Made by a program: the position numbers and the translations under genes. The notes under the pieces were generated by a model. That model saw nothing but the letters and a program-made list of their open reading frames with translations, made no database searches and was not told the DNA's origin. Positions 1-64,000 of a stretch of DNA of 64,000 nt are shown here, in pieces (within the stretch, counting starts at the first letter, position 1; every line of letters starts with the position of its first letter). Origin of the DNA: Planctomycetota bacterium (lineage in GTDB: Bacteria > Planctomycetota > J058); assembly GCA_041402045.1 (NCBI GenBank), contig JAWKSZ010000043.1, positions 1 to 64,000 on the forward strand. The letters run 5' to 3'.

Positions 1-48
1 CGCCCCGCCTTGGCCTGGGCGGGGCGCCGTCTCCTACGTGACAGTGTG

Positions 49-507
49 TTATTGCGCGCGGCGGGCGACGGTCTTGCCGCGGGGGGTCACCCGGGGCTCG
101 ACGTCGATCACCATCCGCGTGAAGCGGTCACCGAAGTCCTCGGTGATCTCGACCCGGCACTCCTCGTCCTCCTTGTAGAGCACGAACTTCTGGGTCTCGA
201 GGCCGTATTTGAAGGCCACCTCCCAGCCCTGGCCGGGGAAGGCCTGCTCCACGAACTCGGCGACCTGGTCCTCGCCGAGGTACTCGTGGCGCTCGTAGAC
301 CAGGTGCAGCTTGCGGTAGGCGCTCCGGTTGTGGCGCCAGCTCGTGGTGCGGTTGAGCGTGAACTCCATGGGAGCGGGCACGTCGTCGTTGACGAGCTTG
401 CCCTTGGCCTCCGGAGTCAACGGAGGGTTGTCCTGAAAATACGCGCAGCCCGTGAACAGCGCGCCGACGAAGGTGATCCACAGGCCCCGGCGAAAGAACG
501 TCTTCAT
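49..507 (-). CDS. lipoprotein (hypothetical); signal peptide MKTFFRRGLWITFVGALFTGC with a lipobox Cys
   Basis: ORF 49..648 trimmed to the internal Met that begins a lipoprotein signal peptide. Natural amino-acid composition (K/E/F/Y-rich), unlike the overlapping R/G/P-rich frames. Confidence 0.6.
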   Translation of the reverse strand: MKTFFRRGLWITFVGALFTGCAYFQDNPPLTPEAKGKLVNDDVPAPMEFTLNRTTSWRHNRSAYRKLHLVYERHEYLGEDQVAEFVEQAFPGQGWEVAFKYGLETQKFVLYKEDEECRVEITEDFGDRFTRMVIDVEPRVTPRGKTVARRAQ

Positions 508-598
508 GCTTCCCTCCAGCCACTCCATCGGCATGGCGCGCGGGACCCTTGAGGAAGAATTTCTGGCCGCGGTAAGGTGCCCGCGAGAGGCAGGTCCC

Positions 599-1048
599 AT
601 GAGCACCGTGATCCACCGCTGGGTCGAAGCCGCCCAACGAGGCACCAACCCCCGCGTCGTGTGCCGGGCGCCCTCGGGCTGGATCGTGCTCGGCGACCCC
701 CAGGTCAGCCGAGGCTACGCCCTCCTGCTCCCGGACCCCGTCGTGCCGCACCTGAACGCCCTGGAGGGACCGGCGCGCGACCAGTTCTGGCGCGACCTGG
801 GCACCCTCGGCGACGCGCTGCTCGAGGTGACCGGCGCCGCGCGGATCAACTACGAGCTGCTCGGGAACCTCGAGCCGGCGCTCCACGGCCACGCCTTCCC
901 CCGCTACCTCGACGAGCCGGAGGCGCTGCGCACGAAGCCGATCTGGTTCCACGACTGGGACGGCGCCCCAGCCTTCGACCCGCAGGCCCACGCCCCCCTG
1001 CTGGGCGCCCTGCGCGCGGCGCTCGCGCGCCGTCTGCCGCCTGCGTGA
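599..1048 (+). CDS. HIT-like domain protein (divergent histidine-triad motif ALHGHAFPRY)
   Basis: Internal start MSTVIHRW of ORF 452..1048, with GAGAGG-like RBS upstream. H-x-H-containing HIT-like C-terminal motif. Divergent from the lipoprotein gene. Confidence 0.5.
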   Translation: MSTVIHRWVEAAQRGTNPRVVCRAPSGWIVLGDPQVSRGYALLLPDPVVPHLNALEGPARDQFWRDLGTLGDALLEVTGAARINYELLGNLEPALHGHAFPRYLDEPEALRTKPIWFHDWDGAPAFDPQAHAPLLGALRAALARRLPPA

Positions 1049-1122
1049 ACGCCGCCCTCCGCCGACCCCAGCGGGTAGCGAAGGCCGCTGCGATCGCGGA
1101 CACTCGCGGGTAGGGGGAGCCC

Positions 1123-1953
1123 ATGCCGATCCCGTTCACCTGCTCCTGCGGCTACTCCGGCGAAGAGGACGACGCGCTCCTCGGCAAGCTCAGCGCATGC
1201 CCGCGTTGCGGGGAGCTGCAACGCGTGGGCGGCGAACAACGCAAGGGCGTGCGCGCGGATCGGCCCCAGCCCCCCGCCTGGGCCGACCGCCCTGCCCCCG
1301 CCCAGGCGAAGCACGACCCCTACGCGCCCCCGGCCTCGACCAGCCCCTACGCGCCGCCCCAGGCCGAGTGGTCCCAGCCAGGCCCTGGGCGCTACGGGGA
1401 CCTGCCGCCCCGCGACCTCGAGCACGAGGCCCACGTGATCGCGATCGGCGCCTGGAACCAGATCGGCGGCGCGCTGCTCGTGGCCTTCGGGCTCCTGGGC
1501 GGGCTCATGTTCCTGGGAGGCGCAGCCGCCTCCAAGGGCCAGGGTCCGGCGTTGATCGCGGTGTTCGGCGCGTTCCTGTTCGTGTTCGTGCTGCTCGGCG
1601 GCGCCATGTTCGTCGTGGGAGCTGGGCTCCGCTCCATGAAGAACTGGGCGCGCTGGGTGACGGGCGTCCTGATCGTGCTCCAGCTCCTGTCGTCGGCGGT
1701 CAACGTGATCCAGCAGCCGTCGGCGATCCTCGGCGCTGGGATCTCGACCGCCTGGAACGTGGCGATCCTCTGGGCCCTGTTCTGCGAGCGGGCCAACGCG
1801 CTGTTCGACGCCAGCTACCAGCAGACCTTCTTGCGCTCGCCCGGTCAGCCTCGCTGGACCGCGAGCCCCTTCTTCTGGCTGCCCTTCGTCATGTGCCTCC
1901 TGGGCTGCTGCCTGGCGGCCGCGGCCGGCGGCATGGTCGGGGCCATGCGCTAG
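1123..1953 (+). CDS. membrane protein with N-terminal CxxC...CxxC zinc-ribbon and about 4 TM helices
   Basis: ORF track. N-terminus CSCG...CPRCG, Pro-rich linker, then hydrophobic helices. GGGGGAG precedes the ATG. Confidence 0.6.
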   Translation: MPIPFTCSCGYSGEEDDALLGKLSACPRCGELQRVGGEQRKGVRADRPQPPAWADRPAPAQAKHDPYAPPASTSPYAPPQAEWSQPGPGRYGDLPPRDLEHEAHVIAIGAWNQIGGALLVAFGLLGGLMFLGGAAASKGQGPALIAVFGAFLFVFVLLGGAMFVVGAGLRSMKNWARWVTGVLIVLQLLSSAVNVIQQPSAILGAGISTAWNVAILWALFCERANALFDASYQQTFLRSPGQPRWTASPFFWLPFVMCLLGCCLAAAAGGMVGAMR

Positions 1954-2079
1954 GCTCTCTCCGCAAACAGGGCCAGCGCGTCTTGCCCTCGTCGCCGCCG
2001 ACTGCGTTGGTCGCCGGCCACGTAACCCCATAACCCGCCCAGGCCTCCCGCCCCCCACCCGCCGGGGTATCGTCCCCGG

Positions 2080-3348
2080 GTGACCGGCGCGACCTGGGAC
2101 CTGCTCAAGCAAAACGGCGACTTCCGCCGCCTGTTCGCGGCGCGCTTGACCAGCCTGTTCGGGGACTGGCTGACGCTCCTGGCGGTGGTCGCCGCGCTGC
2201 GGGACATGCAGGGCGGCGGCGGCGCCAAGGCCTTCGCCTGGGTGCTCGTGCTCAAGACGCTCCCGGTGCTCGTGGTCTCGCCCTGGGCCGGGGTGCTCGT
2301 CGATCGGGTCTCGCGCAAGGGCCTGCTCGTGGCCTCGGACCTGTTCCGCGCGGCGACGGTCGTGGGGCTCCTCGCCGCCAGCCACGGCGGCAGCCCGACC
2401 CTGCTCTACCTGCTGATCTTCGCGCAGACCGTGGGAGTGGGGATCGCCGAGCCGGCGCGCAACGCCGTGGTCCCCGACGTCGTGGCCCCGGAGCACCTCA
2501 GCGCAGCCAACGCGCTCAACGCCGCGGCCTGGTCGACCATGTTCACCCTCGGCACCCTGGTCGGCGGCCCGATCGCGGCCTACGTCGGCCCCGACGCCGC
2601 GTTCGGGATCGACGCCCTGACCTACGGGCTCTCGGCGGCGCTGATCCTGGGGGTCGCGATCCCGCCGCACCCGCCCCGCGAGCCCGAGCCGCGCAGCGTG
2701 GCCTCGCTCCTGGGGATCGCGCAAATGGTCGCGGGCTGGCGCTACCTCTGGCAGCGCCCGCGGGTCCTGACCCTGGCCCTGGCCAAGCCCGGGTGGTCCC
2801 TGGCCGGCGCCACGACGCTCCTGCTCACGCTCCTGGGCGAGGACTTCGGCCGACGCTGGGGCCGCGACGACGGCGTGCTGTGGGTGGCCCTGCTCTGGGG
2901 CGCCCGCGGCCTCGGCACCGGCGTGGGACCGATCCTGGCCCGGCACCTCGCCCGCGACGAGTCGCGGCGCATGGAGTGGCTGATCGGCCTCGCCTACTTC
3001 TGGGGCGCCACGTTCTACGTGCTCCTCGGGTTCAGCGTCGGCTTCGCGACCTCGCTGGTGTGCGTGGTCCTGGCCCACCTCGGGGGCTCGACGGTGTGGG
3101 TCCTGTCCACGATCCGGCTGCAGGAGGAGTCGCCGACCGAGGTCCGCGGGCGGGTGTTCGCCAGCGAGCAAATGACCTGGACCCTGCTCATGGCCACCGC
3201 GACCTTCGCCTTCGCCGTGTGGATCGACGACTTCGGCGGTCAGCTGCGCCCGGCCCTGAGCGCGGTCGGTTGGCTGCTCGTAGCCCCCGGGCTGCTGTGG
3301 CTGCTGCGCATGCGCAGCGGCTGGTCCGCGCCGGCCGAGACCCTCTAG
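2080..3348 (+). CDS. MFS transporter (EntS/enterobactin-exporter-like)
   Basis: 422 aa with 12 predicted TM segments, MFS signature around GVLVDRVSRKG. GTG start. Confidence 0.8.
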   Translation: MTGATWDLLKQNGDFRRLFAARLTSLFGDWLTLLAVVAALRDMQGGGGAKAFAWVLVLKTLPVLVVSPWAGVLVDRVSRKGLLVASDLFRAATVVGLLAASHGGSPTLLYLLIFAQTVGVGIAEPARNAVVPDVVAPEHLSAANALNAAAWSTMFTLGTLVGGPIAAYVGPDAAFGIDALTYGLSAALILGVAIPPHPPREPEPRSVASLLGIAQMVAGWRYLWQRPRVLTLALAKPGWSLAGATTLLLTLLGEDFGRRWGRDDGVLWVALLWGARGLGTGVGPILARHLARDESRRMEWLIGLAYFWGATFYVLLGFSVGFATSLVCVVLAHLGGSTVWVLSTIRLQEESPTEVRGRVFASEQMTWTLLMATATFAFAVWIDDFGGQLRPALSAVGWLLVAPGLLWLLRMRSGWSAPAETL

Positions 3349-4283
3349 TCCAGGGCCAGGATCTCGCCGGAGGGGTCCTCCTCCGCGGCCGCCATGAGCT
3401 CCGGGTCCTCGGCGTCGAGTTCCTCGAGCTCGAGGTCCAGGTCCAGGTTGCCCGAGCGGAAGCGGTCGAGCAGGTCCTGGGTGCGGGTGAACTCGAAGCC
3501 CTCGATCTGGTCGCGCAGCGTGAGCGGGCAGTCGGTGATCACCGACTCCAGGCCCAGGAGGAACAGGCGCTGCATGTCCCGCACCCGGTTCACGGTCCAG
3601 GGCGTAATGAAGGCGTTGGCCTGGCGCATGCTCTCCACCAGGCTCAGGGACAGGCTCTTCCAATAGCAGTCGATCCCGCGCACCCCGTCCAGGCGCACCG
3701 CGCCTCGGGCCTGGCGCTTGGTGATCGTGAGGTAGCTCAGCGGGGTCAGCGGCGAGGCGGCGTGGACCTCGGCCACCCGGCTCGGCTCGCGGCAGATCAC
3801 CACCGCCTGGTCCTGCATGCCGTGGCGCGCCAGAGCCTGGGCCACGCGCTCGCCGGCGTCGGGGGAGCGCTTGCGCTTGACCTTGATCTCGATCATGGGC
3901 ACCGCGCGGCCCTTGAGCAGGTCCAGTACCTCGTCCAGGAGCGGCACGCGCTCGCTGGCGTAGCGCGGGTCGAACCAGGCCCCGGCGGAGACGTCGGCCA
4001 GCGCGGCGGTCGGCGTGCGCGCAATGTCCCCGGTGCCGTCGGTGGTCCGGTCGAGCTTGTCGTCGTGGATCACCGCGACGTCGCCGTCCTGGGTCAGGTG
4101 CACGTCGAACTCGACCAGGTCCGCCCCGTGCTCCAGGGCCAGGGCGAAGGCGGCCAGGGTGTTCTCGGCGCGTTCTGGGAGTCGCCGCGGTGGCCGACCA
4201 CGAGCACCGGGAGCTAGCGGCGGCCGCACGCGGGCGACCACGTCCATGAGCGGGCTGCGGGGCCAGTAGACCGAAGGGGGCAC
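3345..4283 (-). CDS. glycerophosphodiester phosphodiesterase (GDPD); the N-terminal ~45 codons are in the wrong frame (frameshift near 4165)
   Basis: ENTLAAFALALEHGADLVEFDVHLTQDGDVAVIHD is the classic GDPD motif. The canonical VVGHRGDSQNAP motif lies in the adjacent frame just upstream. Confidence 0.7.
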   Translation of the reverse strand: MPPSVYWPRSPLMDVVARVRPPLAPGARGRPPRRLPERAENTLAAFALALEHGADLVEFDVHLTQDGDVAVIHDDKLDRTTDGTGDIARTPTAALADVSAGAWFDPRYASERVPLLDEVLDLLKGRAVPMIEIKVKRKRSPDAGERVAQALARHGMQDQAVVICREPSRVAEVHAASPLTPLSYLTITKRQARGAVRLDGVRGIDCYWKSLSLSLVESMRQANAFITPWTVNRVRDMQRLFLLGLESVITDCPLTLRDQIEGFEFTRTQDLLDRFRSGNLDLDLELEELDAEDPELMAAAEEDPSGEILALD

Positions 4284-4650
4284 GGGGGCAGTGTGTCAGC
4301 CCGGGGAGGTCGAAGCCAGAGGGCCTACTCGTCGCGGAGGTGGCTGGCCGAGCTGTGGGGCGGGGGCCCGTCGTCGCCGCGGTCGAGGGGCGGCGGCGGA
4401 CGTCGGCGCGCGGTGGAGCGCGACGGGCCGCGGACCTCACGCGGCCGAGCCGGCGGCCAGGGAGCTTGGCGCTGGGCGCGCGCTCTCCTGCTCCTCGTCC
4501 TCGCCCTGGTCGCCGCCCAGCCGCCGCCCGGTCTTGGGCGGCTTGAGCGCACGCGGCGCGAGCGCTCGTACTCCAGGTAGTCCTCGAGCACCTTGGCCAG
4601 GCGCTGAGTCACCTGCTGCCCGTCGCGCACGCTCTGGCTCGAGGCGCGGA

Positions 4651-7600
4651 TCAGGGGCTCGACCGCCGCGCGCAGGGCCTGGACCTGCTCGCCCACGACC
4701 CGGGCCAGGGCCAGGTCCCCCAGGTCGACGGCCTCGACGTAACCTGAGGCGGGTTCTCCGCGAGCACGCCCAGGCGCTGGGCGAGCTCGCGCAGCGGGTC
4801 GCCCTCGCCGCCTTGGGCCTTGCCCGCGGCCTGGAGCAGCGCCTCGCGCACGCCCTCGACCTGGGTCCCCAGCGCGCTGAGCTGGCTCGTGACCCGGGTC
4901 ACGGGGTCGTCGTCGCGCCCGCCGAGCAGCCGCTGCCGGCCGAACTCCTTCTTGATCGCCGCCCAGCGCGCGGCCTGCTCGGGGGTCAGCCGCCCGCGCA
5001 GCTCGGCGAGCTTGAGCAGGTTCTGCTCGGCGCCGGTGGTCAGGGTCTGGGACTCGCCGCGGTAGTGGTCGTCGACCAGCGCCTCGAGCTCGTCGGGGGT
5101 CAGGGCCGAGGCCACCTTCTCCGCGAGCTTGTTCATGTTGCGGTAGCTGCCCTGGAGCTTGAAGGGCGGCTCCTCGCGGAACGCGTCGTCCATGCTCGCC
5201 GAGCGCACGTAGAGCCCGTTGACCTTGAGCAGCACGTCCCGCACCCGGAACAGGTGCTTCAGCACCGCGGTGATCTCGTTGAGCTCGACGCCGGAGTAGG
5301 CGTGGGTGAACTCCGTGGTCGGCACCGCCTCGCCCCGGGCCAGGCGCAGCAGCCGGGTCACGTCCTCGGGGTCGCGTCCGGCCAAGGGCGCCAGGGTCGG
5401 GTTCGAGGTCAGCGCGTTCTCGACGTAGCTCAGCGCGAACACCTGGTCCTTGCCCTCGAGCACGTCGCCCAGGTTGTAGGTGTCCGCGCGGTTGGCCAGC
5501 ATGTCCGGGATCTGGAAGGTCTCGCCGCTCTCGGTGTAGGGGTTGCCGGCCATGACCACGCAGAACTTCTTGCCGCGCAGGTCGTAGGTCCGCGTGCGCC
5601 CCTTCCACACGCCCTCGATCCGCCGCTGCCCGTCGCAGAGCGAAATGAACTTCTGCAGGAACTCCGGGTGGGTGTGCTGAATGTCGTCGAGGTAGAGCAT
5701 GACGTTGTTGCCCATCTCGAACGCCAGGTTGACCTTCTCCACCTCCTGCCGCGCCGTGGCGCTGGGCGCCTCCGCCGGGTCCAGCGAGGTCACGCTGTGG
5801 CCCAGGCTCGGACCGTTGACCTTGACGAAGGTCAGCCCCAGGCGGTTCGCCACGTACTCCATGAGCGTGGTCTTGCCGTAGCCCGGCGGCGAGACCAGGA
5901 GCAGGAGCCCCATGAGGTCGGTGCGCTTGCCCTCCCCCGCGGCGCCGATCTGCTTGGCCAGGTTCTCGCCCACGAGCGGGAGGTAGACCTCGTTCACCAG
6001 CCGGTTGCGCACGAAGGAGCTCAGCACCCGCGGGGTGAACTCCTCCAGGCGCAGGCGCTCCTTCTCGCGCTCGAGCAGCTCGCGCACGAGCACGCGGTAG
6101 GCGCGGTAGGCAGGCACCCGCCGGGTCTTGAACGCGCTCAGCCGCCCGAGGAACTCGTCCAGACGCAAGGTCAGGCTGCGGTCGTGGATCCGCGGGTGCT
6201 GCCCCAGGAGTCCAGGGACCTCCGCCTCCAGCGCGGCCGCGCTCGGCTCGTAGGGCAGCGCGCCCTGGGTCAGGATCAGGACGCTGGCCTCGTCGAACAC
6301 CCGCGCTCGCGGGTCGTCGTCGCGCTTGCCGCCGAGGAAGCCCTCGAGCCAGGCGCGGATCAGCCCCACCTGGGCGCCGAGGTCGCCGTCCAGGGCCTGG
6401 AGGTCCTCCTCCAACCCCTGGCGCTCCGGCCCCAGCGCCTGGAGGAAGGCCTCGATCAACTCCAGGGCCTCGCGGCTCTGCACGAAGGCCAGGGTCTCCT
6501 GGGCCAGCTCCTCGGCCAGGTAGCGCCCGGCCTGGGCCAGCTCCGCGGGGTCGATCTCGAAGGACTCCGCGACCTCCGCCGCGAGCTCCTGGGCCAGGGC
6601 GTCCATGGCCGGGGTCGGGCCCAGCCGCGCGGTCAGGCGCCCCAGGCTGCGCGCGCGCAGCAGCCAGCCCTCCTGCTGCTCCTCGTCGCCGTGGGCCCAG
6701 AACAGACACGCGTAGGCGCGCACCCGGGGCGGGAAACGCAGCAGCCCGGCGCCGGTGTAGAGCGCGAGCAAGCGCTCGAGGATCAGCGCCGCGTCGTGGT
6801 CGTGGATCCCGCGCTCGTAGCCCTCGTCGTAGCGATCCTGGGCGTAGCCGCGGACCACCGCGAGCAGCCCGCCCTCCTCGCGCTGGGCGTCGAGCAACCC
6901 CTGCAGGCTGCGCCCGCCGACCCCGCGCTCGGCCTCGTCCAGGATCGTGTAGGCGAGGTACTCGCCGCGGTAGACCTCCGGGGTCTCGCTCACGAGCTGC
7001 TGCTGCCAGAAGGGCTTCGTGGCCTGGAAGCCCTCGTCCTGCACCGGCTCGTAGAAGTCGGTGCCGGTCAGGTGCAGGGCCATGCCCTCGCCCCGGGGCA
7101 CGAGGGTCAGCTCCAGGGGCCGCGTGTTCACGTTGAACGCGTGCCGCCCGAGCTTGATCGTGTTCTCGCCGCCGCTGAACAGGTCGAGGCGATCGCGCAG
7201 GCCGCGCTGCGCGTCCTGCTTCGCGGTCTTCAGCGCGGCGAGGACCTCGTCGGCCTTGACGCTGTCCCCGAGCTCGCCCAGCTCCGCGCTGATCTGCTGC
7301 AGCTTGAGGACCATGGGGTCGGCGGCGAAGTAGGCGTTGAGCTCGTCCAGGGAGGGGAAGTTCTTGGCCCGCCGCCCGACCCCCGCCAGGATCCGCTCCG
7401 CGGCGCCGAACAGGTTCTGGGCCCGGCGCTGGCGCGCGTCGGTCAGGGTCTGACGCTTGGCGTCGAAGGCCTCGTAGACCTCCTCGCGCTTGGCCGCGAG
7501 GTCGGCGAGGAACTCGTCGAACTCGCTGAACCGGCTCTCGAGCTCCTCGAGCTGGAGCAGGACCCGGCTCAGCTGCTCGTCGCAGGCCTCGGGGGTGTCG

Positions 7601-9747
7601 GCCAGCGCGATCGCGCTCTGCACGTTCTGCGAGAACAAGCGGAACTGCGCGGCGAACTCGGCCTGACCCTCCGCCGAGAGCAGCTGCTTGCGCCGCCCGT
7701 CGAGGGTGGCCCGCACCCGGTTCTGCTGGGCGAAGGCCTCGCTGATCCGCTCCAGGACCTCCGTGCGCTGGGTGGGATCCTCGACCTCGAGCCCGCTCAC
7801 GACCTCGGTCAGCACGGTCAGACCCTCGGCCTTGGCCTCGAGCTCGGCGCCCAGGGGCGCGAGGTCCTTGGTCTTGGTCGTGGCCTCGATCTGCTCGAGC
7901 AGCCCGTCGAAGGCCTGCTTGATCGGCTCCAGGGCTGCCGGGCGCAGGAGGAACTCGATCGCGGCGCGGCTGATCCGCTCGAACTGCGCGACGATCTCCT
8001 GCTCCAGGGCCTCGACCCGGGCCACGTCCATGTAGCGCAGGTCCTTGAGCGTGATCGCGCGCCCGCGCTGGGTGCGCAGGCTGCGCAGGGCCTCCATGAA
8101 CGGCTCGACGCTCTGCCAGTCCTCGACGGTCAGCTCGCGCTCGACCTCGCGCTGGGCCTGGAGCGCCTCGGCCAGCGCGCGCTCGGCCTGCTGCCGCAGG
8201 ACCTGGACCTTCTCGAACTCCTCGAGGATCAGCTCGGCGTTCTTGCGCACCCCCTCGATCGGCTGCTTGAGCTCGCCGACCTCGGGGTGGTCCAGCCAGT
8301 AGTAGGCGTCGAGCGCCCGCTGCGCCGCGCGGATCAGGCCCTCGTAGACCTGCCGGTTGGGCGCCTGCTCCTCGACCGCCCGGGCCAGGCTCAGGCTGTC
8401 CGAGATCCCGCGCACGAGGTCGGCGTTGCCGACCTTCGCCAGGAACGAGCCGTCGCTCGGGGCCTGGGCCGCGTGCTCGGGGGTCATGAACGGCGTCTGC
8501 CAGATCTGCATCGGGTGCGTGCGCGTGGGTTCGTCGGAGAGCACCCGAAACACGATCATGGAGCCGTCGTCGAACAGCGTGGACCCGTGGCACTGGATCG
8601 GGGTCTGGACCTCCTTGCGAATCAGGTTGTAGGGGAACAGCACGTAGCTCCCCTCCACCCGGTGGTGGAACACGTAGAGCACGTCCTCGCCGTTGGGCGA
8701 CTTCACGCTGCGCAGGAACTCGAGGTCCTGGTGCGCGCCCTCGAACAGCTTGAACTCGCCCGACTGGAGGAAGTAGCCCCCAGGGAAGATCACCCCGTGG
8801 TCCTCGGGGAGCTGCACGCAGGTCTGCCCGATCGAGTCGACCCGGGTCACCGCCTGCGTCCGCGCGCAGTAGATCAGGTAGCGCCAGGCGACCTCGCCGT
8901 AGGGCAGGATCTTGAGCAGGATCAGGCTCCCGAGCTTGGCGTAGAGGATCTGCCCGTCGTCGAGGCCCTGGTTCGCGTCGTCGACGGGCTCGTTGTAGAT
9001 CCCCTTCCCGTCCTCCGTGTTGTCCTCGACCTTGATCGTGAGGTCGCCGCCCACGGTCTCGACGAAGACCTCGTCCAGGATCGAGACGTGGGGGTGCTGG
9101 CCCTGCACGTGGTCGTCGCGGGTCGTGGCCTTCCACTCGAAGTCGTGGCTCTTGGGGCGGGTGTGGTCGCGCTCGCCGCGGTTGTCGACGTAGCTCGGGC
9201 GCCCCTCGCCGTCGAGGGCCCAGCGAAACACCCGGATCGCCGACGGCCCCTGCCCCGTGCGGAACACCGCGAGGAGCTTGCCGTCCTTGACCCGCAACTG
9301 ATCGAGCTTCGACTCCTTGTAGTACTCGTAGAGCTCGTGGAACTCGCGCTGGAAGCTCTCGGCGTCGAACAGGCCCGGGAGCGCGCTGAAGGGCACGGGC
9401 TCCAGCGACCAGGCCCCGTCCGCGCCCCGGGTCACCTGCTGCAGGCTGAACACGTCCTCGACCCGCGTCTCGCGCTTGAGGCCGATGAACACGTTGTAGC
9501 CGAACAGCAGGTAGCCCCCGACGGTGGCGATATCCCGGGGCACGCAGTTGTTCTCGGTGCGCACCCGCTCGTTGCCGGTCACGACCAGCTCGGTGCCGCC
9601 GAAGGTCTCCTTGCGCCGCTCGTTGAGGGCCTCGGCCTTCTCGCGCACCGTACGCGCCAACCCCACGAGGCGCTCACGGATCACCTCGTAGTTGCCGGTG
9701 TCGAGGCCCTCGGCCCCTGCGCTCGTCTCGGCGGCTTCCTCGCTCAC
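4651..9747 (-). CDS. giant (about 1,700 aa) multidomain protein: N-terminal beta-rich region, long helical/coiled-coil middle, C-terminal P-loop AAA+ (MoxR/AAA_5-like) ATPase; last gene of the NfeD-flotillin operon
   Basis: Walker A LLLVSPPGYGKTTL and Walker B VMLYLDDIQ. Natural composition, unlike the two overlapping R/G/P-rich ORFs (4291..9852 +, 4325..9136 -). The 3' end probably continues to about 4437 through two frame shifts. Confidence 0.8.
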   Translation of the reverse strand: MSEEAAETSAGAEGLDTGNYEVIRERLVGLARTVREKAEALNERRKETFGGTELVVTGNERVRTENNCVPRDIATVGGYLLFGYNVFIGLKRETRVEDVFSLQQVTRGADGAWSLEPVPFSALPGLFDAESFQREFHELYEYYKESKLDQLRVKDGKLLAVFRTGQGPSAIRVFRWALDGEGRPSYVDNRGERDHTRPKSHDFEWKATTRDDHVQGQHPHVSILDEVFVETVGGDLTIKVEDNTEDGKGIYNEPVDDANQGLDDGQILYAKLGSLILLKILPYGEVAWRYLIYCARTQAVTRVDSIGQTCVQLPEDHGVIFPGGYFLQSGEFKLFEGAHQDLEFLRSVKSPNGEDVLYVFHHRVEGSYVLFPYNLIRKEVQTPIQCHGSTLFDDGSMIVFRVLSDEPTRTHPMQIWQTPFMTPEHAAQAPSDGSFLAKVGNADLVRGISDSLSLARAVEEQAPNRQVYEGLIRAAQRALDAYYWLDHPEVGELKQPIEGVRKNAELILEEFEKVQVLRQQAERALAEALQAQREVERELTVEDWQSVEPFMEALRSLRTQRGRAITLKDLRYMDVARVEALEQEIVAQFERISRAAIEFLLRPAALEPIKQAFDGLLEQIEATTKTKDLAPLGAELEAKAEGLTVLTEVVSGLEVEDPTQRTEVLERISEAFAQQNRVRATLDGRRKQLLSAEGQAEFAAQFRLFSQNVQSAIALADTPEACDEQLSRVLLQLEELESRFSEFDEFLADLAAKREEVYEAFDAKRQTLTDARQRRAQNLFGAAERILAGVGRRAKNFPSLDELNAYFAADPMVLKLQQISAELGELGDSVKADEVLAALKTAKQDAQRGLRDRLDLFSGGENTIKLGRHAFNVNTRPLELTLVPRGEGMALHLTGTDFYEPVQDEGFQATKPFWQQQLVSETPEVYRGEYLAYTILDEAERGVGGRSLQGLLDAQREEGGLLAVVRGYAQDRYDEGYERGIHDHDAALILERLLALYTGAGLLRFPPRVRAYACLFWAHGDEEQQEGWLLRARSLGRLTARLGPTPAMDALAQELAAEVAESFEIDPAELAQAGRYLAEELAQETLAFVQSREALELIEAFLQALGPERQGLEEDLQALDGDLGAQVGLIRAWLEGFLGGKRDDDPRARVFDEASVLILTQGALPYEPSAAALEAEVPGLLGQHPRIHDRSLTLRLDEFLGRLSAFKTRRVPAYRAYRVLVRELLEREKERLRLEEFTPRVLSSFVRNRLVNEVYLPLVGENLAKQIGAAGEGKRTDLMGLLLLVSPPGYGKTTLMEYVANRLGLTFVKVNGPSLGHSVTSLDPAEAPSATARQEVEKVNLAFEMGNNVMLYLDDIQHTHPEFLQKFISLCDGQRRIEGVWKGRTRTYDLRGKKFCVVMAGNPYTESGETFQIPDMLANRADTYNLGDVLEGKDQVFALSYVENALTSNPTLAPLAGRDPEDVTRLLRLARGEAVPTTEFTHAYSGVELNEITAVLKHLFRVRDVLLKVNGLYVRSASMDDAFREEPPFKLQGSYRNMNKLAEKVASALTPDELEALVDDHYRGESQTLTTGAEQNLLKLAELRGRLTPEQAARWAAIKKEFGRQRLLGGRDDDPVTRVTSQLSALGTQVEGVREALLQAAGKAQGGEGDPLRELAQRLGVLAENPPQVTSRPSTWGTWPWPGSWASRSRPCARRSSP

Positions 9748-9806
9748 GCCCTGGATCCTTCTGTCTTAGGCCTGCGCGCGCGAGTGGCCGCGCGCGCCGC
9801 TCGCCC

Positions 9807-12044
9807 TCAGCGCTCGGGCGAGAGGGTGTCGATCCCCAGCTCCTTGGCGTAGTCGAGCAGCGCCTGGACCTTGTCCTGGCTGGCGCCGCCCTGGGAGAGC
9901 TTGCCCAGGAACGCGGCCACGCTCAGGCGCTGCAGCGCGCTGGCGTCGAGCCGCGGGTTCTGGAGCACGTCCTTGAGGTCGGCGGGCAGGCTCTTGCTGC
10001 CGTCGAGGTAGTCCCCGAGCACGGTCTTGAGCGCGCTGCTCTGGTCGATCGCGCCGTCGATCGACTTGCCCAGGCTGACCGCGTTCACGAACTTGTCGAA
10101 GAACTGGCCGTCGCCGCCCACGATCTGAATGTTCGCCTTGCTGAAGGCCTCGCGCATGATCTGGGCCTGGGCGAAGGCGATGTCCTTGCGCACGGTGATC
10201 CCGGCCAGCTCGACCTCCTTCTCCTTGTCGAGGCGCAGGCGGAACTCCTCGTGCTCGCGGCCCACGCCGTCGAGCTCGCGCATGGCCGCGGCCTTCTCGG
10301 CGAGGCCCGTGGCCTCGGCGCTGAGCTTCTCCTTGATCGCGGCGGCCTCGGCGAAGCCCGTGCGCTCGATCGCCTGGGCGCGGGCCTCCTCGACCTTGAC
10401 CGTGGCCAGGCCCTTCTGCTCGGCGCCGGTGGCCTCGGCGACCAGCTTCTCGCGGGTGACCTTGGCCTCGGCGGTGCCCTTCTTCTCGATCGCCATGGCC
10501 TCGGCCTCGTGCACGCGCACCGTGGCCAGGCCCTTCTGCTCGTGGCCCTCGGCCTCGGCGACCAGCTTCTCCTTGACCACCCGCGCCTCGGCCATGCCGA
10601 GCTTCTCGGTGGCCTGGGCGTCGGCCTCCTTGACCGTGACTCGGGCCAGGCCCTCCGCCGCGGCCTCGGCGCGCACACCGTCGGCCAGGCGGATCTTGGC
10701 CTGGGCCTGCTTGTCGGCGACCGAGAGCTTGGCCTCGGCGATCGTGAGCTCTTCCTTGGCGCGGAACTTGGCCGCCTGCTCGCTGGCCTCGGCCTTCTTG
10801 ATGTCCTTGACGAGGGCTTCCTGGGCCTCGGCCTCGGCGGTGATCACGATCACCTCCTTCTGGCGCTTGGCGTCGGCGGTGGCGCGCAGGTCCTTGATCG
10901 CCTCCTCCTCGTGAGCCACGGTCTTGTCCACCGCGATCCGGGCGCGGATCACGTCGGCGATCTCCTTCTTCTGGACCTCGAGCTCCTTCTCCTTGGCGAT
11001 CCGCTCGAGCTCCACGGCGCGCTCGCGGCCGATCTCCTCCAGCGCGCGGTCACGCTCGACCTTCTCGGCCTCCACGGCGACCACCCGCTCGCGGTTCTTC
11101 TCGGCGACCTCGACCTGGCGGCGCTTGTTCTCGTCGCCGATCGCGATCTCCTCGTCGGCCTTGAGCCGGGCCAGCTCCGCGCGGCTGCGCTCCTCGGCCT
11201 GCACGCGCTGGGTCTCCGCCAGCTCGCGGGCCTGCATGGTCGTGATCTCGCGCTTCTGCTTGGCCTCGGCGTCCGCCTGCTGGCGTTCGAGCTCGAGGAT
11301 CGTCTCCTCGGCCTCGACGTCCTGCTTCTTGATCGCCTTGCGCTCTTGCTGCTTGAAGTCGTTGGTGAGGATGTTCTGTTGCGAGGTGAGCTCGGTGATC
11401 TTCTTGATGCCCTGGGCGTCGAGGATGTTCTGCTTGTCCAGGTGCTCGAGCGGCGTCTGCTCGAGGTAGTCGATCGCGGCGTCCTCGAGCACGTAGCCGT
11501 TGAGGTCCTGCCCGATCACCTTGATGATCTCGTCCTTGAACTCGTCCCGCTTCTCGTAGAGCTCCACGAAGTCCAGGCGCTTACCGACGGTCTTGAGCGC
11601 CTCGGAGAACTTCGCCATGAACAGCTCCTCGAGGGTCGACTGCTTGGACGCGCGCTCGCAGCCGATCGCCTGCGCCACCTTGAGCACGTCCTCGGCGGTC
11701 TTGTTGACCCGCACGAAGAACGAGACGCGAATGTCGGCGCGGATGTTGTCCTTGCAGATCAAGCCCTCCTTGCCCCGGCGCTCGAGCTCGATCGTCTTGA
11801 GCGAGATCTCCATGACCTCCGCCCGGTGCACGATCGGGAGCACCGTGGCCCCGGTGAAGGTCACCTTGGGCTCGCCGCGCATCTTGTTCACGATCAGGGC
11901 CTGACCCTGATTGACCTTGCGATAGAAGCGCGCGACGAGGATCGCCGCGCCCCCGAGGAACATGGCGACGAACAGGATCACGCCGACCACCGCGAACAAC
12001 GCGGGGGGAATGCCGGCAGCGGCCAGGAGCAGGGTCTGGTTCAC
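9807..12044 (-). CDS. flotillin / SPFH (band-7) domain protein, FloT/YqiK-like, with EA-rich C-terminal repeats
   Basis: N-terminal TM helix, SPFH domain, and repeated KEKLVAEA-type flotillin EA repeats. 745 aa, and 16 nt downstream of the NfeD gene. Confidence 0.85.
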   Translation of the reverse strand: MNQTLLLAAAGIPPALFAVVGVILFVAMFLGGAAILVARFYRKVNQGQALIVNKMRGEPKVTFTGATVLPIVHRAEVMEISLKTIELERRGKEGLICKDNIRADIRVSFFVRVNKTAEDVLKVAQAIGCERASKQSTLEELFMAKFSEALKTVGKRLDFVELYEKRDEFKDEIIKVIGQDLNGYVLEDAAIDYLEQTPLEHLDKQNILDAQGIKKITELTSQQNILTNDFKQQERKAIKKQDVEAEETILELERQQADAEAKQKREITTMQARELAETQRVQAEERSRAELARLKADEEIAIGDENKRRQVEVAEKNRERVVAVEAEKVERDRALEEIGRERAVELERIAKEKELEVQKKEIADVIRARIAVDKTVAHEEEAIKDLRATADAKRQKEVIVITAEAEAQEALVKDIKKAEASEQAAKFRAKEELTIAEAKLSVADKQAQAKIRLADGVRAEAAAEGLARVTVKEADAQATEKLGMAEARVVKEKLVAEAEGHEQKGLATVRVHEAEAMAIEKKGTAEAKVTREKLVAEATGAEQKGLATVKVEEARAQAIERTGFAEAAAIKEKLSAEATGLAEKAAAMRELDGVGREHEEFRLRLDKEKEVELAGITVRKDIAFAQAQIMREAFSKANIQIVGGDGQFFDKFVNAVSLGKSIDGAIDQSSALKTVLGDYLDGSKSLPADLKDVLQNPRLDASALQRLSVAAFLGKLSQGGASQDKVQALLDYAKELGIDTLSPER

Positions 12045-12060
12045 GGGGACCTTCCTCGAA

Positions 12061-12816
12061 TCAGAGGGTGGGGATCGGGGACTCCGTCAGCGGCTTGGTC
12101 CCGCTGGAGAGGCCCTCGTCGGGGTCGAAGGGTTCGATCAGGTAGACGTCGCGCTCGTGGTCGTACTCGACCAGGACCGCGGTCATGCCCTTGCTGGGGG
12201 TCTCGGAGCCGGCGTAGCGCACCTGGAGGATGAGGCCCGCCCCGCCGTCCTTGCACTCGGCCTGCCCGAAGGTCAGGTCGACGCTGTTGGTGGTGATCGT
12301 GCACAGCTTGCCGACCAGGCCCAGCTTGTGGGGCGCGGTCTCGATCTGGAAGAAGCGCGCGAAGGGGCGCACGAGCTGGCCGCTGATCAGAAGCGCGACG
12401 AACAGCGCGGCCAGGAACACCAGCGCGCCCGCCGCGAGCTGACTGATCCAGCGCGTGAGCAGCGGGGTCAGGTAGTAGCTCCCCAGCGAGGAGAACAGCC
12501 AGCTCCACACCGAGACCATGCTCAGGGAGAAGGTCAGCGGGACCTCCTGCACCCCCAGCGCGTGGAACAGGAAGCGCAGGACGCCGCCCTCGTCGGCCCC
12601 GTCGAGGGCGTCTCCCGCGCCGTCGGCGGCGCCCTCGGCCGCCCCGTCGACGGCGCCGTCCAGCGCACCGTCGGCGGCGCCGTCCAGGTCGACGTCCACG
12701 AGGTCCAGGTCGAGGAGCCCGAGGAACACCGTGCACCAGTAGAGCGTGCCGACCCCGAGCATGACGGTGAACACCACCGTGGGGAAGCTCAGAATGACCT
12801 GAAGGAACTCGTGCAT
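12061..12816 (-). CDS. NfeD-like membrane protein (C-terminal OB-fold), flotillin partner
   Basis: Internal start MHEFLQVIL of ORF 12061..12975. TM helices, an acidic DG repeat region, and a C-terminal OB-fold (GKLCTITTNSVDLTFGQAECKDGGAGLILQVRYAG). Confidence 0.75.
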   Translation of the reverse strand: MHEFLQVILSFPTVVFTVMLGVGTLYWCTVFLGLLDLDLVDVDLDGAADGALDGAVDGAAEGAADGAGDALDGADEGGVLRFLFHALGVQEVPLTFSLSMVSVWSWLFSSLGSYYLTPLLTRWISQLAAGALVFLAALFVALLISGQLVRPFARFFQIETAPHKLGLVGKLCTITTNSVDLTFGQAECKDGGAGLILQVRYAGSETPSKGMTAVLVEYDHERDVYLIEPFDPDEGLSSGTKPLTESPIPTL

Positions 12817-12856
12817 GCCCCGCTCGCGGGCCCGAGCGTAAGGGCCATCCCCGGGG

Positions 12857-15043
12857 ATGGCAACGGCCTCCAGGGGGGTGGACTTGTTCGTCGGAGGCGC
12901 CCGGGATACTCCGAAGGAGGTGAGCTGGTCGAGGTCCGAGGTCCCCAACTCCCGCTCGCAGTCCGGCGAGCTCACGCCCTCCCGCTCGGGGAGCGCGCCG
13001 GGTCGGCGTGCCCCGCGCCTGCCTCACGACCGGTTCGAGGTGCTCAACGAGCTCGGCCGCGGCGGCATGGGCGCGGTCTACCACGCCCGGGAGCGGCACA
13101 CCGGACGCGAAGTCGCGCTCAAGGTGATCCTCGACCCCGAGCGGAACCCGCGCCGCCTGGCGCGCTTCCAGCGCGAGGCGCAGCTCGCGGCGTCACTCAC
13201 GCACCCCGGAGTCGTGGCCGTGCACTCGGCGGACCTCGAGGGCTCGCCGCCCTGGATCGCCTACGAGCTGATCAAGGGCGCGCGGACCCTGGATCAGGGG
13301 ATCAAGGTCGCCCCGCCCCGGGTGCGGGTGGGCTGGATCCTGGAGGTCGCGCGGGCGGTGGGCGCCGCCCACGAGCGCGGGATCGTGCACCGCGACCTCA
13401 AGCCGCAGAACGTGCTGATCGACGGCATGGGCCGGGCCATGGTCACCGACTTCGGGCTGGCCGCCCACGAAGAGGCCGAGCGCCTGACCCGCAGCGGGGC
13501 CCTGATCGGGACCCCCCACTACATGGCCCCCGAGCAGATCGGCGCGGACCGCGCCGGCCTCGGCCCGCACACCGACGTGTGGGCGCTGGGGGTCATGCTC
13601 TACGAGGCGATCGTGGGCGAGCGCCCGTTCAACGGCCAGACCGTGCTGGCCCTCGGCGCCCAGATCACGAGCGAGCGGGTGCCGGTCCCCTCCCAGCACG
13701 CCGACGGGGTCCCCCCCTCGTGGGACCACGTGGTGCTCAAGGCCCTGAGCCGCCCCACCGGCCAGCGCTACCGCGACGCCAGCGCCTTCGCCGACGAGCT
13801 GGAGCGCGCGCTCAGCGGCGAGCGCCTGGGCGCCTCGCGCCGGCTGCTGCGGCGCGCCGCGCTCCTGGGCGGGCTCCTGGCCGCCCTCGCGCTGTGCGCC
13901 GTCGCCGTGGACTGGGTGCGCGGGCGCGTCCGCGACCCGGCCGAGCTGGCCGCGCCGCTCCTCGAGCTGGGGAGCCTGCCCGGGGAGACGCCCCGCGACG
14001 CCCTGCTCCTGCGCGGCACCGTGAGCGACGACGTCGAGGCGCTCACGGTCGAGCTCGGCGAGCGAAGCTTCACCCTCCCGGTGCGCGGGGGCCGCTTCCA
14101 GACCGAGGTCGCCCTCGAGCTCGGCGAGAACCATCTGCGTGTGAGCGTCCCCGACGGCGAGGCGCACACCGCGACGGTGATCCGCGTGCCCCCGTGGTGG
14201 CCCGGGCTCTCTCAGCGCCAGCGCCCGCGGCTCCCGCTCCCGCCCGGGCTCAGCTTCGGCGAGGTCGAGGGCGAGTACGTGAACGCCGTCGACGGCTCGC
14301 GCCTGGTGTGGATCCCGCCGGCCGAGGACGTGTCCCTGGGCGGGCGCAGCGGCGACCAGGGGGCGACCCACTTCTTCCGCGACGAGGTCCGCCGCTCGGT
14401 CCCCGGCTTCTTCCTGGGGAAGTTCGAAGTGACCTGGGCCCAGGTGGCGACCTTCTTCGAGGCGACCCAGCAGCAGGTCGACCTGACCCGTCGGCGCACC
14501 TTCCGCTCGGTGGGCACCTCGATCGACGGCTCCCAGCGCACGCTCAAGCGCGCGATGCGGGCCGGCGACGACGAGCCCGCGGTGCGCTTGCAGCTGAGCG
14601 AGGTCCAGGGCTACCTCGAGTGGGCGGGTCTGCGCCTGCCGACCGAGGACGAGTGGGAGTTCGCGGCGCGGGGCGACGAGGGCTTCTACTACCCCTACGG
14701 CGGGGAGCTCGACGAGCGCCGGGTCAACGCCAACGGGACCCTGGACCTCCCCCCGGGGGAGGAGGGCGACCGCTACCTGATCACGGCGCCGGTGGAGACC
14801 TTGAGCGTGGGTCGCTCGCCCTTCGGCTGCTACCACATGGCGGGCAACGCTCAGGAGCTGGTGATCAGCTCGTCGGCGACCGCGGAGTCGAGCAACCAGC
14901 ACACGGTGCTGCAGAACTACGTCGGCCGCGGCGGGAGCTGGGTCAGCCAGCCGCGCTACTGCAGCGGGGTCGTGCGCTTCCCCCTGACCGACGACGTCTC
15001 CACCCAGGAGCTCGGCTTCCGGGTCGCTCGCTCTGCCGATTAG
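12857..15043 (+). CDS. Ser/Thr protein kinase fused to a C-terminal FGE-sulfatase (formylglycine-generating enzyme family) domain
   Basis: Kinase motifs GRGGMGAVY, HRDLKPQN, DFG and APE. TM segment. C-terminal RLPTEDEWEFAARG...GNAQELV...GGSW, which is FGE-like. The exact start is uncertain. Confidence 0.8.
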   Translation: MATASRGVDLFVGGARDTPKEVSWSRSEVPNSRSQSGELTPSRSGSAPGRRAPRLPHDRFEVLNELGRGGMGAVYHARERHTGREVALKVILDPERNPRRLARFQREAQLAASLTHPGVVAVHSADLEGSPPWIAYELIKGARTLDQGIKVAPPRVRVGWILEVARAVGAAHERGIVHRDLKPQNVLIDGMGRAMVTDFGLAAHEEAERLTRSGALIGTPHYMAPEQIGADRAGLGPHTDVWALGVMLYEAIVGERPFNGQTVLALGAQITSERVPVPSQHADGVPPSWDHVVLKALSRPTGQRYRDASAFADELERALSGERLGASRRLLRRAALLGGLLAALALCAVAVDWVRGRVRDPAELAAPLLELGSLPGETPRDALLLRGTVSDDVEALTVELGERSFTLPVRGGRFQTEVALELGENHLRVSVPDGEAHTATVIRVPPWWPGLSQRQRPRLPLPPGLSFGEVEGEYVNAVDGSRLVWIPPAEDVSLGGRSGDQGATHFFRDEVRRSVPGFFLGKFEVTWAQVATFFEATQQQVDLTRRRTFRSVGTSIDGSQRTLKRAMRAGDDEPAVRLQLSEVQGYLEWAGLRLPTEDEWEFAARGDEGFYYPYGGELDERRVNANGTLDLPPGEEGDRYLITAPVETLSVGRSPFGCYHMAGNAQELVISSSATAESSNQHTVLQNYVGRGGSWVSQPRYCSGVVRFPLTDDVSTQELGFRVARSAD

Positions 15044-15510
15044 CGGGCGGCGGGTTCGCGGGCGCCGAAGCGTCGGGCGAGGGCCTCCGCGCGGTAGGCG
15101 AAGATCCGCTCGAGGTCGGGGCGCACGAACCAGCGTTCGATCAGCGGGCCGCCCCAGTGGGCGTAGTCCACGCGATCCAGCACGCGCGTCGTCTCCGCGT
15201 CGAGGGCCTCGAAGGTGTGGGCGTGGCGCCAGAGGGTGTAGGGGCCCTTGATCTGCTCGTCCACGAAGAACCCGGGCGGCTCCCAGGCAGAGATCCGGGT
15301 GCGCCAGCGCAGGGGCACGCCGTGGAGCTTGATCCGGTAGTCGATCAGCGCCCCCTCCTGCATGGGGATCTCGCCCTCGGTCAGGATCTGGAACTGGAGC
15401 CAGGGCGGGGTCAACGCCTCGAGGTTCCGCGCGTCCGCGAAGAACGCGAACACGTCGTCCAGGGAGCAGGGCAGGACCTGCTCTTGCTCAAGCCGTCGGG
15501 TGCGGGGCAT
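15040..15510 (-). CDS. SRPBCC (polyketide cyclase/dehydrase, RatA-like) family protein
   Basis: 156 aa, START/Bet v1-like composition. Overlaps the upstream gene by 23 nt (operon). Confidence 0.7.
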   Translation of the reverse strand: MPRTRRLEQEQVLPCSLDDVFAFFADARNLEALTPPWLQFQILTEGEIPMQEGALIDYRIKLHGVPLRWRTRISAWEPPGFFVDEQIKGPYTLWRHAHTFEALDAETTRVLDRVDYAHWGGPLIERWFVRPDLERIFAYRAEALARRFGAREPAAR

Positions 15511-16423
15511 GGGCGCCTCCTCGCGCGCGCGGGCCGAGGAGGTCGGCGAGCGCCCCCTCCAGCCGGGTGAACTCGAACTCGAAGCCCTGGTCCAGCGCCG
15601 CCTGGGGCACGACGCGCCGGCTGGTGAGCAGCTCGGCGGAGAAGCCGCCCAGGACCAGGCGCAGGGCGGTCTCCGGGACCGGGAGCCAGGCCGGGCGCCC
15701 CAGGGCGGCCGCCAAGGTCCGGGCGAACTCCGCCTGGGTCACGGGCTCGGGCGCGGTGGCGTTCAACGGACCGGCGACCTCAGGCGTCTCCAGCGCCCAC
15801 ACGATCAAGCGCACCAGGTCGTCGGCGTGGATCCAGGACCACCACTGCCGCCCGGAGCCCAGGCGCCCGCCGAGGGCCAGGCGGTAGGGAGTCAGGAGCG
15901 CTTCGAGCGCGCCCCCACGCGGATCGAGCACGAGCCCGATCCGCAGCCGGACCTCGCGCGCGGCGTGGGCTCGTGCCTCCGCCTCCCAGGCCTGACACAC
16001 CTCCGAGAGGAAACCCTCCCCCGCCGACGCGGCCTCGTCCAGGACGGTGTCTCCGCGCTCCCCGTAGTAGCCCATGGCGCTGGCGCAGATCAGGGCCGGC
16101 GGCCGCTCGAGCGCGGCGCAGGCGCTGACCAGCGCCCGTGTGCCGAGCACCCGCGAGTCGCGGATCGCCGCGCGCTTGCTCCGGGTCCAGCGACCGACGA
16201 CGGTCTCCCCGGCGAGGTGGATCAGCGCGTCCGCGCCCTCGAGGGCGGCCGTCGGCGGGGCGCTGCGCGCGTCCCAGCGCAGCGCGTCGACCTCCCGCGG
16301 GAGCTCGCTGCGCGCGCGCTCGGGGTCCCGGGTCAGCGCGCTGACCGAGTGCCCGCGAGCGCAGAGCGCGGGCAGCAGCCGCCCACCCACGAGCCCCGTG
16401 GCCCCGCTGACGACGACCTTCAC
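15488..16423 (-). CDS. TIGR01777/YfcH-family NAD-dependent epimerase/dehydratase
   Basis: N-terminus MKVVVSGATGLVGGRLL (Rossmann fold). C-terminus GFEFEF is typical of the YfcH/DUF1731 family. Confidence 0.75.
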   Translation of the reverse strand: MKVVVSGATGLVGGRLLPALCARGHSVSALTRDPERARSELPREVDALRWDARSAPPTAALEGADALIHLAGETVVGRWTRSKRAAIRDSRVLGTRALVSACAALERPPALICASAMGYYGERGDTVLDEAASAGEGFLSEVCQAWEAEARAHAAREVRLRIGLVLDPRGGALEALLTPYRLALGGRLGSGRQWWSWIHADDLVRLIVWALETPEVAGPLNATAPEPVTQAEFARTLAAALGRPAWLPVPETALRLVLGGFSAELLTSRRVVPQAALDQGFEFEFTRLEGALADLLGPRARGGAHAPHPTA

Positions 16424-16977
16424 GCCTGCTCCCTGGCGACGCCCAGCTCGCGCGCGGCCGCGAGCAGCTCCGCCACCGAGGGGTGATCCCCCGAGCGCTG
16501 GCTCACGTAGTGGTAGCGCAGGACGCCGTCCTGGATCACGACCACCCCGCCGTTCTGCCAGGGGTCGCCCTGGGTGCGGCCCTGACGGAACCCGTCGCGC
16601 CAGGCGCCGATCGCCGAGCCGACGGAGCCGGGTCCCAGCACGCGCAGGATCCCGCGCTTGAAGCCCAGGGCCTGGTAGAGCTCGAGCCCCGGATCGACCA
16701 GGAGCCGCACGTCCGCGGGCAACTCGGCCTCGTCACGAAAGGCCTGCGCCATGGTGGGGGTGCCGCTGCCGACGAACGCCAACCGCACGCCGGCGTCGCG
16801 CAAGGTGGAGTGGTGGGCGCAGACCTGCGCCACCTGTTGGCGGCAGAACAGTCACCCGAAGTGCCGGAGGAAGACCACCAGCGCGGGGGCCTCTGCCCAC
16901 AGCTCCCGGAAGAGCACCTGGGCGCCGTCGTCGGCGGTGAGGACGCGCGCGGCTGCGTCCGCGGGAACAGGGGTCAT
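16420..16977 (-). CDS. candidate selenoprotein: AhpC/TSA (peroxiredoxin-like 2) thiol-disulfide oxidoreductase with an in-frame UGA in the motif FLRHFG-U-LFC (U-x-x-C)
   Basis: ORFs 16852..17064 and 16420..16833 are in the same frame, separated only by TGA at 16852..16854. An fdhF-like SECIS hairpin (GGUC loop) sits 18 nt downstream. Confidence 0.6.
16813..16833 (-). other. bacterial SECIS-like hairpin (GUGGCGCA-GGUC-UGCGCC(C)AC) downstream of the UGA
   Basis: The apical part matches E. coli fdhF SECIS (GCA-GGUC-UGC with a bulge). The loop is 26 nt after the UGA. Confidence 0.5.
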
Positions 16978-17134
16978 GGCGCCTCGCATTCGTCTACAGT
17001 TTGTCCAGATTCTGAAGACATGCAAGCGCCCGGGTGTTTCCTTCCGCAGAGAAAGTTCCCACATGTCCGCAGAGCAGACTACGCTAAGCGGAAGGAGCAG
17101 GAACCTGGACGTGGGCGAGCGCGGAATCTACAAA

Positions 17135-18043
17135 ATGCGCACAATCTCTGAGAGGACGGGAATCTCGCCCTCTCTGCTCCGCGCCTGGGAGCGTCGTCAC
17201 GGGTTGCTCGAGCCCGAGCGCACCGACGGCGGCCACCGCCTCTACACCGAGACCGACCTCCAGGTCCTGCAGCGGATCCGCCAACTCCTGGACCAGGGCC
17301 GCTCGATCGGAGAGCTGGCGAGCCTCGGTCGCAAGGCGCTCCTGAGCCCCAGCCTGCCGCCGCTGGCGGCGCCCAAGGCCCCGCCGCCGCGCCCCCAGCC
17401 GACCGTCGTGGAGCCAGGCCTCTCAGGCCTGCGCGACCGGATCGTCGACGCGGCGGTCGACCTCGAGGAGGCGGAGCTGCAGCGCGCGCTCGACGCCTGC
17501 TTCGCGCAGGTCGCGCCGACGACGGCCCTGGACTACGTGGTGTTCCCTGCCCTGCACGAGGTCGGCGAGCGCTGGGCGCGCGGCGAGTGCAGCGTGGCCG
17601 GCGAACACCTGATCAGCGCCAAGGTCGTGGGTCGCCTGATCAAGCTCCTGGAGGTCGCGAATCCGTCCGCGGGGCCCGACGTGCCCCGCGCGATCTGCGC
17701 CTGCCTCCCCGACGAACAGCACGTGATCGGCGCCCTGGCGGTGGCCTACCACCTGGCGCGCAGGGGCTACCACGTGCACTACCTGGGCGCGGCGATGCCG
17801 CTCCCCGACCTCGAGCGGAGCTGTCAGGTCCTGCGCCCGCGGGTCGTGGCCTTGAGCGTGGTGCGGGCGCCCCTGCTCGGGACCCACCAACCAGGCCTGA
17901 TCGCCTTCGCTGAGCGCGTGATCCCCAACGGGACGCGGGTGCTGGTGGGTGGCCCGGGGGTTCGCGGCGCAGACCCAGCGCTCCCCGCCTCCGGAATCGA
18001 GCTGCTCCAGCCCGAGGCGGACCTGACCAAGGCCTTGGCCTAG
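17135..18043 (+). CDS. MerR-family regulator with C-terminal cobalamin-binding domain (CarH/LitR-like light-responsive repressor)
   Basis: N-terminal MerR HTH (MRTISERTGISPSLLRAWERRHGLL). C-terminal B12-binding region with DEQHVIG and a Rossmann-like GxxxG. AT-richer divergent promoter region upstream. Confidence 0.7.
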   Translation: MRTISERTGISPSLLRAWERRHGLLEPERTDGGHRLYTETDLQVLQRIRQLLDQGRSIGELASLGRKALLSPSLPPLAAPKAPPPRPQPTVVEPGLSGLRDRIVDAAVDLEEAELQRALDACFAQVAPTTALDYVVFPALHEVGERWARGECSVAGEHLISAKVVGRLIKLLEVANPSAGPDVPRAICACLPDEQHVIGALAVAYHLARRGYHVHYLGAAMPLPDLERSCQVLRPRVVALSVVRAPLLGTHQPGLIAFAERVIPNGTRVLVGGPGVRGADPALPASGIELLQPEADLTKALA

Positions 18044-18232
18044 TTCCGTCCCCGCGGCGGGGCGAAATCGCCCGCACAGCTGCAAAAGAACTTACGCATT
18101 TCTTTCAACGCCACGAGGCAGGCGGCCCGGCGTCGCATCGGACAAAACTGTCCCATATCTAGACAAATTTGGCACAGGGTTGTCGGCCGTTCAGATTGCG
18201 TACAGAATGCCGGCGTCAGAAGGAGAGCCCCC

Positions 18233-18697
18233 GTGGTCAACACCCCCCAACTGTTCAAAGACGTCCGTGTCCCCCATATCTCCGAGCGTCGTCCTGCCCC
18301 CCGCTGCGAGGCAGAGGGCTGCCAGGAGACCACCCGCAACGGCAAGCCGTTCTGCACCAACCACGTGGAGCACCTGCCCTACGTGGCCGACCTGATCGAC
18401 ACCCTCGACGCCCGCGACGCCGAGCTCGCGCGGGTGCAGCGCCGTGGCGCGCGCTGCGTCGACCCCACCGGGATCACGGCCCAGGAGATCCTGCTCCAGC
18501 TCAAGCTCTACGGCGGTCGAACCATCGCTCGGCTCTCCCGGGACCTCATGCTCGAGGAGGACGTGGTGGAGTCCTACGGACGCGCCCTGGCCAAGCTCGG
18601 CGCGGTCTCGATCGGCCGTCACCGCCGTGGCCTGCTGCTGCACCCCGAGGACCTCGGCTGCGTGCTGCGCCGTCCCTCCGCCGAGACGGCGGCCTGA
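18233..18697 (+). CDS. hypothetical protein
   Basis: GTG start preceded by GAAGGAGAG RBS. Natural composition, 154 aa. Confidence 0.55.
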   Translation: MVNTPQLFKDVRVPHISERRPAPRCEAEGCQETTRNGKPFCTNHVEHLPYVADLIDTLDARDAELARVQRRGARCVDPTGITAQEILLQLKLYGGRTIARLSRDLMLEEDVVESYGRALAKLGAVSIGRHRRGLLLHPEDLGCVLRRPSAETAA

Positions 18698-18700
18698 TCG

Positions 18701-19615
18701 GTGCCCGCGGCGGGCGCGGTCCTGGTCACTGGCGCGACGGGGTTCGTCGGGCACCGGCTGGTGCCTGCGCTGCTCGCGCGCGGGCACGAGGTCGTGTGCA
18801 CCAGCCGCAACCCTCGCGCGGCGCGCCTGCGCTGGCCAGGCCTGCGCTGGGTCCCGCTCGACGTGCACGACCCGGAGACCCTGGACGTGCTCGCGGGCTG
18901 CCGCGCCGCCTACTACCTGGTGCACTCGATCGGCGAGTCGAGCGACTACGCCGAGCGTGAGCGCCGGGCGGCGGCGCGCTTCGGCGAGGCGGCGGCCCGC
19001 CACGGGCTCGAGCGCCTCGTCTACCTGGGCGGCGTGCGCCCGCCGACCGGCTGTTCCCCGCACCTCCGCGCGCGGCTCGAGGTCGGCCGCGCCCTGCGCG
19101 CGGGCGGCGTGAGCGTCGTCGAGCTGCGCGCCGGCATGCTGATCGGCGCCGGCAGCGCGAGCTGGCAGATCGTGAGCGAGCTCGCTGCGCGCCTGCCGGC
19201 CATGCTCCTCCCGCGCTGGCTCGAGCGGCACTCGTGGCCGGTCGGGATCGAGGACACGGTCCACGCGCTGGTGGCGAGCCTCGAGCTCCCCGAGCGCGAC
19301 GCCGAGAGCTACGCGATCCCGGGGCCTGAGCGGATCTGCCACCGCGAGCTCCTGGCGCGCACCGCCGACGCCCAGGACCGGCACCCGTGGATGCTCGGCG
19401 TCCCGTTCGTGACCCCCACGCTCTCGAGCTACTGGATCGCCGCGGTGACGGGCGTGCCTCTGGGCCTGGTGCAGGAGCTCGTCGCCGGGTTGCTCTACGA
19501 GCTCGACCCGTCGACGCCTGCGCTGTGGCCGCTGATCGGCCACACGCCGCAGCCCTTGGATCAGGCGATCGCCGCCGCGCTGGCCGAGCAGGCCGCGCAG
19601 CGCGACGCCGGCTGA
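18701..19615 (+). CDS. NAD(P)-binding atypical SDR / NmrA-like oxidoreductase
   Basis: VTGATGFVGHRLV Rossmann motif. Starts 4 nt after the upstream stop (operon). Confidence 0.7.
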   Translation: MPAAGAVLVTGATGFVGHRLVPALLARGHEVVCTSRNPRAARLRWPGLRWVPLDVHDPETLDVLAGCRAAYYLVHSIGESSDYAERERRAAARFGEAAARHGLERLVYLGGVRPPTGCSPHLRARLEVGRALRAGGVSVVELRAGMLIGAGSASWQIVSELAARLPAMLLPRWLERHSWPVGIEDTVHALVASLELPERDAESYAIPGPERICHRELLARTADAQDRHPWMLGVPFVTPTLSSYWIAAVTGVPLGLVQELVAGLLYELDPSTPALWPLIGHTPQPLDQAIAAALAEQAAQRDAG

Positions 19616-19685
19616 GGCCCGCTCCCTCCTGACTCACTCGAACCCGGCGCGCCCGAGGGACGCGCCGGGTGGCGCAACCAAACGA

Positions 19686-19712
19686 AAACGGCGCGCCGGA
19701 GGCGCGCCGTTT
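19686..19712. terminator. bidirectional intrinsic terminator hairpin (12-bp perfect stem AAACGGCGCGCC-GGA-GGCGCGCCGTTT) between convergent genes
   Basis: Flanked by T/U-rich runs on both strands. Further GC hairpins lie at 19643..19669 and 19730..19747. Confidence 0.6.
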
Positions 19713-19757
19713 GGCGTTGGACAGCGAGCGGCGCCCCGCGGGGCGCCGTCCTCGAAC

Positions 19758-20369
19758 CTAGCGGCTGAGGAACTCGACGACCTGGTTGATGTCGACCGGG
19801 AGGCTGATCTCGTCGGCGACGGGCAGGCGCGTGATCTTGATCGTCAGCGCGTCCTTGTCGATCGCGAGGAACTCCGCGATGTCGCGGTCGATCTCCTCGA
19901 GGAGCTTGGTGTAGTGAGTCTTGAGGTTGTCGCGGCCGCGCACGGCGATCACGTCCTCGGCGCGCACGATCCGGCTGGGGACCTTGCAGCGCACGCCGTT
20001 GACCATGAAGTGCCCGTGGGCCACGGCCTGGCGCGCCTGGGCGCGGGTCTTGGCGAAGCCAGCGCGCCAGAGCACGTTGTCCATGCGGCGCTCGCACATG
20101 AGCAGCAGGTTCTCGCCCTTGTTGCCCTTCTTGCGGCTGGACTTGGCGAAGAACCGGCGGAGCTGCTTCTCGCTGAGGCCGTAGTAGTGGCGGACGGTCT
20201 GCTTCTCCATGAGCGCCAGGCCGTAGGGGGTCAGCTTGCGGCGGCGCCAGGGGTGCATGCCCGGCTTGAAGGGGCGGCGGCGGGACGCGCGGACGGCGCC
20301 GCTCGAGTCGTAGACGTCGATCCCCAGGCGGCGATTGATGCGAGCCTTGGGTCCGGTGTAGTGAGCCAT
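19758..20369 (-). CDS. rpsD: 30S ribosomal protein S4
   Basis: MAHYTGPKARINRRLG... is the canonical S4 N-terminus. GAGG RBS 7 nt upstream. 203 aa. Confidence 0.9.
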   Translation of the reverse strand: MAHYTGPKARINRRLGIDVYDSSGAVRASRRRPFKPGMHPWRRRKLTPYGLALMEKQTVRHYYGLSEKQLRRFFAKSSRKKGNKGENLLLMCERRMDNVLWRAGFAKTRAQARQAVAHGHFMVNGVRCKVPSRIVRAEDVIAVRGRDNLKTHYTKLLEEIDRDIAEFLAIDKDALTIKITRLPVADEISLPVDINQVVEFLSR

Positions 20370-20552
20370 GAGTGGTCCTCTGCGAGCTGTCTCAGCGCAG
20401 CCCGCTCCGTGTCTAGAACGCGGATGGTTTGCTTGTATGCCCGCTCGCGGTGGGCCGCGAACGAAGGCGCGTAGTTTAGCGTGGGCCGCCGGAGGGGTCC
20501 AGCGCGCGCACAGAAAACCATAACCGGCCAACAACGCGGGACTTGAGCCGAT

Positions 20553-22547
20553 TCATCCGAGCCTCTGCTTGAGGTGCAGATCGTCCAGGGTGCGCACACG
20601 GTCGATCTCGCTCAAGTCCTTCTCGCCGGTGCGGATCCGCACGATCTTGGGGTCGCGCAGCGAGAGCAGGCCGCCCTCGTCGCGCACGACCCCCTCGAAG
20701 CGGACCGTCGCCACGATCCCCGGGCGGAGCTCGACCCCGGCCTTGAGCCCGGTCGAGGTCTGGCGCTCGAGGGTTCGGCCGCTGAGCAAGCCCTCGTCGA
20801 GGATGGCCTGCATGAGCTGGGCCGAGTCCCGGGCGCCGAGGCCCTGGACGCGGCCCACCTCGACCAGCGCCGGCCCGTCCCCCAGCGCAGCGATCAGGTA
20901 GGTCCCGAAGCTGGCCCCGGGGCCGTCGGCGCTCGTGGTGTAGAGCGCGCCGACGACCGCGAGGTCGAGGGTCAGCGCCGGCTTGAGCTTGGTCCAGCGG
21001 TCGGAGCGCCGCCCGAGCTCGTAGGGCGAGTGCGGGTCCTTGGCGATCCCGCCCTCGTGTCCCTGGCTGCGGAACAGCTCGTAGAGCCGGCGCATGCTGG
21101 CCGCGTCCTGGACCAGGTCGCCGTCGGAGAGCGCGACCGGCAGCGGCAGGGGCAGCGCGGCGATCGGGGCCAGGAGCGCGCTCAGCGCCGCGCGGCGCTT
21201 GACCAGCGGCTCGCCGGTCAGGTCGCGCCCGTCGAGGTAGAGCAGGTCGAAGGCGGCGAAGCGGTAGCGCAGGGGCGGCCCCTCGCCGCGCAGGGTCTTG
21301 AGCAGGTCGTAGACCGAGGCCGGGCGCGGCCCGAGCTCGGTGAACACGTGGGCGTGCAGCTCGCCGTCGACGATCGCGTCGCGGCAGGGCAGCGCCCAGG
21401 CCAGGGCCTGGAGCCCGGGGATCTGCTGGGTCCAGTCCAGGCGCCGGCGGGTGAAGGCCGCGCAGCGCACGCCGCCGTGCTCGTTGGTCGCCTTGTGGAC
21501 CATGAGCCGGATCCCGTCGTACTTCGTCTCGAACAGCACCGGGAAGCGCTGGTCACTCGGCACCTCGGGGCCGGCGAGCATGGGGCCCACCGGCGCCAGG
21601 GGCTTGAGCGCCAGGGCCGCGAGCCCGGCGTGGCCCTCCTCCTCGAGCAGGTGCGCGAGCTCGAACATGTCGACCAGCGAGCGGGCCACGTCGAGCCGCG
21701 CGCGCTCGGCGCCGGTGACCTCGGCCAGGGCGTCGATCAGCGCGTCGTCGCCCAGGGTCTGGCCCACCCGGCTGCCCTGGCGGAGGAAGCCCACGAGGAA
21801 GAAGCGCTCGAGGCGTCCGGCGCGGCCGAGGAGCGAGGCCAGGGCGTCGCGCTTGAGCCGGGTCGGCAGGCCCTTGAGCCCGCGCAGGGCGACCAGCACC
21901 TCACGGGTCGTGAGCGGGGGATCGCTCCGGTGCAGCTCTGCGTGGGACACGAACAGCTCGCGCAGGTCGCCGACGCGTCCCAGTGTGTTTCGCAGCGCGC
22001 CGGGGGAGGTCATGCTCACCGTGGCCAGGGCGTCGAGGAGCACGTTCAGGCTCGTGCCCAGCCGACCCCCGGCGAAGGGGTCGCCGCGCACGAGGCACAC
22101 CTTGTCGACCAGGCTCAGCCCGGTGTCGGGCTGGGCCAGGAACCCGCTGACCAGCGCGCGGCGGCCGGCGCCGTCGAGGCGCCCCGGGCCGCGCAGCCCG
22201 AACAGGCGCAGGCTGCGCGCGGGGGCGAGCCCCGCGAGGGGCAGGAGCAGGCCGTAGCACACGTCGTGGAACGGGAGCGAGTCGAGGAAGCCCTCGGGGG
22301 GGACCTCGTGCGGGTCCTCGCGCCAGCGCTGCCACAGCGCGCAGGCGAGGTGGTCGGGCAGGCCGAGCGCGTCCTGGGCCGAGCGCATGCGCGCCAGCTC
22401 GGCCTCCCGCGAGCGGGGCTCGCCCAGGGGCTGGGCCAGGAGCTCCCAGAACCCGCGCACGGGGCCCTGGTCGCGGGCGCGCTCCGCCACGTCGTCGGCG
22501 CCGATCAGGCGCACGGCTGCTGCGAGGTCGCTCACGGGGTCGCCCAC
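20553..22547 (-). CDS. ATP-dependent DNA ligase (N-terminal DNA-binding domain + adenylation KYDG + OB)
   Basis: Motif I FETKYDGIRLMVH. GTG start overlaps the stop of the upstream KaiC-like gene (TAGTG). The first ~250 codons of ORF 20553..23309 were rejected as read-through. Confidence 0.8.
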   Translation of the reverse strand: MGDPVSDLAAAVRLIGADDVAERARDQGPVRGFWELLAQPLGEPRSREAELARMRSAQDALGLPDHLACALWQRWREDPHEVPPEGFLDSLPFHDVCYGLLLPLAGLAPARSLRLFGLRGPGRLDGAGRRALVSGFLAQPDTGLSLVDKVCLVRGDPFAGGRLGTSLNVLLDALATVSMTSPGALRNTLGRVGDLRELFVSHAELHRSDPPLTTREVLVALRGLKGLPTRLKRDALASLLGRAGRLERFFLVGFLRQGSRVGQTLGDDALIDALAEVTGAERARLDVARSLVDMFELAHLLEEEGHAGLAALALKPLAPVGPMLAGPEVPSDQRFPVLFETKYDGIRLMVHKATNEHGGVRCAAFTRRRLDWTQQIPGLQALAWALPCRDAIVDGELHAHVFTELGPRPASVYDLLKTLRGEGPPLRYRFAAFDLLYLDGRDLTGEPLVKRRAALSALLAPIAALPLPLPVALSDGDLVQDAASMRRLYELFRSQGHEGGIAKDPHSPYELGRRSDRWTKLKPALTLDLAVVGALYTTSADGPGASFGTYLIAALGDGPALVEVGRVQGLGARDSAQLMQAILDEGLLSGRTLERQTSTGLKAGVELRPGIVATVRFEGVVRDEGGLLSLRDPKIVRIRTGEKDLSEIDRVRTLDDLHLKQRLG

Positions 22548-23827
22548 TACGCCAGCGGGGGCAGGGCGTAGTCTTCGGGGTGGCTGGGGTGCACGATCAT
22601 GCGCCCGTCCTGGTCGAGCTTGATCCGCACCGGCCGGGGGAAGATCGGCGTGGTCACGCTCTTGATCGCGCGCAGCACGGTGATCTTGTCGCGGTACTTG
22701 CCGCCCCAGAAGTCGGCCATGTCCTTGGAGCCCAGCGCCAGGCTCTCGATCAGGAACACGACGTCGGCGGTGTGCATGAGCGGCTGCCCGCCCACCGGCT
22801 CCCCGGTGTCCTTGACCTGCCCGATCGTGACGCAGGTCACGCCGTGGCTGTGGTTGTAGGTCTTGAGCGTCGCCAGGTTGTCGGCGGTGCGGGTCTTGCT
22901 CGGGTCGAGGGTGTTCAGCGAGTCGACGACGACGAAGCGCACGCCCTCTTGCTCGACCACGTGGCGGTAGCGGCGAATGAAGTCGTCCCAGCTGTGTCCG
23001 CGGTGGTACTGCGCGAGGATGATCAGCACGTTGGGCAGGACCTTCTCGCGCAGCCCCGCCTCGTCGAGGCCGGTGGCGGCCATGGCCAGCTTCACGAAGC
23101 GGCTGCAGAGGTCGTCGCGCCCGCTCTGCTCCTCGTCGCGGAAGCCCTCCTCGGCGACGACGTAGGCGCACTTGGTCCCGCTGGCGGCGACCCGGGCCAC
23201 GGCCTCGAGCATGCTGCGGGTCTTGCCCTTCCCCGGAGGGCCCGCGAAGGCCACGGTGCAGCCCTTGGGGATCCCGCCCAGGGCGGTCTTGGCGTCGGGG
23301 CTCAGGCACAGCCGGTCGAGGACCTGCTGCACGGGGAGCGCCTCTTGCTCCTTGAGCAGGTCCTCGATCAGGGCGGGCTTGACGATGTCCGCCTCGAGCC
23401 CCTGCTCCTCCTCCTCGTTCACCCCGGCGAAGGGCTGCGCCGAGGGGTCGACCCCGCCCATGCCCAGCATGGACTGGGTCATTTGCATCATCTGCATCAT
23501 CTGGGCCATGGGGTTGCCGTAGCCCATGGGCATCATGCCGCCCTGGGCGCCGGGGTAGACCCCGCCCTGCATGCCCATGCCCGGCTGCATGCCGCCCATG
23601 CCCATGCCCTGCATCCCAGGCTGCATGCCCATGCCCGGCTGCATGCCGCCCATGCCCTGCATGCCCATGCCGGGCTGCATGCCGCCCATGCCCATGCCCT
23701 GCATCCCAGGCTGCATGCCGCCCATGCCCGGCTGCATGCCCATGCCCGGTTGCATGGCCTGCGGCTGCGCGGGGGCCTCGGCCTCCGCGACGGCCTTGGT
23801 CTTCTTGGTGGTCTTCTTCTTGGCCAT
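22547..23827 (-). CDS. KaiC/RadA-like RecA-superfamily ATPase with a Met/Gly/Gln/Pro-rich low-complexity N-terminus
   Basis: Start MAKKKTTKKTK with GAGGAG RBS. Walker A AGPPGKGKT and Walker B FVVVDSLN. N-terminal QPGMGMQPGMGGM repeats. Confidence 0.8.
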   Translation of the reverse strand: MAKKKTTKKTKAVAEAEAPAQPQAMQPGMGMQPGMGGMQPGMQGMGMGGMQPGMGMQGMGGMQPGMGMQPGMQGMGMGGMQPGMGMQGGVYPGAQGGMMPMGYGNPMAQMMQMMQMTQSMLGMGGVDPSAQPFAGVNEEEEQGLEADIVKPALIEDLLKEQEALPVQQVLDRLCLSPDAKTALGGIPKGCTVAFAGPPGKGKTRSMLEAVARVAASGTKCAYVVAEEGFRDEEQSGRDDLCSRFVKLAMAATGLDEAGLREKVLPNVLIILAQYHRGHSWDDFIRRYRHVVEQEGVRFVVVDSLNTLDPSKTRTADNLATLKTYNHSHGVTCVTIGQVKDTGEPVGGQPLMHTADVVFLIESLALGSKDMADFWGGKYRDKITVLRAIKSVTTPIFPRPVRIKLDQDGRMIVHPSHPEDYALPPLA

Positions 23828-24260
23828 GACGCTCCTCGGGATCGGGCGGAATCCTAAAGGAGCAGAGGACGTTCGGCCACGACGCCAGACGGCAGACGCT
23901 CGCCCGGTGCAGCTCCGCGAGGTCGGCATCGGCGCGCGGGATCCCTCCGAGATCGAGGAGGTGGAGGGACGGCCCTACCGGGAGCAGCGAGCTGCTCCCC
24001 TACAGGTTTTCTGGCCAAGGGACGGCGGCTGGCTCCGCGAGGTCCAGCTCGTCGCCGGCGCGCCTGCGATCCCGGCACGCCGGCGAGCGGCGTCCGCCGC
24101 GAGCGCGCAGCGAGCGCGCAGCGATCGCCGGCGCGCCCTGCGAGCGGCGTCAGCCGCTCGCGCGCAGGCGGCCGGCGAAGCCGGCCGCGAGCCCTTGGGG
24201 TGAGGCCGAGGGGCTTTGCCCCGAGGCCGAGGGGTCTGGGACAGACCCCCTGAGGCATCA

Positions 24261-24316
24261 GTTCCTTGGGCGGCGCAAGCAGTGACTTCGTCACTGCTTG
24301 CGCCGCCCAAGGAACC
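24261..24316 (-). terminator. perfect 26-bp inverted repeat (3-nt loop) spanning the stop codon of the kinase gene; putative terminator or structured element
   Basis: gttccttgggcggcgcaagcagtgac-ttc-gtcactgcttgcgccgcccaaggaac. Confidence 0.5.
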
Positions 24317-26117
24317 GGCCCAGCAGCGCCTTGGCCTTGAGCTTGCGCTGGCCGGCGCGGAGGAAGCCGTCGAGGTCGCTCTCGAGCTGGCGCGCGCTGG
24401 CGTAGCGATCGTCCTGCGCCTTCTCCATGCAGCGCAGCACGATGTCCGCGACCTTGCGCGGGATCTGGTCGTTGAGCTTGACCGGGTCCTTGGGCGGCTG
24501 GGAGAGCACCTGCTTGATGATCTTGCGCGGGTCGCGGCCCGAGAACGGGGGCTTCCCGGTGAGCAGGAAGTAGAAGGTCGCGCCCAGGGAGTAGATGTCG
24601 CTGGTGGCGTTGATCGAGCCGTGGCCGCCGCGGGGCTGAGCCTGCTCGGGGGGCATGTAGGAGGGCGTGCCCATGATCAGGCCCTTGTCGCGGCTCTTGG
24701 CCTCTTGCTCGGCGACGAGGCCGAAGTCGATCAGCAGGCTGCGGTAGGGCTGGGCCGTGGTGTCGAGCATGATGTTCTGCGGCTTGAGGTCGCGGTGGTA
24801 GATCTTCTGCGCGTGCACGTAGCTCAGCGCCGAGGCGATCTCCTTCACGATCCGGACCGCGAACAGCGCGGGCAGCGGACCCTTGCGCTGGACCTGCTGC
24901 CGGGCCTCGAGGCCCTCGATCAGCTCCATGGAGTAGTAGGTGAGGCCGGCTTCGACGCCGGCGTCGAACATGCGCACGATGTGCGGGTGGTCGAAGCCGA
25001 TCAGCGCGCGCACCTCGTCGAGGAAGCGCTCGGTCTCGGCGTCGGACTGGTGCATCATGACCTTCAAGGCCAGGTTGCCCTCGTAGCCGCGCTGGGTGGC
25101 CATGGACTTGGCCATGCCGGTCGGCTCGACCTCGAGCACCACGCCGAAGGCGCCGCGCGCGATCTCGCGCAGGATCTGGTAGTCGCCGACCTTCAGCCCC
25201 TCGAACTTGGCGCGGGCCTTGAGCCGACGCTGGAACTCGTTGCGGTCGAGGCTCCCCCCCGGCGCCCTCCCCGGCACCAGGGTCGGCTGCGGCCGAGCCA
25301 CCTGGCGCGTGGGCGAGGTCGAGTCGTTCATGATCATGGTCGGCTGGGCGAGGATCTCCTCCTCGGAGTCGGTCAGCCCGCCGCCCTCTTCCTTCACGAT
25401 CATGGTGGGCTGCGCGAGGAGCTCGTCCTCGCTCAGCCCGCCGCCGGGGTCCTGGTCGCTCACGATCATGGTCGGCTGCGCGAACAGCTCGTCCTCGTCG
25501 AGGGCCTCCTCCTCCGCGCGCTTGGCCGCGCGCTGGGCCTGCATGGCCTCGAACTCCGCCTCGCTGAGCATGTCGTCACGGGCCGCGCTCGTGCTGGGCA
25601 CGATCAGGGTCGGCTGCGCGTAGAGGTCGTCGTCGCTGAGGTCCATGCCCCGGGTGTCGGCCACGATCATGGTCGGCTGCGCGTAGAGGTCGTCCTCGCT
25701 CGGGCCGCCGAAGTCGGGCTCGTCGTCGCTGGGCAGGTCGATCGCGGGGAGCGTCGCCGGCGGGCCGAGGGCCGCGCTGGCGTGGGGCGCGAGCTCGGGC
25801 TCGCTGTCGGGCCCCAGGCCGTCGACCTCGTCCTCCATGGGGATCACGAGGGCGTCGGCCTCTTGCTCGAGGACGCTGCTGGGGGTCGGCGCTGGCGGCG
25901 GCTGTTGGCCGCGGGCGGCGGCGGCGGCGCGGCGGAACTCGGCGATCAGCCGCTCCCAGCCGGGTCGATCGAGGAGCCCGGCGCGGACCAGGATCTGGTC
26001 GAAGGTCATGCCCGGCGCGCGCGGAGCGAGCTCCATGGCCCGCTGCAACCCCACCCGATCCACCAGCCCCAGCTTCAGCGCGAGCTGGGCGAGGAGGGTA
26101 TCGCGGGGGTTGAGCAT
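24291..26117 (-). CDS. Ser/Thr protein kinase with N-terminal acidic domain carrying 5 copies of a (D/E)(L/I)(Y/F/L)AQPTMIV repeat
   Basis: Start MLNPRDTLLAQ with GAGG RBS. Kinase motifs HRDLKPQNIML, DFGL and PPEQ. Confidence 0.8.
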   Translation of the reverse strand: MLNPRDTLLAQLALKLGLVDRVGLQRAMELAPRAPGMTFDQILVRAGLLDRPGWERLIAEFRRAAAAARGQQPPPAPTPSSVLEQEADALVIPMEDEVDGLGPDSEPELAPHASAALGPPATLPAIDLPSDDEPDFGGPSEDDLYAQPTMIVADTRGMDLSDDDLYAQPTLIVPSTSAARDDMLSEAEFEAMQAQRAAKRAEEEALDEDELFAQPTMIVSDQDPGGGLSEDELLAQPTMIVKEEGGGLTDSEEEILAQPTMIMNDSTSPTRQVARPQPTLVPGRAPGGSLDRNEFQRRLKARAKFEGLKVGDYQILREIARGAFGVVLEVEPTGMAKSMATQRGYEGNLALKVMMHQSDAETERFLDEVRALIGFDHPHIVRMFDAGVEAGLTYYSMELIEGLEARQQVQRKGPLPALFAVRIVKEIASALSYVHAQKIYHRDLKPQNIMLDTTAQPYRSLLIDFGLVAEQEAKSRDKGLIMGTPSYMPPEQAQPRGGHGSINATSDIYSLGATFYFLLTGKPPFSGRDPRKIIKQVLSQPPKDPVKLNDQIPRKVADIVLRCMEKAQDDRYASARQLESDLDGFLRAGQRKLKAKALLGRFLGRRKQ

Positions 26118-26408
26118 GAACGACCTCGAACTGCAGCATACCGCTTGCCACGGCCCGAGCGTAGTCCTGGTCTCGCGTGGTCTTACGTCCAGGCTTGGGC
26201 TACACTCGAAGCGCACGCACAGCGCGCGGAGGCGCCCCTGACCCAGCCCGAGGGTCCACCTCAGGAGCCCGCCGACGCCAGCTCGGGGCGCGGAGCGATC
26301 AGCTCCAGCGAGACGATCGAGCTGGCCGGCGCCGAGACGACGCCCCCCCGCGGGGGCGGCGACCCCAGCACCGAGACCGGATCCCTCCTGGGCGGGCTGC
26401 GCTCGGGG

Positions 26409-27833
26409 TTGAGCGACCTGCGCCAGCGGGTCAGCGGCGAGTCCGGTGACCCGCCCCCGCCCCTGACCCCGGCCGACGAGTCCCACGCGGTCCTGCCCCC
26501 GGGCACCCAGCTCGGTCGCTACACCCTCGAGGCGACCCTGGGCAAGGGCGGCATGGGCGTGGTCTACAAGGCCCACGACACCTCGCTCAACCGCCACGTC
26601 GCGCTCAAGGTCCTCTCGCAGGACCTCAGCCGCAACAGCCAGTTCACCGCGCGCTTCCGCCGCGAGGCGCAGGCCTGCGCGCAGCTCAGCCACCCGAACA
26701 TTACGCACATTTACACGATCTCCGACGACACCGACCCCTGTCAGTACTTCGTCATGGAGTTCGTCGACGGCCCGACCCTCGCCGAGCGCGTCGAGCGCGA
26801 CGGGCCGCTGCCGGTGGGCGAGATCCTCGAGATCGGGCGCCAGACGGCGCGCGGCCTGCAGGCGGCGGCGCGGCACAAGATCGTGCACCGCGATATCAAG
26901 CCTTCGAACCTCATGCTCACGAGCTCGGGGCAGGTCAAGATCACCGACTTCGGCCTGGCCAAGGCGCGCGCCGACATGGGCCACACCCTCGACCTGACCT
27001 CGACCGGGGTCGTCATGGGCACGCCCTTGTTCATGAGCCCGGAGCAGGGCCGCGGGAAGACGATCGACCACCGCTCGGACATGTACAGCCTGGGCGCGAC
27101 CTTGTTCTTCCTCGCCTACGGCTGCCCGCCGTTCGAGGCGGACTCGCCGGTGGCGATCATTCTGCGCCACATAAACGACCAGGTCGTGTTCCCCGAGACC
27201 CGCGAGGTCCCCGAGTCGTTCAAGGCGCTCCTGCGCTACCTGCTGGCCAAGGACGCCTCGCGCCGGCCCCAGGACTACGACCAGCTCCTCGAGGACATAG
27301 ACCGCGCCGAGCGCGGCGAGACCCTGGCCCAGTCGGCGACGCGGGTCGTGACCCTCTCGCCGCCGCGGAGCACCGCGCGCCGCAGCCTGTTCAAGGCCGG
27401 CAAGCTCGCGGTGGCCCGCACGAACCTCAAGCTCAAGCGCCGCGACAAGGCCGAGGCCCTGCTCGCCGAGGCGATCCAGGACGGGGACCCCAGCCTGAGG
27501 TGCGAGGCCGCGCTGCTCCTGCTCGAGCTGCGCGAATCCGCGGGGGAGCACGGCGACGTCGAGCGCCTGATCCAGATCGTGGCCGAGACCGCGCGGGACC
27601 CGGAGACCAAGGCCTTCGCCGCCTGGAAGCTGGCCGAGCTCGACCAGCGCCGCGCGATCGAGAGCCTGGTGAACGCGGTCGAGCGCCTGCAGGCGATCGA
27701 GCTCGAGCGCCCGCCGGAGCTCCCGGCCGCGCTCCTCGACGAGCAGCTCGTGCGGCTGCGCGAGCAGCTCTCTGCCCTCGAGCGCGAGCAGGGCACGGTG
27801 CGCCTGTTCCTCGGGCGCTCTCCGGGCGCGTGA
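26409..27833 (+). CDS. Ser/Thr protein kinase; N-terminal extent uncertain
   Basis: Kinase motifs GKGGMGVVYKA, HRDIKPSN and DFGLAK. First canonical start is TTG 26409, but high third-position GC in frame back to about 26215 suggests an extension. Divergent from the kinase 24291..26117. Confidence 0.65.
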   Translation: MSDLRQRVSGESGDPPPPLTPADESHAVLPPGTQLGRYTLEATLGKGGMGVVYKAHDTSLNRHVALKVLSQDLSRNSQFTARFRREAQACAQLSHPNITHIYTISDDTDPCQYFVMEFVDGPTLAERVERDGPLPVGEILEIGRQTARGLQAAARHKIVHRDIKPSNLMLTSSGQVKITDFGLAKARADMGHTLDLTSTGVVMGTPLFMSPEQGRGKTIDHRSDMYSLGATLFFLAYGCPPFEADSPVAIILRHINDQVVFPETREVPESFKALLRYLLAKDASRRPQDYDQLLEDIDRAERGETLAQSATRVVTLSPPRSTARRSLFKAGKLAVARTNLKLKRRDKAEALLAEAIQDGDPSLRCEAALLLLELRESAGEHGDVERLIQIVAETARDPETKAFAAWKLAELDQRRAIESLVNAVERLQAIELERPPELPAALLDEQLVRLREQLSALEREQGTVRLFLGRSPGA

Positions 27834-29564
27834 GCCCGCGCCGCTCGCGCCCGCCCCGCTCGGCGCCGGCCTCGGGCAGCCTCGACGACCTGGCCCGGCT
27901 CCTGGAGCGGATCGACGGCCGCCCCTACCCCGCCTACAAGGACGCCCGCGGCAGCTTCCACGAGGACGGGCTGACGCTGCAGATCGACCACGTGCAGGGC
28001 GACCCCTTCGCCGCCCCGAGTCGCCTGCGGGGCGTGCTCGCTCCCTCCGAGGCCGGGCTCCCGCCCTGGGCCCTCGAGACCCCGGCGCGGCGAGTGAGCT
28101 GCGCGGACTTCCTCCTGCGCCGCTTCGTGCGGGCGCTGGACGCCGAGTCCGCGCGGCTGGGGAGCGGCAAGAGCGGCGAGCTCTCGGTCCCGCGCCCAGG
28201 CCCCTGCGTCCTCGCGCGCTCGAGCCTGGTCGTGCACCCCGACGGCGCGGTCGAGGCGCGCTTCCAGGCGGGGCTCCCCGCCCGCGGGCGCCGGGTGCTG
28301 GGCCGCGCCGCCGCCGAGCTGCTGACCGAGCGCGTGCCCGCCGCCCTCGACGCGCTGGGGTTCGCCGAGCTCGATCCGGACGCGCTGCGCGCGCACCTGA
28401 ACGCCGTCGAGGACGCCCAGGCGCTGCGCGCCCAGCTCGCCGAGCGCGGGCTCGTGGCCTTCGTGGCCGAGGGCGCGGTGCTCCCCCGGCGCTCGGGGGT
28501 CGACCCGGGTCCGCTCCAGGGCGCGGTGGCGTTCCGCTCGCCCCCCGCGTTGACGGTCACCCTGGAGACGCCCCACGCCGGCGGCTGCGCGGGCTGGGGG
28601 TCCCCGCGGCGTGACCTTGATCACCGGCGGCGGCTACCACGGGAAGTCGACGCTCCTGCGCGCCCTCGAGCACGGGGTCTACGACCACGTGCCCGGCGAC
28701 GGCCGCGAGCGGGTGGTGAGCCTCGCCGACGCGGTCAAGGTCCGGGCCGAGGACGGCCGCGCGATCGCCGGCGTCGATATCAGCGCGTTCATTGCCGACC
28801 TGCCGGGGGACCACGACACGACGCGCTTCACCAGCGCCGACGCCAGCGGCTCGACCTCCCAGGCCGCGGCGATCGCCGAGGCCCTCGAAGCGGGCAGCGG
28901 CTGCCTGCTGATCGACGAGGACACCTCGGCCACGAACTTCATGATCCGCGACGCGCGCATGCAGGCCCTGGTGCCCACCGCCAAGGAGCCGATCACCCCG
29001 TTCCTCGACCGCGTGCGCCAGCTCGCCGAGGCGGGGATCTCGAGCGTGGTCGTGATCGGCGGCTCGGGGGACTACCTCGACGTGGCGGACACGGTCCTGA
29101 CCCTCGAGGCCTACGTGCCCCACGACGCCACCGCCCGCGCCCGCGAGGTGGCCGCCCGGTTGCCCAGCGCCCGCGAGGTCCTGCCCGGCACCTGGACCCC
29201 GCCCCGCCCCCGCCGGATCCGCCCCCGCTCCCTGGACGCGAGCAAGGGCCGCCGCGACGTCGCGCTCAAGGTCCCGAGCCTCGACCGCCTGCTCTACGGC
29301 AGCGAGGAGGTCCTCGTCGCCGCGGTCGAACAGCTCGTCGAGCCCGGCCAACTGCGCGCGATCGGCGAGGCCCTGGCCTGGATCTCCCGCGCCGACCCCG
29401 CACCCCTCGAGGTCAAGGAGCTCCTGGCCCGCGCGCTGGCCGCCCAGTCCGCGGACGGCCCCGAGGCGTTCCTGCGCGGCGCCCCCAGCGCCGGCCTCAG
29501 CGCCTTCCGCGCTCAGGAGCTGATCGCCGTCCTCGGCCGCCTGCGCGCCCTGGAGCTGGGGTAG
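27830..29564 (+). CDS. ABC_ATPase-family (predicted ATPase of the ABC class) protein; frameshift at the G5 run 28596..28600
   Basis: N-domain (LERIDGRPYPAYKD...) is in one frame and the Walker A part (VTLITGGGYHGKSTLL) in the next. GTG start overlaps the upstream kinase stop (GTGA). Confidence 0.65.
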
Positions 29565-29589
29565 GGGACTCGCTCGCGGGACTCTTCTT

Positions 29590-29620
29590 CGTAGGGGCGC
29601 AGCTCGCCTGCGCCCACCCC
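29590..29620. repeat. REP-like palindromic element (GGGCGCAG-N5-CTGCGCCCCTAC)
   Basis: Inverted copy of the element at 29672..29708. A diverged third copy lies at 23981..24006. Confidence 0.5.
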
Positions 29621-29671
29621 ATTCCAGGAAACGACTCCTCCTGGGCAGAGCGTCGGTGCCCCGTCCGTAGC

Positions 29672-29708
29672 GGGGGTGGGATGGGCGCAGGCAAGCTGCG
29701 CCCCTACA
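29672..29708. repeat. REP-like palindromic element (second copy, opposite orientation)
   Basis: gggatgggcgcaggcaagctgcgcccctacag. The pair of copies explains the spurious small ORFs sharing MGWAQASCAPT. Confidence 0.5.
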
Positions 29709-29790
29709 GAGAGACCCCCTGGCGCCTCGTGCATGACCGCTTCGCAGGCGTCGAGCGAGGCCTCGACTCAGCGCGCCTGCGCAGACGAAA

Positions 29791-30525
29791 CTACCCGTTG
29801 GACCCGGCCGATCCGTCAGGCGCGCACCGTTGCCGCACTGGATCGAAGTAACCCAGCGCCCAGGGGGCAACCTCCTCGCGCAAGCTCGAACACGCCTGGG
29901 GCCAACGCTGCCAGACTGCAGCGTATCCAAGGCCGACATGCGCGAGAGTGGGGACGTGAGCGTCCAGCGAGTGGACACACTTGCAGGCGTATTCTGCGAC
30001 CCGTCCAATCGGCGTCTCCGCGAACCCGTCCAGGGGCATGCCGGTCTCTGGGTGATCGCCCCAGGCCGCCTGACGTGCGTCTTCCTCCGCGAACCGCACC
30101 TCCATGAGGTTCATGTCGGTAGGTTCCAACAACCAGGTTTCCACCGTGCTGAGTGCACGCGACACTCGGCGGAACTCGTCGTCCCATTCCTGCGGCGATC
30201 GATCAGCTATCTGAAACCTGGCCACCGCGAGGACGACGCGCACCAGTGCGTCCCTGGGGAATTGCGCGAGCACCCTGCACCCTGCCTCGATCTTGCGTTT
30301 CGCCCCGGGCGGGATCGGGATCGGAAATTCCTCGATCCGGGACAGGTGTGGGCCTCCCTCACTGGCTGCGCGGGCCCCAGGTTCACCCACCCAATACGCT
30401 AGAGCGAACCTGTCTCGTGATAGGTCGCCCAACCTCAAGCGCTCCCGGAGCAGCGCCGCTTCGTCCCTGACCTCGCCGGAGGCTCGCCACCGGCGTTCCA
30501 ACCTCCGCAGCACCTCGTCCGTCAC
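29791..30525 (-). CDS. hypothetical protein
   Basis: 244 aa with natural composition (MTDEVLRRLERRWRASGEV...). No family recognised. Confidence 0.5.
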   Translation of the reverse strand: MTDEVLRRLERRWRASGEVRDEAALLRERLRLGDLSRDRFALAYWVGEPGARAASEGGPHLSRIEEFPIPIPPGAKRKIEAGCRVLAQFPRDALVRVVLAVARFQIADRSPQEWDDEFRRVSRALSTVETWLLEPTDMNLMEVRFAEEDARQAAWGDHPETGMPLDGFAETPIGRVAEYACKCVHSLDAHVPTLAHVGLGYAAVWQRWPQACSSLREEVAPWALGYFDPVRQRCAPDGSAGSNG

Positions 30526-30658
30526 CCAGCGCCTTCCCTCACCGATTGCCTCCGCAATTGCGTCGCCCCGACCGACCGGTAGGGAGGCAACGCACCGTCG
30601 CGCCCCGGCCGCCGCGTGGTGCTCCCGGCCTCGCGCGAACTCGCCTCAGGTATCCCGC

Positions 30659-31411
30659 TCACGCCGTCGCGCCCTCGGCCGCCTCGACCAGATCGGCGAC
30701 TCGCGACAGGGTGACCTCGGCGGGGCCCTGCACGAACCAGCGCACGATCCCGCGGTGCGTGAGGCCGGTGGCCTCGAGGTCGAGTTGGCAGAGGGTGCCG
30801 CCGGCGGCGAAGGTCAGCTCGGGGAGCTCAGCGGCGGGATAGACCACGGCCGAGGTTCCCACGATCAGGCACACGTCGGCCTCCCGAGCCAGGCTCCGGG
30901 CCTCCTCCAGCACGTCCCGCGGGAGCTCTTCGCCGAAGAGCACCACGTCGGGCTTGAGCACGGCGTCGCAGCGCGCGCAGCGCGGAACCTCGGCCGGCAC
31001 GAGCGCAGCCCGGGGCGTAACCTCGTCGCAGTCGAGGCAGCGCAGGCGCTCCCCGCTCCCGTGGAGCTCGAGCACCCGGGTCGACCCCGCGCGCTGGTGC
31101 AAGCGATCCACGTTCTGGGTGATCACGGCGTGCAGGCGGCCCGCGCGCTCGAGGCGCACCAGGGCTTCGTGGGCGGGGTTGGGCACGACCTCGGCGAAGG
31201 ACGCCTCCAGCGCGCGGTGGAACGCCCACCACCCGACCGGGTCGCGGCGGAACGCGTCCACGGTGCCGAACTCTTCGGGGGGATAGCGCTCCCAGATCCC
31301 GCCCTTGCTGCGGAAGTCGGGGATCCCGCTGGGCACGGACACGCCCGCGCCGGTGAGGACGATCACCCGCTCGGCCTCGAGCAGGGCGTCGCGAATGCCG
31401 TAGACGCTCAT
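30659..31411 (-). CDS. cobB: NAD-dependent protein deacylase, Sir2 family
   Basis: GAGVSVPSGIPDFRS, the Zn-binding CxxC...CxxC pair, and GTSAVVYPAA. Confidence 0.85.
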   Translation of the reverse strand: MSVYGIRDALLEAERVIVLTGAGVSVPSGIPDFRSKGGIWERYPPEEFGTVDAFRRDPVGWWAFHRALEASFAEVVPNPAHEALVRLERAGRLHAVITQNVDRLHQRAGSTRVLELHGSGERLRCLDCDEVTPRAALVPAEVPRCARCDAVLKPDVVLFGEELPRDVLEEARSLAREADVCLIVGTSAVVYPAAELPELTFAAGGTLCQLDLEATGLTHRGIVRWFVQGPAEVTLSRVADLVEAAEGATA

Positions 31412-31465
31412 GCTCCTACGGTGGCGTGGTCACCGGCGACGTGCACGTCCGCCGACTCGCCCGCC

Positions 31466-31906
31466 TTACCCCAGCGAGTCGAGCAGGGCCCGGGGGTGGG
31501 TCTTGGGGTTCACGCCTTCGTGCACGCCCTCGATCGTGCCCTCGCCCGAGATCACGTAGGTGTTGCGGTTGGGGTAGGGCTGGCCGTCGACGTAGGCGCC
31601 GTAGGCCTTGGCGATCGAGTGGTCGGTGTCCGAGAGCAGCGGGTAGCTGAAGCGATACTTGGTGTGGAAGGCCTTGTTCGCGCCCGGGGTGTCGTAGCTC
31701 ACGCCGAGGATCTGGGTGCCCTGATCGGCGTAGCGCTCGGCGAGGTCGCGGTAGTTGCAGCCCTCGCGGGTGCAGCCCGGGGTGTCGGCCTTGGGATAGA
31801 ACCAGAGCACCACGCGCTTGCCGGCGAAGTCGGCGAGGGAGACCGGGTTCCCCTCCTGATCCTGGGTGCTGAAGGCGGGGGCGGTGTCTCCGACCTTGAC
31901 GCTCAT
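31466..31906 (-). CDS. bcp: thiol peroxidase Bcp (peroxiredoxin, AhpC/TSA family)
   Basis: FYPKADTPGCTRE active site. Start MSVKVGD with AAGGAG RBS. 146 aa. Confidence 0.85.
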   Translation of the reverse strand: MSVKVGDTAPAFSTQDQEGNPVSLADFAGKRVVLWFYPKADTPGCTREGCNYRDLAERYADQGTQILGVSYDTPGANKAFHTKYRFSYPLLSDTDHSIAKAYGAYVDGQPYPNRNTYVISGEGTIEGVHEGVNPKTHPRALLDSLG

Positions 31907-31920
31907 GAGGGCTCCTTTGC

Positions 31921-33771
31921 TCAGCGCGGGGTGAGGCTGTCGAGCCAGCGGGCGGTCCCCAGGGGGTCGCTGGCGAACTGGGTCTGAAACTGCTCCCACA
32001 AGGCCTCGGGGTCCTCGGTGAACCAGACCACGGACTCGGGGCCGTGGCGCACCGCGAGGATCGAGTGGGTGTCCAGGCGCTCGGGGCGCTCTGCGCGCTC
32101 GCCCGCGGCCCAGGCCAGGAGCGACGCGTGCTCGAAGTACTTGGGCACGACGACGTGCTCGATGTGGTCGAGCTGGGCGACGACGGGCTCGGAGCGCCAG
32201 AAGGGGACCTCGCAGCTGAACAGCTCGCGGAGCTCGGGGTCCGCGTCCTCGATCAGCTCGCCCAGGGCCAGGAGCGTGGCGTTGTTGCGCGTGATCCGGT
32301 CCGGATCGAGCAGCGCCTCGCCGCCGTGCTCCTGGATCGCGTCCAGGACCTCGCGGGGGGTGTGCTCGCCGTGGAGCAGGAGCGCGTAGAACGTGCGCGA
32401 GCACACGCCGAACAGCACCCGCAGCACGTTGCGGCGCACGAGGGTGCGCCGGGTCTCCTCGGGGGAGGTGTGGATCGAGTCCAAGGGGAACAGCTCGACC
32501 TCGGAGCGCCACGCCTCGCGCAGGGTGTGGCCCGGGATCGGGTCCACGTCCGCCGAGGCGCGCTCGTCGTAGCGCAGCTCGTCCTTGTGCTTGAACAGGT
32601 CCGCGCCGGGGTAGAAGCGCAGGGACGCGGTCGAGACGTCGCCGCGGATCGCGGGGTGCGCGCGCCAGCGCGCGGCGGCGAGGAGCGTCTCGTTGAGCTC
32701 CTCGTCGGTCTCCTCGGGGAAGCCAATGATGATCCCGGTGCTCGGCTTTATGTGCTGCCGCGCGGTGACCTCGACCGCCTCGTGGATCTTGGCCGGCTTG
32801 AGCTTCTTGCCCGTCCAGGCCTGGCGCTCGACGCTCAGGCTCTCGATCCCGAAGAAGATCGAGGTGCAGCCCGCGAGGAACATGGCCTCGGCCAGCTCCT
32901 CGGTCAGGTTGTCGGTGCGCGAGGTGCAGCTCCACTCCACGTCGAGGTTCCGCTCGCGGATCTCCTGGCAGAGCTCGAGCACGTAGCTCTTCTTGGCCAC
33001 CAGGTTGTCGTGCAGGAGCTCGAAGCGGTTCGTGCCCAGGTGCTCGATCCCCCAGGCGATCTCGTCCACCAGCCGCGGCGCCGACTTCACCCGGTACTTG
33101 CGCTGGAACATGTTCGTGGTCGAGCAGAAGTTGCAGTTGTAGGGGCAGCCGCGGCCGGCCTCGAGGGGGATCACCGGGTTGCAGGCCAGGTAGTCCCGGG
33201 GCTCGACCAGGTGGTAGGCCGGGAGCGGGAGCGCGTCCAGGTCCTCGATCACCCCCCCCGAGGGGTTGCGCACGACCTCGCCCCCGCGCCGCCAGGTCAG
33301 CCCGGGGATCAGCGCCAGCTTCTGCGGCGGGTCCGCGTATTCGAGGGCGCGCAGGAGCTGGGGGAAGGTGCGGTCGCCCTCGTCGCGCAGCACGTAGTCC
33401 ACGCTCGGGAACTGCTCGAGCACCTGGGTGTCGACGAAGGTCACGTGGGGGCCGCCGAGCACGATCGGCACCTGGGGGTGCTTGCGCTTGACCTCCTCCA
33501 CGAACTCCATGGTGATCCCGAAGTTGTAGGACCAGGTCGTGATCCCGATCAGGTCGATCTCTTTGCTCCGCCGCGGCAGGCGCCGGAGGAACTGGGTGCG
33601 GAACGAGCGCTGGGGGTCGAAGTCGCCGGCCTTCACGAACAGGTTCAGGTCGACGACGTGGGGCTCGTGCCCCTCGGCCTCGAGGATCGCGCCCAGGAGC
33701 AGGAGCCCCAGCGGCGGTTGGACGTCGCTCGCGATCCCCAGGTAGGGGGGCTGCACCAGATAGACCTGCAT
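31921..33771 (-). CDS. B12-binding domain-containing radical SAM protein
   Basis: N-terminal B12-binding-like region. Radical SAM cluster motif GRGCPYNCNFC. Confidence 0.8.
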   Translation of the reverse strand: MQVYLVQPPYLGIASDVQPPLGLLLLGAILEAEGHEPHVVDLNLFVKAGDFDPQRSFRTQFLRRLPRRSKEIDLIGITTWSYNFGITMEFVEEVKRKHPQVPIVLGGPHVTFVDTQVLEQFPSVDYVLRDEGDRTFPQLLRALEYADPPQKLALIPGLTWRRGGEVVRNPSGGVIEDLDALPLPAYHLVEPRDYLACNPVIPLEAGRGCPYNCNFCSTTNMFQRKYRVKSAPRLVDEIAWGIEHLGTNRFELLHDNLVAKKSYVLELCQEIRERNLDVEWSCTSRTDNLTEELAEAMFLAGCTSIFFGIESLSVERQAWTGKKLKPAKIHEAVEVTARQHIKPSTGIIIGFPEETDEELNETLLAAARWRAHPAIRGDVSTASLRFYPGADLFKHKDELRYDERASADVDPIPGHTLREAWRSEVELFPLDSIHTSPEETRRTLVRRNVLRVLFGVCSRTFYALLLHGEHTPREVLDAIQEHGGEALLDPDRITRNNATLLALGELIEDADPELRELFSCEVPFWRSEPVVAQLDHIEHVVVPKYFEHASLLAWAAGERAERPERLDTHSILAVRHGPESVVWFTEDPEALWEQFQTQFASDPLGTARWLDSLTPR

Positions 33772-33878
33772 GGGGCCGATCCTACTTCCTCGGGCCGAGG
33801 CGAGCACGCGCCCGCGGGCCCGCCCCGTGTGTCGCGCGAGCGGGCCCCGGCAACTATCCTCGGAGGCTGGAGGAGCCC

Positions 33879-34190
33879 GTGCTGGACCCGTTCTTGACCC
33901 GCGCCCTGGCCAAGAGCTCCGCGCTGCGCGCGGTGGTGGAGGGAGAGCTCGCGCGGCTCGCGGGCGAGGGCTTCCTCTCCGCCGAGGACGCCGAGGCCCT
34001 GCGCAGCGAGCACGCCGAGCGCCTGCGCGAGCTCACCGAGGGCGCGGGGGAGCAGGCGAGCGCCCTGCTCTCCGGGCTCGCGAGCGGGCTGCGCCAGGCG
34101 CTGGACCTCCCCAGCCGAGCCGAGGTCGTGGCCCTGACCGAGGAGCTGCGCCAGGCCCGGCAGCGGGCGGAGGAGGCGTCCGGCCCCTGA
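33879..34190 (+). CDS. small helical (phasin-like) ORF; possibly the N-terminus of the next gene, separated from it by a 1-nt frame change
   Basis: GTG start with GGAGGAG RBS. Ends inside a CCCC run, and the downstream frame continues with a coherent sequence. Confidence 0.45.
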   Translation: MLDPFLTRALAKSSALRAVVEGELARLAGEGFLSAEDAEALRSEHAERLRELTEGAGEQASALLSGLASGLRQALDLPSRAEVVALTEELRQARQRAEEASGP

Positions 34191-34222
34191 CCCCTCGCGA
34201 CGCGCGCCTGCTCGAGCTCCTC

Positions 34223-37200
34223 GTGGCCACCGACCACCTGTCCCCCGAGGGGGCGGCGGCGTGCCGCGCGGACTACGACCGCGCCCGCAAGGCGCGGCCC
34301 GAGCTGCGCTTTCGCCGGTTCCTGCGCGACGGCGACTACGTCTCGCCGGAGGTGCTCGAGGAGTTCGTGGGCGACGACGAGCTCGTCCCCCGCTCGGGGC
34401 TGGGCGTCGTGCCCGCGCCCACCGGGGTCGAGGCGCTGCTCGAGGAGGCGGTGCCCCACGACGACGACTCCCCCGCCGCCCGGCGCTCGGGCTCGCGCCC
34501 GGTGCGCCTCGAGGCGCCGCCGCCGCGCGGCGACGTCACCGACGAGGACTCCACCCAGCGCGTGGAGCGCGAGGTCCTGGCCCGGGCCTCGGCGCGCACG
34601 TTGAAGGAGCTCGCGACCCCGGGCAGGCTCGCGGGCGACGAGGGCACGAGCCGCTTCGACGGCTCGACCAAGCGCTTCGACGCCGACGCGCTGGCGGCGG
34701 CCTCCCAGCGCCACGGCGCGCCCGGCGCGCTCCTGGCCCTGCTCGTGGGCGGGGCGCTGGTCGCCGGCGGGGGCGTGCTCATGCTCGTCTACGGCGGCGG
34801 CGCGGAGCCCGCGATCGCCGTGACCCCCGGCGAGACCGACCCCCTGCCGAGCGAGGTCGTGACCCCGGACCGCGACCCGCCGCCGGAGGCGACCCCCGGG
34901 CAGGAGGAGCAGCGCGCCCTCGCGGCCCAGCTCCGGCGGGCGACCCAGCTCCAGGAGACCGAGGACTACCAGGGCGCGCTGCAGGTGCTCGCGACCCTCG
35001 CCCCCAAGCTGCGGGTGGCGCACACCGAACGGATCAAGACCCTCGAAGCCGAGCTGCGCGCGGCCGCGGCCTTCCGCCGCGAGGCCGACCGCGCGCTGGC
35101 CTTCCTCGACGAGCTCAACCCCGAGGCCCAACGCAACGTGGGCCTCGAGCAGCTCCAGGCCGCTCTGGCCGAGCAGCCCGGCCCCGCGGCCAAGGCGACG
35201 GCGCTGCGGCTCGAGGCGCGAATCGCCGAGCTGAAGGCGCCCCTCCCCGAGCCCGGGCCCGCGGAGCGCGACCCCGAGGCGGAGCCCCCCGAGCGCACCG
35301 CCTATTACGCCAAGCTCGGCGAGCAGGGGCGCTCGGTGGTCGAGGCCCTGCGCCGGCGGATCGACGAGGAGCAGGCCGCCCGCGCCGACCGCTCGGGGGC
35401 GGCGGTCGACGTCGCCCGCGCGCGCACCGAGCGCAAGCCGCTGCGCCTGAGCCTGCCCTCGGGCTACCGGATCGACCGCGGCACGATCGTGGGCATGGAC
35501 GACGCCGGCATGACCGTGGCCGACGGGGCCGACCGGATCCCGGTGTCCTGGGACGTGCTCTCCCCCAAGCAGGCCTACACCCTGCGCCGGCTGGCGGTGC
35601 GCGACGACGAGGCCGAGGACCACCTCAAGCTCGGGGTGTGGTGCCTGACCCAGCGCCAGTTCGACGCGGCCCGCGAGGCCTTCGGGCGCGCGATCGAGCT
35701 CGACGCAGGGCTCCGTCAGCGGATCCCCTCGGTCAACCGGATCGAGGCCGAGGGCCAGGTGTTCGGCGGACGCCTCGACCGCCGCGGGGGCACGATCAAG
35801 GTCGACTACCGCTTCACCTCCCCCGAGGAGTTCCGCGACTGGCAGGCGGAGGTCGGCTCGCAGCTCAAGGCCGGGGACGGGCGGATCGAGGTCGCCGGGC
35901 AGGGCATGTTCCTGGCCGGGCTGAAGGAGGTCGGGTTCGAGGATCAGGTGACCGTGGAGGTCGGCCTGGGCGCGGTGAGCAAGGGCAGCCAGGTCCTGTG
36001 CGGGCTCCTGTTCTCGCCGGGGACCGCCGACGAGAAGGCCTACCTCGTGGGGCTCTCGGCCCGCGGGCAGCCGACGCTCCTCGTGCGCAAGGACCGCCAC
36101 CTGCGCAAGCTCGCGCGCTCCACGACCCCGATCAAGGGCGACACCCTGCGGATCGTGCTCCGCGACAACCGGCTCAAGGTGCGCTCGGGCGCCCGCGACC
36201 TGATCAACCAGAAGGTCAGCCCGACCTGGGACGGCGTGCGCGTGCTCCTGGGCGGGCTCGCGGTGCGCAAGACCGACCCCGGCACCGCGGACTACACCCG
36301 GGTCGTGGTCCAGGGTCGGGTGCGGATCGACTGGCTGCGCAAGGCCTTCGGCGCGCTGGACGACCTGCTCCAGGGCAGCCTCGACGCGCTGGACGAGCTC
36401 CCGGTGTTCCGCCGCCCGCGCGGGACCCTCGCGCCTCCGGACCTCAGCGCCGAGGACGCCTTCGGCATGCGCGACGTCCCCGACCGCGCGCGGGCGGAGT
36501 ACGCGCGCGGGGTCGAGGCCTGGAACCAGGAGACCGCCGACGGCCTGGCGCAGGCGAACCAGGCCTTCGACCGCGCGGTCGAGCTCGCCCCGCGCTTCGC
36601 CGCCGCGCTGTATCGCCGCGGGCTGGCCCGCGAGCGCCTGGGCCGCACGCGGCTGGCGCTGGCCGACGCCGAGGACGCGCTCGAGGCCTGCCCGCACTTC
36701 TACGAGGCGGAGACCCTGATCAGCCGGCTGCTGCGGGTCCAGGGTCGGCTGGAGGACGCGCTCGCCGCCGCCACCCGCGCGCTGGAGACGCGCCCCGACT
36801 ACGCCGACGCGCGCCTCTCCCGGGGCGCGATCCTGTTCGCCCAGGGCGACCTCCAGGCGGCGCTCACCGACCTCGAGCTGGCCAACGCGCTCAACCCCTG
36901 GGACGAGACCGCGCGCCGCCTGCGGCGCAACGTGGCCACCGTGCTCGCGGGCCCTAGCTGGAGCAAGCGCAGCTTCAGCGTGGAGTCCAAGCACTTCGTG
37001 GTCGAGACCGACACGACCCACGACCGCGCCGAGGGCTTCCTCGAGCAGCTCGAGGCGGTGCACGCCCACTACGGGACCCTGTTCGGCGTCGACCCCAACG
37101 CCGAGCGCCCGCGCTCGAAGGTCCTGATCTTCGACACCCGCGAGGGCTTCCTCTCCTACGCCGCGCTGAGCACCAACGACCGCGTGGAGTCCTTGCTCGG

Positions 37201-37717
37201 CTGCTACCTCCCGCGCTACCGCCAGCTGCTCCTGTTCGAGGACAAGAACGCGACCGAGGAGCAGACCCTGCGCGTGCTGTTCCACGAGGGCTTCCACCAG
37301 TTCATAGACCCGGTGGTCCCGGAGCTCCCGCTGTGGCTGAACGAGGGCCTGGCCGAGTTCTTCTCCACGCTGCGCGTCGAGCGCGACGGCGTGCGCGGCG
37401 AGGGCGGCCCGATCCCGAGCCGCTCCCGCGACCTGGCGCGGTTCCTGGCCCAGGGCGGCCCGGTGCCCTTCGAGCAGCTCATGAACCAGACCCCGGGCGA
37501 GTTCTACTCGGGGCCCGTCGCCTTCAAGTACGCCCAGGCGTGGTCCATGGTCCGCTTCTTCCTCGACCGCCGCACCTCGCCGGACCTGCGCAAGCGCTTC
37601 CTGAGCTACCTCAGCGACCTGCGCGGCGGGGCCAGCCCGCGGCGGGCGTTCCTCGAGGCCTGGGACGGGACCGACTGGCGGGCGTGCGAGGCCGAGTGGC
37701 GCAAGAGCCTGGAGTAG
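34223..37717 (+). CDS. large TM/TPR-repeat protein with C-terminal DUF1570-like HExxH (HEGFH...NEGLAEFF) putative peptidase domain
   Basis: Real part of ORF 33770..37717. One TM, TPR-like repeats, C-terminal HEGFH motif. The start is uncertain (GTG 34223, or fusion with 33879..34190). Confidence 0.7.
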   Translation: MATDHLSPEGAAACRADYDRARKARPELRFRRFLRDGDYVSPEVLEEFVGDDELVPRSGLGVVPAPTGVEALLEEAVPHDDDSPAARRSGSRPVRLEAPPPRGDVTDEDSTQRVEREVLARASARTLKELATPGRLAGDEGTSRFDGSTKRFDADALAAASQRHGAPGALLALLVGGALVAGGGVLMLVYGGGAEPAIAVTPGETDPLPSEVVTPDRDPPPEATPGQEEQRALAAQLRRATQLQETEDYQGALQVLATLAPKLRVAHTERIKTLEAELRAAAAFRREADRALAFLDELNPEAQRNVGLEQLQAALAEQPGPAAKATALRLEARIAELKAPLPEPGPAERDPEAEPPERTAYYAKLGEQGRSVVEALRRRIDEEQAARADRSGAAVDVARARTERKPLRLSLPSGYRIDRGTIVGMDDAGMTVADGADRIPVSWDVLSPKQAYTLRRLAVRDDEAEDHLKLGVWCLTQRQFDAAREAFGRAIELDAGLRQRIPSVNRIEAEGQVFGGRLDRRGGTIKVDYRFTSPEEFRDWQAEVGSQLKAGDGRIEVAGQGMFLAGLKEVGFEDQVTVEVGLGAVSKGSQVLCGLLFSPGTADEKAYLVGLSARGQPTLLVRKDRHLRKLARSTTPIKGDTLRIVLRDNRLKVRSGARDLINQKVSPTWDGVRVLLGGLAVRKTDPGTADYTRVVVQGRVRIDWLRKAFGALDDLLQGSLDALDELPVFRRPRGTLAPPDLSAEDAFGMRDVPDRARAEYARGVEAWNQETADGLAQANQAFDRAVELAPRFAAALYRRGLARERLGRTRLALADAEDALEACPHFYEAETLISRLLRVQGRLEDALAAATRALETRPDYADARLSRGAILFAQGDLQAALTDLELANALNPWDETARRLRRNVATVLAGPSWSKRSFSVESKHFVVETDTTHDRAEGFLEQLEAVHAHYGTLFGVDPNAERPRSKVLIFDTREGFLSYAALSTNDRVESLLGCYLPRYRQLLLFEDKNATEEQTLRVLFHEGFHQFIDPVVPELPLWLNEGLAEFFSTLRVERDGVRGEGGPIPSRSRDLARFLAQGGPVPFEQLMNQTPGEFYSGPVAFKYAQAWSMVRFFLDRRTSPDLRKRFLSYLSDLRGGASPRRAFLEAWDGTDWRACEAEWRKSLE

Positions 37718-37840
37718 CCGGTCCCCACGCGGCGTCTGGCCCGCCGCAGGCGCCGCGGCAGCGGAGGCTGCCGCGGCAGAAACAGCGTCGGTCGGGGTGC
37801 CCGGCGCAGCCCGACGGGCTACACTCAGGGCTGATCTGAC

Positions 37841-40800
37841 GTGGCAAGTCCTTACGACATAACCTTCCTCCGCTTGCTCATGGATCGCCAGTTGGCTCAA
37901 AAGCCGCAGGCGATGCAGTGCATAGCCGAGATCGACTCGCAGGCCCAGCAAGGGCGCACCGTGTCGGCCGCGCAGCTCGTCGTGCAGTTCGGGCTCGTCG
38001 ACGTCGACCTGGCGCGCGAGGTCGACGCCCTCGCGCGCCAGGAGCTCTCGCGGGCCAACGGCGCCAACGGCTCCGGCGCGCCGCCGCCGCCCCCGCCGCT
38101 CCCCGGCGGGCCGCCCCCGGCGCCCGGCGCGCTCCCGCCCACCCCCGGCGCGCTCCCGCCCATGCCCGGCGGGCTGCCCCCGACCCCCGCTGCGCTCCCG
38201 CCCACCCCGGCGGCGCTGCCCCCACGCCGACGACGCTCCCGCCCACCCCCGGCGCGCTCCCGCCGCCCCCCGCCGCGCTCCCCGGGTCCGCCGCCGTCGC
38301 TGCCTCCGGCGCCGGGCGGACTCCGCCCATGCCGGCGCTGCCGCCGACCCCGCCCCGCGCCCCTGGCGTCCGACGACGGCGGCGGCGACGACGAGGCCTA
38401 CTACGCGCTGGAGGGCTCGCTCTCGGGCTACGAGACCGGCCCCAAGCTCGGCCGCGGCCCGGTGGGGACGAGCTACGCCGGCCGCCGCGCCGACGGCTCA
38501 CCGGTGGTGGTCAAGGCGCTGAGCAAGCGCTTCGCCAAGCACCCCGACGTCGTGCGTCAGGTCGAGGACGACCTCTCGCGCTGGAAGGGCTTCGCGCACC
38601 CGACCGCGGTCAGCGTGTTCGACGTCGGCACGAGCAACGAGCGCACGGTGATCGTCTACAGCCGCGCCCGCGGCGAGAACCTGGCGGACCTGATCGAGGC
38701 CACCGGGCCCCTGGCGCCGACCCTCGCCATGCGCGTGGTCTACGACGTGGCCCTGGCGCTGGCCTCGGCCAAGGAGAAGGTCAACCTCGCCTGCGGCGAC
38801 GTGCGCGCGCAGAAGATCTACTTCGACGGGAAGCGCGCGCAGATCGCCGACCTCGGCCAGTGGCGCGCGTCGTGCCTCGGCAACGGCTTCGGCAAGCACG
38901 GGCTGACCTTCGGGCACCCGGCCTACCTGGCGCCCGAGGTCCTGCAGGAGGGGCAGGCCCAGCCCAACCCGTCGGCCGACGTCTACGCGCTGGGGATCCT
39001 GTTCTACGAGCTCCTGTGCGGGCAGCAGCCCTTCCGCGGCGAGGTCGTGGACGTGCTCAGCCAGCACATGGAGGCCCCGCTCCCGCCGCCCCCGGGGGAG
39101 GTGCGCTTCAGCGCCAAGCTCGCCGCGCTGATCCTGCGCATGACCGCCAAGAGCCCTGCCTCCCGGCTCCCCGACGCCGCGGCGGTGGTCGAGTCGATCA
39201 CCGCGCTGCTCGAGGGCAAGGGGCTCCCGCCGCAGCAGGCCAAGGCCAACGCGGTCACCGCCGACGAGTGGGAGAAGACCCAGGCCCAGAACCGCGCCAC
39301 CGGGCGCTGGAGCCGCTCGCGGATCGACGCCGCGCCGGCGATCGGCCCCTCCGAGCTCGGGCGCGCCATGGACCTCGGCGCCGCGAGCTCGGTCAGCGGC
39401 ATGCTGCCCTCGACGGTCCGGCCCAAGGAGGCCGGGGTCGAGATCTCGCTGGGCAAGAAGATCGGCCGAGGGAGCGCGGGCACCGCCTACGAGGGCACCC
39501 ACACCAAGTTCCCGGGCAAGCTCGCGATCAAGGTGCTCACCAAGCGCTTCGCCCAGCACCAGGACCTGCTGGCGGAGATCAAGGGCGGGCTGCGGCGCGT
39601 GGTCGGGGTCAAGCTCCCGGGGGTCGTGCCGGTCCTCGCGCTCGAGGAGTCCGGCGGCCGCGACCTGGTGGTCTCGCCCCTGATCCCGCATGCCCAGAGC
39701 CTGCGCCAGCGGCTCGAGACCCAGGGCGCGTTCCTGCCCTCGGTCGCCACCGGGTTCATGAAGGCCGTGGTCCAGGCGCTGGCCGCCGCGGACCGCGCCG
39801 GGCTGCACCACGGCGACCTGCGCCCGGACAAGATCCTGGTCGACGGCGAGGGCCAGGCGCACCTCGTGGACTTCGGCCTCGCGCGCGCGTCGTGCTTGGG
39901 CGCGGGCTACGGCAAGGTCGGCCTGCCCTTCGGGCACCCGGAATACCTCGCCCCCGAGGTCGTGCAGGAGTCCCGCAAGCAGCCCTCCCGCGAGTCGGAC
40001 ATGTACTCGCTGGGGATCACCTACTACGAGCTGATCTGCGGGCGCGCGCCGTATCAGAGCCCGGACCTCAAGGAGATCCTGCGCCAGCACCTCGAGGAGC
40101 CGCTGCCGCGCCCGCCGGACGAGGTCAGCCTGCCCGGCGCCGTGGCCAACCTGATCACGGCCCTGACCCACAAGAACCCCGAGGTCCGCCCCGAGACCTG
40201 GGAGGAGGTCCAGCAGGAGCTCGAGAGCTGCCTGGGCCTGGACGGCTCGGCCTTCGACCGCCCCTCGGCGCAGATCGAGGAGTTCGACCCCCTCGCCGAC
40301 GACGACGAGCCCCTGGTCGAGGTGTGGGAGCAGACCTCCGAGATCCTGGCCAAGCCCGCGATCGCCTGGGACAAGTCCAAGATCACCCAGCCCAAGCGCG
40401 TCGGCCCCGACGACCTCGCCGCGGGCACGGTCGACCTCGCCGCGAGCGAGGGCGAGAACCTCGTGGCCGCGGCGATCAAGGCCGCCGCCGCCAGCGAGAA
40501 CCCCGCGACCAGCAGCACCCGCAAGCGCGGCAAGCCCAAGGCCAAGGGCGCTGCGGCGGGCGGCGGCAAGGACGAGGGCGGCGGCAACGGCAAGCAGCTC
40601 GTGCTCGCGCTGGTCGGGCTCCTGGGCGTCGTGGGCGTGATCGCGTTCCTGGCCCTGGGCAGCGGGGACGGCGGCGGCAGCGGCAAGCCCCCCAAGCCCA
40701 ACCCCAACGGCGGCGGCACGGGCGGCGGCGGCACCGGCGGCACCGGCGGCGGGGGCACGGACAAGCCGCCCCCCGAGACCCCCGACGCCTCGAAGTGGGC

Positions 40801-41548
40801 CCAGGTCGCCAAGGACCTCGAGCGCGAGGTCGAGAGCCAGCTCCGCTCGGAGGACTACAAGGACGCCCTCGACGCGCTGAAGGAGGTCTCCTCCGAGGCG
40901 CTCAAGCAGGGCGTCGTCAGCGACGCGGTCAACCGGCTGAAGACCGAGGTCGACGGGCGCTACCGCGACGCGCTGGCCAAGGCCGAGAGCACGCTGCTCG
41001 AGCACGTGCGCCAGGGTCGCGTGCGCGACGCCCACCGCGTCGCCGGCCGCGTCGCCGGCTGGGCGGTGAACCCGGACGACGCCAAGGCGCTCAAGGAGCG
41101 GATCGACCAGGAGCTGCGCACCATGCACGGCGTGGTCGCCGAGCTCGCTCCCCGACGCGCCCCAAGGTCTCGCAGCTCGAGGAGCGCCTGCGCGAGACCC
41201 TCGCCGGCTGGAAGGAGTACGAGTCGAGCTGCCTCGCCTTCGAGGGCGGCGGCGTGGTGGTGCGTTACCCCGACGGCGGCGGCTCGGCCCCCGACGACTG
41301 GGAGGTGCTCCAGGGCGAGGCCCCCAAGCTCGACACGCTGCCCAGCGGCGGGCGCGGGCTGCGCCTGTTCGCCGCGGCGGAGCCCACGATCCTGCGCTTC
41401 AAGCTCCCGTTCAGGAAGCTGGTCGACGTGCGCCTCAAGTTCGTGCTCGGCGCCGAGGCCAAGCCGGGCTCGCGGTTCACCGTGGTGCCCCTGCTCGAGG
41501 ACCCCGGCGACAAGGGCGGCGGCCTCGACTGGGGCCTCTACGCCATGA
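37841..41548 (+). CDS. membrane-anchored tandem kinase-like protein: two degenerate Ser/Thr kinase domains, proline-rich repeat linker, TM helix, Gly-rich segment
   Basis: Domain 1 lacks HRD and DFG (CGDVRAQKIYF and DLG). Domain 2 has HHGDLRPDKILV and DFG. A frame change near 41153 lets the extracytoplasmic C-terminal domain continue to 41829. Confidence 0.75.
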   Translation: MASPYDITFLRLLMDRQLAQKPQAMQCIAEIDSQAQQGRTVSAAQLVVQFGLVDVDLAREVDALARQELSRANGANGSGAPPPPPPLPGGPPPAPGALPPTPGALPPMPGGLPPTPAALPPTPAALPPRRRRSRPPPARSRRPPPRSPGPPPSLPPAPGGLRPCRRCRRPRPAPLASDDGGGDDEAYYALEGSLSGYETGPKLGRGPVGTSYAGRRADGSPVVVKALSKRFAKHPDVVRQVEDDLSRWKGFAHPTAVSVFDVGTSNERTVIVYSRARGENLADLIEATGPLAPTLAMRVVYDVALALASAKEKVNLACGDVRAQKIYFDGKRAQIADLGQWRASCLGNGFGKHGLTFGHPAYLAPEVLQEGQAQPNPSADVYALGILFYELLCGQQPFRGEVVDVLSQHMEAPLPPPPGEVRFSAKLAALILRMTAKSPASRLPDAAAVVESITALLEGKGLPPQQAKANAVTADEWEKTQAQNRATGRWSRSRIDAAPAIGPSELGRAMDLGAASSVSGMLPSTVRPKEAGVEISLGKKIGRGSAGTAYEGTHTKFPGKLAIKVLTKRFAQHQDLLAEIKGGLRRVVGVKLPGVVPVLALEESGGRDLVVSPLIPHAQSLRQRLETQGAFLPSVATGFMKAVVQALAAADRAGLHHGDLRPDKILVDGEGQAHLVDFGLARASCLGAGYGKVGLPFGHPEYLAPEVVQESRKQPSRESDMYSLGITYYELICGRAPYQSPDLKEILRQHLEEPLPRPPDEVSLPGAVANLITALTHKNPEVRPETWEEVQQELESCLGLDGSAFDRPSAQIEEFDPLADDDEPLVEVWEQTSEILAKPAIAWDKSKITQPKRVGPDDLAAGTVDLAASEGENLVAAAIKAAAASENPATSSTRKRGKPKAKGAAAGGGKDEGGGNGKQLVLALVGLLGVVGVIAFLALGSGDGGGSGKPPKPNPNGGGTGGGGTGGTGGGGTDKPPPETPDASKWAQVAKDLEREVESQLRSEDYKDALDALKEVSSEALKQGVVSDAVNRLKTEVDGRYRDALAKAESTLLEHVRQGRVRDAHRVAGRVAGWAVNPDDAKALKERIDQELRTMHGVVAELAPRRAPRSRSSRSACARPSPAGRSTSRAASPSRAAAWWCVTPTAAARPPTTGRCSRARPPSSTRCPAAGAGCACSPRRSPRSCASSSRSGSWSTCASSSCSAPRPSRARGSPWCPCSRTPATRAAASTGASTP

Positions 41549-41829
41549 GCTTCAACGGCCGGCGCAAGACCCTCGACGCCAAGCGCACCGGGCAGCGCGA
41601 CCTGAAGCTGCTCCCGGCGTTGGAGCCGCTCGAGATCAAGCTGGTCGTCCCCGGCAACAAGGCCACGGGCGCCCTGATCCCGGCCAAGGGCCGCGCGACC
41701 AAGGGCGATGCCCAGATCGACGTCGACCCCAAGGGCGGCTACGTGACCCTGGTCCTGGTCGACACCGAGCTGTGGCTGACCGACCTGGAGCTGCGCGGGC
41801 TGTTCGACCTCGCGCGGACCGCCAAGTGA
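41150..41829 (+). CDS. C-terminal domain fragment of the tandem kinase-like protein (out of frame relative to 37841..41548)
   Basis: Natural-composition tail PKVSQLEERLRETLAGWKEYE...LFDLARTAK in frame +2. Best explained by a single-base deletion in a CCCC run near 41153. Confidence 0.5.
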
Positions 41830-41842
41830 GCGCCGCGACGGC

Positions 41843-43166
41843 ATGAGCCAGACGGTGGGTCCGATCGAGCTCCCCCGCAACTCGCGGGTGGTCCTCCTGA
41901 GCCTCGTCCCGGGGCTGGGGCACTTCTACCTCGACCGCTTCGCCATGGGCTCGCTCCTGTTCGCGGGCTTCGTGACCGCGCTCAACGCGTGGTTCCTGGG
42001 GAGCATGCTGCACTCGCTGGAGAACCCCGAGCTCCTGCGCAACGTGGCCGGGGTGACCGTGGTCCTGATCTGGGCGGCGGGCATGTATCACGCCTACCGC
42101 CTGTCCTACGGCACCGACCGCGTGGCCCTGGCCAAGGAGCGCCGCGAGCTGATCCGGCGCGCGCTGATCCACTACCTGCGCGACGAGCTGGAGGAGGCGC
42201 GCAAGCTCCTGGCCCACGCCGTGGACCTGGACGTGGACTGGGTCGACCCGGACCCGTTGTTCCACCTGGGGGTGGTCCTGGCGCGGCTCGCGGAGCGCGC
42301 GGCGCTGCGCAGCGCGAGCGAGGCCCGCGGGCTGCGGCGGCGCGCGCTGAGCGTTCAAGGCCTGCCAGAGCCGGGACCCCGACGACAAGTGGGCGCGCGA
42401 GATCGCCGTCGAGAGCCGCCGGCTCTCGCGGCGCGAGTCGCGCCGCCAGCGCGACACCTCGTCCTTGAACGTGCAGGCGTCGCTCCCCTTGGGCGGCGAG
42501 TCGACGGACATGCTGCCCGCCCTGGCCCAGCTCTCGCAGTCGGGGGAGCACCTGGTGGTGGGCAAGGCCCTGGAGCGGGCCCCGCCCGATGACCCCGGAG
42601 CCCGAGACCGAGCCCGAGCTCGAGCGAAGCCGAGGCGCCCGCCGCTCAGGAGAGCGACGCCGAGCGCTATCCGTCCGAGTCCGCGGCGTTCCGCAAGCTC
42701 CCTGTTCGGCGACGGCAAGGCGCCGCCGGTCGAGGTCGACCTGATCGACCCCGAGGACTCGCTCCCGCCGAACCGCCCGCGCTCGCGGCGCCTGACCAGC
42801 CGGCGCCTGGCCAAGGCGCGGCTGCTGGAGCGGCTGGAGAGCGAGACCGAGCTGGAGGCCGTCGACGACGCCCCCGGGAGCGTGCCCCCGCGCCTGAGCG
42901 AGGAGGCCGCGCGCGCGCCGACGGCGTCCTACGGCGTGGCCGCTCCGGACGAGGCCGAGACCGAGGCCTGGAGGGCGAGCGACGAGCTCGACGCGAGCGG
43001 GGACGCCGAGGTCGACCCCTCCGCCGACGCCGAGGAGATCCTGGAGCCCGACGCCCTGGACGAGCTCGACGCGCCCCCGGCGGCGCCAGACGACGACCCC
43101 GAGGACGCGACCTCCGCGACCTCCCCCCCCAACCGGCCGAGCGGCCGGAGAGAGGACGAACCGTGA
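41843..43166 (+). CDS. membrane/TPR-like protein with acidic C-terminal region; frame-disrupted at about 4 positions (about 42350, 42596, 42630, 42697)
   Basis: ORFs 41843..42592 and 42465..43166 plus two short out-of-frame segments all have high third-position GC only in alternating frames. The terminal frame is translationally coupled to purF. Confidence 0.55.
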
Positions 43167-44584
43167 GCGCCGAGGACGCCCCGCGCGAGGCCTGCGGGCT
43201 GTTCGGAGTCCACGGGGACCCCGAAGCCGTAGCCAAGACCTACTACGGCCTGTTCGCGCTCCAGCACCGCGGGCAGGAGAGCGCCGGGATCGCCAGCGTC
43301 GTGGAGGGCGAGATCGTGCGCCACCGCGGCATGGGCACGGTCCCCAACGTGTTCGACACCGCGACCCTCGAGCGCCTGCGCAGCTCGATCGCGATCGGGC
43401 ACACCCGCTACTCGACCACCGGGAAGAGCAGCCTGGTCAACGCCCAGCCCCTGGCGGCCAACACGCGCTGGGGCAGCTTCGCGGTGGCCCACAACGGGAA
43501 CCTGGTGAACGCCCCCGAGCTGCGCCAGCGCTTCGAGGAGGCGGGCTCGATCTTCCAGACCACCGCGGACAGCGAGGTCGTGCTGCACCTCCTGGCCCAG
43601 GCCAGCGGGACCCCGGACCCCGTGGCCCGGGTCGTCGAGGCCTGCCGCGAGCTGCAGGGCGCCTACTCGCTCTTGTTCCTGACCCCGGACGCCATGATCG
43701 GGGTGCGCGACCCTCAGGGCCTGCGCCCGCTGTGGCTGGGTCGCACCGCCGACGGCGCCTACGCCTTCGCGTCCGAGACCCCGGCCTTCGACCTCACCCG
43801 GATCGAGGCCGTGCGCGAGGTCCCCCCGGGGACGGCGGTCGTGGTCGACGCCCAGGGGGTGCGCGAGCTGCGCTTCGCCGACCCCCAGCCAGCCCAGTGC
43901 ATGTTCGAGCACGTCTACTTCTCGCGGCCCGACGGTGTGGTGTTCGGCGACCCCGTCGAGCAGGTGCGGATCGAGCTGGGTCGCGTCCTGGCCCGGGAGC
44001 ACCCGGCGGACGCCGACCTCGTGATCGCGATCCCCGACTCGGGCAACGCCGCGGCGCTGGGCTTCAGCCGCGAGAGCGGGATCCCCCTGGGGCACGGGTT
44101 CATTCGCAACCACTACGTGGGCCGCAGCTTCATGCAGCCCTCCCAGGAGTCGCGAGCGCTGGTCGCGGACCTCAAGCTGAACGTGGTGCGCTGGGCGGTC
44201 GAGGGCAAGCGGGTGGTCGTCGTCGACGACTCGGTGGTGCGCGGCACGACGGCGCGCAACCGCTGCCGCTACCTGCGCCAGGCCGGCGCGCGGGAGGTGC
44301 ACCTGCGGGTGAGCTGCCCCCCGATCCGCTTCCCCTGCTTCTACGGCGTCGACTTCCAGTCCAAGGGCGAGCTGATCGCCTCGGGGAACTCCCTGGACGC
44401 GATCGCGCAGAAGCTCGAGGTCGACTCCCTGGGCTACCTCTCGGTGGAGGGCATGCTCTCCACCGTCAGCGGCCCGCCCGGCCACTACTGCACCGCCTGC
44501 TGGTCCGGGGACTACCCGGTCCCGATCCCTGAGGGGCTGGGCAAGAAGAGCTGCGGCGAGCTGCCCCTGCCCTCGCGCACCTGA
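43163..44584 (+). CDS. purF: amidophosphoribosyltransferase (glutamine PRPP amidotransferase), B. subtilis type with N-terminal propeptide and Fe-S Cys ligands
   Basis: Propeptide then CGLFGV (the catalytic Cys). PRTase motif VVVVDDSVVRGTT. C-terminal CTACWSGDYP. GTG start overlaps the upstream stop (GTGA). Confidence 0.9.
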   Translation: MSAEDAPREACGLFGVHGDPEAVAKTYYGLFALQHRGQESAGIASVVEGEIVRHRGMGTVPNVFDTATLERLRSSIAIGHTRYSTTGKSSLVNAQPLAANTRWGSFAVAHNGNLVNAPELRQRFEEAGSIFQTTADSEVVLHLLAQASGTPDPVARVVEACRELQGAYSLLFLTPDAMIGVRDPQGLRPLWLGRTADGAYAFASETPAFDLTRIEAVREVPPGTAVVVDAQGVRELRFADPQPAQCMFEHVYFSRPDGVVFGDPVEQVRIELGRVLAREHPADADLVIAIPDSGNAAALGFSRESGIPLGHGFIRNHYVGRSFMQPSQESRALVADLKLNVVRWAVEGKRVVVVDDSVVRGTTARNRCRYLRQAGAREVHLRVSCPPIRFPCFYGVDFQSKGELIASGNSLDAIAQKLEVDSLGYLSVEGMLSTVSGPPGHYCTACWSGDYPVPIPEGLGKKSCGELPLPSRT

Positions 44585-44615
44585 GGCCCGGGCTCGAACG
44601 CGACCCTCGAAGTGG

Positions 44616-45560
44616 ATGATAGCGCCGCGCTGCGGCGCGGGTCACGGTGCAGGCATGCACGACGCCGACGCACTGCCCTGCTCCGCCTGCGGAGCCCACG
44701 TTCACGCCCGCCGCACGCGCTGCCCGCACTGCGGCGCCCCGCTGGGCGCCTCGGGAGGAGCGAGCTGGACCCCGCAGGCGCGCCCAGGCCCTCGCGGCGC
44801 GGGCGGGGGCTCGCCGCTGGTCCCGATCGTCCTCGGCCTCGCGGCGCTGGGGGTCCTGGCTCTGGTGGCTGCGGCGCTCCGCCCCCGTCCGCGGCGGGTG
44901 CCGCCCGGTCCTCCTCCGGCGCTGGCGGGCTCGATCCTGCGTCCGGTGTTCCACACCCGCAGCGAAGGTCCGATCGAGGCGGGGACGGCCTTCGTGGTTC
45001 GGGTGCCCGGGCTCGAGCGCAACGTGCTGCTCACCGCGCTGCACCTCCTGGGCCCCGACGGCGGCATGTCGCGCGCGGTCCCCGCTGCCGAGGTCTCGGC
45101 GGAGGTCGAGGCCGTGAGCCTCACCGACGCCTTCACGGGCTACGGGGCGTTCGAGGCCGAGGAGGCGATCCTGATCCCCTCGGCGAGCCTCGCCTCGAAC
45201 AGCACGCCGGGGGACGTGCTCGCGTTCTGGGTGGCGCGGGGCGAGGGGAGCCCGCTGACCCTGGCCCCCGAGGCGGCGCGAGTCGGGCAGAGGGTGTGGC
45301 TCTCGGCCAAGCTCGTCGACGGCAGCGACACGCAGCTCCACCCCGCGCGCGTCGTCGAGCTCGCTCCCGGGACGTTCTACTACGAGTACCTCGGGCGCGG
45401 CCCGGAGCTCCAGGCGACCAGTGGCGCGCCCGTGCTCGACGGCGCGGGAGAGGTCGTGGGGATCAACCTCGGCGGTGGGGTGTACGAGGGCAAGCCCTTC
45501 GGCATGGGCAACCCGATCGACAACTGGCGCCCCGCCCTGGAGCGCGCGCTCGCGCGCTGA
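44616..45560 (+). CDS. trypsin-like (S1/DegP-like) serine protease with N-terminal zinc-ribbon and TM anchor
   Basis: CSACG...CPHCG zinc ribbon, then TM. Catalytic His near LLTALHLL and Ser in TSGAPVLD. An alternative start is ATG 44655. Confidence 0.7.
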   Translation: MIAPRCGAGHGAGMHDADALPCSACGAHVHARRTRCPHCGAPLGASGGASWTPQARPGPRGAGGGSPLVPIVLGLAALGVLALVAAALRPRPRRVPPGPPPALAGSILRPVFHTRSEGPIEAGTAFVVRVPGLERNVLLTALHLLGPDGGMSRAVPAAEVSAEVEAVSLTDAFTGYGAFEAEEAILIPSASLASNSTPGDVLAFWVARGEGSPLTLAPEAARVGQRVWLSAKLVDGSDTQLHPARVVELAPGTFYYEYLGRGPELQATSGAPVLDGAGEVVGINLGGGVYEGKPFGMGNPIDNWRPALERALAR

Positions 45561-45573
45561 GCTAGCGGCTCAG

Positions 45574-45605
45574 GCGGCGCGTACGGTCTTCACGTTGACG
45601 AAGGG
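45574..45605. repeat. 30-bp direct repeat copying the 3' end of the aldehyde dehydrogenase gene (second copy 49062..49093)
   Basis: Shared core gtcttcacgttgacgaagg. The pair brackets a lower-GC 3.5-kb segment. Confidence 0.55.
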
Positions 45606-45788
45606 AGCGGCCCGTCGTGATCCGGGGCGACGCCGACATGGCGTTCCCGCGACCCAGCGCCTGCGCGGAGGCCCGGCGCCTTAGGCTCCGCGTGAGGCCT
45701 CGTCCACCAGGCTATGCGGTTCGGCTGGAGCCGGAGGATCTCGTGGCGTCGGGGGAGGACAGCACTCCAGTCGGGGCCAGACAGAGGC

Positions 45789-46610
45789 CTAGAAGGAGGG
45801 GGTGAGCTGTCCCATGGCGCCCCGACGGTAGCGCTGTACCGCCGCTTCCAGCTCGGCAGCACTCGTCATGGCGAACGGACCGCTCCACATGACGGGCTGC
45901 TCGAGAGGCAGGCCTGCGAAGACGGCGCCTCGCCAAGGGTGTGCGGGCCCGGCCTCCAGCTCGATGCTGTCGTGGCTCCTGCCTAGCAGGAGGACCCCCA
46001 GCCCGCTCAGGGTCACGCCGGCACAAGCGGCGACTCCGCCGATCGAGAACACGAAGGTGTTCGCCCTGGCGACCTCGAGTTCTACCTTTGCTCCGGGGTC
46101 GAGGGAAACGTCGAGGAGGGTCACGGGTGTTTGCAGGTCGGTGAGGGGGGAACACCGACCTGCATGCTCGCCCGCTACCACGCGTACCGTTGCGCCTTGA
46201 TTGGAGAGGCTTGGAATCTCCTCGACGGCGGCGTGGAATGCCCGTGGCTCTGCTGCCTTGTTCTTCAGATCGACGAAGATCTGAAAGCCCCGACACTCAG
46301 TCCCCGGGGATTCGGGGACCTCCTCGTGCATCATGCCAGCGCCGGCCTGGGTCCAGTGGACGGATCCCGGTCGAATCCTGCTGTGATCCCCAAAGCTGTC
46401 GCGGTTCACGAAGGCCCCAGGGGATTCGGGCAGCATGTAGGTGACCGCCGAGAACCCTGCGTGGGGGTGGGGCGGGAAGGTCGGCTGCGACATGCGGAAC
46501 AGGTCGACGTTCAAGAACGGGTCGAGGTTCGCCTCACGCCCATGACGAATGCCGGCGCTCTGGAAGCCGGCCGACATGCTTCGCTCGGCGAGTGGAATCC
46601 AACTCGTCAT
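45789..46610 (-). CDS. pirin family protein
   Basis: HPHAGFSAVTYML cupin motif. 273 aa. Confidence 0.85.
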   Translation of the reverse strand: MTSWIPLAERSMSAGFQSAGIRHGREANLDPFLNVDLFRMSQPTFPPHPHAGFSAVTYMLPESPGAFVNRDSFGDHSRIRPGSVHWTQAGAGMMHEEVPESPGTECRGFQIFVDLKNKAAEPRAFHAAVEEIPSLSNQGATVRVVAGEHAGRCSPLTDLQTPVTLLDVSLDPGAKVELEVARANTFVFSIGGVAACAGVTLSGLGVLLLGRSHDSIELEAGPAHPWRGAVFAGLPLEQPVMWSGPFAMTSAAELEAAVQRYRRGAMGQLTPSF

Positions 46611-47518
46611 GCACCCCGCTCCAGCTGAGCGACGTAGTCGGCAATCGACATCGGCTCAACGCCCGGAAAGCGGCGGTTGTGCAGCTCAGGCGCCTTCCCC
46701 TTGCCGTTGAGCATGCCCCGCCAATACATCAGCGACAGGTAGCTGAACAGATCCTCCGGAGCGGCGGCCTGCCGCTCAGCGATCGTGCGGTCGAGGTCGG
46801 CGAGCGAACCACGACGAACGATCTCGAGGGGCTCTCCAGTGCCGCGTTCGATCTCGCGCGCCAGGCCCGCAACGTCGAGAACCGCGCCGGATACAAAGAG
46901 GCGGTCGGGAACTTCGCCTTCGGCCAGGAGCGCCTCCGCCGTGAACGCCGCCGTGTCGCGAAAGGTGGTGAAGTCCATGGGCTCGAGGCCGTCGCCCCAC
47001 AGCTCGAGCTTGCTGGAGGCTAGGTCCACGGCGCCAAGGAAGCCGAAGAGCACCTCGCGATCGATGAAACACCCGTTCATGACGTGAACGACTTGGACCT
47101 CGCCAGCCACACCGACCGCTGCCTCGGCAAACTCTCGCCGCCAATCCGAGTTTGGGTTGTCCCCCGGTGCGAGCGCGAAGAAGTTGAACGAGAAGTCGGA
47201 GGGAAAGAAGCGTCTCACGCCTTGCTCTTCGCAGGCCTGAAGCAGGGCTAGCTGGCCGTCGACGATCGTCTCGGGGCCGCCCTGCACCGCGGACACGACC
47301 CCCATGGCTCCAGCGCACACGGCGCCCAGCGTATTGGGGTCGCTCAAGTCCGCAGAGACGACTTCGACGCGCTCGGGCCAGGCGTCTGCGACGGTCCCCT
47401 CGCGCCCAGGCCGCACGACCGCGCGGACGTGGGCACCCCGGCGCAAGAGCTCGTCGACCAGCAAACTGCCTAGTTTGCCGTTGGCACCGACGACCGAAAC
47501 CGTATTCGAGTCGCTCAT
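46607..47518 (-). CDS. NmrA-like NAD(P)-binding protein
   Basis: VVGANGKLG Rossmann motif. 4-nt overlap with the pirin gene. Confidence 0.8.
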   Translation of the reverse strand: MSDSNTVSVVGANGKLGSLLVDELLRRGAHVRAVVRPGREGTVADAWPERVEVVSADLSDPNTLGAVCAGAMGVVSAVQGGPETIVDGQLALLQACEEQGVRRFFPSDFSFNFFALAPGDNPNSDWRREFAEAAVGVAGEVQVVHVMNGCFIDREVLFGFLGAVDLASSKLELWGDGLEPMDFTTFRDTAAFTAEALLAEGEVPDRLFVSGAVLDVAGLAREIERGTGEPLEIVRRGSLADLDRTIAERQAAAPEDLFSYLSLMYWRGMLNGKGKAPELHNRRFPGVEPMSIADYVAQLERGA

Positions 47519-47952
47519 CCGTTCCCTTCCATGAGCTTCTGGAACCCGGGGTCGACATCCATGCTACGGCTACGGAAACGCCAGCCTTGCGCCGTCTTCT
47601 CCGCGACGCTGTCGCGGTAGATCGCTGTGGCAACGATGTGTGGGACGTCGACGACCTCCATGACAACCATGTAAGTGGTGACCAGCGCTTGGTTGGGCAG
47701 TTCACCTGGACGAATGATCACGTTGCCGAGCAGGTGTCGCTTGCCGATGGCCATGCCGCGGTGGACGTGCTCGTCCTCGAACTCCCGGATCGCCGCACGA
47801 CCTTGGAAGTTCCCGAAGGCGCTGTTGAACGTGATGTCGTCGTCCTCGACCCAGCAGTCCATGAAGCCGTCGACGTCTTTCTCGTCGGTGGACACGTAGT
47901 AGCGGGCGCAGAGGTCTTGGATCTCGAGGCGGTCAAGTGCAGACAGGGGCAT
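47515..47952 (-). CDS. SnoaL-like / NTF2-like domain protein
   Basis: Start MPLSALDRL with GGAAGGAGAG RBS. 4-nt overlap with the NmrA gene. Confidence 0.7.
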   Translation of the reverse strand: MPLSALDRLEIQDLCARYYVSTDEKDVDGFMDCWVEDDDITFNSAFGNFQGRAAIREFEDEHVHRGMAIGKRHLLGNVIIRPGELPNQALVTTYMVVMEVVDVPHIVATAIYRDSVAEKTAQGWRFRSRSMDVDPGFQKLMEGNG

Positions 47953-48054
47953 AGGGGCTCTCCTTCCGGGGCCTGGTTCAATCGCAAGGCTAGTCCGCCC
48001 GTCAGGCGGGACAATGGGCCCGTAAGCTGACACACTGTCAACGTGAGTGAGCAT

Positions 48055-48948
48055 ATGGATCCCGCAGCCCTATTGACCTTCGCGGAAGTAGCGCGGACGG
48101 GGAGCTTCAGCGCCGCGGCGCGTAAGAGTGGGCGTTCCAGGCAGTCGGTAAACCGACAAGTCGCAGCTCTCGAGGCCCGGTTGGGACTGCGACTCTTCGA
48201 GCGCTCGACACGCAGGCTACGAATCACCGACGTGGGGCAGCGACTGCTCCTACACGCCGAGCGATTGCGGCGGGACGTGCTGGCAGCTACGGACGAAATG
48301 CGCGCCGCACGCTCCGCTCCGGGCGGGACCCTGCGGGTTACAGCGCCGGGTCTCCTGGGTGAGGAGTTCGTAAGCCCAACCATCGCCTCGTTCTTGAGTC
48401 TCTATCCAGAGGTGAGGATCGAAGAGGTGCTTTCGCTCGAGCGCGTCGACCTGCTCGAGCAGCGTTTCGATCTGGCGATTCGAGCGGGCCGGCTCGAGGA
48501 CAGCCCCCTCATTTCACGCCTGCTTGGACACGCCGTCGTTGTGTGTTGCGCTTCGCCAGCGCTCTTGGCTTCGGCCCCACCGATCGAGGTGCCGGGCGAC
48601 CTGCTCGACTTGCCGACGATCCACTACGGACGCCACCAGATCGGACCCGAAGTGACCTGGCGGTTTGGAGACACCGCAGTGAGAGTCCTTCCGCGACTTG
48701 CCTCAACAAGCACCCGCACCGCATGCAACGCCGCGGTTCACGGACTGGGGGTCGTCCGCCTTCCGCTCCTTGCTTGCCAGGCTGAGCTCGAGTCGGGCGC
48801 CTTGGTGGAGGTCTTGGTGGCCTGGCGAGACGAAACCGTTCCAATTCAAGCGGTCTACGCCAGCCCCTCAGCGACGAACCCCACCCTTCAAGCGTTCGTC
48901 GGCGCCTTGCTGGACGCCGCCCAACAGGCCACATGGCTTGTGCGCTGA
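48055..48948 (+). CDS. LysR-family transcriptional regulator, divergent from the SnoaL-NmrA-pirin operon
   Basis: N-terminal HTH (LLTFAEVARTGSFSAAARKSGRSRQSVNRQVAALE) and LysR substrate-binding domain. Confidence 0.85.
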   Translation: MDPAALLTFAEVARTGSFSAAARKSGRSRQSVNRQVAALEARLGLRLFERSTRRLRITDVGQRLLLHAERLRRDVLAATDEMRAARSAPGGTLRVTAPGLLGEEFVSPTIASFLSLYPEVRIEEVLSLERVDLLEQRFDLAIRAGRLEDSPLISRLLGHAVVVCCASPALLASAPPIEVPGDLLDLPTIHYGRHQIGPEVTWRFGDTAVRVLPRLASTSTRTACNAAVHGLGVVRLPLLACQAELESGALVEVLVAWRDETVPIQAVYASPSATNPTLQAFVGALLDAAQQATWLVR

Positions 48949-49058
48949 ATCCGAAGCCTCCAAAGGGAGCGAGCACTCGATTCGCTGGGTCGATTTGGGG
49001 GTTCTAGCCTGAGGAGTCCTACCCAGGCTTCGCCCACCAGGCGGGTGGCCTCGCGCAC

Positions 49059-50429
49059 CTAGGCCGCGTAGACCGTCTTCACGTTGACGAAGGCCAGGAT
49101 CCCCTGGCGCCCCAGCTCGCGGCCGTAGCCGCTGTCCTTGATCCCGCCGCAGGGCAGGCGCGGGTCCGAGCGCACGCGGTCGTTCACGAAGCAGGACCCG
49201 GCCTCGAGCTCGTCGCGGGCGATCTGCCAGCCGCGCTCCACGTCGCGAGTGAACACCGCCGCGCCCAGCCCGAAGGAGCCGGTGTTGGCGACCTCGATCG
49301 CCTCCTGGGCGTCGACCACCGGCACGATCGCCGCGACGGGCCCGAACAGCTCCTCGGAGAACGCGGGCATGCCCGCCACGACTCGGGTCAGCACGGTGGG
49401 GGGGTAGTAGGCGCCGGGCAGGTCGCGGGGGACGTAGCCCCCGAGCAGGCAGCTCGCGCCCAGGGCGACGCTGGCCCGGACCTGGTCGTGCAGGGCGTCC
49501 CGCGCGGCGACGCTGGCCAGGGGCCCGAGCTCGCAGCTCGGCTGGGTCGGGGGCTGCATGCGCGCGCGGCGCATGCGCTCGACGACGAGGGCCTCGAAGG
49601 CCTCCCGCACCGGCTCGACCACGATGAACCGCTTGGCGGCGGTGCAGCTCTGTCCGCTGTTCTCGAGCCGGCTGGTGACGCAGGCGTCGGCGGCGAGCTC
49701 GAGGTCCGCGTCCTCGAGGATCAGGTAGGGGTCGCTGCCGCCGAGCTCCAGCACGCTGGGCTTGATCGCCTTCCCCGCGGCCTCGGCCACCTCGCTGCCT
49801 GCGGCGGCGGTCCCGGTGAACGTCACGCCGCGCACCAGGGGGTGCTCGATCAGCCCGCGCACGGCGTCGGACCCGGTGAGCAAGGTCTGGAACACGCCCT
49901 CGGGGACGCCGGCGGCCGCGCACAGGCGCTCGATCGCCAGCGCGCAGCGGGGCACGTTGCTCGCGTGCTTGAGCAGGCAGGCGTTGCCCGCGGCCAGGGC
50001 AGGGGCGGCGAAGCGGAACACCTGCCAGAAGGGCTCGTTCCAGGGCATGACCCCCAGGACCAGGCCCAGCGGGCGGTGCACGACCTCGCTGCGCGCGGCG
50101 CCGGCACCGACGGGGCGGCTGGCGAGGAACTCGGCGGCGTGGCGCGCGTAGAACTCGCACACCTCCGCGCAGCGGTCGATCTCGGCCTCGCCCTGGAACA
50201 CGGGCTTGCCCATTTCGCGGGCCATGGTCACCGAGAGGTTCACGCGTCGCGCGCGGAGGACGACCGCCAGCTCGCGCAAATGGTCGCAGCGCCGGCCGAC
50301 GTCGAGGCGCCGCCAGCGCAGGAACGAGCGGTGCCCGCGTTGGATCGCGGCGCCGAGCTCCGCGCGGCCCGGGGGCTCGAAGGCTTCGATCAGGGTCCCC
50401 GTGCTGGGGTCGACGGTGGCCACGGACAT
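49059..50429 (-). CDS. NAD(P)-dependent aldehyde dehydrogenase (succinate-semialdehyde dehydrogenase-like)
   Basis: ELGGSDPYLI and catalytic Cys in SGQSCTAAKR. 456 aa. Confidence 0.9.
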   Translation of the reverse strand: MSVATVDPSTGTLIEAFEPPGRAELGAAIQRGHRSFLRWRRLDVGRRCDHLRELAVVLRARRVNLSVTMAREMGKPVFQGEAEIDRCAEVCEFYARHAAEFLASRPVGAGAARSEVVHRPLGLVLGVMPWNEPFWQVFRFAAPALAAGNACLLKHASNVPRCALAIERLCAAAGVPEGVFQTLLTGSDAVRGLIEHPLVRGVTFTGTAAAGSEVAEAAGKAIKPSVLELGGSDPYLILEDADLELAADACVTSRLENSGQSCTAAKRFIVVEPVREAFEALVVERMRRARMQPPTQPSCELGPLASVAARDALHDQVRASVALGASCLLGGYVPRDLPGAYYPPTVLTRVVAGMPAFSEELFGPVAAIVPVVDAQEAIEVANTGSFGLGAAVFTRDVERGWQIARDELEAGSCFVNDRVRSDPRLPCGGIKDSGYGRELGRQGILAFVNVKTVYAA

Positions 50430-50495
50430 GCTTCGCTCCTTCCACGGAGGTTCCCCTGGGTGAGCGCCGGAGAGGCAGACGCGCGTCGCCGCGAA

Positions 50496-50867
50496 CTAGG
50501 CGGTCTTGGCGACGTCGGGGTGGGCCCAGGACCAGTCGAGCTGCTCGGGGTGCTGCACGTACTTCCATGGGTCCCGGATCACCCGCTCGAGGTGGCCCCG
50601 CGGGATCCGCCACTCGAGGCCGGGGGCGCCGTCGGCGGGCGGGGAGGCGCGCAAGCAGCCGTGCTCCAGGCGCACCCCCAGCGGGGTCGGCGGGCTGCCG
50701 TCGTGGTGGGTGATTTCACAGACCACCGTGCGGTCGCCCAGGTTCGTCTCTGCGGCCAGCAAGCGTTGGAGCATGCGGCGCTGGCTGCGGTGGACCTCGA
50801 TGCTCCGGTTCACGACGTCGAGATATCGAGCGAGGAGTGCCGAGTCGTCGGCGAGGGCTGCCATCAT
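50496..50867 (-). CDS. hypothetical protein, first gene of an operon with the aldehyde dehydrogenase
   Basis: Start MMAALADD with AGGAGG RBS 5 nt upstream. A motif array lies upstream. Confidence 0.5.
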   Translation of the reverse strand: MMAALADDSALLARYLDVVNRSIEVHRSQRRMLQRLLAAETNLGDRTVVCEITHHDGSPPTPLGVRLEHGCLRASPPADGAPGLEWRIPRGHLERVIRDPWKYVQHPEQLDWSWAHPDVAKTA

Positions 50868-51002
50868 GTGCACCTCCTAGGCACAGAGGCAGTGCAAGTC
50901 GAGGTCCGGGGGCGTCTCGGGCGCGGGCGCTGGATCACGGCTGCCACAACACGGTGTCCAGTCAACCTTCGAGGCTCGAGGGGGCGCTCGGACTGCAACG
51001 CG

Positions 51003-51075
51003 GGCGAGGGGACAGTGGGCGGATCTGTCCCGTGGGATGGGACAGGCGTGTCAGGGCCCCGACAGACGTGTCCCC
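51003..51075. promoter_or_regulatory. array of GGGACAG / GTGTC half-sites (GGGGACAG-N9-CTGTCCC; GTGTC-N8-GACAG) upstream of 50496..50867
   Basis: Resembles CRP-family (MrpC-like GTGTC-N8-GACAC) operators. A weak sigma-54-like GG-N10-GC element lies at about 50895..50915 on the minus strand. Confidence 0.4.
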
Positions 51076-51176
51076 TTCCAAGATTCCACACGCCTGGAAA
51101 ACACCTGGAGAACGCTCCTGAGCGGGGGATCCGCAGACTGTGGGGACGCGTGCCAACCTGATCCTGCCTTCGGTTT

Positions 51177-51560
51177 TTACAGCACCATGCACAGCGCGGC
51201 GGCGCCCACGCTGAGGCCGGCGCAGAGCCAACCGCCGATCCGGCGCAGGCGTTGGGCCCGGCGTCGCCGGCGCAGGTAGGGGAACAGGGCGTCGAAGTCG
51301 CGGGCCCGGATCCAGCGCAGGCGTTCGGACTCGATCCGACCGCGCTGCATGTCGCGTTGGCGGCCCGACCACAGGGGGTCGTCCACCGCCTCGGGCGGCA
51401 CGATGGTTCCGTCCTCGAGCACGAGGTCCCCGGTGTCGGGGTCGATCGCCCGAATGAACACGGGCCAGCCGTCGTCGGCGCGGAACACGAGCTGACCCGC
51501 GCGCAGCGGAGGGAGGGGGGTGCGGCGAAAGGAAGGGCGGACGGACCACAGGGAAGGCAT
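51177..51560 (-). CDS. small hypothetical protein with C-terminal TM helix
   Basis: C-terminal real part of ORF 51177..52553, starting MPSLWSV. Confidence 0.45.
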   Translation of the reverse strand: MPSLWSVRPSFRRTPLPPLRAGQLVFRADDGWPVFIRAIDPDTGDLVLEDGTIVPPEAVDDPLWSGRQRDMQRGRIESERLRWIRARDFDALFPYLRRRRRAQRLRRIGGWLCAGLSVGAAALCMVL

Positions 51561-51679
51561 AGGGGGCTCGCTTGGGTCTAGGTCGATCGCGTCGATTCCC
51601 CTGCGGCGCGACCTGGGTTGTTGAATCGGGTGCCTCGCGCTGCGGGGCTTCCCCGGGCCCCGCGCTGCGCTGTGGAGCG

Positions 51680-52366
51680 CTAGCTGCCCTGGCCGCCGCG
51701 GTCGCGGAAGTGGGCCTCGGTCAGCCAGGTCAGGACGGCGCGCTCGTGGGCGCGGGCGCTCTGGATCCAGGCCAGCAGGTCCTCGCGCAAGGCCTCGATC
51801 GCGCGCCGCCGGGCGGCGGACGCGCTGGCCCAGCTCGGCTCGAGCACGCGCTCCCAGAGGTGGCAGAGCCCGGCGACCAGCTCGCCTTGCTCGGCGCGCA
51901 GCTGCTCGACGCGGGCGGCGAGGGTCACGTCGGCCTCCAGGATCTCGCCCAGGACCTCGCGGTTGACGCGCAGGTTCGCGCTCCAGGCCTGCTCGGCCTG
52001 GGGCAGGAGCTGAGTCAGCTCGCGCAGGTAGTCGCTCTCGCGGCCGGGGACCACGTCGCCGAGGAGGAAGCCCTCCAGGCGCTCGAGCCAGCGCTCGCAC
52101 TCCGCGGCCGCCGAGTTGACGCCGTTGGCGTTGGCCAGGGCCTGGCGGGTGAGGTCGGCCAGGAGCCCCTCGGGCGCGGGCCGCAGGCGGTCCAGGGCGG
52201 CCACCCGCAGCGCGGCGTGCAGCCCGCCGCGCGCCAGGAGGCGTGAGGTCACGGCCTTGCCGTCTTGCACACTCAGGATCACGCACAGGGACTCGACGGT
52301 GGGGGGGCGGGCGTCGTCGACGACCAGCGCGCCGATCTCGAGTTCCTTGAGTTCCGTGAGCTTCAT
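51680..52366 (-). CDS. hypothetical protein
   Basis: Start MKLTELKELEIG with GGAGG RBS 7 nt upstream. 228 aa, helical. Confidence 0.55.
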   Translation of the reverse strand: MKLTELKELEIGALVVDDARPPTVESLCVILSVQDGKAVTSRLLARGGLHAALRVAALDRLRPAPEGLLADLTRQALANANGVNSAAAECERWLERLEGFLLGDVVPGRESDYLRELTQLLPQAEQAWSANLRVNREVLGEILEADVTLAARVEQLRAEQGELVAGLCHLWERVLEPSWASASAARRRAIEALREDLLAWIQSARAHERAVLTWLTEAHFRDRGGQGS

Positions 52367-52539
52367 GGGGGACCTCCGTTCCACCCCCAAGAGCGCACGC
52401 CGCATGCCGGGGGCGCTGCGGGCAGAACTCGGGCGCGAGCGGGCGACGCCGCGTCGCGTCGCGACAGCGCTGTCGGCGCCGTGGACAGCTCTGACCCCCA
52501 GCCGTGGGGGCGCGCCGCGCGATCGCGTAGGCTGAGCGG

Positions 52540-55242
52540 GTGACCAAGCGCAAGCTGCGTCCTAGCCAGGACGTCTACCATCGGATTCGCTGGGACCCGC
52601 GGCTCGAGCCCACGGAGTTCGAGGTCGTGCACCGCGAGCGCTCGGGGCGCTTCGAGGCCACGCCCCTGGTGGAGTTCGTCCCCGGCGGGCGGATCCCCTG
52701 GTCCCGGGTCTACCGCGTGCGCCGCCGCGACGGGTTGGTGGTGTGGGACCGCGAGGCGCGGCGCGACCTGTTGTTTGGCTCCGGCGACACCGCCCCCGAG
52801 GAGCGCCTCGAGCCCACCCGCGGCGCCGAGCCCGACGACGGGTTCCTCGTGCCCCTGGTCCCCTGGCGCCACGGCGCCGAGGGCTGGCGCGAGGACCGCG
52901 CCCCCGCCGCGCCGCTCCCGCGCCGCCCGCTCTCGGTCCTCAGCTACAACGTGCTGTTCGAGCGCTTCCGCGCCGAGCACCTGCGCACCGCCGAGCGGCG
53001 CCCGGCCCAGCTCGCGCTCCTGGGCGCGCAGCAGGCGGACCTGATCGCGCTGCAGGAGGTCACGCCGCCCTACCTCGAGGCGCTCCTCGCCGAGCCCTGG
53101 GTCCAGCGCGACTACTGGGTCAGCGCCGGGCCCGGGAGCGAGGTCGTGGAGCCCAACGGCCAGGTCCTGCTCTCGCGGGTGGCCCCCGCGCGGCTCGGAC
53201 TCCACGCCTACAGCGGGCGCAAGCACGTGCTGGTGGCCCGCTTCGCCGACGGCGTCGGCGGGCTGTGGGTCGCGGTGGTGCACCTCACGAGCAACATGAC
53301 CCCCAACGCCCCCGAGGTCCGGGTGGGTCAGCTCGCGGCGCTGCGCGGGTTCCTCGAGCGCAACGCGCGGGAGGCGACCTGGCTCGTCGTCGGGGACTTC
53401 AACCAGCGCGAGGGGGAGCCCCTGGGTGGGCTCGTCGAGGCCGGGGCGCTGGACCTCTGGCCCGCGCTGCACCCGGGCGACCCGGGCTACACCTTCGACC
53501 CCGGCGCCAACGCCCTCGCCGCCGAGCTCAGCAGCAGCCCGCACCCGGTGCGCTACGACCGCGTGCTCCTGCGCGCGACCGCCGACCGCTGGCGCGGCGC
53601 GGCCCTCGAGCGCTTCGCCTGCGACCCGGTCCCCGGGGTCGAGCCGCCGCTGTTCCTCTCGGACCACTTCGGCCTGACCCTCGAGCTGCGCCCGGGGGAC
53701 GGGAGCCAGGGTCAGCCGGTGCACACCAGCGCGCTGGCGGTGGTCCCCCCGCCGGGGGCCTGGCCCGCGCTCCAGGCCCTGCGCCGGGCGCACGACCCGC
53801 GGCACCGGCGCTGGCCCCCGCACGTGAGCGTGCTCTACGGGTTCGTGGCCGCCCCGCACCTGGAGGCGGCCACGAGCGCCGCGCGCGAGGCGCTGCGCGG
53901 GCACGCGCCGTTTCGCCTGAGCCTCGACGGCCTCGAGCGCTTCGCCCACCGCCGCCGCGCGTCGGTGTGGCTGCGCCCCGAGCCCGCCGAGCCCCTGCGC
54001 GCGCTGGAGGCCGACCTCCTGCGCGCGTTCCCCGCCTGCAGCGAGCAGCGCCACAAGGGGACCGCGGGCTACACCCCGCACCTGACCGTGGCCCAGGTCT
54101 CCCTCGCCGAGACCCCGAGCTTCCTGAGCGAGGTCGGGCGCGGCTGGACCCCGCTCGCGTTCGAGGTCGACGCGCTGTGCGCGCTGACCCGGGAGCAGGG
54201 CACGGGCTTCGACCTCCAGGCCGCGATCCCTCTGGGGGCCCCGCGCTCGCTGGAGCAGGCGACCGCGGCCTCGGGCCTCCTGGGGGAAGGCCCGCCCCCG
54301 GGGCTGGAGGCCCTGCGCCGGGCGAGCCCGCTCGAGCTCGCGGTGTTCGGCTCCTGGGCCCTGGACGCGGCGCTTACCTCCAGCGACCTCGACCTGGGCG
54401 CGACCCTCGGTCCCGGCCAGGAGCCCCTGGCCTACTACGAGCTGGTCGCGGAGAGCCTCGAGCGCGCGGGCAGCCTCCGCGAGCGGCGCGTCGTCCCCGG
54501 CGAGCTCCCGCTCCTGCGGCTGGAGCTCGAGGGCGGCGCCAAGGTCGACCTCCTGGCGAGCGTCGGCGCCCCGCCGCCCCAGGCGGGGGTCCCCGCCTTG
54601 CTGCGGACGGCGGCGGGCGCGCGCTGGGAGCTGGCCCGCGCGACCCTGCGCGCGCTCCGCGCCTGGGCCTCGGCCCGGCAGCTCGACGCCCAGGCCCTGG
54701 GCGGCCTCGGCGGCGTGGCCTGGGCGGCGCTGGCGGTCGAGGCGACGCGCGGCGCCGCGAGCGCTCCCGAGGCGCTGGAGGCGAGCCTCGCCGCCCTGGC
54801 CCAGGACGGCGCCGACGCCGTGCGCGCGGCCAGCGCGCGGCTCGCGATCCCGGGGGAGCCGACCAAGGGGCTCACGCCCTCGACCCGCGCGCTCCTCGCC
54901 CGCGAGGCGCGCCGCGCCCTGGGGTTGGCTCAGGCCGCGCGCCGCGGCGAGGGGGCCTGGAGCGGGCTGTTCTACCCGGCGCCGCTCCCGCCGGAGCCGG
55001 TGGTGTGGATCGAGCCTGCGCGCGAGGGACCCGGGGTCGAGGGCGCGCTCCTGGGGATCGCCCAGCGCGTGATCGCGGCGCTGGAAGAGAGCGGGGCCAC
55101 GGTGCGGCCCTGCCCGCAGCGCGAGCCGCGGGGCTGGGCCTTCGGGGTCGACGTGCTGGGGCCGAGCCAGGCCCGGGCCGTCGAGCGCGCGCTGCGCCCG
55201 GCGCGCGAGCTGCGCGCGGCCTTCGAGCCCGAGCCCGACTGA
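52540..55242 (+). CDS. multidomain RNA-repair-like enzyme: N-terminal DUF504/MJ1316-type cyclic-end recognition domain, EEP (endonuclease/exonuclease/phosphatase) domain, 2H/LigT-like phosphoesterase (HVSV...HLTV), C-terminal polymerase-beta-type nucleotidyltransferase (GSW...DLDL)
   Basis: DVYHRIRWD...RIPWSRVYRV. EEP motifs LSYNVL, LQEV and SDHFGL. Two H-x-S/T-x motifs. GS-x(n)-D-x-D motif. 900 aa. Confidence 0.75.
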   Translation: MTKRKLRPSQDVYHRIRWDPRLEPTEFEVVHRERSGRFEATPLVEFVPGGRIPWSRVYRVRRRDGLVVWDREARRDLLFGSGDTAPEERLEPTRGAEPDDGFLVPLVPWRHGAEGWREDRAPAAPLPRRPLSVLSYNVLFERFRAEHLRTAERRPAQLALLGAQQADLIALQEVTPPYLEALLAEPWVQRDYWVSAGPGSEVVEPNGQVLLSRVAPARLGLHAYSGRKHVLVARFADGVGGLWVAVVHLTSNMTPNAPEVRVGQLAALRGFLERNAREATWLVVGDFNQREGEPLGGLVEAGALDLWPALHPGDPGYTFDPGANALAAELSSSPHPVRYDRVLLRATADRWRGAALERFACDPVPGVEPPLFLSDHFGLTLELRPGDGSQGQPVHTSALAVVPPPGAWPALQALRRAHDPRHRRWPPHVSVLYGFVAAPHLEAATSAAREALRGHAPFRLSLDGLERFAHRRRASVWLRPEPAEPLRALEADLLRAFPACSEQRHKGTAGYTPHLTVAQVSLAETPSFLSEVGRGWTPLAFEVDALCALTREQGTGFDLQAAIPLGAPRSLEQATAASGLLGEGPPPGLEALRRASPLELAVFGSWALDAALTSSDLDLGATLGPGQEPLAYYELVAESLERAGSLRERRVVPGELPLLRLELEGGAKVDLLASVGAPPPQAGVPALLRTAAGARWELARATLRALRAWASARQLDAQALGGLGGVAWAALAVEATRGAASAPEALEASLAALAQDGADAVRAASARLAIPGEPTKGLTPSTRALLAREARRALGLAQAARRGEGAWSGLFYPAPLPPEPVVWIEPAREGPGVEGALLGIAQRVIAALEESGATVRPCPQREPRGWAFGVDVLGPSQARAVERALRPARELRAAFEPEPD

Positions 55243-55307
55243 ACGGAGCTCCGCGACGCTGCGGGATCGCGCGAGCCGGGGCTGGGAAGACGCGGCCCGC
55301 TTCCGTT

Positions 55308-55425
55308 GAAGCGAAGCCTCTCCTAGGAGCCGGAGTCACGATCCTGAGCGGGCGAGGGACCTCCGGCGCGGCGACGACCGTCCACGACCCTCGCCCGCTC
55401 AGGATCGTGAACTCCGGCTCTTAGC
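55308..55425. repeat. about 115-bp structured repeat: conserved 5' flank (aagcgaagcctctNctag) plus long imperfect hairpin (about 28-bp arms); copy 1
   Basis: Arms ccggagtcacgatcctgagcgggcgaggg / ccctcgcccgctcaggatcgtgaactccgg. Second copy at 61958..62074 with compensatory changes. Both copies lie between convergent gene ends. Confidence 0.6.
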
Positions 55426-55780
55426 GGCCGGTCGGGGGCCCGGTGAACTCGATCACGTCGGCGGTGATGATCACCGAGTCGCCGCTCACGATCCCTACGT
55501 TGTAGCTGGAGACGTCCTCGGAGACGTTGATCAGCGCCCGGGGCCGGTCGTCGAGCTCGGCCAGGATCCGGACCTTCTCCAGCGCCTTGGCGTACTGGGC
55601 GTTGATCCCGATCCCGAACACCTTGAACCCGGAGTCCGAGCCGCGCACGCCGGTCTGGATCACGCGGTAGTTGTTCGAGGTCAAGGTCACGTTGGTGACG
55701 TTGTTGCCGCGAAAGGCGCCGTCGGAGGTGCAGGCGCTGAGGGCGCAGCAGGCGGCGAGGACGAGGAGACGCACGTTCAT
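55421..55780 (-). CDS. small lipoprotein (hypothetical)
   Basis: Start MNVRLLVLAACCALSAC with GGAG RBS. Lower-GC region. Confidence 0.55.
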   Translation of the reverse strand: MNVRLLVLAACCALSACTSDGAFRGNNVTNVTLTSNNYRVIQTGVRGSDSGFKVFGIGINAQYAKALEKVRILAELDDRPRALINVSEDVSSYNVGIVSGDSVIITADVIEFTGPPTGR

Positions 55781-55836
55781 GGATCGCTCCGTGCCGGGCA
55801 GGGGCGGGGAGTTGGGTGGGTTGGAAGGAAGCAGGA

Positions 55837-56532
55837 TTACTCGGCGACCAGGCGCTTGCGCAGGTCCGGGATCAGGCTCTCGGTCTCCTGGAAGATCCGG
55901 GGGTATTCGATCTGCTCGCCGTTGTCGTCGAGGATCGACTTGATCTGGACCTTGTAGATCAGCGGGTTGCGCGAGGTGATCGAGCAGAAGAACTGGTTGG
56001 TCAGCGCGACGGTCTTGGTCGGGCCGCGGCGCAGGGACTTGGTCTTGCTCTTGCTCGCGATGTACCCGGCCTGGTTGTCCTGGTTGTCCAGCTCGGGGTA
56101 GTAGCGGGTGAGGGTGTCGATCAGGACGTCCCACACCTGGTCCTCGTCCATGTCGCTGTTGACCTCGAGCTCGAGCCAGGTGTTCGAGGCGTCCGAGGGC
56201 ACGGTGTGGGTCCACACCTCGTCCTCGTGGAGCTTGATCTCAATGAACTCCTTGCCGTCCTCGACCCCGTTGCGCTCGCTGAAGGCGTCGATCGTGAGCT
56301 GGTGCACGAGCTTGGTGGAGCGGACGTAGCCCTCCTTCGTCGCCGCGACCTTGTAGCGGGTCTCGGGGTCGGCGAAGTCGAAGCCGTAGAGCACGGGCGA
56401 CACGCCGATCGGCTTGTCGTCGACCGAGATCTCGGCGCCCTCCTCGGGCACGGTGCGGATCTCGACCTGGCGCACGGTCTCGCAGCCGCAGAGCAGGGTC
56501 AGGGCGAGGGTCAGGGCAACGGTACGGGTCAT
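55837..56532 (-). CDS. lipoprotein (hypothetical)
   Basis: Start MTRTVALTLALTLLCGC with AGGAGG RBS 6 nt upstream. Lower-GC region. Confidence 0.6.
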   Translation of the reverse strand: MTRTVALTLALTLLCGCETVRQVEIRTVPEEGAEISVDDKPIGVSPVLYGFDFADPETRYKVAATKEGYVRSTKLVHQLTIDAFSERNGVEDGKEFIEIKLHEDEVWTHTVPSDASNTWLELEVNSDMDEDQVWDVLIDTLTRYYPELDNQDNQAGYIASKSKTKSLRRGPTKTVALTNQFFCSITSRNPLIYKVQIKSILDDNGEQIEYPRIFQETESLIPDLRKRLVAE

Positions 56533-56633
56533 GCCGGCCTCCTGGGATCGAGCGGCGCACGGTAGCACGGGAGCCCAGGGGCTGCGAGCGCTCTCCTAGA
56601 GGGCTGCAGTGCAACGGAGGCCCGGCAGGCCCG

Positions 56634-59600
56634 CTACTCGGGCAGCTCGAGGAGCACGCGGAAGCCGACGTCGTCGTAGCCCTTGATCGTGCGCCCGCGG
56701 CGCGAGGTCGCCCGCGTGTCCTGGAGCGGGGTGCAGAAGCTGCCCCCGCGGTAGATCCCGGCGCTGCCCGAGGCCTCGAAGGGGTCCGTGAGCTCGGTGG
56801 TGCTGTCGAGGGGGTAGGCGGTGAAGCCGTCGCGCACCCACTCCGCCGCGTTCCCGATCGTGTCGTAGAGCCCGAAGGGGTTGGGCGCGACGCCCTCGCG
56901 CCCGACCGCGGCGAGGAGCGTGGCCCCGTCGCTGCAGCCGAAGTACTCCTGCCCGCGGCCCTGGAGCTTGGGGGCGTAGGCCTCGACGTAGTCGTCGTCC
57001 TTGACGTTGGCGCGGTCCCGCGCCCCGGCGACGGACTTGCCCCAGAACCACGGACCCCGCGTGCCCGCGCGGCAGGCGTACTCCCACTCGGCCTCGGTGG
57101 GCAGGCGCAGGCGCCCGGCGAGGCCGGCCGCCTCCCCGAGCTTCGCGCAGAAGCTCGAGGCATCGATCCGGGTGACGCCCACCGCGGGCCAGGCGGGGTC
57201 CTCGAGGCTGAGGGTCGGCGGCTCGGCGAGCCCGGCGCGCCCCTCGTGGGGGGTGAACTCGGGGGCGGTGTAGGCGCCCATGACCGCCGCGTACTGCGCC
57301 TGGCTGACCTCCCACGCGCTGAGGTAGAAGCCGCGGGTCAGGCGCACGAGGTGCGGCCGCGCGTCGTCGTCCCGCGCGCGGAAGAAGGGGTCGTCCTCGG
57401 GGTTGGAGCCGCGGGAGTAGACCCCCGGCGGGATCAGCACGAACTCGATCCCCTCGACGGTCTTCGTCAGCGGCTGGTTGTGATCCTTGGCGAAGCTCTC
57501 CTGCGCCGGGGTCACCGTCCACCAGGCGCCCTCGAGGACCTTGGGGGCCTTGCGGGTGACCTGGGCCTCGCCGCGGCCCTCGTTGCCCACGTCGTCGGTG
57601 GCCGCGACGGCGAAGGTGTAGGTCCCTTCGGAGTCGATCTTGATCCCCTTCCACACCCACACGCTGCCCACCCGCTGCGGGGGGCCCTGCTGCACGGTCC
57701 CGGCCCCGCGCTTCTCCAGGGTCACGGCGCTCGGCGGCTGGGCCTCGCCGGAGATCCGCACCTGGACGTCCACCTGGGTGATCGCCTCGGGGTCGCCCTC
57801 GGGCCAGGCGGTGGGCACGACCTCGACCTCGACGGTCGGCGGGGTCGCGTCGCGCACCGCGACCAGCTCCAGGCGCGTCTCGTTGCCCACCTCGTCGCGG
57901 GCCACCACCGCCGCGGTGTGCTCGCCCTCGCTGCCGAGGGCCCAGCTCCCGCGGAACACGCCGTCGGCCGCGGCCTCGAGGGCCACCCCGTCGAGGGTCA
58001 CCCCCGCCAGGTCGTGGTCCTGGGCGCGGACCTCGACCGGCACGGCCGCGTCGCGGGTGCGCAGGGGCGCGCCGTCGGGGGACTGGGGCGGGAGCCGGAG
58101 CTGGAGCGTCGGCGGCTGGCGCAGGAGCTCCTCGCGCTCGGCCGCGAGCCGCTTCTGCTCTTCCTCGCTCTCCGTCTCCTGGTCCTTGACCACCTGCTCG
58201 CGGTCGCGGAGCTCGGCCTGCTGGCGCTCGAGCTCGCGCTGGTGCCGCGCGCGGCTGAAGAAGGCCAGCGCCCCGTAGGTCACCCCCGCGAACACCAGCA
58301 CCAAGGTCAGCGCCGTGAGCGCCGCGGGCTTGGGGTTGCGCCGCACCCAGCGCCGGAGCTGCTCCAGCGCGCTCGGGCGCTGGGCCACGATCTTCGTGCT
58401 GGCCTGGTAGCGGCGCAGGTCCTCCGCCAGGGTCTCCATGCTCGGGTAGCGGTGGCCGACCTCCTTCTCCAGGCAGTGGAGCACGATCGTCTCCAGGTCC
58501 TCGGGCACCTCCGCGCGCTGGCGGCGCAGCGTGGGCGGGCTCTTGGAGAGCACCTGGTGGATCACCGCGCCCACGGTCTTGCCTACGAAGGGCGGGCGCC
58601 CGACGAGCGCGTAGTAGAGGGTCGCCCCCGCGCCGTAGACGTCGGCGCGGGCGTCGACCGGCGCGGCCATGCCCGCCTGCTCCGGCGGCATGTAGCCCGG
58701 GGTGCCCAGCAGGGTGAAGCCCTGGGTCAGCCCCTGGCTCGGGTCCTCCTCGAGCAGCTTGGCCAGGCCGAAGTCGGTGAGGCGCACCGTGCCTTCGCGG
58801 TCGAGCATGACGTTGTGCGGCTTGACGTCGCGGTGCAGCACGTTCTGCGCGTGGGCGTAGCCCAGGGCGTCCGCCAGCGCCGCGCCGATCTCGGCGGCGC
58901 GCGCCGGGGGCAGCGGGCCTTCGCGCTCGACGAGGTCGTGGAGGGTCTCGCCCTCGACGAGCTCCATGGCCATGTACCACAGCTGGCTGCGCTCGTCCTG
59001 CTCGAGGTCGAGCACGCTCACCAGGTTCTTGTGGCTCAAGCGTCCGGCGGCGCGGCCCTCGACCAGGAAGCGCTGGACCCCGGTCTCGGCGCCCGGGGGC
59101 GCGCGCAGGACCTTGAGCGCGACCTTGCGGTCGGTGCGCAGGTGCACGGCCTCGTAGACCGCGCCCATGCCGCCGGCGCCCAGGGCCTTGAGCAGGCGGT
59201 AGGGCCCCAGGCGCGAGGGGATCGCCGAGCCCGGCTTGCCGCGGGGGATCGTGGCCTGGCTCTGCTGGAGCTGGCTGCCCTGGCTGGCCTGGGTCGGCGG
59301 GTCGACCTGGGTGTCGCCAGGGCCGGCCGACGCCGGCCCTTCGCGGGTGTGTTCGGCCCGGGTCTGCTCGTCGCCGCCGTGGCTCGACGCCGCGGGGGGC
59401 GGCGGCGGGGTCAGCCCGGGGTGCGCCCCGGTGTGGGAGCCCGTCTGCGAGCCGTGCTGCCAGCCGGGTTGGGAGTGGAACCCGCCCACCCGCGAGTCGA
59501 AGGCGTTGGGGTGCGCGGCCACGTTCGAGTCCGAGAGCGTGCGCGCCGCGCGCACGTCGCCCCCGTCGCTGAAGGTCGAGTCGGGGCCCTCGCTGAAGTC

Positions 59601-60080
59601 GGGGAGCGCGATCGGCCCCGACTGGTTGAGCGTGCTCTCCAGGTCCGAGGGCGCCCCGGCCAGGGTCCGCGCGTCGCGGTCGAAGGCCGCCAGCGGCGGC
59701 TCGTCGTCCTGAGGCGGCGGGCTGTAGAGCGTGGGCGCGTTGGGGTCGAGGGGCTGGTCCAGGGCGCTGGGGCGAGCGCCGACCCCCGGCGGGAGCGGGG
59801 CCTCGGCGAAGGTCATGGCGCCCCGGTCCACCGACGGCGGCGCGGGCGCGGCCTCGGCGAAGGTCATGGCGTCCCGGTCCACCGACGGCGGCGGCGGCGC
59901 GGCCTCGGCGAAGGTCATGGCGTCCCGGTCCACCGACGGCGGCGGCGGCGCGGCCTCGGCGAAGGTCATGGCGTCCCGGTCCACCGGCGGCGGCGGCGGC
60001 GCGGGGGGCGGCGGGTCCGGGTGCAGGGGCTGACCCGAGGGGTCGAAGGGCTGCTCGTCGTCGGGAGGGGTGCCGCTCAC
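56634..60080 (-). CDS. Ser/Thr protein kinase with N-terminal PPPPSVDRDAMTFAEAA x4 repeats, TM helix, Ig-like region and C-terminal FGE-sulfatase domain
   Basis: Kinase motifs GAGGMGAVYEA, HRDVKPHNVML and DFGLAK. C-terminal RLPTEAEWEYACRAG...GNAAEWV...RGGSF. 1,148 aa. Confidence 0.8.
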   Translation of the reverse strand: MSGTPPDDEQPFDPSGQPLHPDPPPPAPPPPPVDRDAMTFAEAAPPPPSVDRDAMTFAEAAPPPPSVDRDAMTFAEAAPAPPSVDRGAMTFAEAPLPPGVGARPSALDQPLDPNAPTLYSPPPQDDEPPLAAFDRDARTLAGAPSDLESTLNQSGPIALPDFSEGPDSTFSDGGDVRAARTLSDSNVAAHPNAFDSRVGGFHSQPGWQHGSQTGSHTGAHPGLTPPPPPAASSHGGDEQTRAEHTREGPASAGPGDTQVDPPTQASQGSQLQQSQATIPRGKPGSAIPSRLGPYRLLKALGAGGMGAVYEAVHLRTDRKVALKVLRAPPGAETGVQRFLVEGRAAGRLSHKNLVSVLDLEQDERSQLWYMAMELVEGETLHDLVEREGPLPPARAAEIGAALADALGYAHAQNVLHRDVKPHNVMLDREGTVRLTDFGLAKLLEEDPSQGLTQGFTLLGTPGYMPPEQAGMAAPVDARADVYGAGATLYYALVGRPPFVGKTVGAVIHQVLSKSPPTLRRQRAEVPEDLETIVLHCLEKEVGHRYPSMETLAEDLRRYQASTKIVAQRPSALEQLRRWVRRNPKPAALTALTLVLVFAGVTYGALAFFSRARHQRELERQQAELRDREQVVKDQETESEEEQKRLAAEREELLRQPPTLQLRLPPQSPDGAPLRTRDAAVPVEVRAQDHDLAGVTLDGVALEAAADGVFRGSWALGSEGEHTAAVVARDEVGNETRLELVAVRDATPPTVEVEVVPTAWPEGDPEAITQVDVQVRISGEAQPPSAVTLEKRGAGTVQQGPPQRVGSVWVWKGIKIDSEGTYTFAVAATDDVGNEGRGEAQVTRKAPKVLEGAWWTVTPAQESFAKDHNQPLTKTVEGIEFVLIPPGVYSRGSNPEDDPFFRARDDDARPHLVRLTRGFYLSAWEVSQAQYAAVMGAYTAPEFTPHEGRAGLAEPPTLSLEDPAWPAVGVTRIDASSFCAKLGEAAGLAGRLRLPTEAEWEYACRAGTRGPWFWGKSVAGARDRANVKDDDYVEAYAPKLQGRGQEYFGCSDGATLLAAVGREGVAPNPFGLYDTIGNAAEWVRDGFTAYPLDSTTELTDPFEASGSAGIYRGGSFCTPLQDTRATSRRGRTIKGYDDVGFRVLLELPE

Positions 60081-60120
60081 GCTGGCGAGTGTAGCGCGTA
60101 GGCGGGGGCTTGTCGGCCTC

Positions 60121-61233
60121 TTACGCCTCCCCTGCGGGCTTCGAGGGTGCGTTGGGGTCGGTGACGCTCCCCTCGGCCCGAGGCGCGTTGAGCTGGGTCG
60201 GCGGCGCCGGGCGCTTGGGCCGGAGCCCGAGGAACACCAGGCTCAAGATCCGCGAGCGCAGGAGCGCCTTCTCGATCACGAGCGGGACCCCGAGCCCGAA
60301 GCCGAGGGACAGGAAGAACAGCCCGAGCCCGGCCTCCAGCCCCAGGACCTTCTTGGCCACGATCCTCGAGCCGGCGGTGCCGAACACGTGGAACAGGTAG
60401 ATCCCGTAGGAGTAGAAGCCGAGCCGCGCGAGCCAGGGGGTCTCCCAGCGGATCCGGAACAGGATCAGGCACCCGGTGAGCCCCACCAGCATGCCCAGGG
60501 CGGCGCCGCGGTATTCGGTGTCCATGCGCTCGAGCAGCGGGAGCGGCCAGCCGTACCACGACCCCTGCTGCCACACCAGCCCGAGGAGCAGGATCGCCGC
60601 CGCGGGCAGGACCACGGCCGGCCCGCGCAGCAGCGCCTCGAAGCGCCCGAGACCGACGCCGAGCAGGAAGAACGGGAGCAGGTAGAGGAACGCGGGGAAG
60701 GAGAAGAACGCGGTGACCGGGAACGGCGGGCTCCAGCGGATCAAAGCGGCGACGAGGAGCACGCCGGCCCAGCGCGCGGGGGTCTTCAGGGCCTGCACCC
60801 GCTCGAGGGCGGTCACCGTGAGGAACACGAGGAAGATCGCCTGCAAGAACCAGAAGTGGTCGAAGGAGAACAGGTAGATCCGCCAGATCTGCGAGAGCTC
60901 GACGCGGGCGTTGGTCCCGGGCACGGCCCAGCGCATGAGGAACTCGAGGGTCGCGACCGCCGCCATGGGCAGCAGGATCCGCCGCGCCTTGCCCCGCAGG
61001 AAGCCCAGGCTCTTGCCCGCGGCGACCGGGCGCAGGGTGTAGACGAACCCCGAGATCACGGTGAACAGGGGCATGCGGAAGAACTGCAGCGAGTAGTAGA
61101 AGTGGCGGAACTCGGAGTCCGCGGCGACCTTCATGCCGTTGGTCGCTTTGTCCCCGATCACGTGCCCGGCGACCATGAGAATGATCGCGAGCCCGCGCAG
61201 GGTCTCGATCGACTGATCCTTCCGCTTCGGCAC
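60121..61233 (-). CDS. acyltransferase family 3 (OpgC/OatA-like) membrane protein
   Basis: LRGLAIILMVAGHV N-terminal motif and about 10 TM helices. GTG start. Confidence 0.8.
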   Translation of the reverse strand: MPKRKDQSIETLRGLAIILMVAGHVIGDKATNGMKVAADSEFRHFYYSLQFFRMPLFTVISGFVYTLRPVAAGKSLGFLRGKARRILLPMAAVATLEFLMRWAVPGTNARVELSQIWRIYLFSFDHFWFLQAIFLVFLTVTALERVQALKTPARWAGVLLVAALIRWSPPFPVTAFFSFPAFLYLLPFFLLGVGLGRFEALLRGPAVVLPAAAILLLGLVWQQGSWYGWPLPLLERMDTEYRGAALGMLVGLTGCLILFRIRWETPWLARLGFYSYGIYLFHVFGTAGSRIVAKKVLGLEAGLGLFFLSLGFGLGVPLVIEKALLRSRILSLVFLGLRPKRPAPPTQLNAPRAEGSVTDPNAPSKPAGEA

Positions 61234-61391
61234 GGCGCGGAGGATACCCAGCCTGTGCAGCGACGTCTCGCCTCGGGTGACGCCCGTGGGGCGCGCCCGG
61301 GTAAACCGCTTCCCGCGCGAACGCTAACTCCTTGTGTCGGATCTCGGCCCGGGGCGTGCACTGCGTCCGCCCGCGGGGAAGGAGGCGAGGC

Positions 61392-61817
61392 ATGTCGAGC
61401 AAGAAGCGGTTGGCGCTGTTCCTGGCGGTGTTCGTGGGCGGGGCGCTGTGGTTCGGGCTCCCCTTCGCCCGGGCCCTGCGCTACCGCAACGACTGCCAGC
61501 TCCTGGTGGACGAGGTCGCCCGAGACCCCGTCCCCGAGGGGCTGTTCGCGCTCCCCGAGCGCGCTCGCGCCCTGGCGCCGGCGGCGGGGATCGACCCCGC
61601 GGTCGTCCGCCTCGAGGTCGGCCTGCGGCGCCTGGGCCTGCCCGAGGCGCCCCGCTACCGCGTGGAGCTGAACATGGTCCACGGCCCCTGGGACGACCGC
61701 GTGGTCGCGGGGATCGACGGCCAGCGCGTCGACTTGGACTACCTGGAGGCGCTGGTCGAGGGCGGCGTGGAGCTGCGCGGCATGGCGGAGGAGTCCGCCG
61801 AGCTCGAGGCCCGCTAA
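61392..61817 (+). CDS. hypothetical membrane-anchored protein
   Basis: Start MSSKKRLALFLAVFVGG with GGAGG RBS. Internal part of ORF 61332..61817. Confidence 0.5.
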   Translation: MSSKKRLALFLAVFVGGALWFGLPFARALRYRNDCQLLVDEVARDPVPEGLFALPERARALAPAAGIDPAVVRLEVGLRRLGLPEAPRYRVELNMVHGPWDDRVVAGIDGQRVDLDYLEALVEGGVELRGMAEESAELEAR

Positions 61818-61957
61818 ACGGAAGTGCGCGATTCTGAGTGGTCAGCACTGAGACCACGTGCTGACCCTCCACCGAATCGCGCCTTCCGTGTAGCTACTGG
61901 AAGCTCTGCCTGGGCGCTAGCGTTCGGGAGACTCGGCGCTGCAGGACACGTCACGGC

Positions 61958-62074
61958 CAAGCGAAGCCTCTACTAGAAACCAGAGTCACGATCCTGAGCG
62001 GGCGAGCGAGCGCCAGATCGCTGACGACATGGGAGCCACTCTCGCCCGCTCAGAATCGTGAACTCTGGTTTAGC
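61958..62074. repeat. structured hairpin repeat, copy 2 (arms ccagagtcacgatcctgagcgggcgag / ctcgcccgctcagaatcgtgaactctgg)
   Basis: Same element as 55308..55425. Base changes between copies preserve pairing (ccgg/ccgg versus ccag/ctgg). Sits between convergent gene ends. Confidence 0.6.
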
Positions 62075-62079
62075 AGCTG

Positions 62080-62613
62080 TTAGACGAGCGCCGAGAGCGT
62101 GGTCAAGGACTCGAAGCGGTAGCCCGCCTCCTCGATCCGCTCGCGGCCGCCGGCCTCGCGATCGACCATGCACCACACCCCGAGCACCGTCGCCTGCTCG
62201 GCGACGCGCTCGGCGGCCTTGAGCACCGAGCCGCCGGAGGTGACCACGTCCTCGACCAGGACCACGCGGTCGTCGGCGCCGAGGCTCGCGCCCTCGATCG
62301 CCTTGCCCAGCCCGTGCCCCTTGGGGGTCGGGCGCACGTAGACGAGCTTGAGGGGCACGCCGTCCTGGGCGGCGAGCACCCCGGTGGCGGACACCAGCGG
62401 GCAGGCGCCGGTGACCGGCCCCGCGAGGCAGGTCGCGCCCCAGCGCTGGGCCATGGCCAGGATCTCGCGCCCGAGGAGCAAGGACCCCAGCGGGTCCAGG
62501 CTCACCTTGCGCCCGTCGACGTAGACGGTGCTGGTGCCGCCGGAGGCGAGCTGGATCGGGGGGCCGTGCGCCACGCTCCGGCGCAAGTGCTGAAGGAGTT
62601 CGCTGTCGCTCAT
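62080..62613 (-). CDS. pyrE: orotate phosphoribosyltransferase
   Basis: PRTase motif VVLVEDVVTSGGS. 177 aa, the short OPRTase type. Confidence 0.85.
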   Translation of the reverse strand: MSDSELLQHLRRSVAHGPPIQLASGGTSTVYVDGRKVSLDPLGSLLLGREILAMAQRWGATCLAGPVTGACPLVSATGVLAAQDGVPLKLVYVRPTPKGHGLGKAIEGASLGADDRVVLVEDVVTSGGSVLKAAERVAEQATVLGVWCMVDREAGGRERIEEAGYRFESLTTLSALV

Positions 62614-62671
62614 GGCGCGATCTTACGCGCTGGCGGGCGAGGGGTAGAATTCCCCCGAAGGGGAGGTCCGG

Positions 62672-64000
62672 GTGGCCGCGCTCCAGACACGGGACAGCGA
62701 GCTCGTCGAGCTCGGCGGGGTGTGGGTCGCGCGCAGCGTCCCCGGGCTCTACCAGCGCTGGGTGCGCGAGCACGCCCACGAGCCGGTGGTCTACCGCCGC
62801 GCCGCCGGCGCCTGGCACGGGATCACCGCGCTGGCCCAGGCGGAGCAGGTCGAGCGCCTCGCTCGGGGCCTGATCGCCCTCGAGGTGGCCCCCGGCGACC
62901 GGGTGGGGATCCTGGCCGAGACGTCGGCCGAGTGGGCGGTGGCGGACCAGGCAATCCTGCACGTGGGCGGGGTGACGGTCGGGGTCTACCCCACGCTCCT
63001 CGGGCCGCAGGTGGCCTACCAGCTCGACCACGCCCAGGTGCGCGTGCTGTTCGTCTCCGACGTGGCGCAGCTGACCAAGGTCCGCGCGATCCGCGAGCAG
63101 GTCCCGAGCCTGGAGCGGATCGTGCTCTTCACCCCGGGGGTCGGGCAGCAGAGCGCGCCGAGCGACGCCCTGGACCTCGCCGCCCTCGAGGCGCTGGGCG
63201 CCAGCGTGTCCCCCGACGAGGTCGAGGCGCGCTGGCGCGCCCTGGGCCCCGACGACCTCGCGACCCTGATCTACACCTCGGGCACCACCGGGCAGCCCAA
63301 GGGCGCGGAGCTGACCCACGGCAACCTGACCTTCACCGCGGTGGCGGCGGCGACCGCGCACCCGCCCGGCGTCGACGAGCGCACCGTGGTGTTCCTGCCC
63401 CTGGCCCACGTGCTCCAGCGCTGGATCTGCTACGCCGCGCTGACCCGCGGCGCGGTGCAGTACTTCGCGGCCTCGCACCACACGATCATGGACGACCTGC
63501 GCACCGCCGAGCCGAACTTCCAGGTCTCGGTCCCGCGGATCTGGGAGAAGGTCCACGCGCGGATCCTCGAGCGCCTGGGCCAGGCGCCCAAGCACCGCCA
63601 GCGGCTGTTCGCCTGGGCGCTGGGGGTCGGGCGGCGCGCGATCCCCTACCGCGAGCGCCAGGCCACGCTCCCGCTGCGCCTGCGGCTCGAGGCCGCGGTC
63701 GCCTCGCGGGTGGTGTGGAGCCCGCTCAAGGCGCGGCTGTTCGGCACGCGCCTGCAGTACCTCAGCTCGGGGGGCGCGCCGATCGGGCGCGCGCTGCTCG
63801 AGTTCTTCCTGTCCCTCGACGTGTTGATCCTCGAGGGCTGGGGCCTGACCGAGACCTCGGCCCCGGCCACGATCAACCGCCCGCTGGCCTTCCGCCTGGG
63901 CAGCGTGGGCCAGCCCTTGCCCGGGGTCGAGATCAAGGTCGCCCCCGACGGCGAGCTCTGCGTGCGCGGCCCCGGCGTGTTCCGCGGCTACCACCTCGAC
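62672..64000 (+). CDS. AMP-dependent synthetase/ligase (long-chain fatty-acid-CoA ligase-like), 3' partial at the window end
   Basis: Not in the ORF track because there is no stop before the window end. GTG start with GGGGAGG RBS. AMP-binding motif IYTSGTTGQPKG. Confidence 0.8.
   Translation, partial: MAALQTRDSELVELGGVWVARSVPGLYQRWVREHAHEPVVYRRAAGAWHGITALAQAEQVERLARGLIALEVAPGDRVGILAETSAEWAVADQAILHVGGVTVGVYPTLLGPQVAYQLDHAQVRVLFVSDVAQLTKVRAIREQVPSLERIVLFTPGVGQQSAPSDALDLAALEALGASVSPDEVEARWRALGPDDLATLIYTSGTTGQPKGAELTHGNLTFTAVAAATAHPPGVDERTVVFLPLAHVLQRWICYAALTRGAVQYFAASHHTIMDDLRTAEPNFQVSVPRIWEKVHARILERLGQAPKHRQRLFAWALGVGRRAIPYRERQATLPLRLRLEAAVASRVVWSPLKARLFGTRLQYLSSGGAPIGRALLEFFLSLDVLILEGWGLTETSAPATINRPLAFRLGSVGQPLPGVEIKVAPDGELCVRGPGVFRGYHLD

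Follow-up and report, generated by a model that had tools for sequence, protein, structure and literature searches.

Palindromic repeats of the REP/REPIN kind occur in tens to hundreds of extragenic copies per genome, and their single-copy cognate RAYT gene is usually flanked by such repeats; the REP head is of the GTAG type. REPINs, i.e., hairpin-forming REP doublets, owe their mobility to RAYT tyrosine transposases (Bertels & Rainey 2011, PMC3116915). Their ends are conserved, the spacer, of fixed length, is less so, compensatory changes are common and the 5′ tail is asymmetric (PMC3116915). Roles of such hairpins in 3′ UTRs have been shown for E. coli REPs, which are combined 3′-UTR terminators and stabilisers found between convergent genes (bioRxiv 10.64898/2026.03.23.713779), and for the Correia elements of Neisseria, which bind RNase III (PMC2649163). 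For terminator stems, compensatory evolution is documented (PMC5381666). A literature search retrieved no REPIN- or MITE-like palindromic repeat from the Planctomycetota lineage considered below.

Here, we describe a hairpin repeat of about 120 bases that occurs twice in a contig of an uncultured Planctomycetota bacterium (the window, i.e., the whole stretch of 64,000 nucleotides that was analyzed). We interpret it, with moderate confidence, as a low-copy, non-autonomous palindromic intergenic repeat that resembles REPINs or Correia/ERIC-type MITEs and probably also forms a 3′-end hairpin for the flanking genes.

Conservation between the Two Copies

The first-pass annotation had reported two copies of a hairpin repeat in this region. 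Local alignment, folding and stem comparison bear out a real family with maintained pairing, whose copies lie in direct orientation (55309-55428 and 61959-62077) and 6.65 kb apart. The 20-mer arm core CACGATCCTGAGCGGGCGAG occurs four times in the window (two arms in each of two copies; 0.05 expected), and the flank motif AAGCGAAGCCTCTNCTAG occurs twice, at the copies only (0.08 expected). The composing parts are listed in Table 1.

Conservation is distributed unevenly over these parts. The 5′ flank and the inner arms are identical at 56 of 58 positions (17/18 and 39/40, respectively), while the centres, 33 and 34 nt long, match at 18 of 34 positions compared to a shuffle mean of 18.9, so the earlier remark that the loops differ completely holds. 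The contrast in identity between flank plus inner arms and centre is significant (Fisher p = 6e-7), the centre of copy 1 has no significant match elsewhere in the window, and significant complementarity is lacking there for both centres. In the outer arms, 14 of 20 positions are identical (7/10 in each arm) and all three changed pairs are compensated. Conservation within the arms is highest next to the centre and lowest at the outermost bases. Judged from this alignment, the copies share a common ancestry, and the hairpin has stayed intact despite a changed outer-stem sequence, with a centre that varies freely and keeps its length.

The GGCCGC in the 3′ flank of copy 1 belongs to the gene and need not be counted with the repeat, because the DUF6567 gene of a relative ends in GGCCGC-TGA. 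A putative GCGAAGC 'mini-hairpin' motif in the flank was discarded, as this 7-mer occurs in the window at chance frequency (30 observed, 26 expected).

Table 1. Parts of the two repeat copies, with positions in the window.
Feature	Position	Strand	Evidence or remark
Copy 1, 5′ flank AAGCGAAGCCTCTCCTAG, single-stranded, conserved	55309..55326	+	17/18 identical with copy 2
Copy 1, outer 5′ arm GAGCCGGAGT	55327..55336	+	Pairs with 55411-55420; 3 differences from copy 2, each matched in the partner
Copy 1, inner 5′ arm CACGATCCTGAGCGGGCGAG(GG)	55337..55358	+	Exact 20-mer common to copy 2; perfect 23-nt inverted repeat
Copy 1, variable centre	55359..55387 (33 nt if counted 55357 to 55389)	+	Shuffle-level identity to copy 2
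Copy 1, 3′ arm, bulged A at 55410	55388..55420	+	Folds with 5′ arm, −88.4 kcal/mol, z = −8.1
Copy 1, 3′ flank TTAGCGGC	55421..55428	+	Contains the TAA stop codon (55421-55423) of the DUF6567 gene on the minus strand
Copy 2, 5′ flank AAGCGAAGCCTCTACTAG, conserved	61959..61976	+	Flank motif count and identity to copy 1
Copy 2, 5′ arm: outer AAACCAGAGT, then inner CACGATCCTGAGCGGGCGAG	61977..62006	+	Alignment, stem comparison
Copy 2, variable centre, 34 nt	62007..62040	+	Shuffle-level identity to copy 1
Copy 2, 3′ arm, bulged A at 62061, single uncompensated change at 62054	62041..62071	+	Stem comparison
Copy 2, 3′ flank AGCAGC	62072..62077	+	pyrE stop codon next, 62080-62082

Hairpin Structure and Compensatory Changes

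Folded as RNA, both copies reach z-scores of −6.8 to −8.5 on either strand, and folded as DNA −7.8 and −8.9; no shuffled sequence was as stable in either case. The RNA fold of copy 2 amounts to −65.7 kcal/mol on the plus strand and −79.1 kcal/mol on the minus strand. Single arms alone fold no better than shuffles (z = +0.7 to +2.4). The stem consists of 30 pairs, of which 26 are invariant, three are changed on both sides and one is broken in copy 2 (61993 C / 62054 A). The 30-bp arms can be extended to 33-37 bp, and the one bulged A is kept in both copies. The stem feet read CTAG and TTAG, with a TA dinucleotide at both (cTAg...tTAg).

The three double changes (columns 22/116, 24/114 and 27/111) are all exchanges between G:C and A:U in the outer stem. 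By our estimate, the chance that three independent changes per 10-nt outer arm would hit the same three pairs is at most 1/120. The first-pass annotation took such changes as an indication of selection for the structure. Three pairs did change on both sides, but this does not in itself prove selection, as only two sequences are compared and arm-to-arm correction in a DNA palindrome gives the same pattern; the shuffle control for compensatory changes (62/500) has almost no power with two sequences.

One possibility is that the element is an independently transcribed small-RNA gene or a cis-antisense RNA family, with the flank and stem as the functional RNA and the centre as a target-specific segment. 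The stable structure, the conserved pairing and the centres, which are unrelated in sequence and equal in length, would fit such an RNA. We nevertheless regard it as quite improbable: neither a sigma-70-like promoter nor a terminator was found, the centres lack complementarity within the window, and an Rfam search at a permissive E-value yielded nothing reaching a gathering threshold. The best Rfam match, the plant miRNA hairpin model MIR839, is meaningless (25 bits against a gathering score of 200, E = 0.16). Wobble evidence (G.U/A.C) favours neither strand either, with one position in favour of the plus and one in favour of the minus strand, so nothing can be inferred about the strand of a putative functional RNA.

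Gene Context

Gene coordinates place both copies at convergent gene ends, as the first-pass annotation had noted: copy 1 between the genes at 52540-55242 (+) and 55421-55780 (−), and copy 2 between those at 61392-61817 (+) and 62080-62613 (−; pyrE). The two junctions are unlinked, and the element starts 0-8 nt past the stop codons of the minus-strand genes. The other strong long hairpins of the window (24261-24315, 29586-29712 and 61813-61894) are all located at gene 3′ ends as well.

A dedicated, non-mobile regulatory hairpin, i.e., a bidirectional factor-independent terminator or a 3′-end stabiliser that is selected per locus and copied by rare local duplication or gene conversion, would account for this position directly past stop codons between convergent genes, for the like placement of the window's other strong hairpins and for pairing kept through double changes. 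We consider it rather unlikely. The bidirectional terminator that had been suggested initially finds no backing in a terminator scan of 54800-62700 (0 sites): the tails after the stem (CUUAGCGG / UUAGCAGC on the plus strand, CUAGNAGAGGCUUCGCUU on the minus strand) have no U-tract on either strand, and the stems, at 33-37 bp, are far longer than those typical of terminators. Structure alone would also leave unexplained why the sequence of the inner arms and of the unpaired 18-nt flank is nearly perfectly retained next to a randomised centre. Moreover, a relative has both junctions with short spacers and no hairpin (see below).

Filled and Empty Sites in Related Genomes

In the related MAG GCA_020425635.1, both junctions are syntenic and the element is absent from both, leaving spacers of 19 nt at the DUF6567 / RNA-repair-gene junction and 7 nt at the pyrE / 141-aa-gene junction. 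The orthology of the flanking genes was confirmed, and the gene order is that of the window (kinase-FGE, 231-aa lipoprotein, DUF6567 and RNA-repair gene; pyrE beside the 141-aa gene). A second relative has no element after pyrE either. In three metagenome contigs of the same species, copy 1 is identical, and a fourth such contig carries as much of copy 2 as it reaches. That this fourth contig ends within an arm was rejected as a sign of a repeat, given that fewer than 31 bases are identical between the arms and that the contig falls short on either side.

As neither junction is occupied in a syntenic relative, the repeat probably reached two separate loci in the lineage of the window, and the mobile REP/MITE-like option raised by the first-pass annotation gains support; loss in the relative instead of gain in the window's lineage is a possible alternative. 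With regard to a target-site duplication, TA is present at both stem feet, but the conserved 18-nt flank lies outside them, and divergence of the relatives' spacers obscures the insertion boundaries and the original form of the empty site. A derivation of the arms from the target site was also considered, as the outer-stem GAGCCGG matches the TGAGCCGG that follows the stop codon in the relative. This match is too short to be told from chance in such GC-rich DNA, and the idea was dropped.

The same comparison bears on whether the copies delimit, as attL/attR direct repeats or as the ends of a composite transposon, an inserted island of 6.5 kb with low-GC lipoprotein genes. The copies do lie in direct orientation at a distance of 6.65 kb, and the drop in GC content beside copy 1 that had been pointed out is real (0.62-0.67 at 55430-56530 versus 0.72 for the window). 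An island is, however, highly improbable and already contradicted by synteny, as the relative has the same gene order without the repeats. The genes between the copies encode a 1148-aa kinase, an acyltransferase and lipoproteins, in the order found in the relative, and include neither an integrase nor a transposase. Judged from this synteny, the 6.5 kb between the copies are ancestral and not an island. The lipoprotein genes of the relative are equally low in GC (0.645 and 0.667) without the element, and the low GC content, common to the element-free relative, is unrelated to the repeat.

Alternatively, the element could be a DNA site read by a protein, either an attC-like site for recombination that folds from single-stranded DNA or a binding site in double-stranded DNA with the inner arms of 20-23 bp as half-sites. 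The sequence-specific conservation of inner arms, bulge and flank, next to an outer stem that needs pairing only, is in line with this, and so is the good folding as DNA. Still, such a site appears improbable: the attC cores RYYYAAC / GTTRRRY are missing from copy 1, the window holds no integrase, recombinase or cassette array, and the 6.5 kb between the copies represent ancestral synteny and not cassettes. Half-sites that are about 56 bp apart from centre to centre would also be unusual for operators.

Searches for Further Copies and a Mobilising Gene

A covariance model of both copies, run with filters off against the window and nine loci of relatives, recovered the two copies and no further one. 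The model also scored other long hairpins, unrelated in sequence, at 20-26 bits. An exact scan with an 18-mer of the arm over the contigs of GTDB species representatives (185,579 genomes) gave no real match; the 62 loci found were single-arm chance matches without a complementary arm within 150 nt. Similarly, a hairpin-pattern scan of JGI metagenome contigs gave no real match, the sole candidate being an unrelated hairpin with 12-nt arms. In IMG/VR, one chance match lay within a gene and the flank-plus-arm pattern had no match, and blastn against plasmids and phages returned nothing relevant. A six-frame pseudo-protein of the element was compared with 5.8 billion proteins in search of spurious ORFs over other copies, and none was found at E <= 10. 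Exact-sequence look-ups of the proteins of pyrE and of the 900-aa gene, as delimited here, retrieved no record, in contrast to that of the DUF6567 protein. Among the Pfam-scanned ORFs of the window, there is no transposase, RAYT (Y1 transposase) or integrase.

Proposed Mechanism and Significance

For a mobile palindromic repeat, the preferred reading, the element would have been copied into both sites, probably as a single-stranded hairpin that is recognised by the protein product of a gene elsewhere in the genome. The bulged base, the 18-nt 5′ flank and the invariant inner stem may be what this protein reads, whereas the outer stem would merely have to pair and the centre to keep its length. 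Copies presumably survive at convergent 3′ ends because an insertion at such places leaves promoters unharmed. The stem of 33-37 bp would then be transcribed within the 3′ UTR of the flanking genes, where it most likely acts as a barrier to readthrough combined with a block to 3′ exonucleases, or else as an RNase III substrate, by analogy with the REP and Correia hairpins mentioned above. Against a mobile repeat stand the mere two copies known, the searches described above that gave no real match, the absence of a transposase, RAYT or integrase among the Pfam-scanned ORFs of the window and the lack of a definable target-site duplication. In addition, single arms have no fold of their own, unlike REPs, and conservation is lowest at the outermost arm positions, where a classical transposase would require it.

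The pattern of constraint is unusually clear, with an invariant inner stem and flank, an outer stem under pairing only and a centre under length only, and it points to a specific protein reader that is worth seeking. It is even conceivable that an undescribed mobilisation system, which would recognise hairpins through a reader protein encoded elsewhere, acts on the element, the centre being a variable or acquired segment and not simply decayed sequence, but we see this as a long shot.

If the family is dispersed, a Planctomycetota lineage of ~72-75% GC that has been little sampled would provide an example of a palindromic repeat of the REPIN/MITE-like type. The element also marks two recent 3′ UTR changes, in pyrE and in a lipoprotein gene, through which expression could come to differ from that in sister lineages. 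Should the genome contain just these two copies, the element would be no more than a minor curiosity.

Comparison with Known Systems

Like an intrinsic terminator, the element is a GC-rich hairpin just past stop codons and between convergent genes. It differs by the missing U-tract, by a stem of 3-5 times the usual length and by the conservation of primary sequence and of an unpaired flank between unrelated loci. As in attC sites, the palindrome is imperfect, its centre varies, a base is extrahelical and the element directly follows a gene. The stem base, however, is GAGCC...GGCTC in copy 1 and AAACC...GGTTT followed by AGC in copy 2, which does not fit GTTRRRY, and attC identity was rejected on these core sites. 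In addition, there is only one bulged base and neither an integrase nor a cassette array, and the intervening genes are ancestral.

The MITE-type Correia and ERIC/IRU elements of Neisseria and enterobacteria come closer, being elements of 100-150 nt with long terminal inverted repeats that vary in presence between related genomes, as do the two junctions that are empty in GCA_020425635.1. They also form co-transcribed hairpins that affect mRNA fate (here predicted), and the TA at both stem feet is reminiscent of a TA target duplication. Unlike in MITEs, the termini are not conserved here (7/10 for the outer 10 bp versus 39/40 for the inner arms), the differences between copies are mirrored in both arms of each copy, and the inverted repeat is bordered, on just one side, by a conserved 18-nt flank. 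The Correia core is conserved, whereas the centres of the two copies are unrelated, and no parent insertion sequence is known here.

The differences from REPINs concern the conserved segments, which are not short palindromes themselves, the head, which is CTAG/TTAG and not of the GTAG type (a term absent from PMC3116915), and the gradient of conservation, with the most conserved part beside the centre and a variable outer stem. Moreover, two copies are known in 64 kb, no RAYT was seen in the window and the host is a Planctomycetota MAG. The likeness extends to an intergenic element of about 100 nt with two conserved inverted segments around a poorly conserved spacer of fixed length, a predicted long hairpin in single-stranded DNA or RNA, compensatory changes, an asymmetric single-stranded 5′ tail and the lack of an obvious target duplication. 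REP/REPIN, classical MITE, intrinsic terminator and attC each fail at least one defining feature, and the element looks like a known kind (REP/REPIN/MITE-type) rather than a new kind of system.

Structure of the repeat

The window carries two copies of a repeat unit of about 120 nt in direct orientation, each laid out as an unpaired 5' flank, a two-part stem around a variable centre and a short tail (see table). With four occurrences of the inner-arm 20-mer in the window (both arms of both copies; 0.05 expected) and two of the flank motif (0.08 expected), the repeat lies far above chance. The predicted RNA fold of both copies, on either strand, is much more stable than that of shuffled sequence (z = -6.8 to -8.5), as is the DNA fold (z = -7.8 and -8.9), while single arms do not fold independently. 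The alignment, motif counts and folding show the two-copy hairpin to be real and correctly described in the first-pass annotation.

Repeat copies, repeat segments (5' to 3') and other features of the window
Feature	Position	Strand or orientation	Description	Identity, copy 1 vs. copy 2
Copy 1	55309-55428	direct	from local alignment of the copies	
Copy 2	61959-62077	direct	from local alignment of the copies	
Flank			18 nt, AAGCGAAGCCTCTNCTAG, 5' end of both copies	17/18
5' outer arm			10 nt	14/20 (outer arms)
5' inner arm			20 nt, CACGATCCTGAGCGGGCGAG	39/40 (inner arms)
Centre			33 or 34 nt, between the inner arms	18/34
3' inner arm			complementary to 5' inner arm	
Bulge			single A between 3' inner and 3' outer arms	
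3' outer arm			complementary to 5' outer arm	
Tail			(TT)AGCRGC, 3' end	
900-aa RNA-repair-like fusion protein gene	52540-55242	+	flanks copy 1	
DUF6567 lipoprotein gene	55421-55780	-	flanks copy 1; TAA stop codon abuts the stem	
141-aa protein gene	61392-61817	+	flanks copy 2	
pyrE	62080-62613	-	flanks copy 2	
Lipoprotein genes	55421-56532		GC 0.65-0.66	
Hairpin	61813-61894		begins at the 141-aa gene stop codon	
Palindrome	24261-24315		perfect, 26 bp, 3-nt loop	
Hairpin	29586-29712		36-nt arms, 89% complementary; 55-nt centre	
Three consecutive hairpins	19640-19750		GC-rich, 9-13 bp	
DUF3686 + DUF7902 + AAA ATPase gene	4651-9765		1704 aa	
Gene without Pfam match	9807-12086		759 aa, follows the 1704-aa gene	
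Ser/Thr kinase + FGE-sulfatase fusions	12842-15043; 56634-60080			
Further kinase genes	24291-; 26400-27833; 37835-41548			
Tandem repeats	59787-60041; 38059-38294; 23564-23756		periods 51, 21 and 27 nt	

Uneven constraint along the repeat

When identity is counted per segment, the flank and inner arms are nearly invariant between the copies, whereas the centre does not exceed the identity of optimally aligned shuffles (mean 18.9; Fisher p = 6e-7 for flank plus inner arms versus centre), which bears out the earlier remark that the loops differ completely. Elsewhere in the window, nothing matches the centres significantly. Therefore, sequence, pairing or length is held in different parts of the repeat: primary sequence is kept in the inner stem and the unpaired flank, pairing alone in the outer stem, and length alone in the centre (33 versus 34 nt).

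The stem, defined here as 30 pairs, comprises 26 pairs that are invariant between the copies, three in which both partners differ (copy 1 has G:C where copy 2 has A:U) and one that is broken (C61993/A62054 of copy 2). That three changes per 10-nt outer arm fall on the same three pairs has, by our own estimate, a chance of at most 1/120; a shuffle control for covariation is nearly powerless with two sequences (62/500). The first-pass annotation read these compensatory changes as selection for structure. The double-changed pairs are indeed consistent with selection on the hairpin, but they are also consistent with arm-to-arm correction inside a DNA palindrome, and with n = 2 the two are inseparable. 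Two one-sided transitions produce G.U wobbles on opposite strands, at the stem foot on the + strand for copy 1 and at position 62054 on the - strand for copy 2, so that no strand can be assigned to any functional RNA.

Genomic context and occurrence in relatives

The window is ordinary chromosomal DNA (GC 72% overall) with genes such as rpsD, pyrE, a purF-like gene and several Ser/Thr kinases; no transposase, RAYT or integrase is found among its Pfam-scanned ORFs. Gene coordinates place both copies between convergent gene pairs, as initially noted. Copy 2 reaches to within 8 nt of the pyrE stop codon, and the upstream + strand genes lie 66 nt (copy 1) and 140 nt (copy 2) from the repeat. The 900-aa protein combines MJ1316 cyclic-RNA-end recognition, endonuclease/exonuclease/phosphatase and 2H (2'-5' RNA ligase) domains with a weak poly(A)-polymerase-like region, an architecture that looks like that of an RNA-repair enzyme.

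Within the species, an identical copy 1 is present in three metagenome contigs (L074, L075, L076), and a fourth (L071) includes the beginning of copy 2, which there follows immediately on pyrE; NCBI MEZ6187396.1, from a Planctomycetota bacterium MAG, has the same sequence as the DUF6567 protein. The nearest different genome is the MAG GCA_020425635.1 (PyrE 85% and DUF6567 89% identical). This MAG is syntenic at both junctions, but its convergent genes almost touch: the DUF6567 gene and the 900-aa gene's orthologue are separated by a 19-nt spacer, pyrE and the 141-aa gene's orthologue by one of 7 nt. In a third relative (L069), a different gene follows pyrE and the element is absent. Most economically, the lineage of the window would have acquired the same element at two different loci; independent loss from GCA_020425635.1 could also have left its junctions empty. 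This comparison favours the REP/MITE-like mobile element, one of the options that the first-pass annotation had put forward.

The lower GC beside copy 1, to which attention had also been drawn, has no bearing on the repeat. The lipoprotein genes there fall below the window mean of 0.72, and those of GCA_020425635.1 (L077, 3315-4420) are likewise reduced (0.645 and 0.667); the gene order is the same there too. The low GC is a property of these genes and no sign of recent transfer. The same gene order and low GC rule out the 6.5 kb between the copies as an island bounded by att repeats.

Searches for further copies

The covariance model that had been suggested was built and, run with filters off, recovered just the two copies in the window and no third. 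No real match was obtained in nine loci of relatives, IMG/VR, plasmids and phages, Rfam or a six-frame pseudo-protein search. One genome per GTDB species gave 62 matches, all single-arm chance matches, and the sole match in JGI metagenome contigs is an unrelated hairpin. The sequence family is thus new to all libraries searched, while the kind of element is already known; the copy number of two comes from the 64-kb window alone.

Other hairpins and repeats in the window

A hairpin unrelated in sequence (z = -9.5) shares the intergenic region of copy 2, in the stretch between the 141-aa gene and the repeat, and is also missing from the pyrE locus of GCA_020425635.1 (L063), with its 7-nt spacer. 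Two short GC-rich hairpins precede the perfect palindrome, and a minus-strand Ser/Thr kinase gene has its final codons and stop codon (24291-24293) within the 3' arm of that palindrome. Another long hairpin lies just downstream of an ABC_ATPase-family gene ending at 29564 and is followed by about 0.9 kb (29737-30650) without an ORF of gene-typical high third-position GC. The three consecutive hairpins between a convergent epimerase-family gene and rpsD look more like conventional terminators than the long hairpins do. Kinase regions explain several long repeats found in the window. The three tandem repeats probably encode peptide repeats, as they lie inside ORFs and their periods are all multiples of three.

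Possible function and comparison with known elements

The stem would be co-transcribed with the flanking genes as part of their 3' UTRs, where it may hinder readthrough, block exonucleases or serve as a substrate of RNase III; such roles have been demonstrated for REPs of E. coli (bioRxiv 10.64898/2026.03.23.713779) and for Correia elements (PMC2649163). Bidirectional termination, the other role initially proposed, is plausible as a secondary one at most: a U-tract after the stem is absent on both strands, in contrast to an intrinsic terminator, and a consensus scan of 54800-62700 returned no terminator-like or sigma-70-like site.

Unlike attC sites, the repeat has no core sites. Its arms are not the palindromes of REP or REPIN elements, and conservation within the arms is lowest at their termini, contrary to a classical MITE. 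As regards mobile families in general, a target duplication is not definable, the Pfam-scanned ORFs of the window include no mobilising gene, and the known copies number two. The repeat combines common ancestry and probable arrival at two unlinked convergent junctions with a hairpin that is maintained, a sub-segment that is invariant and a centre that is free to vary. This combination matches small palindromic intergenic repeats, a known class, with membership in any family considered not established. REPINs come closest: their inverted ends are conserved, the spacer is less conserved but fixed in length, compensatory changes are common, and the presumed intermediate has an asymmetric 5' tail (PMC3116915). 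Correia and ERIC-type MITEs come next (PMC2649163).
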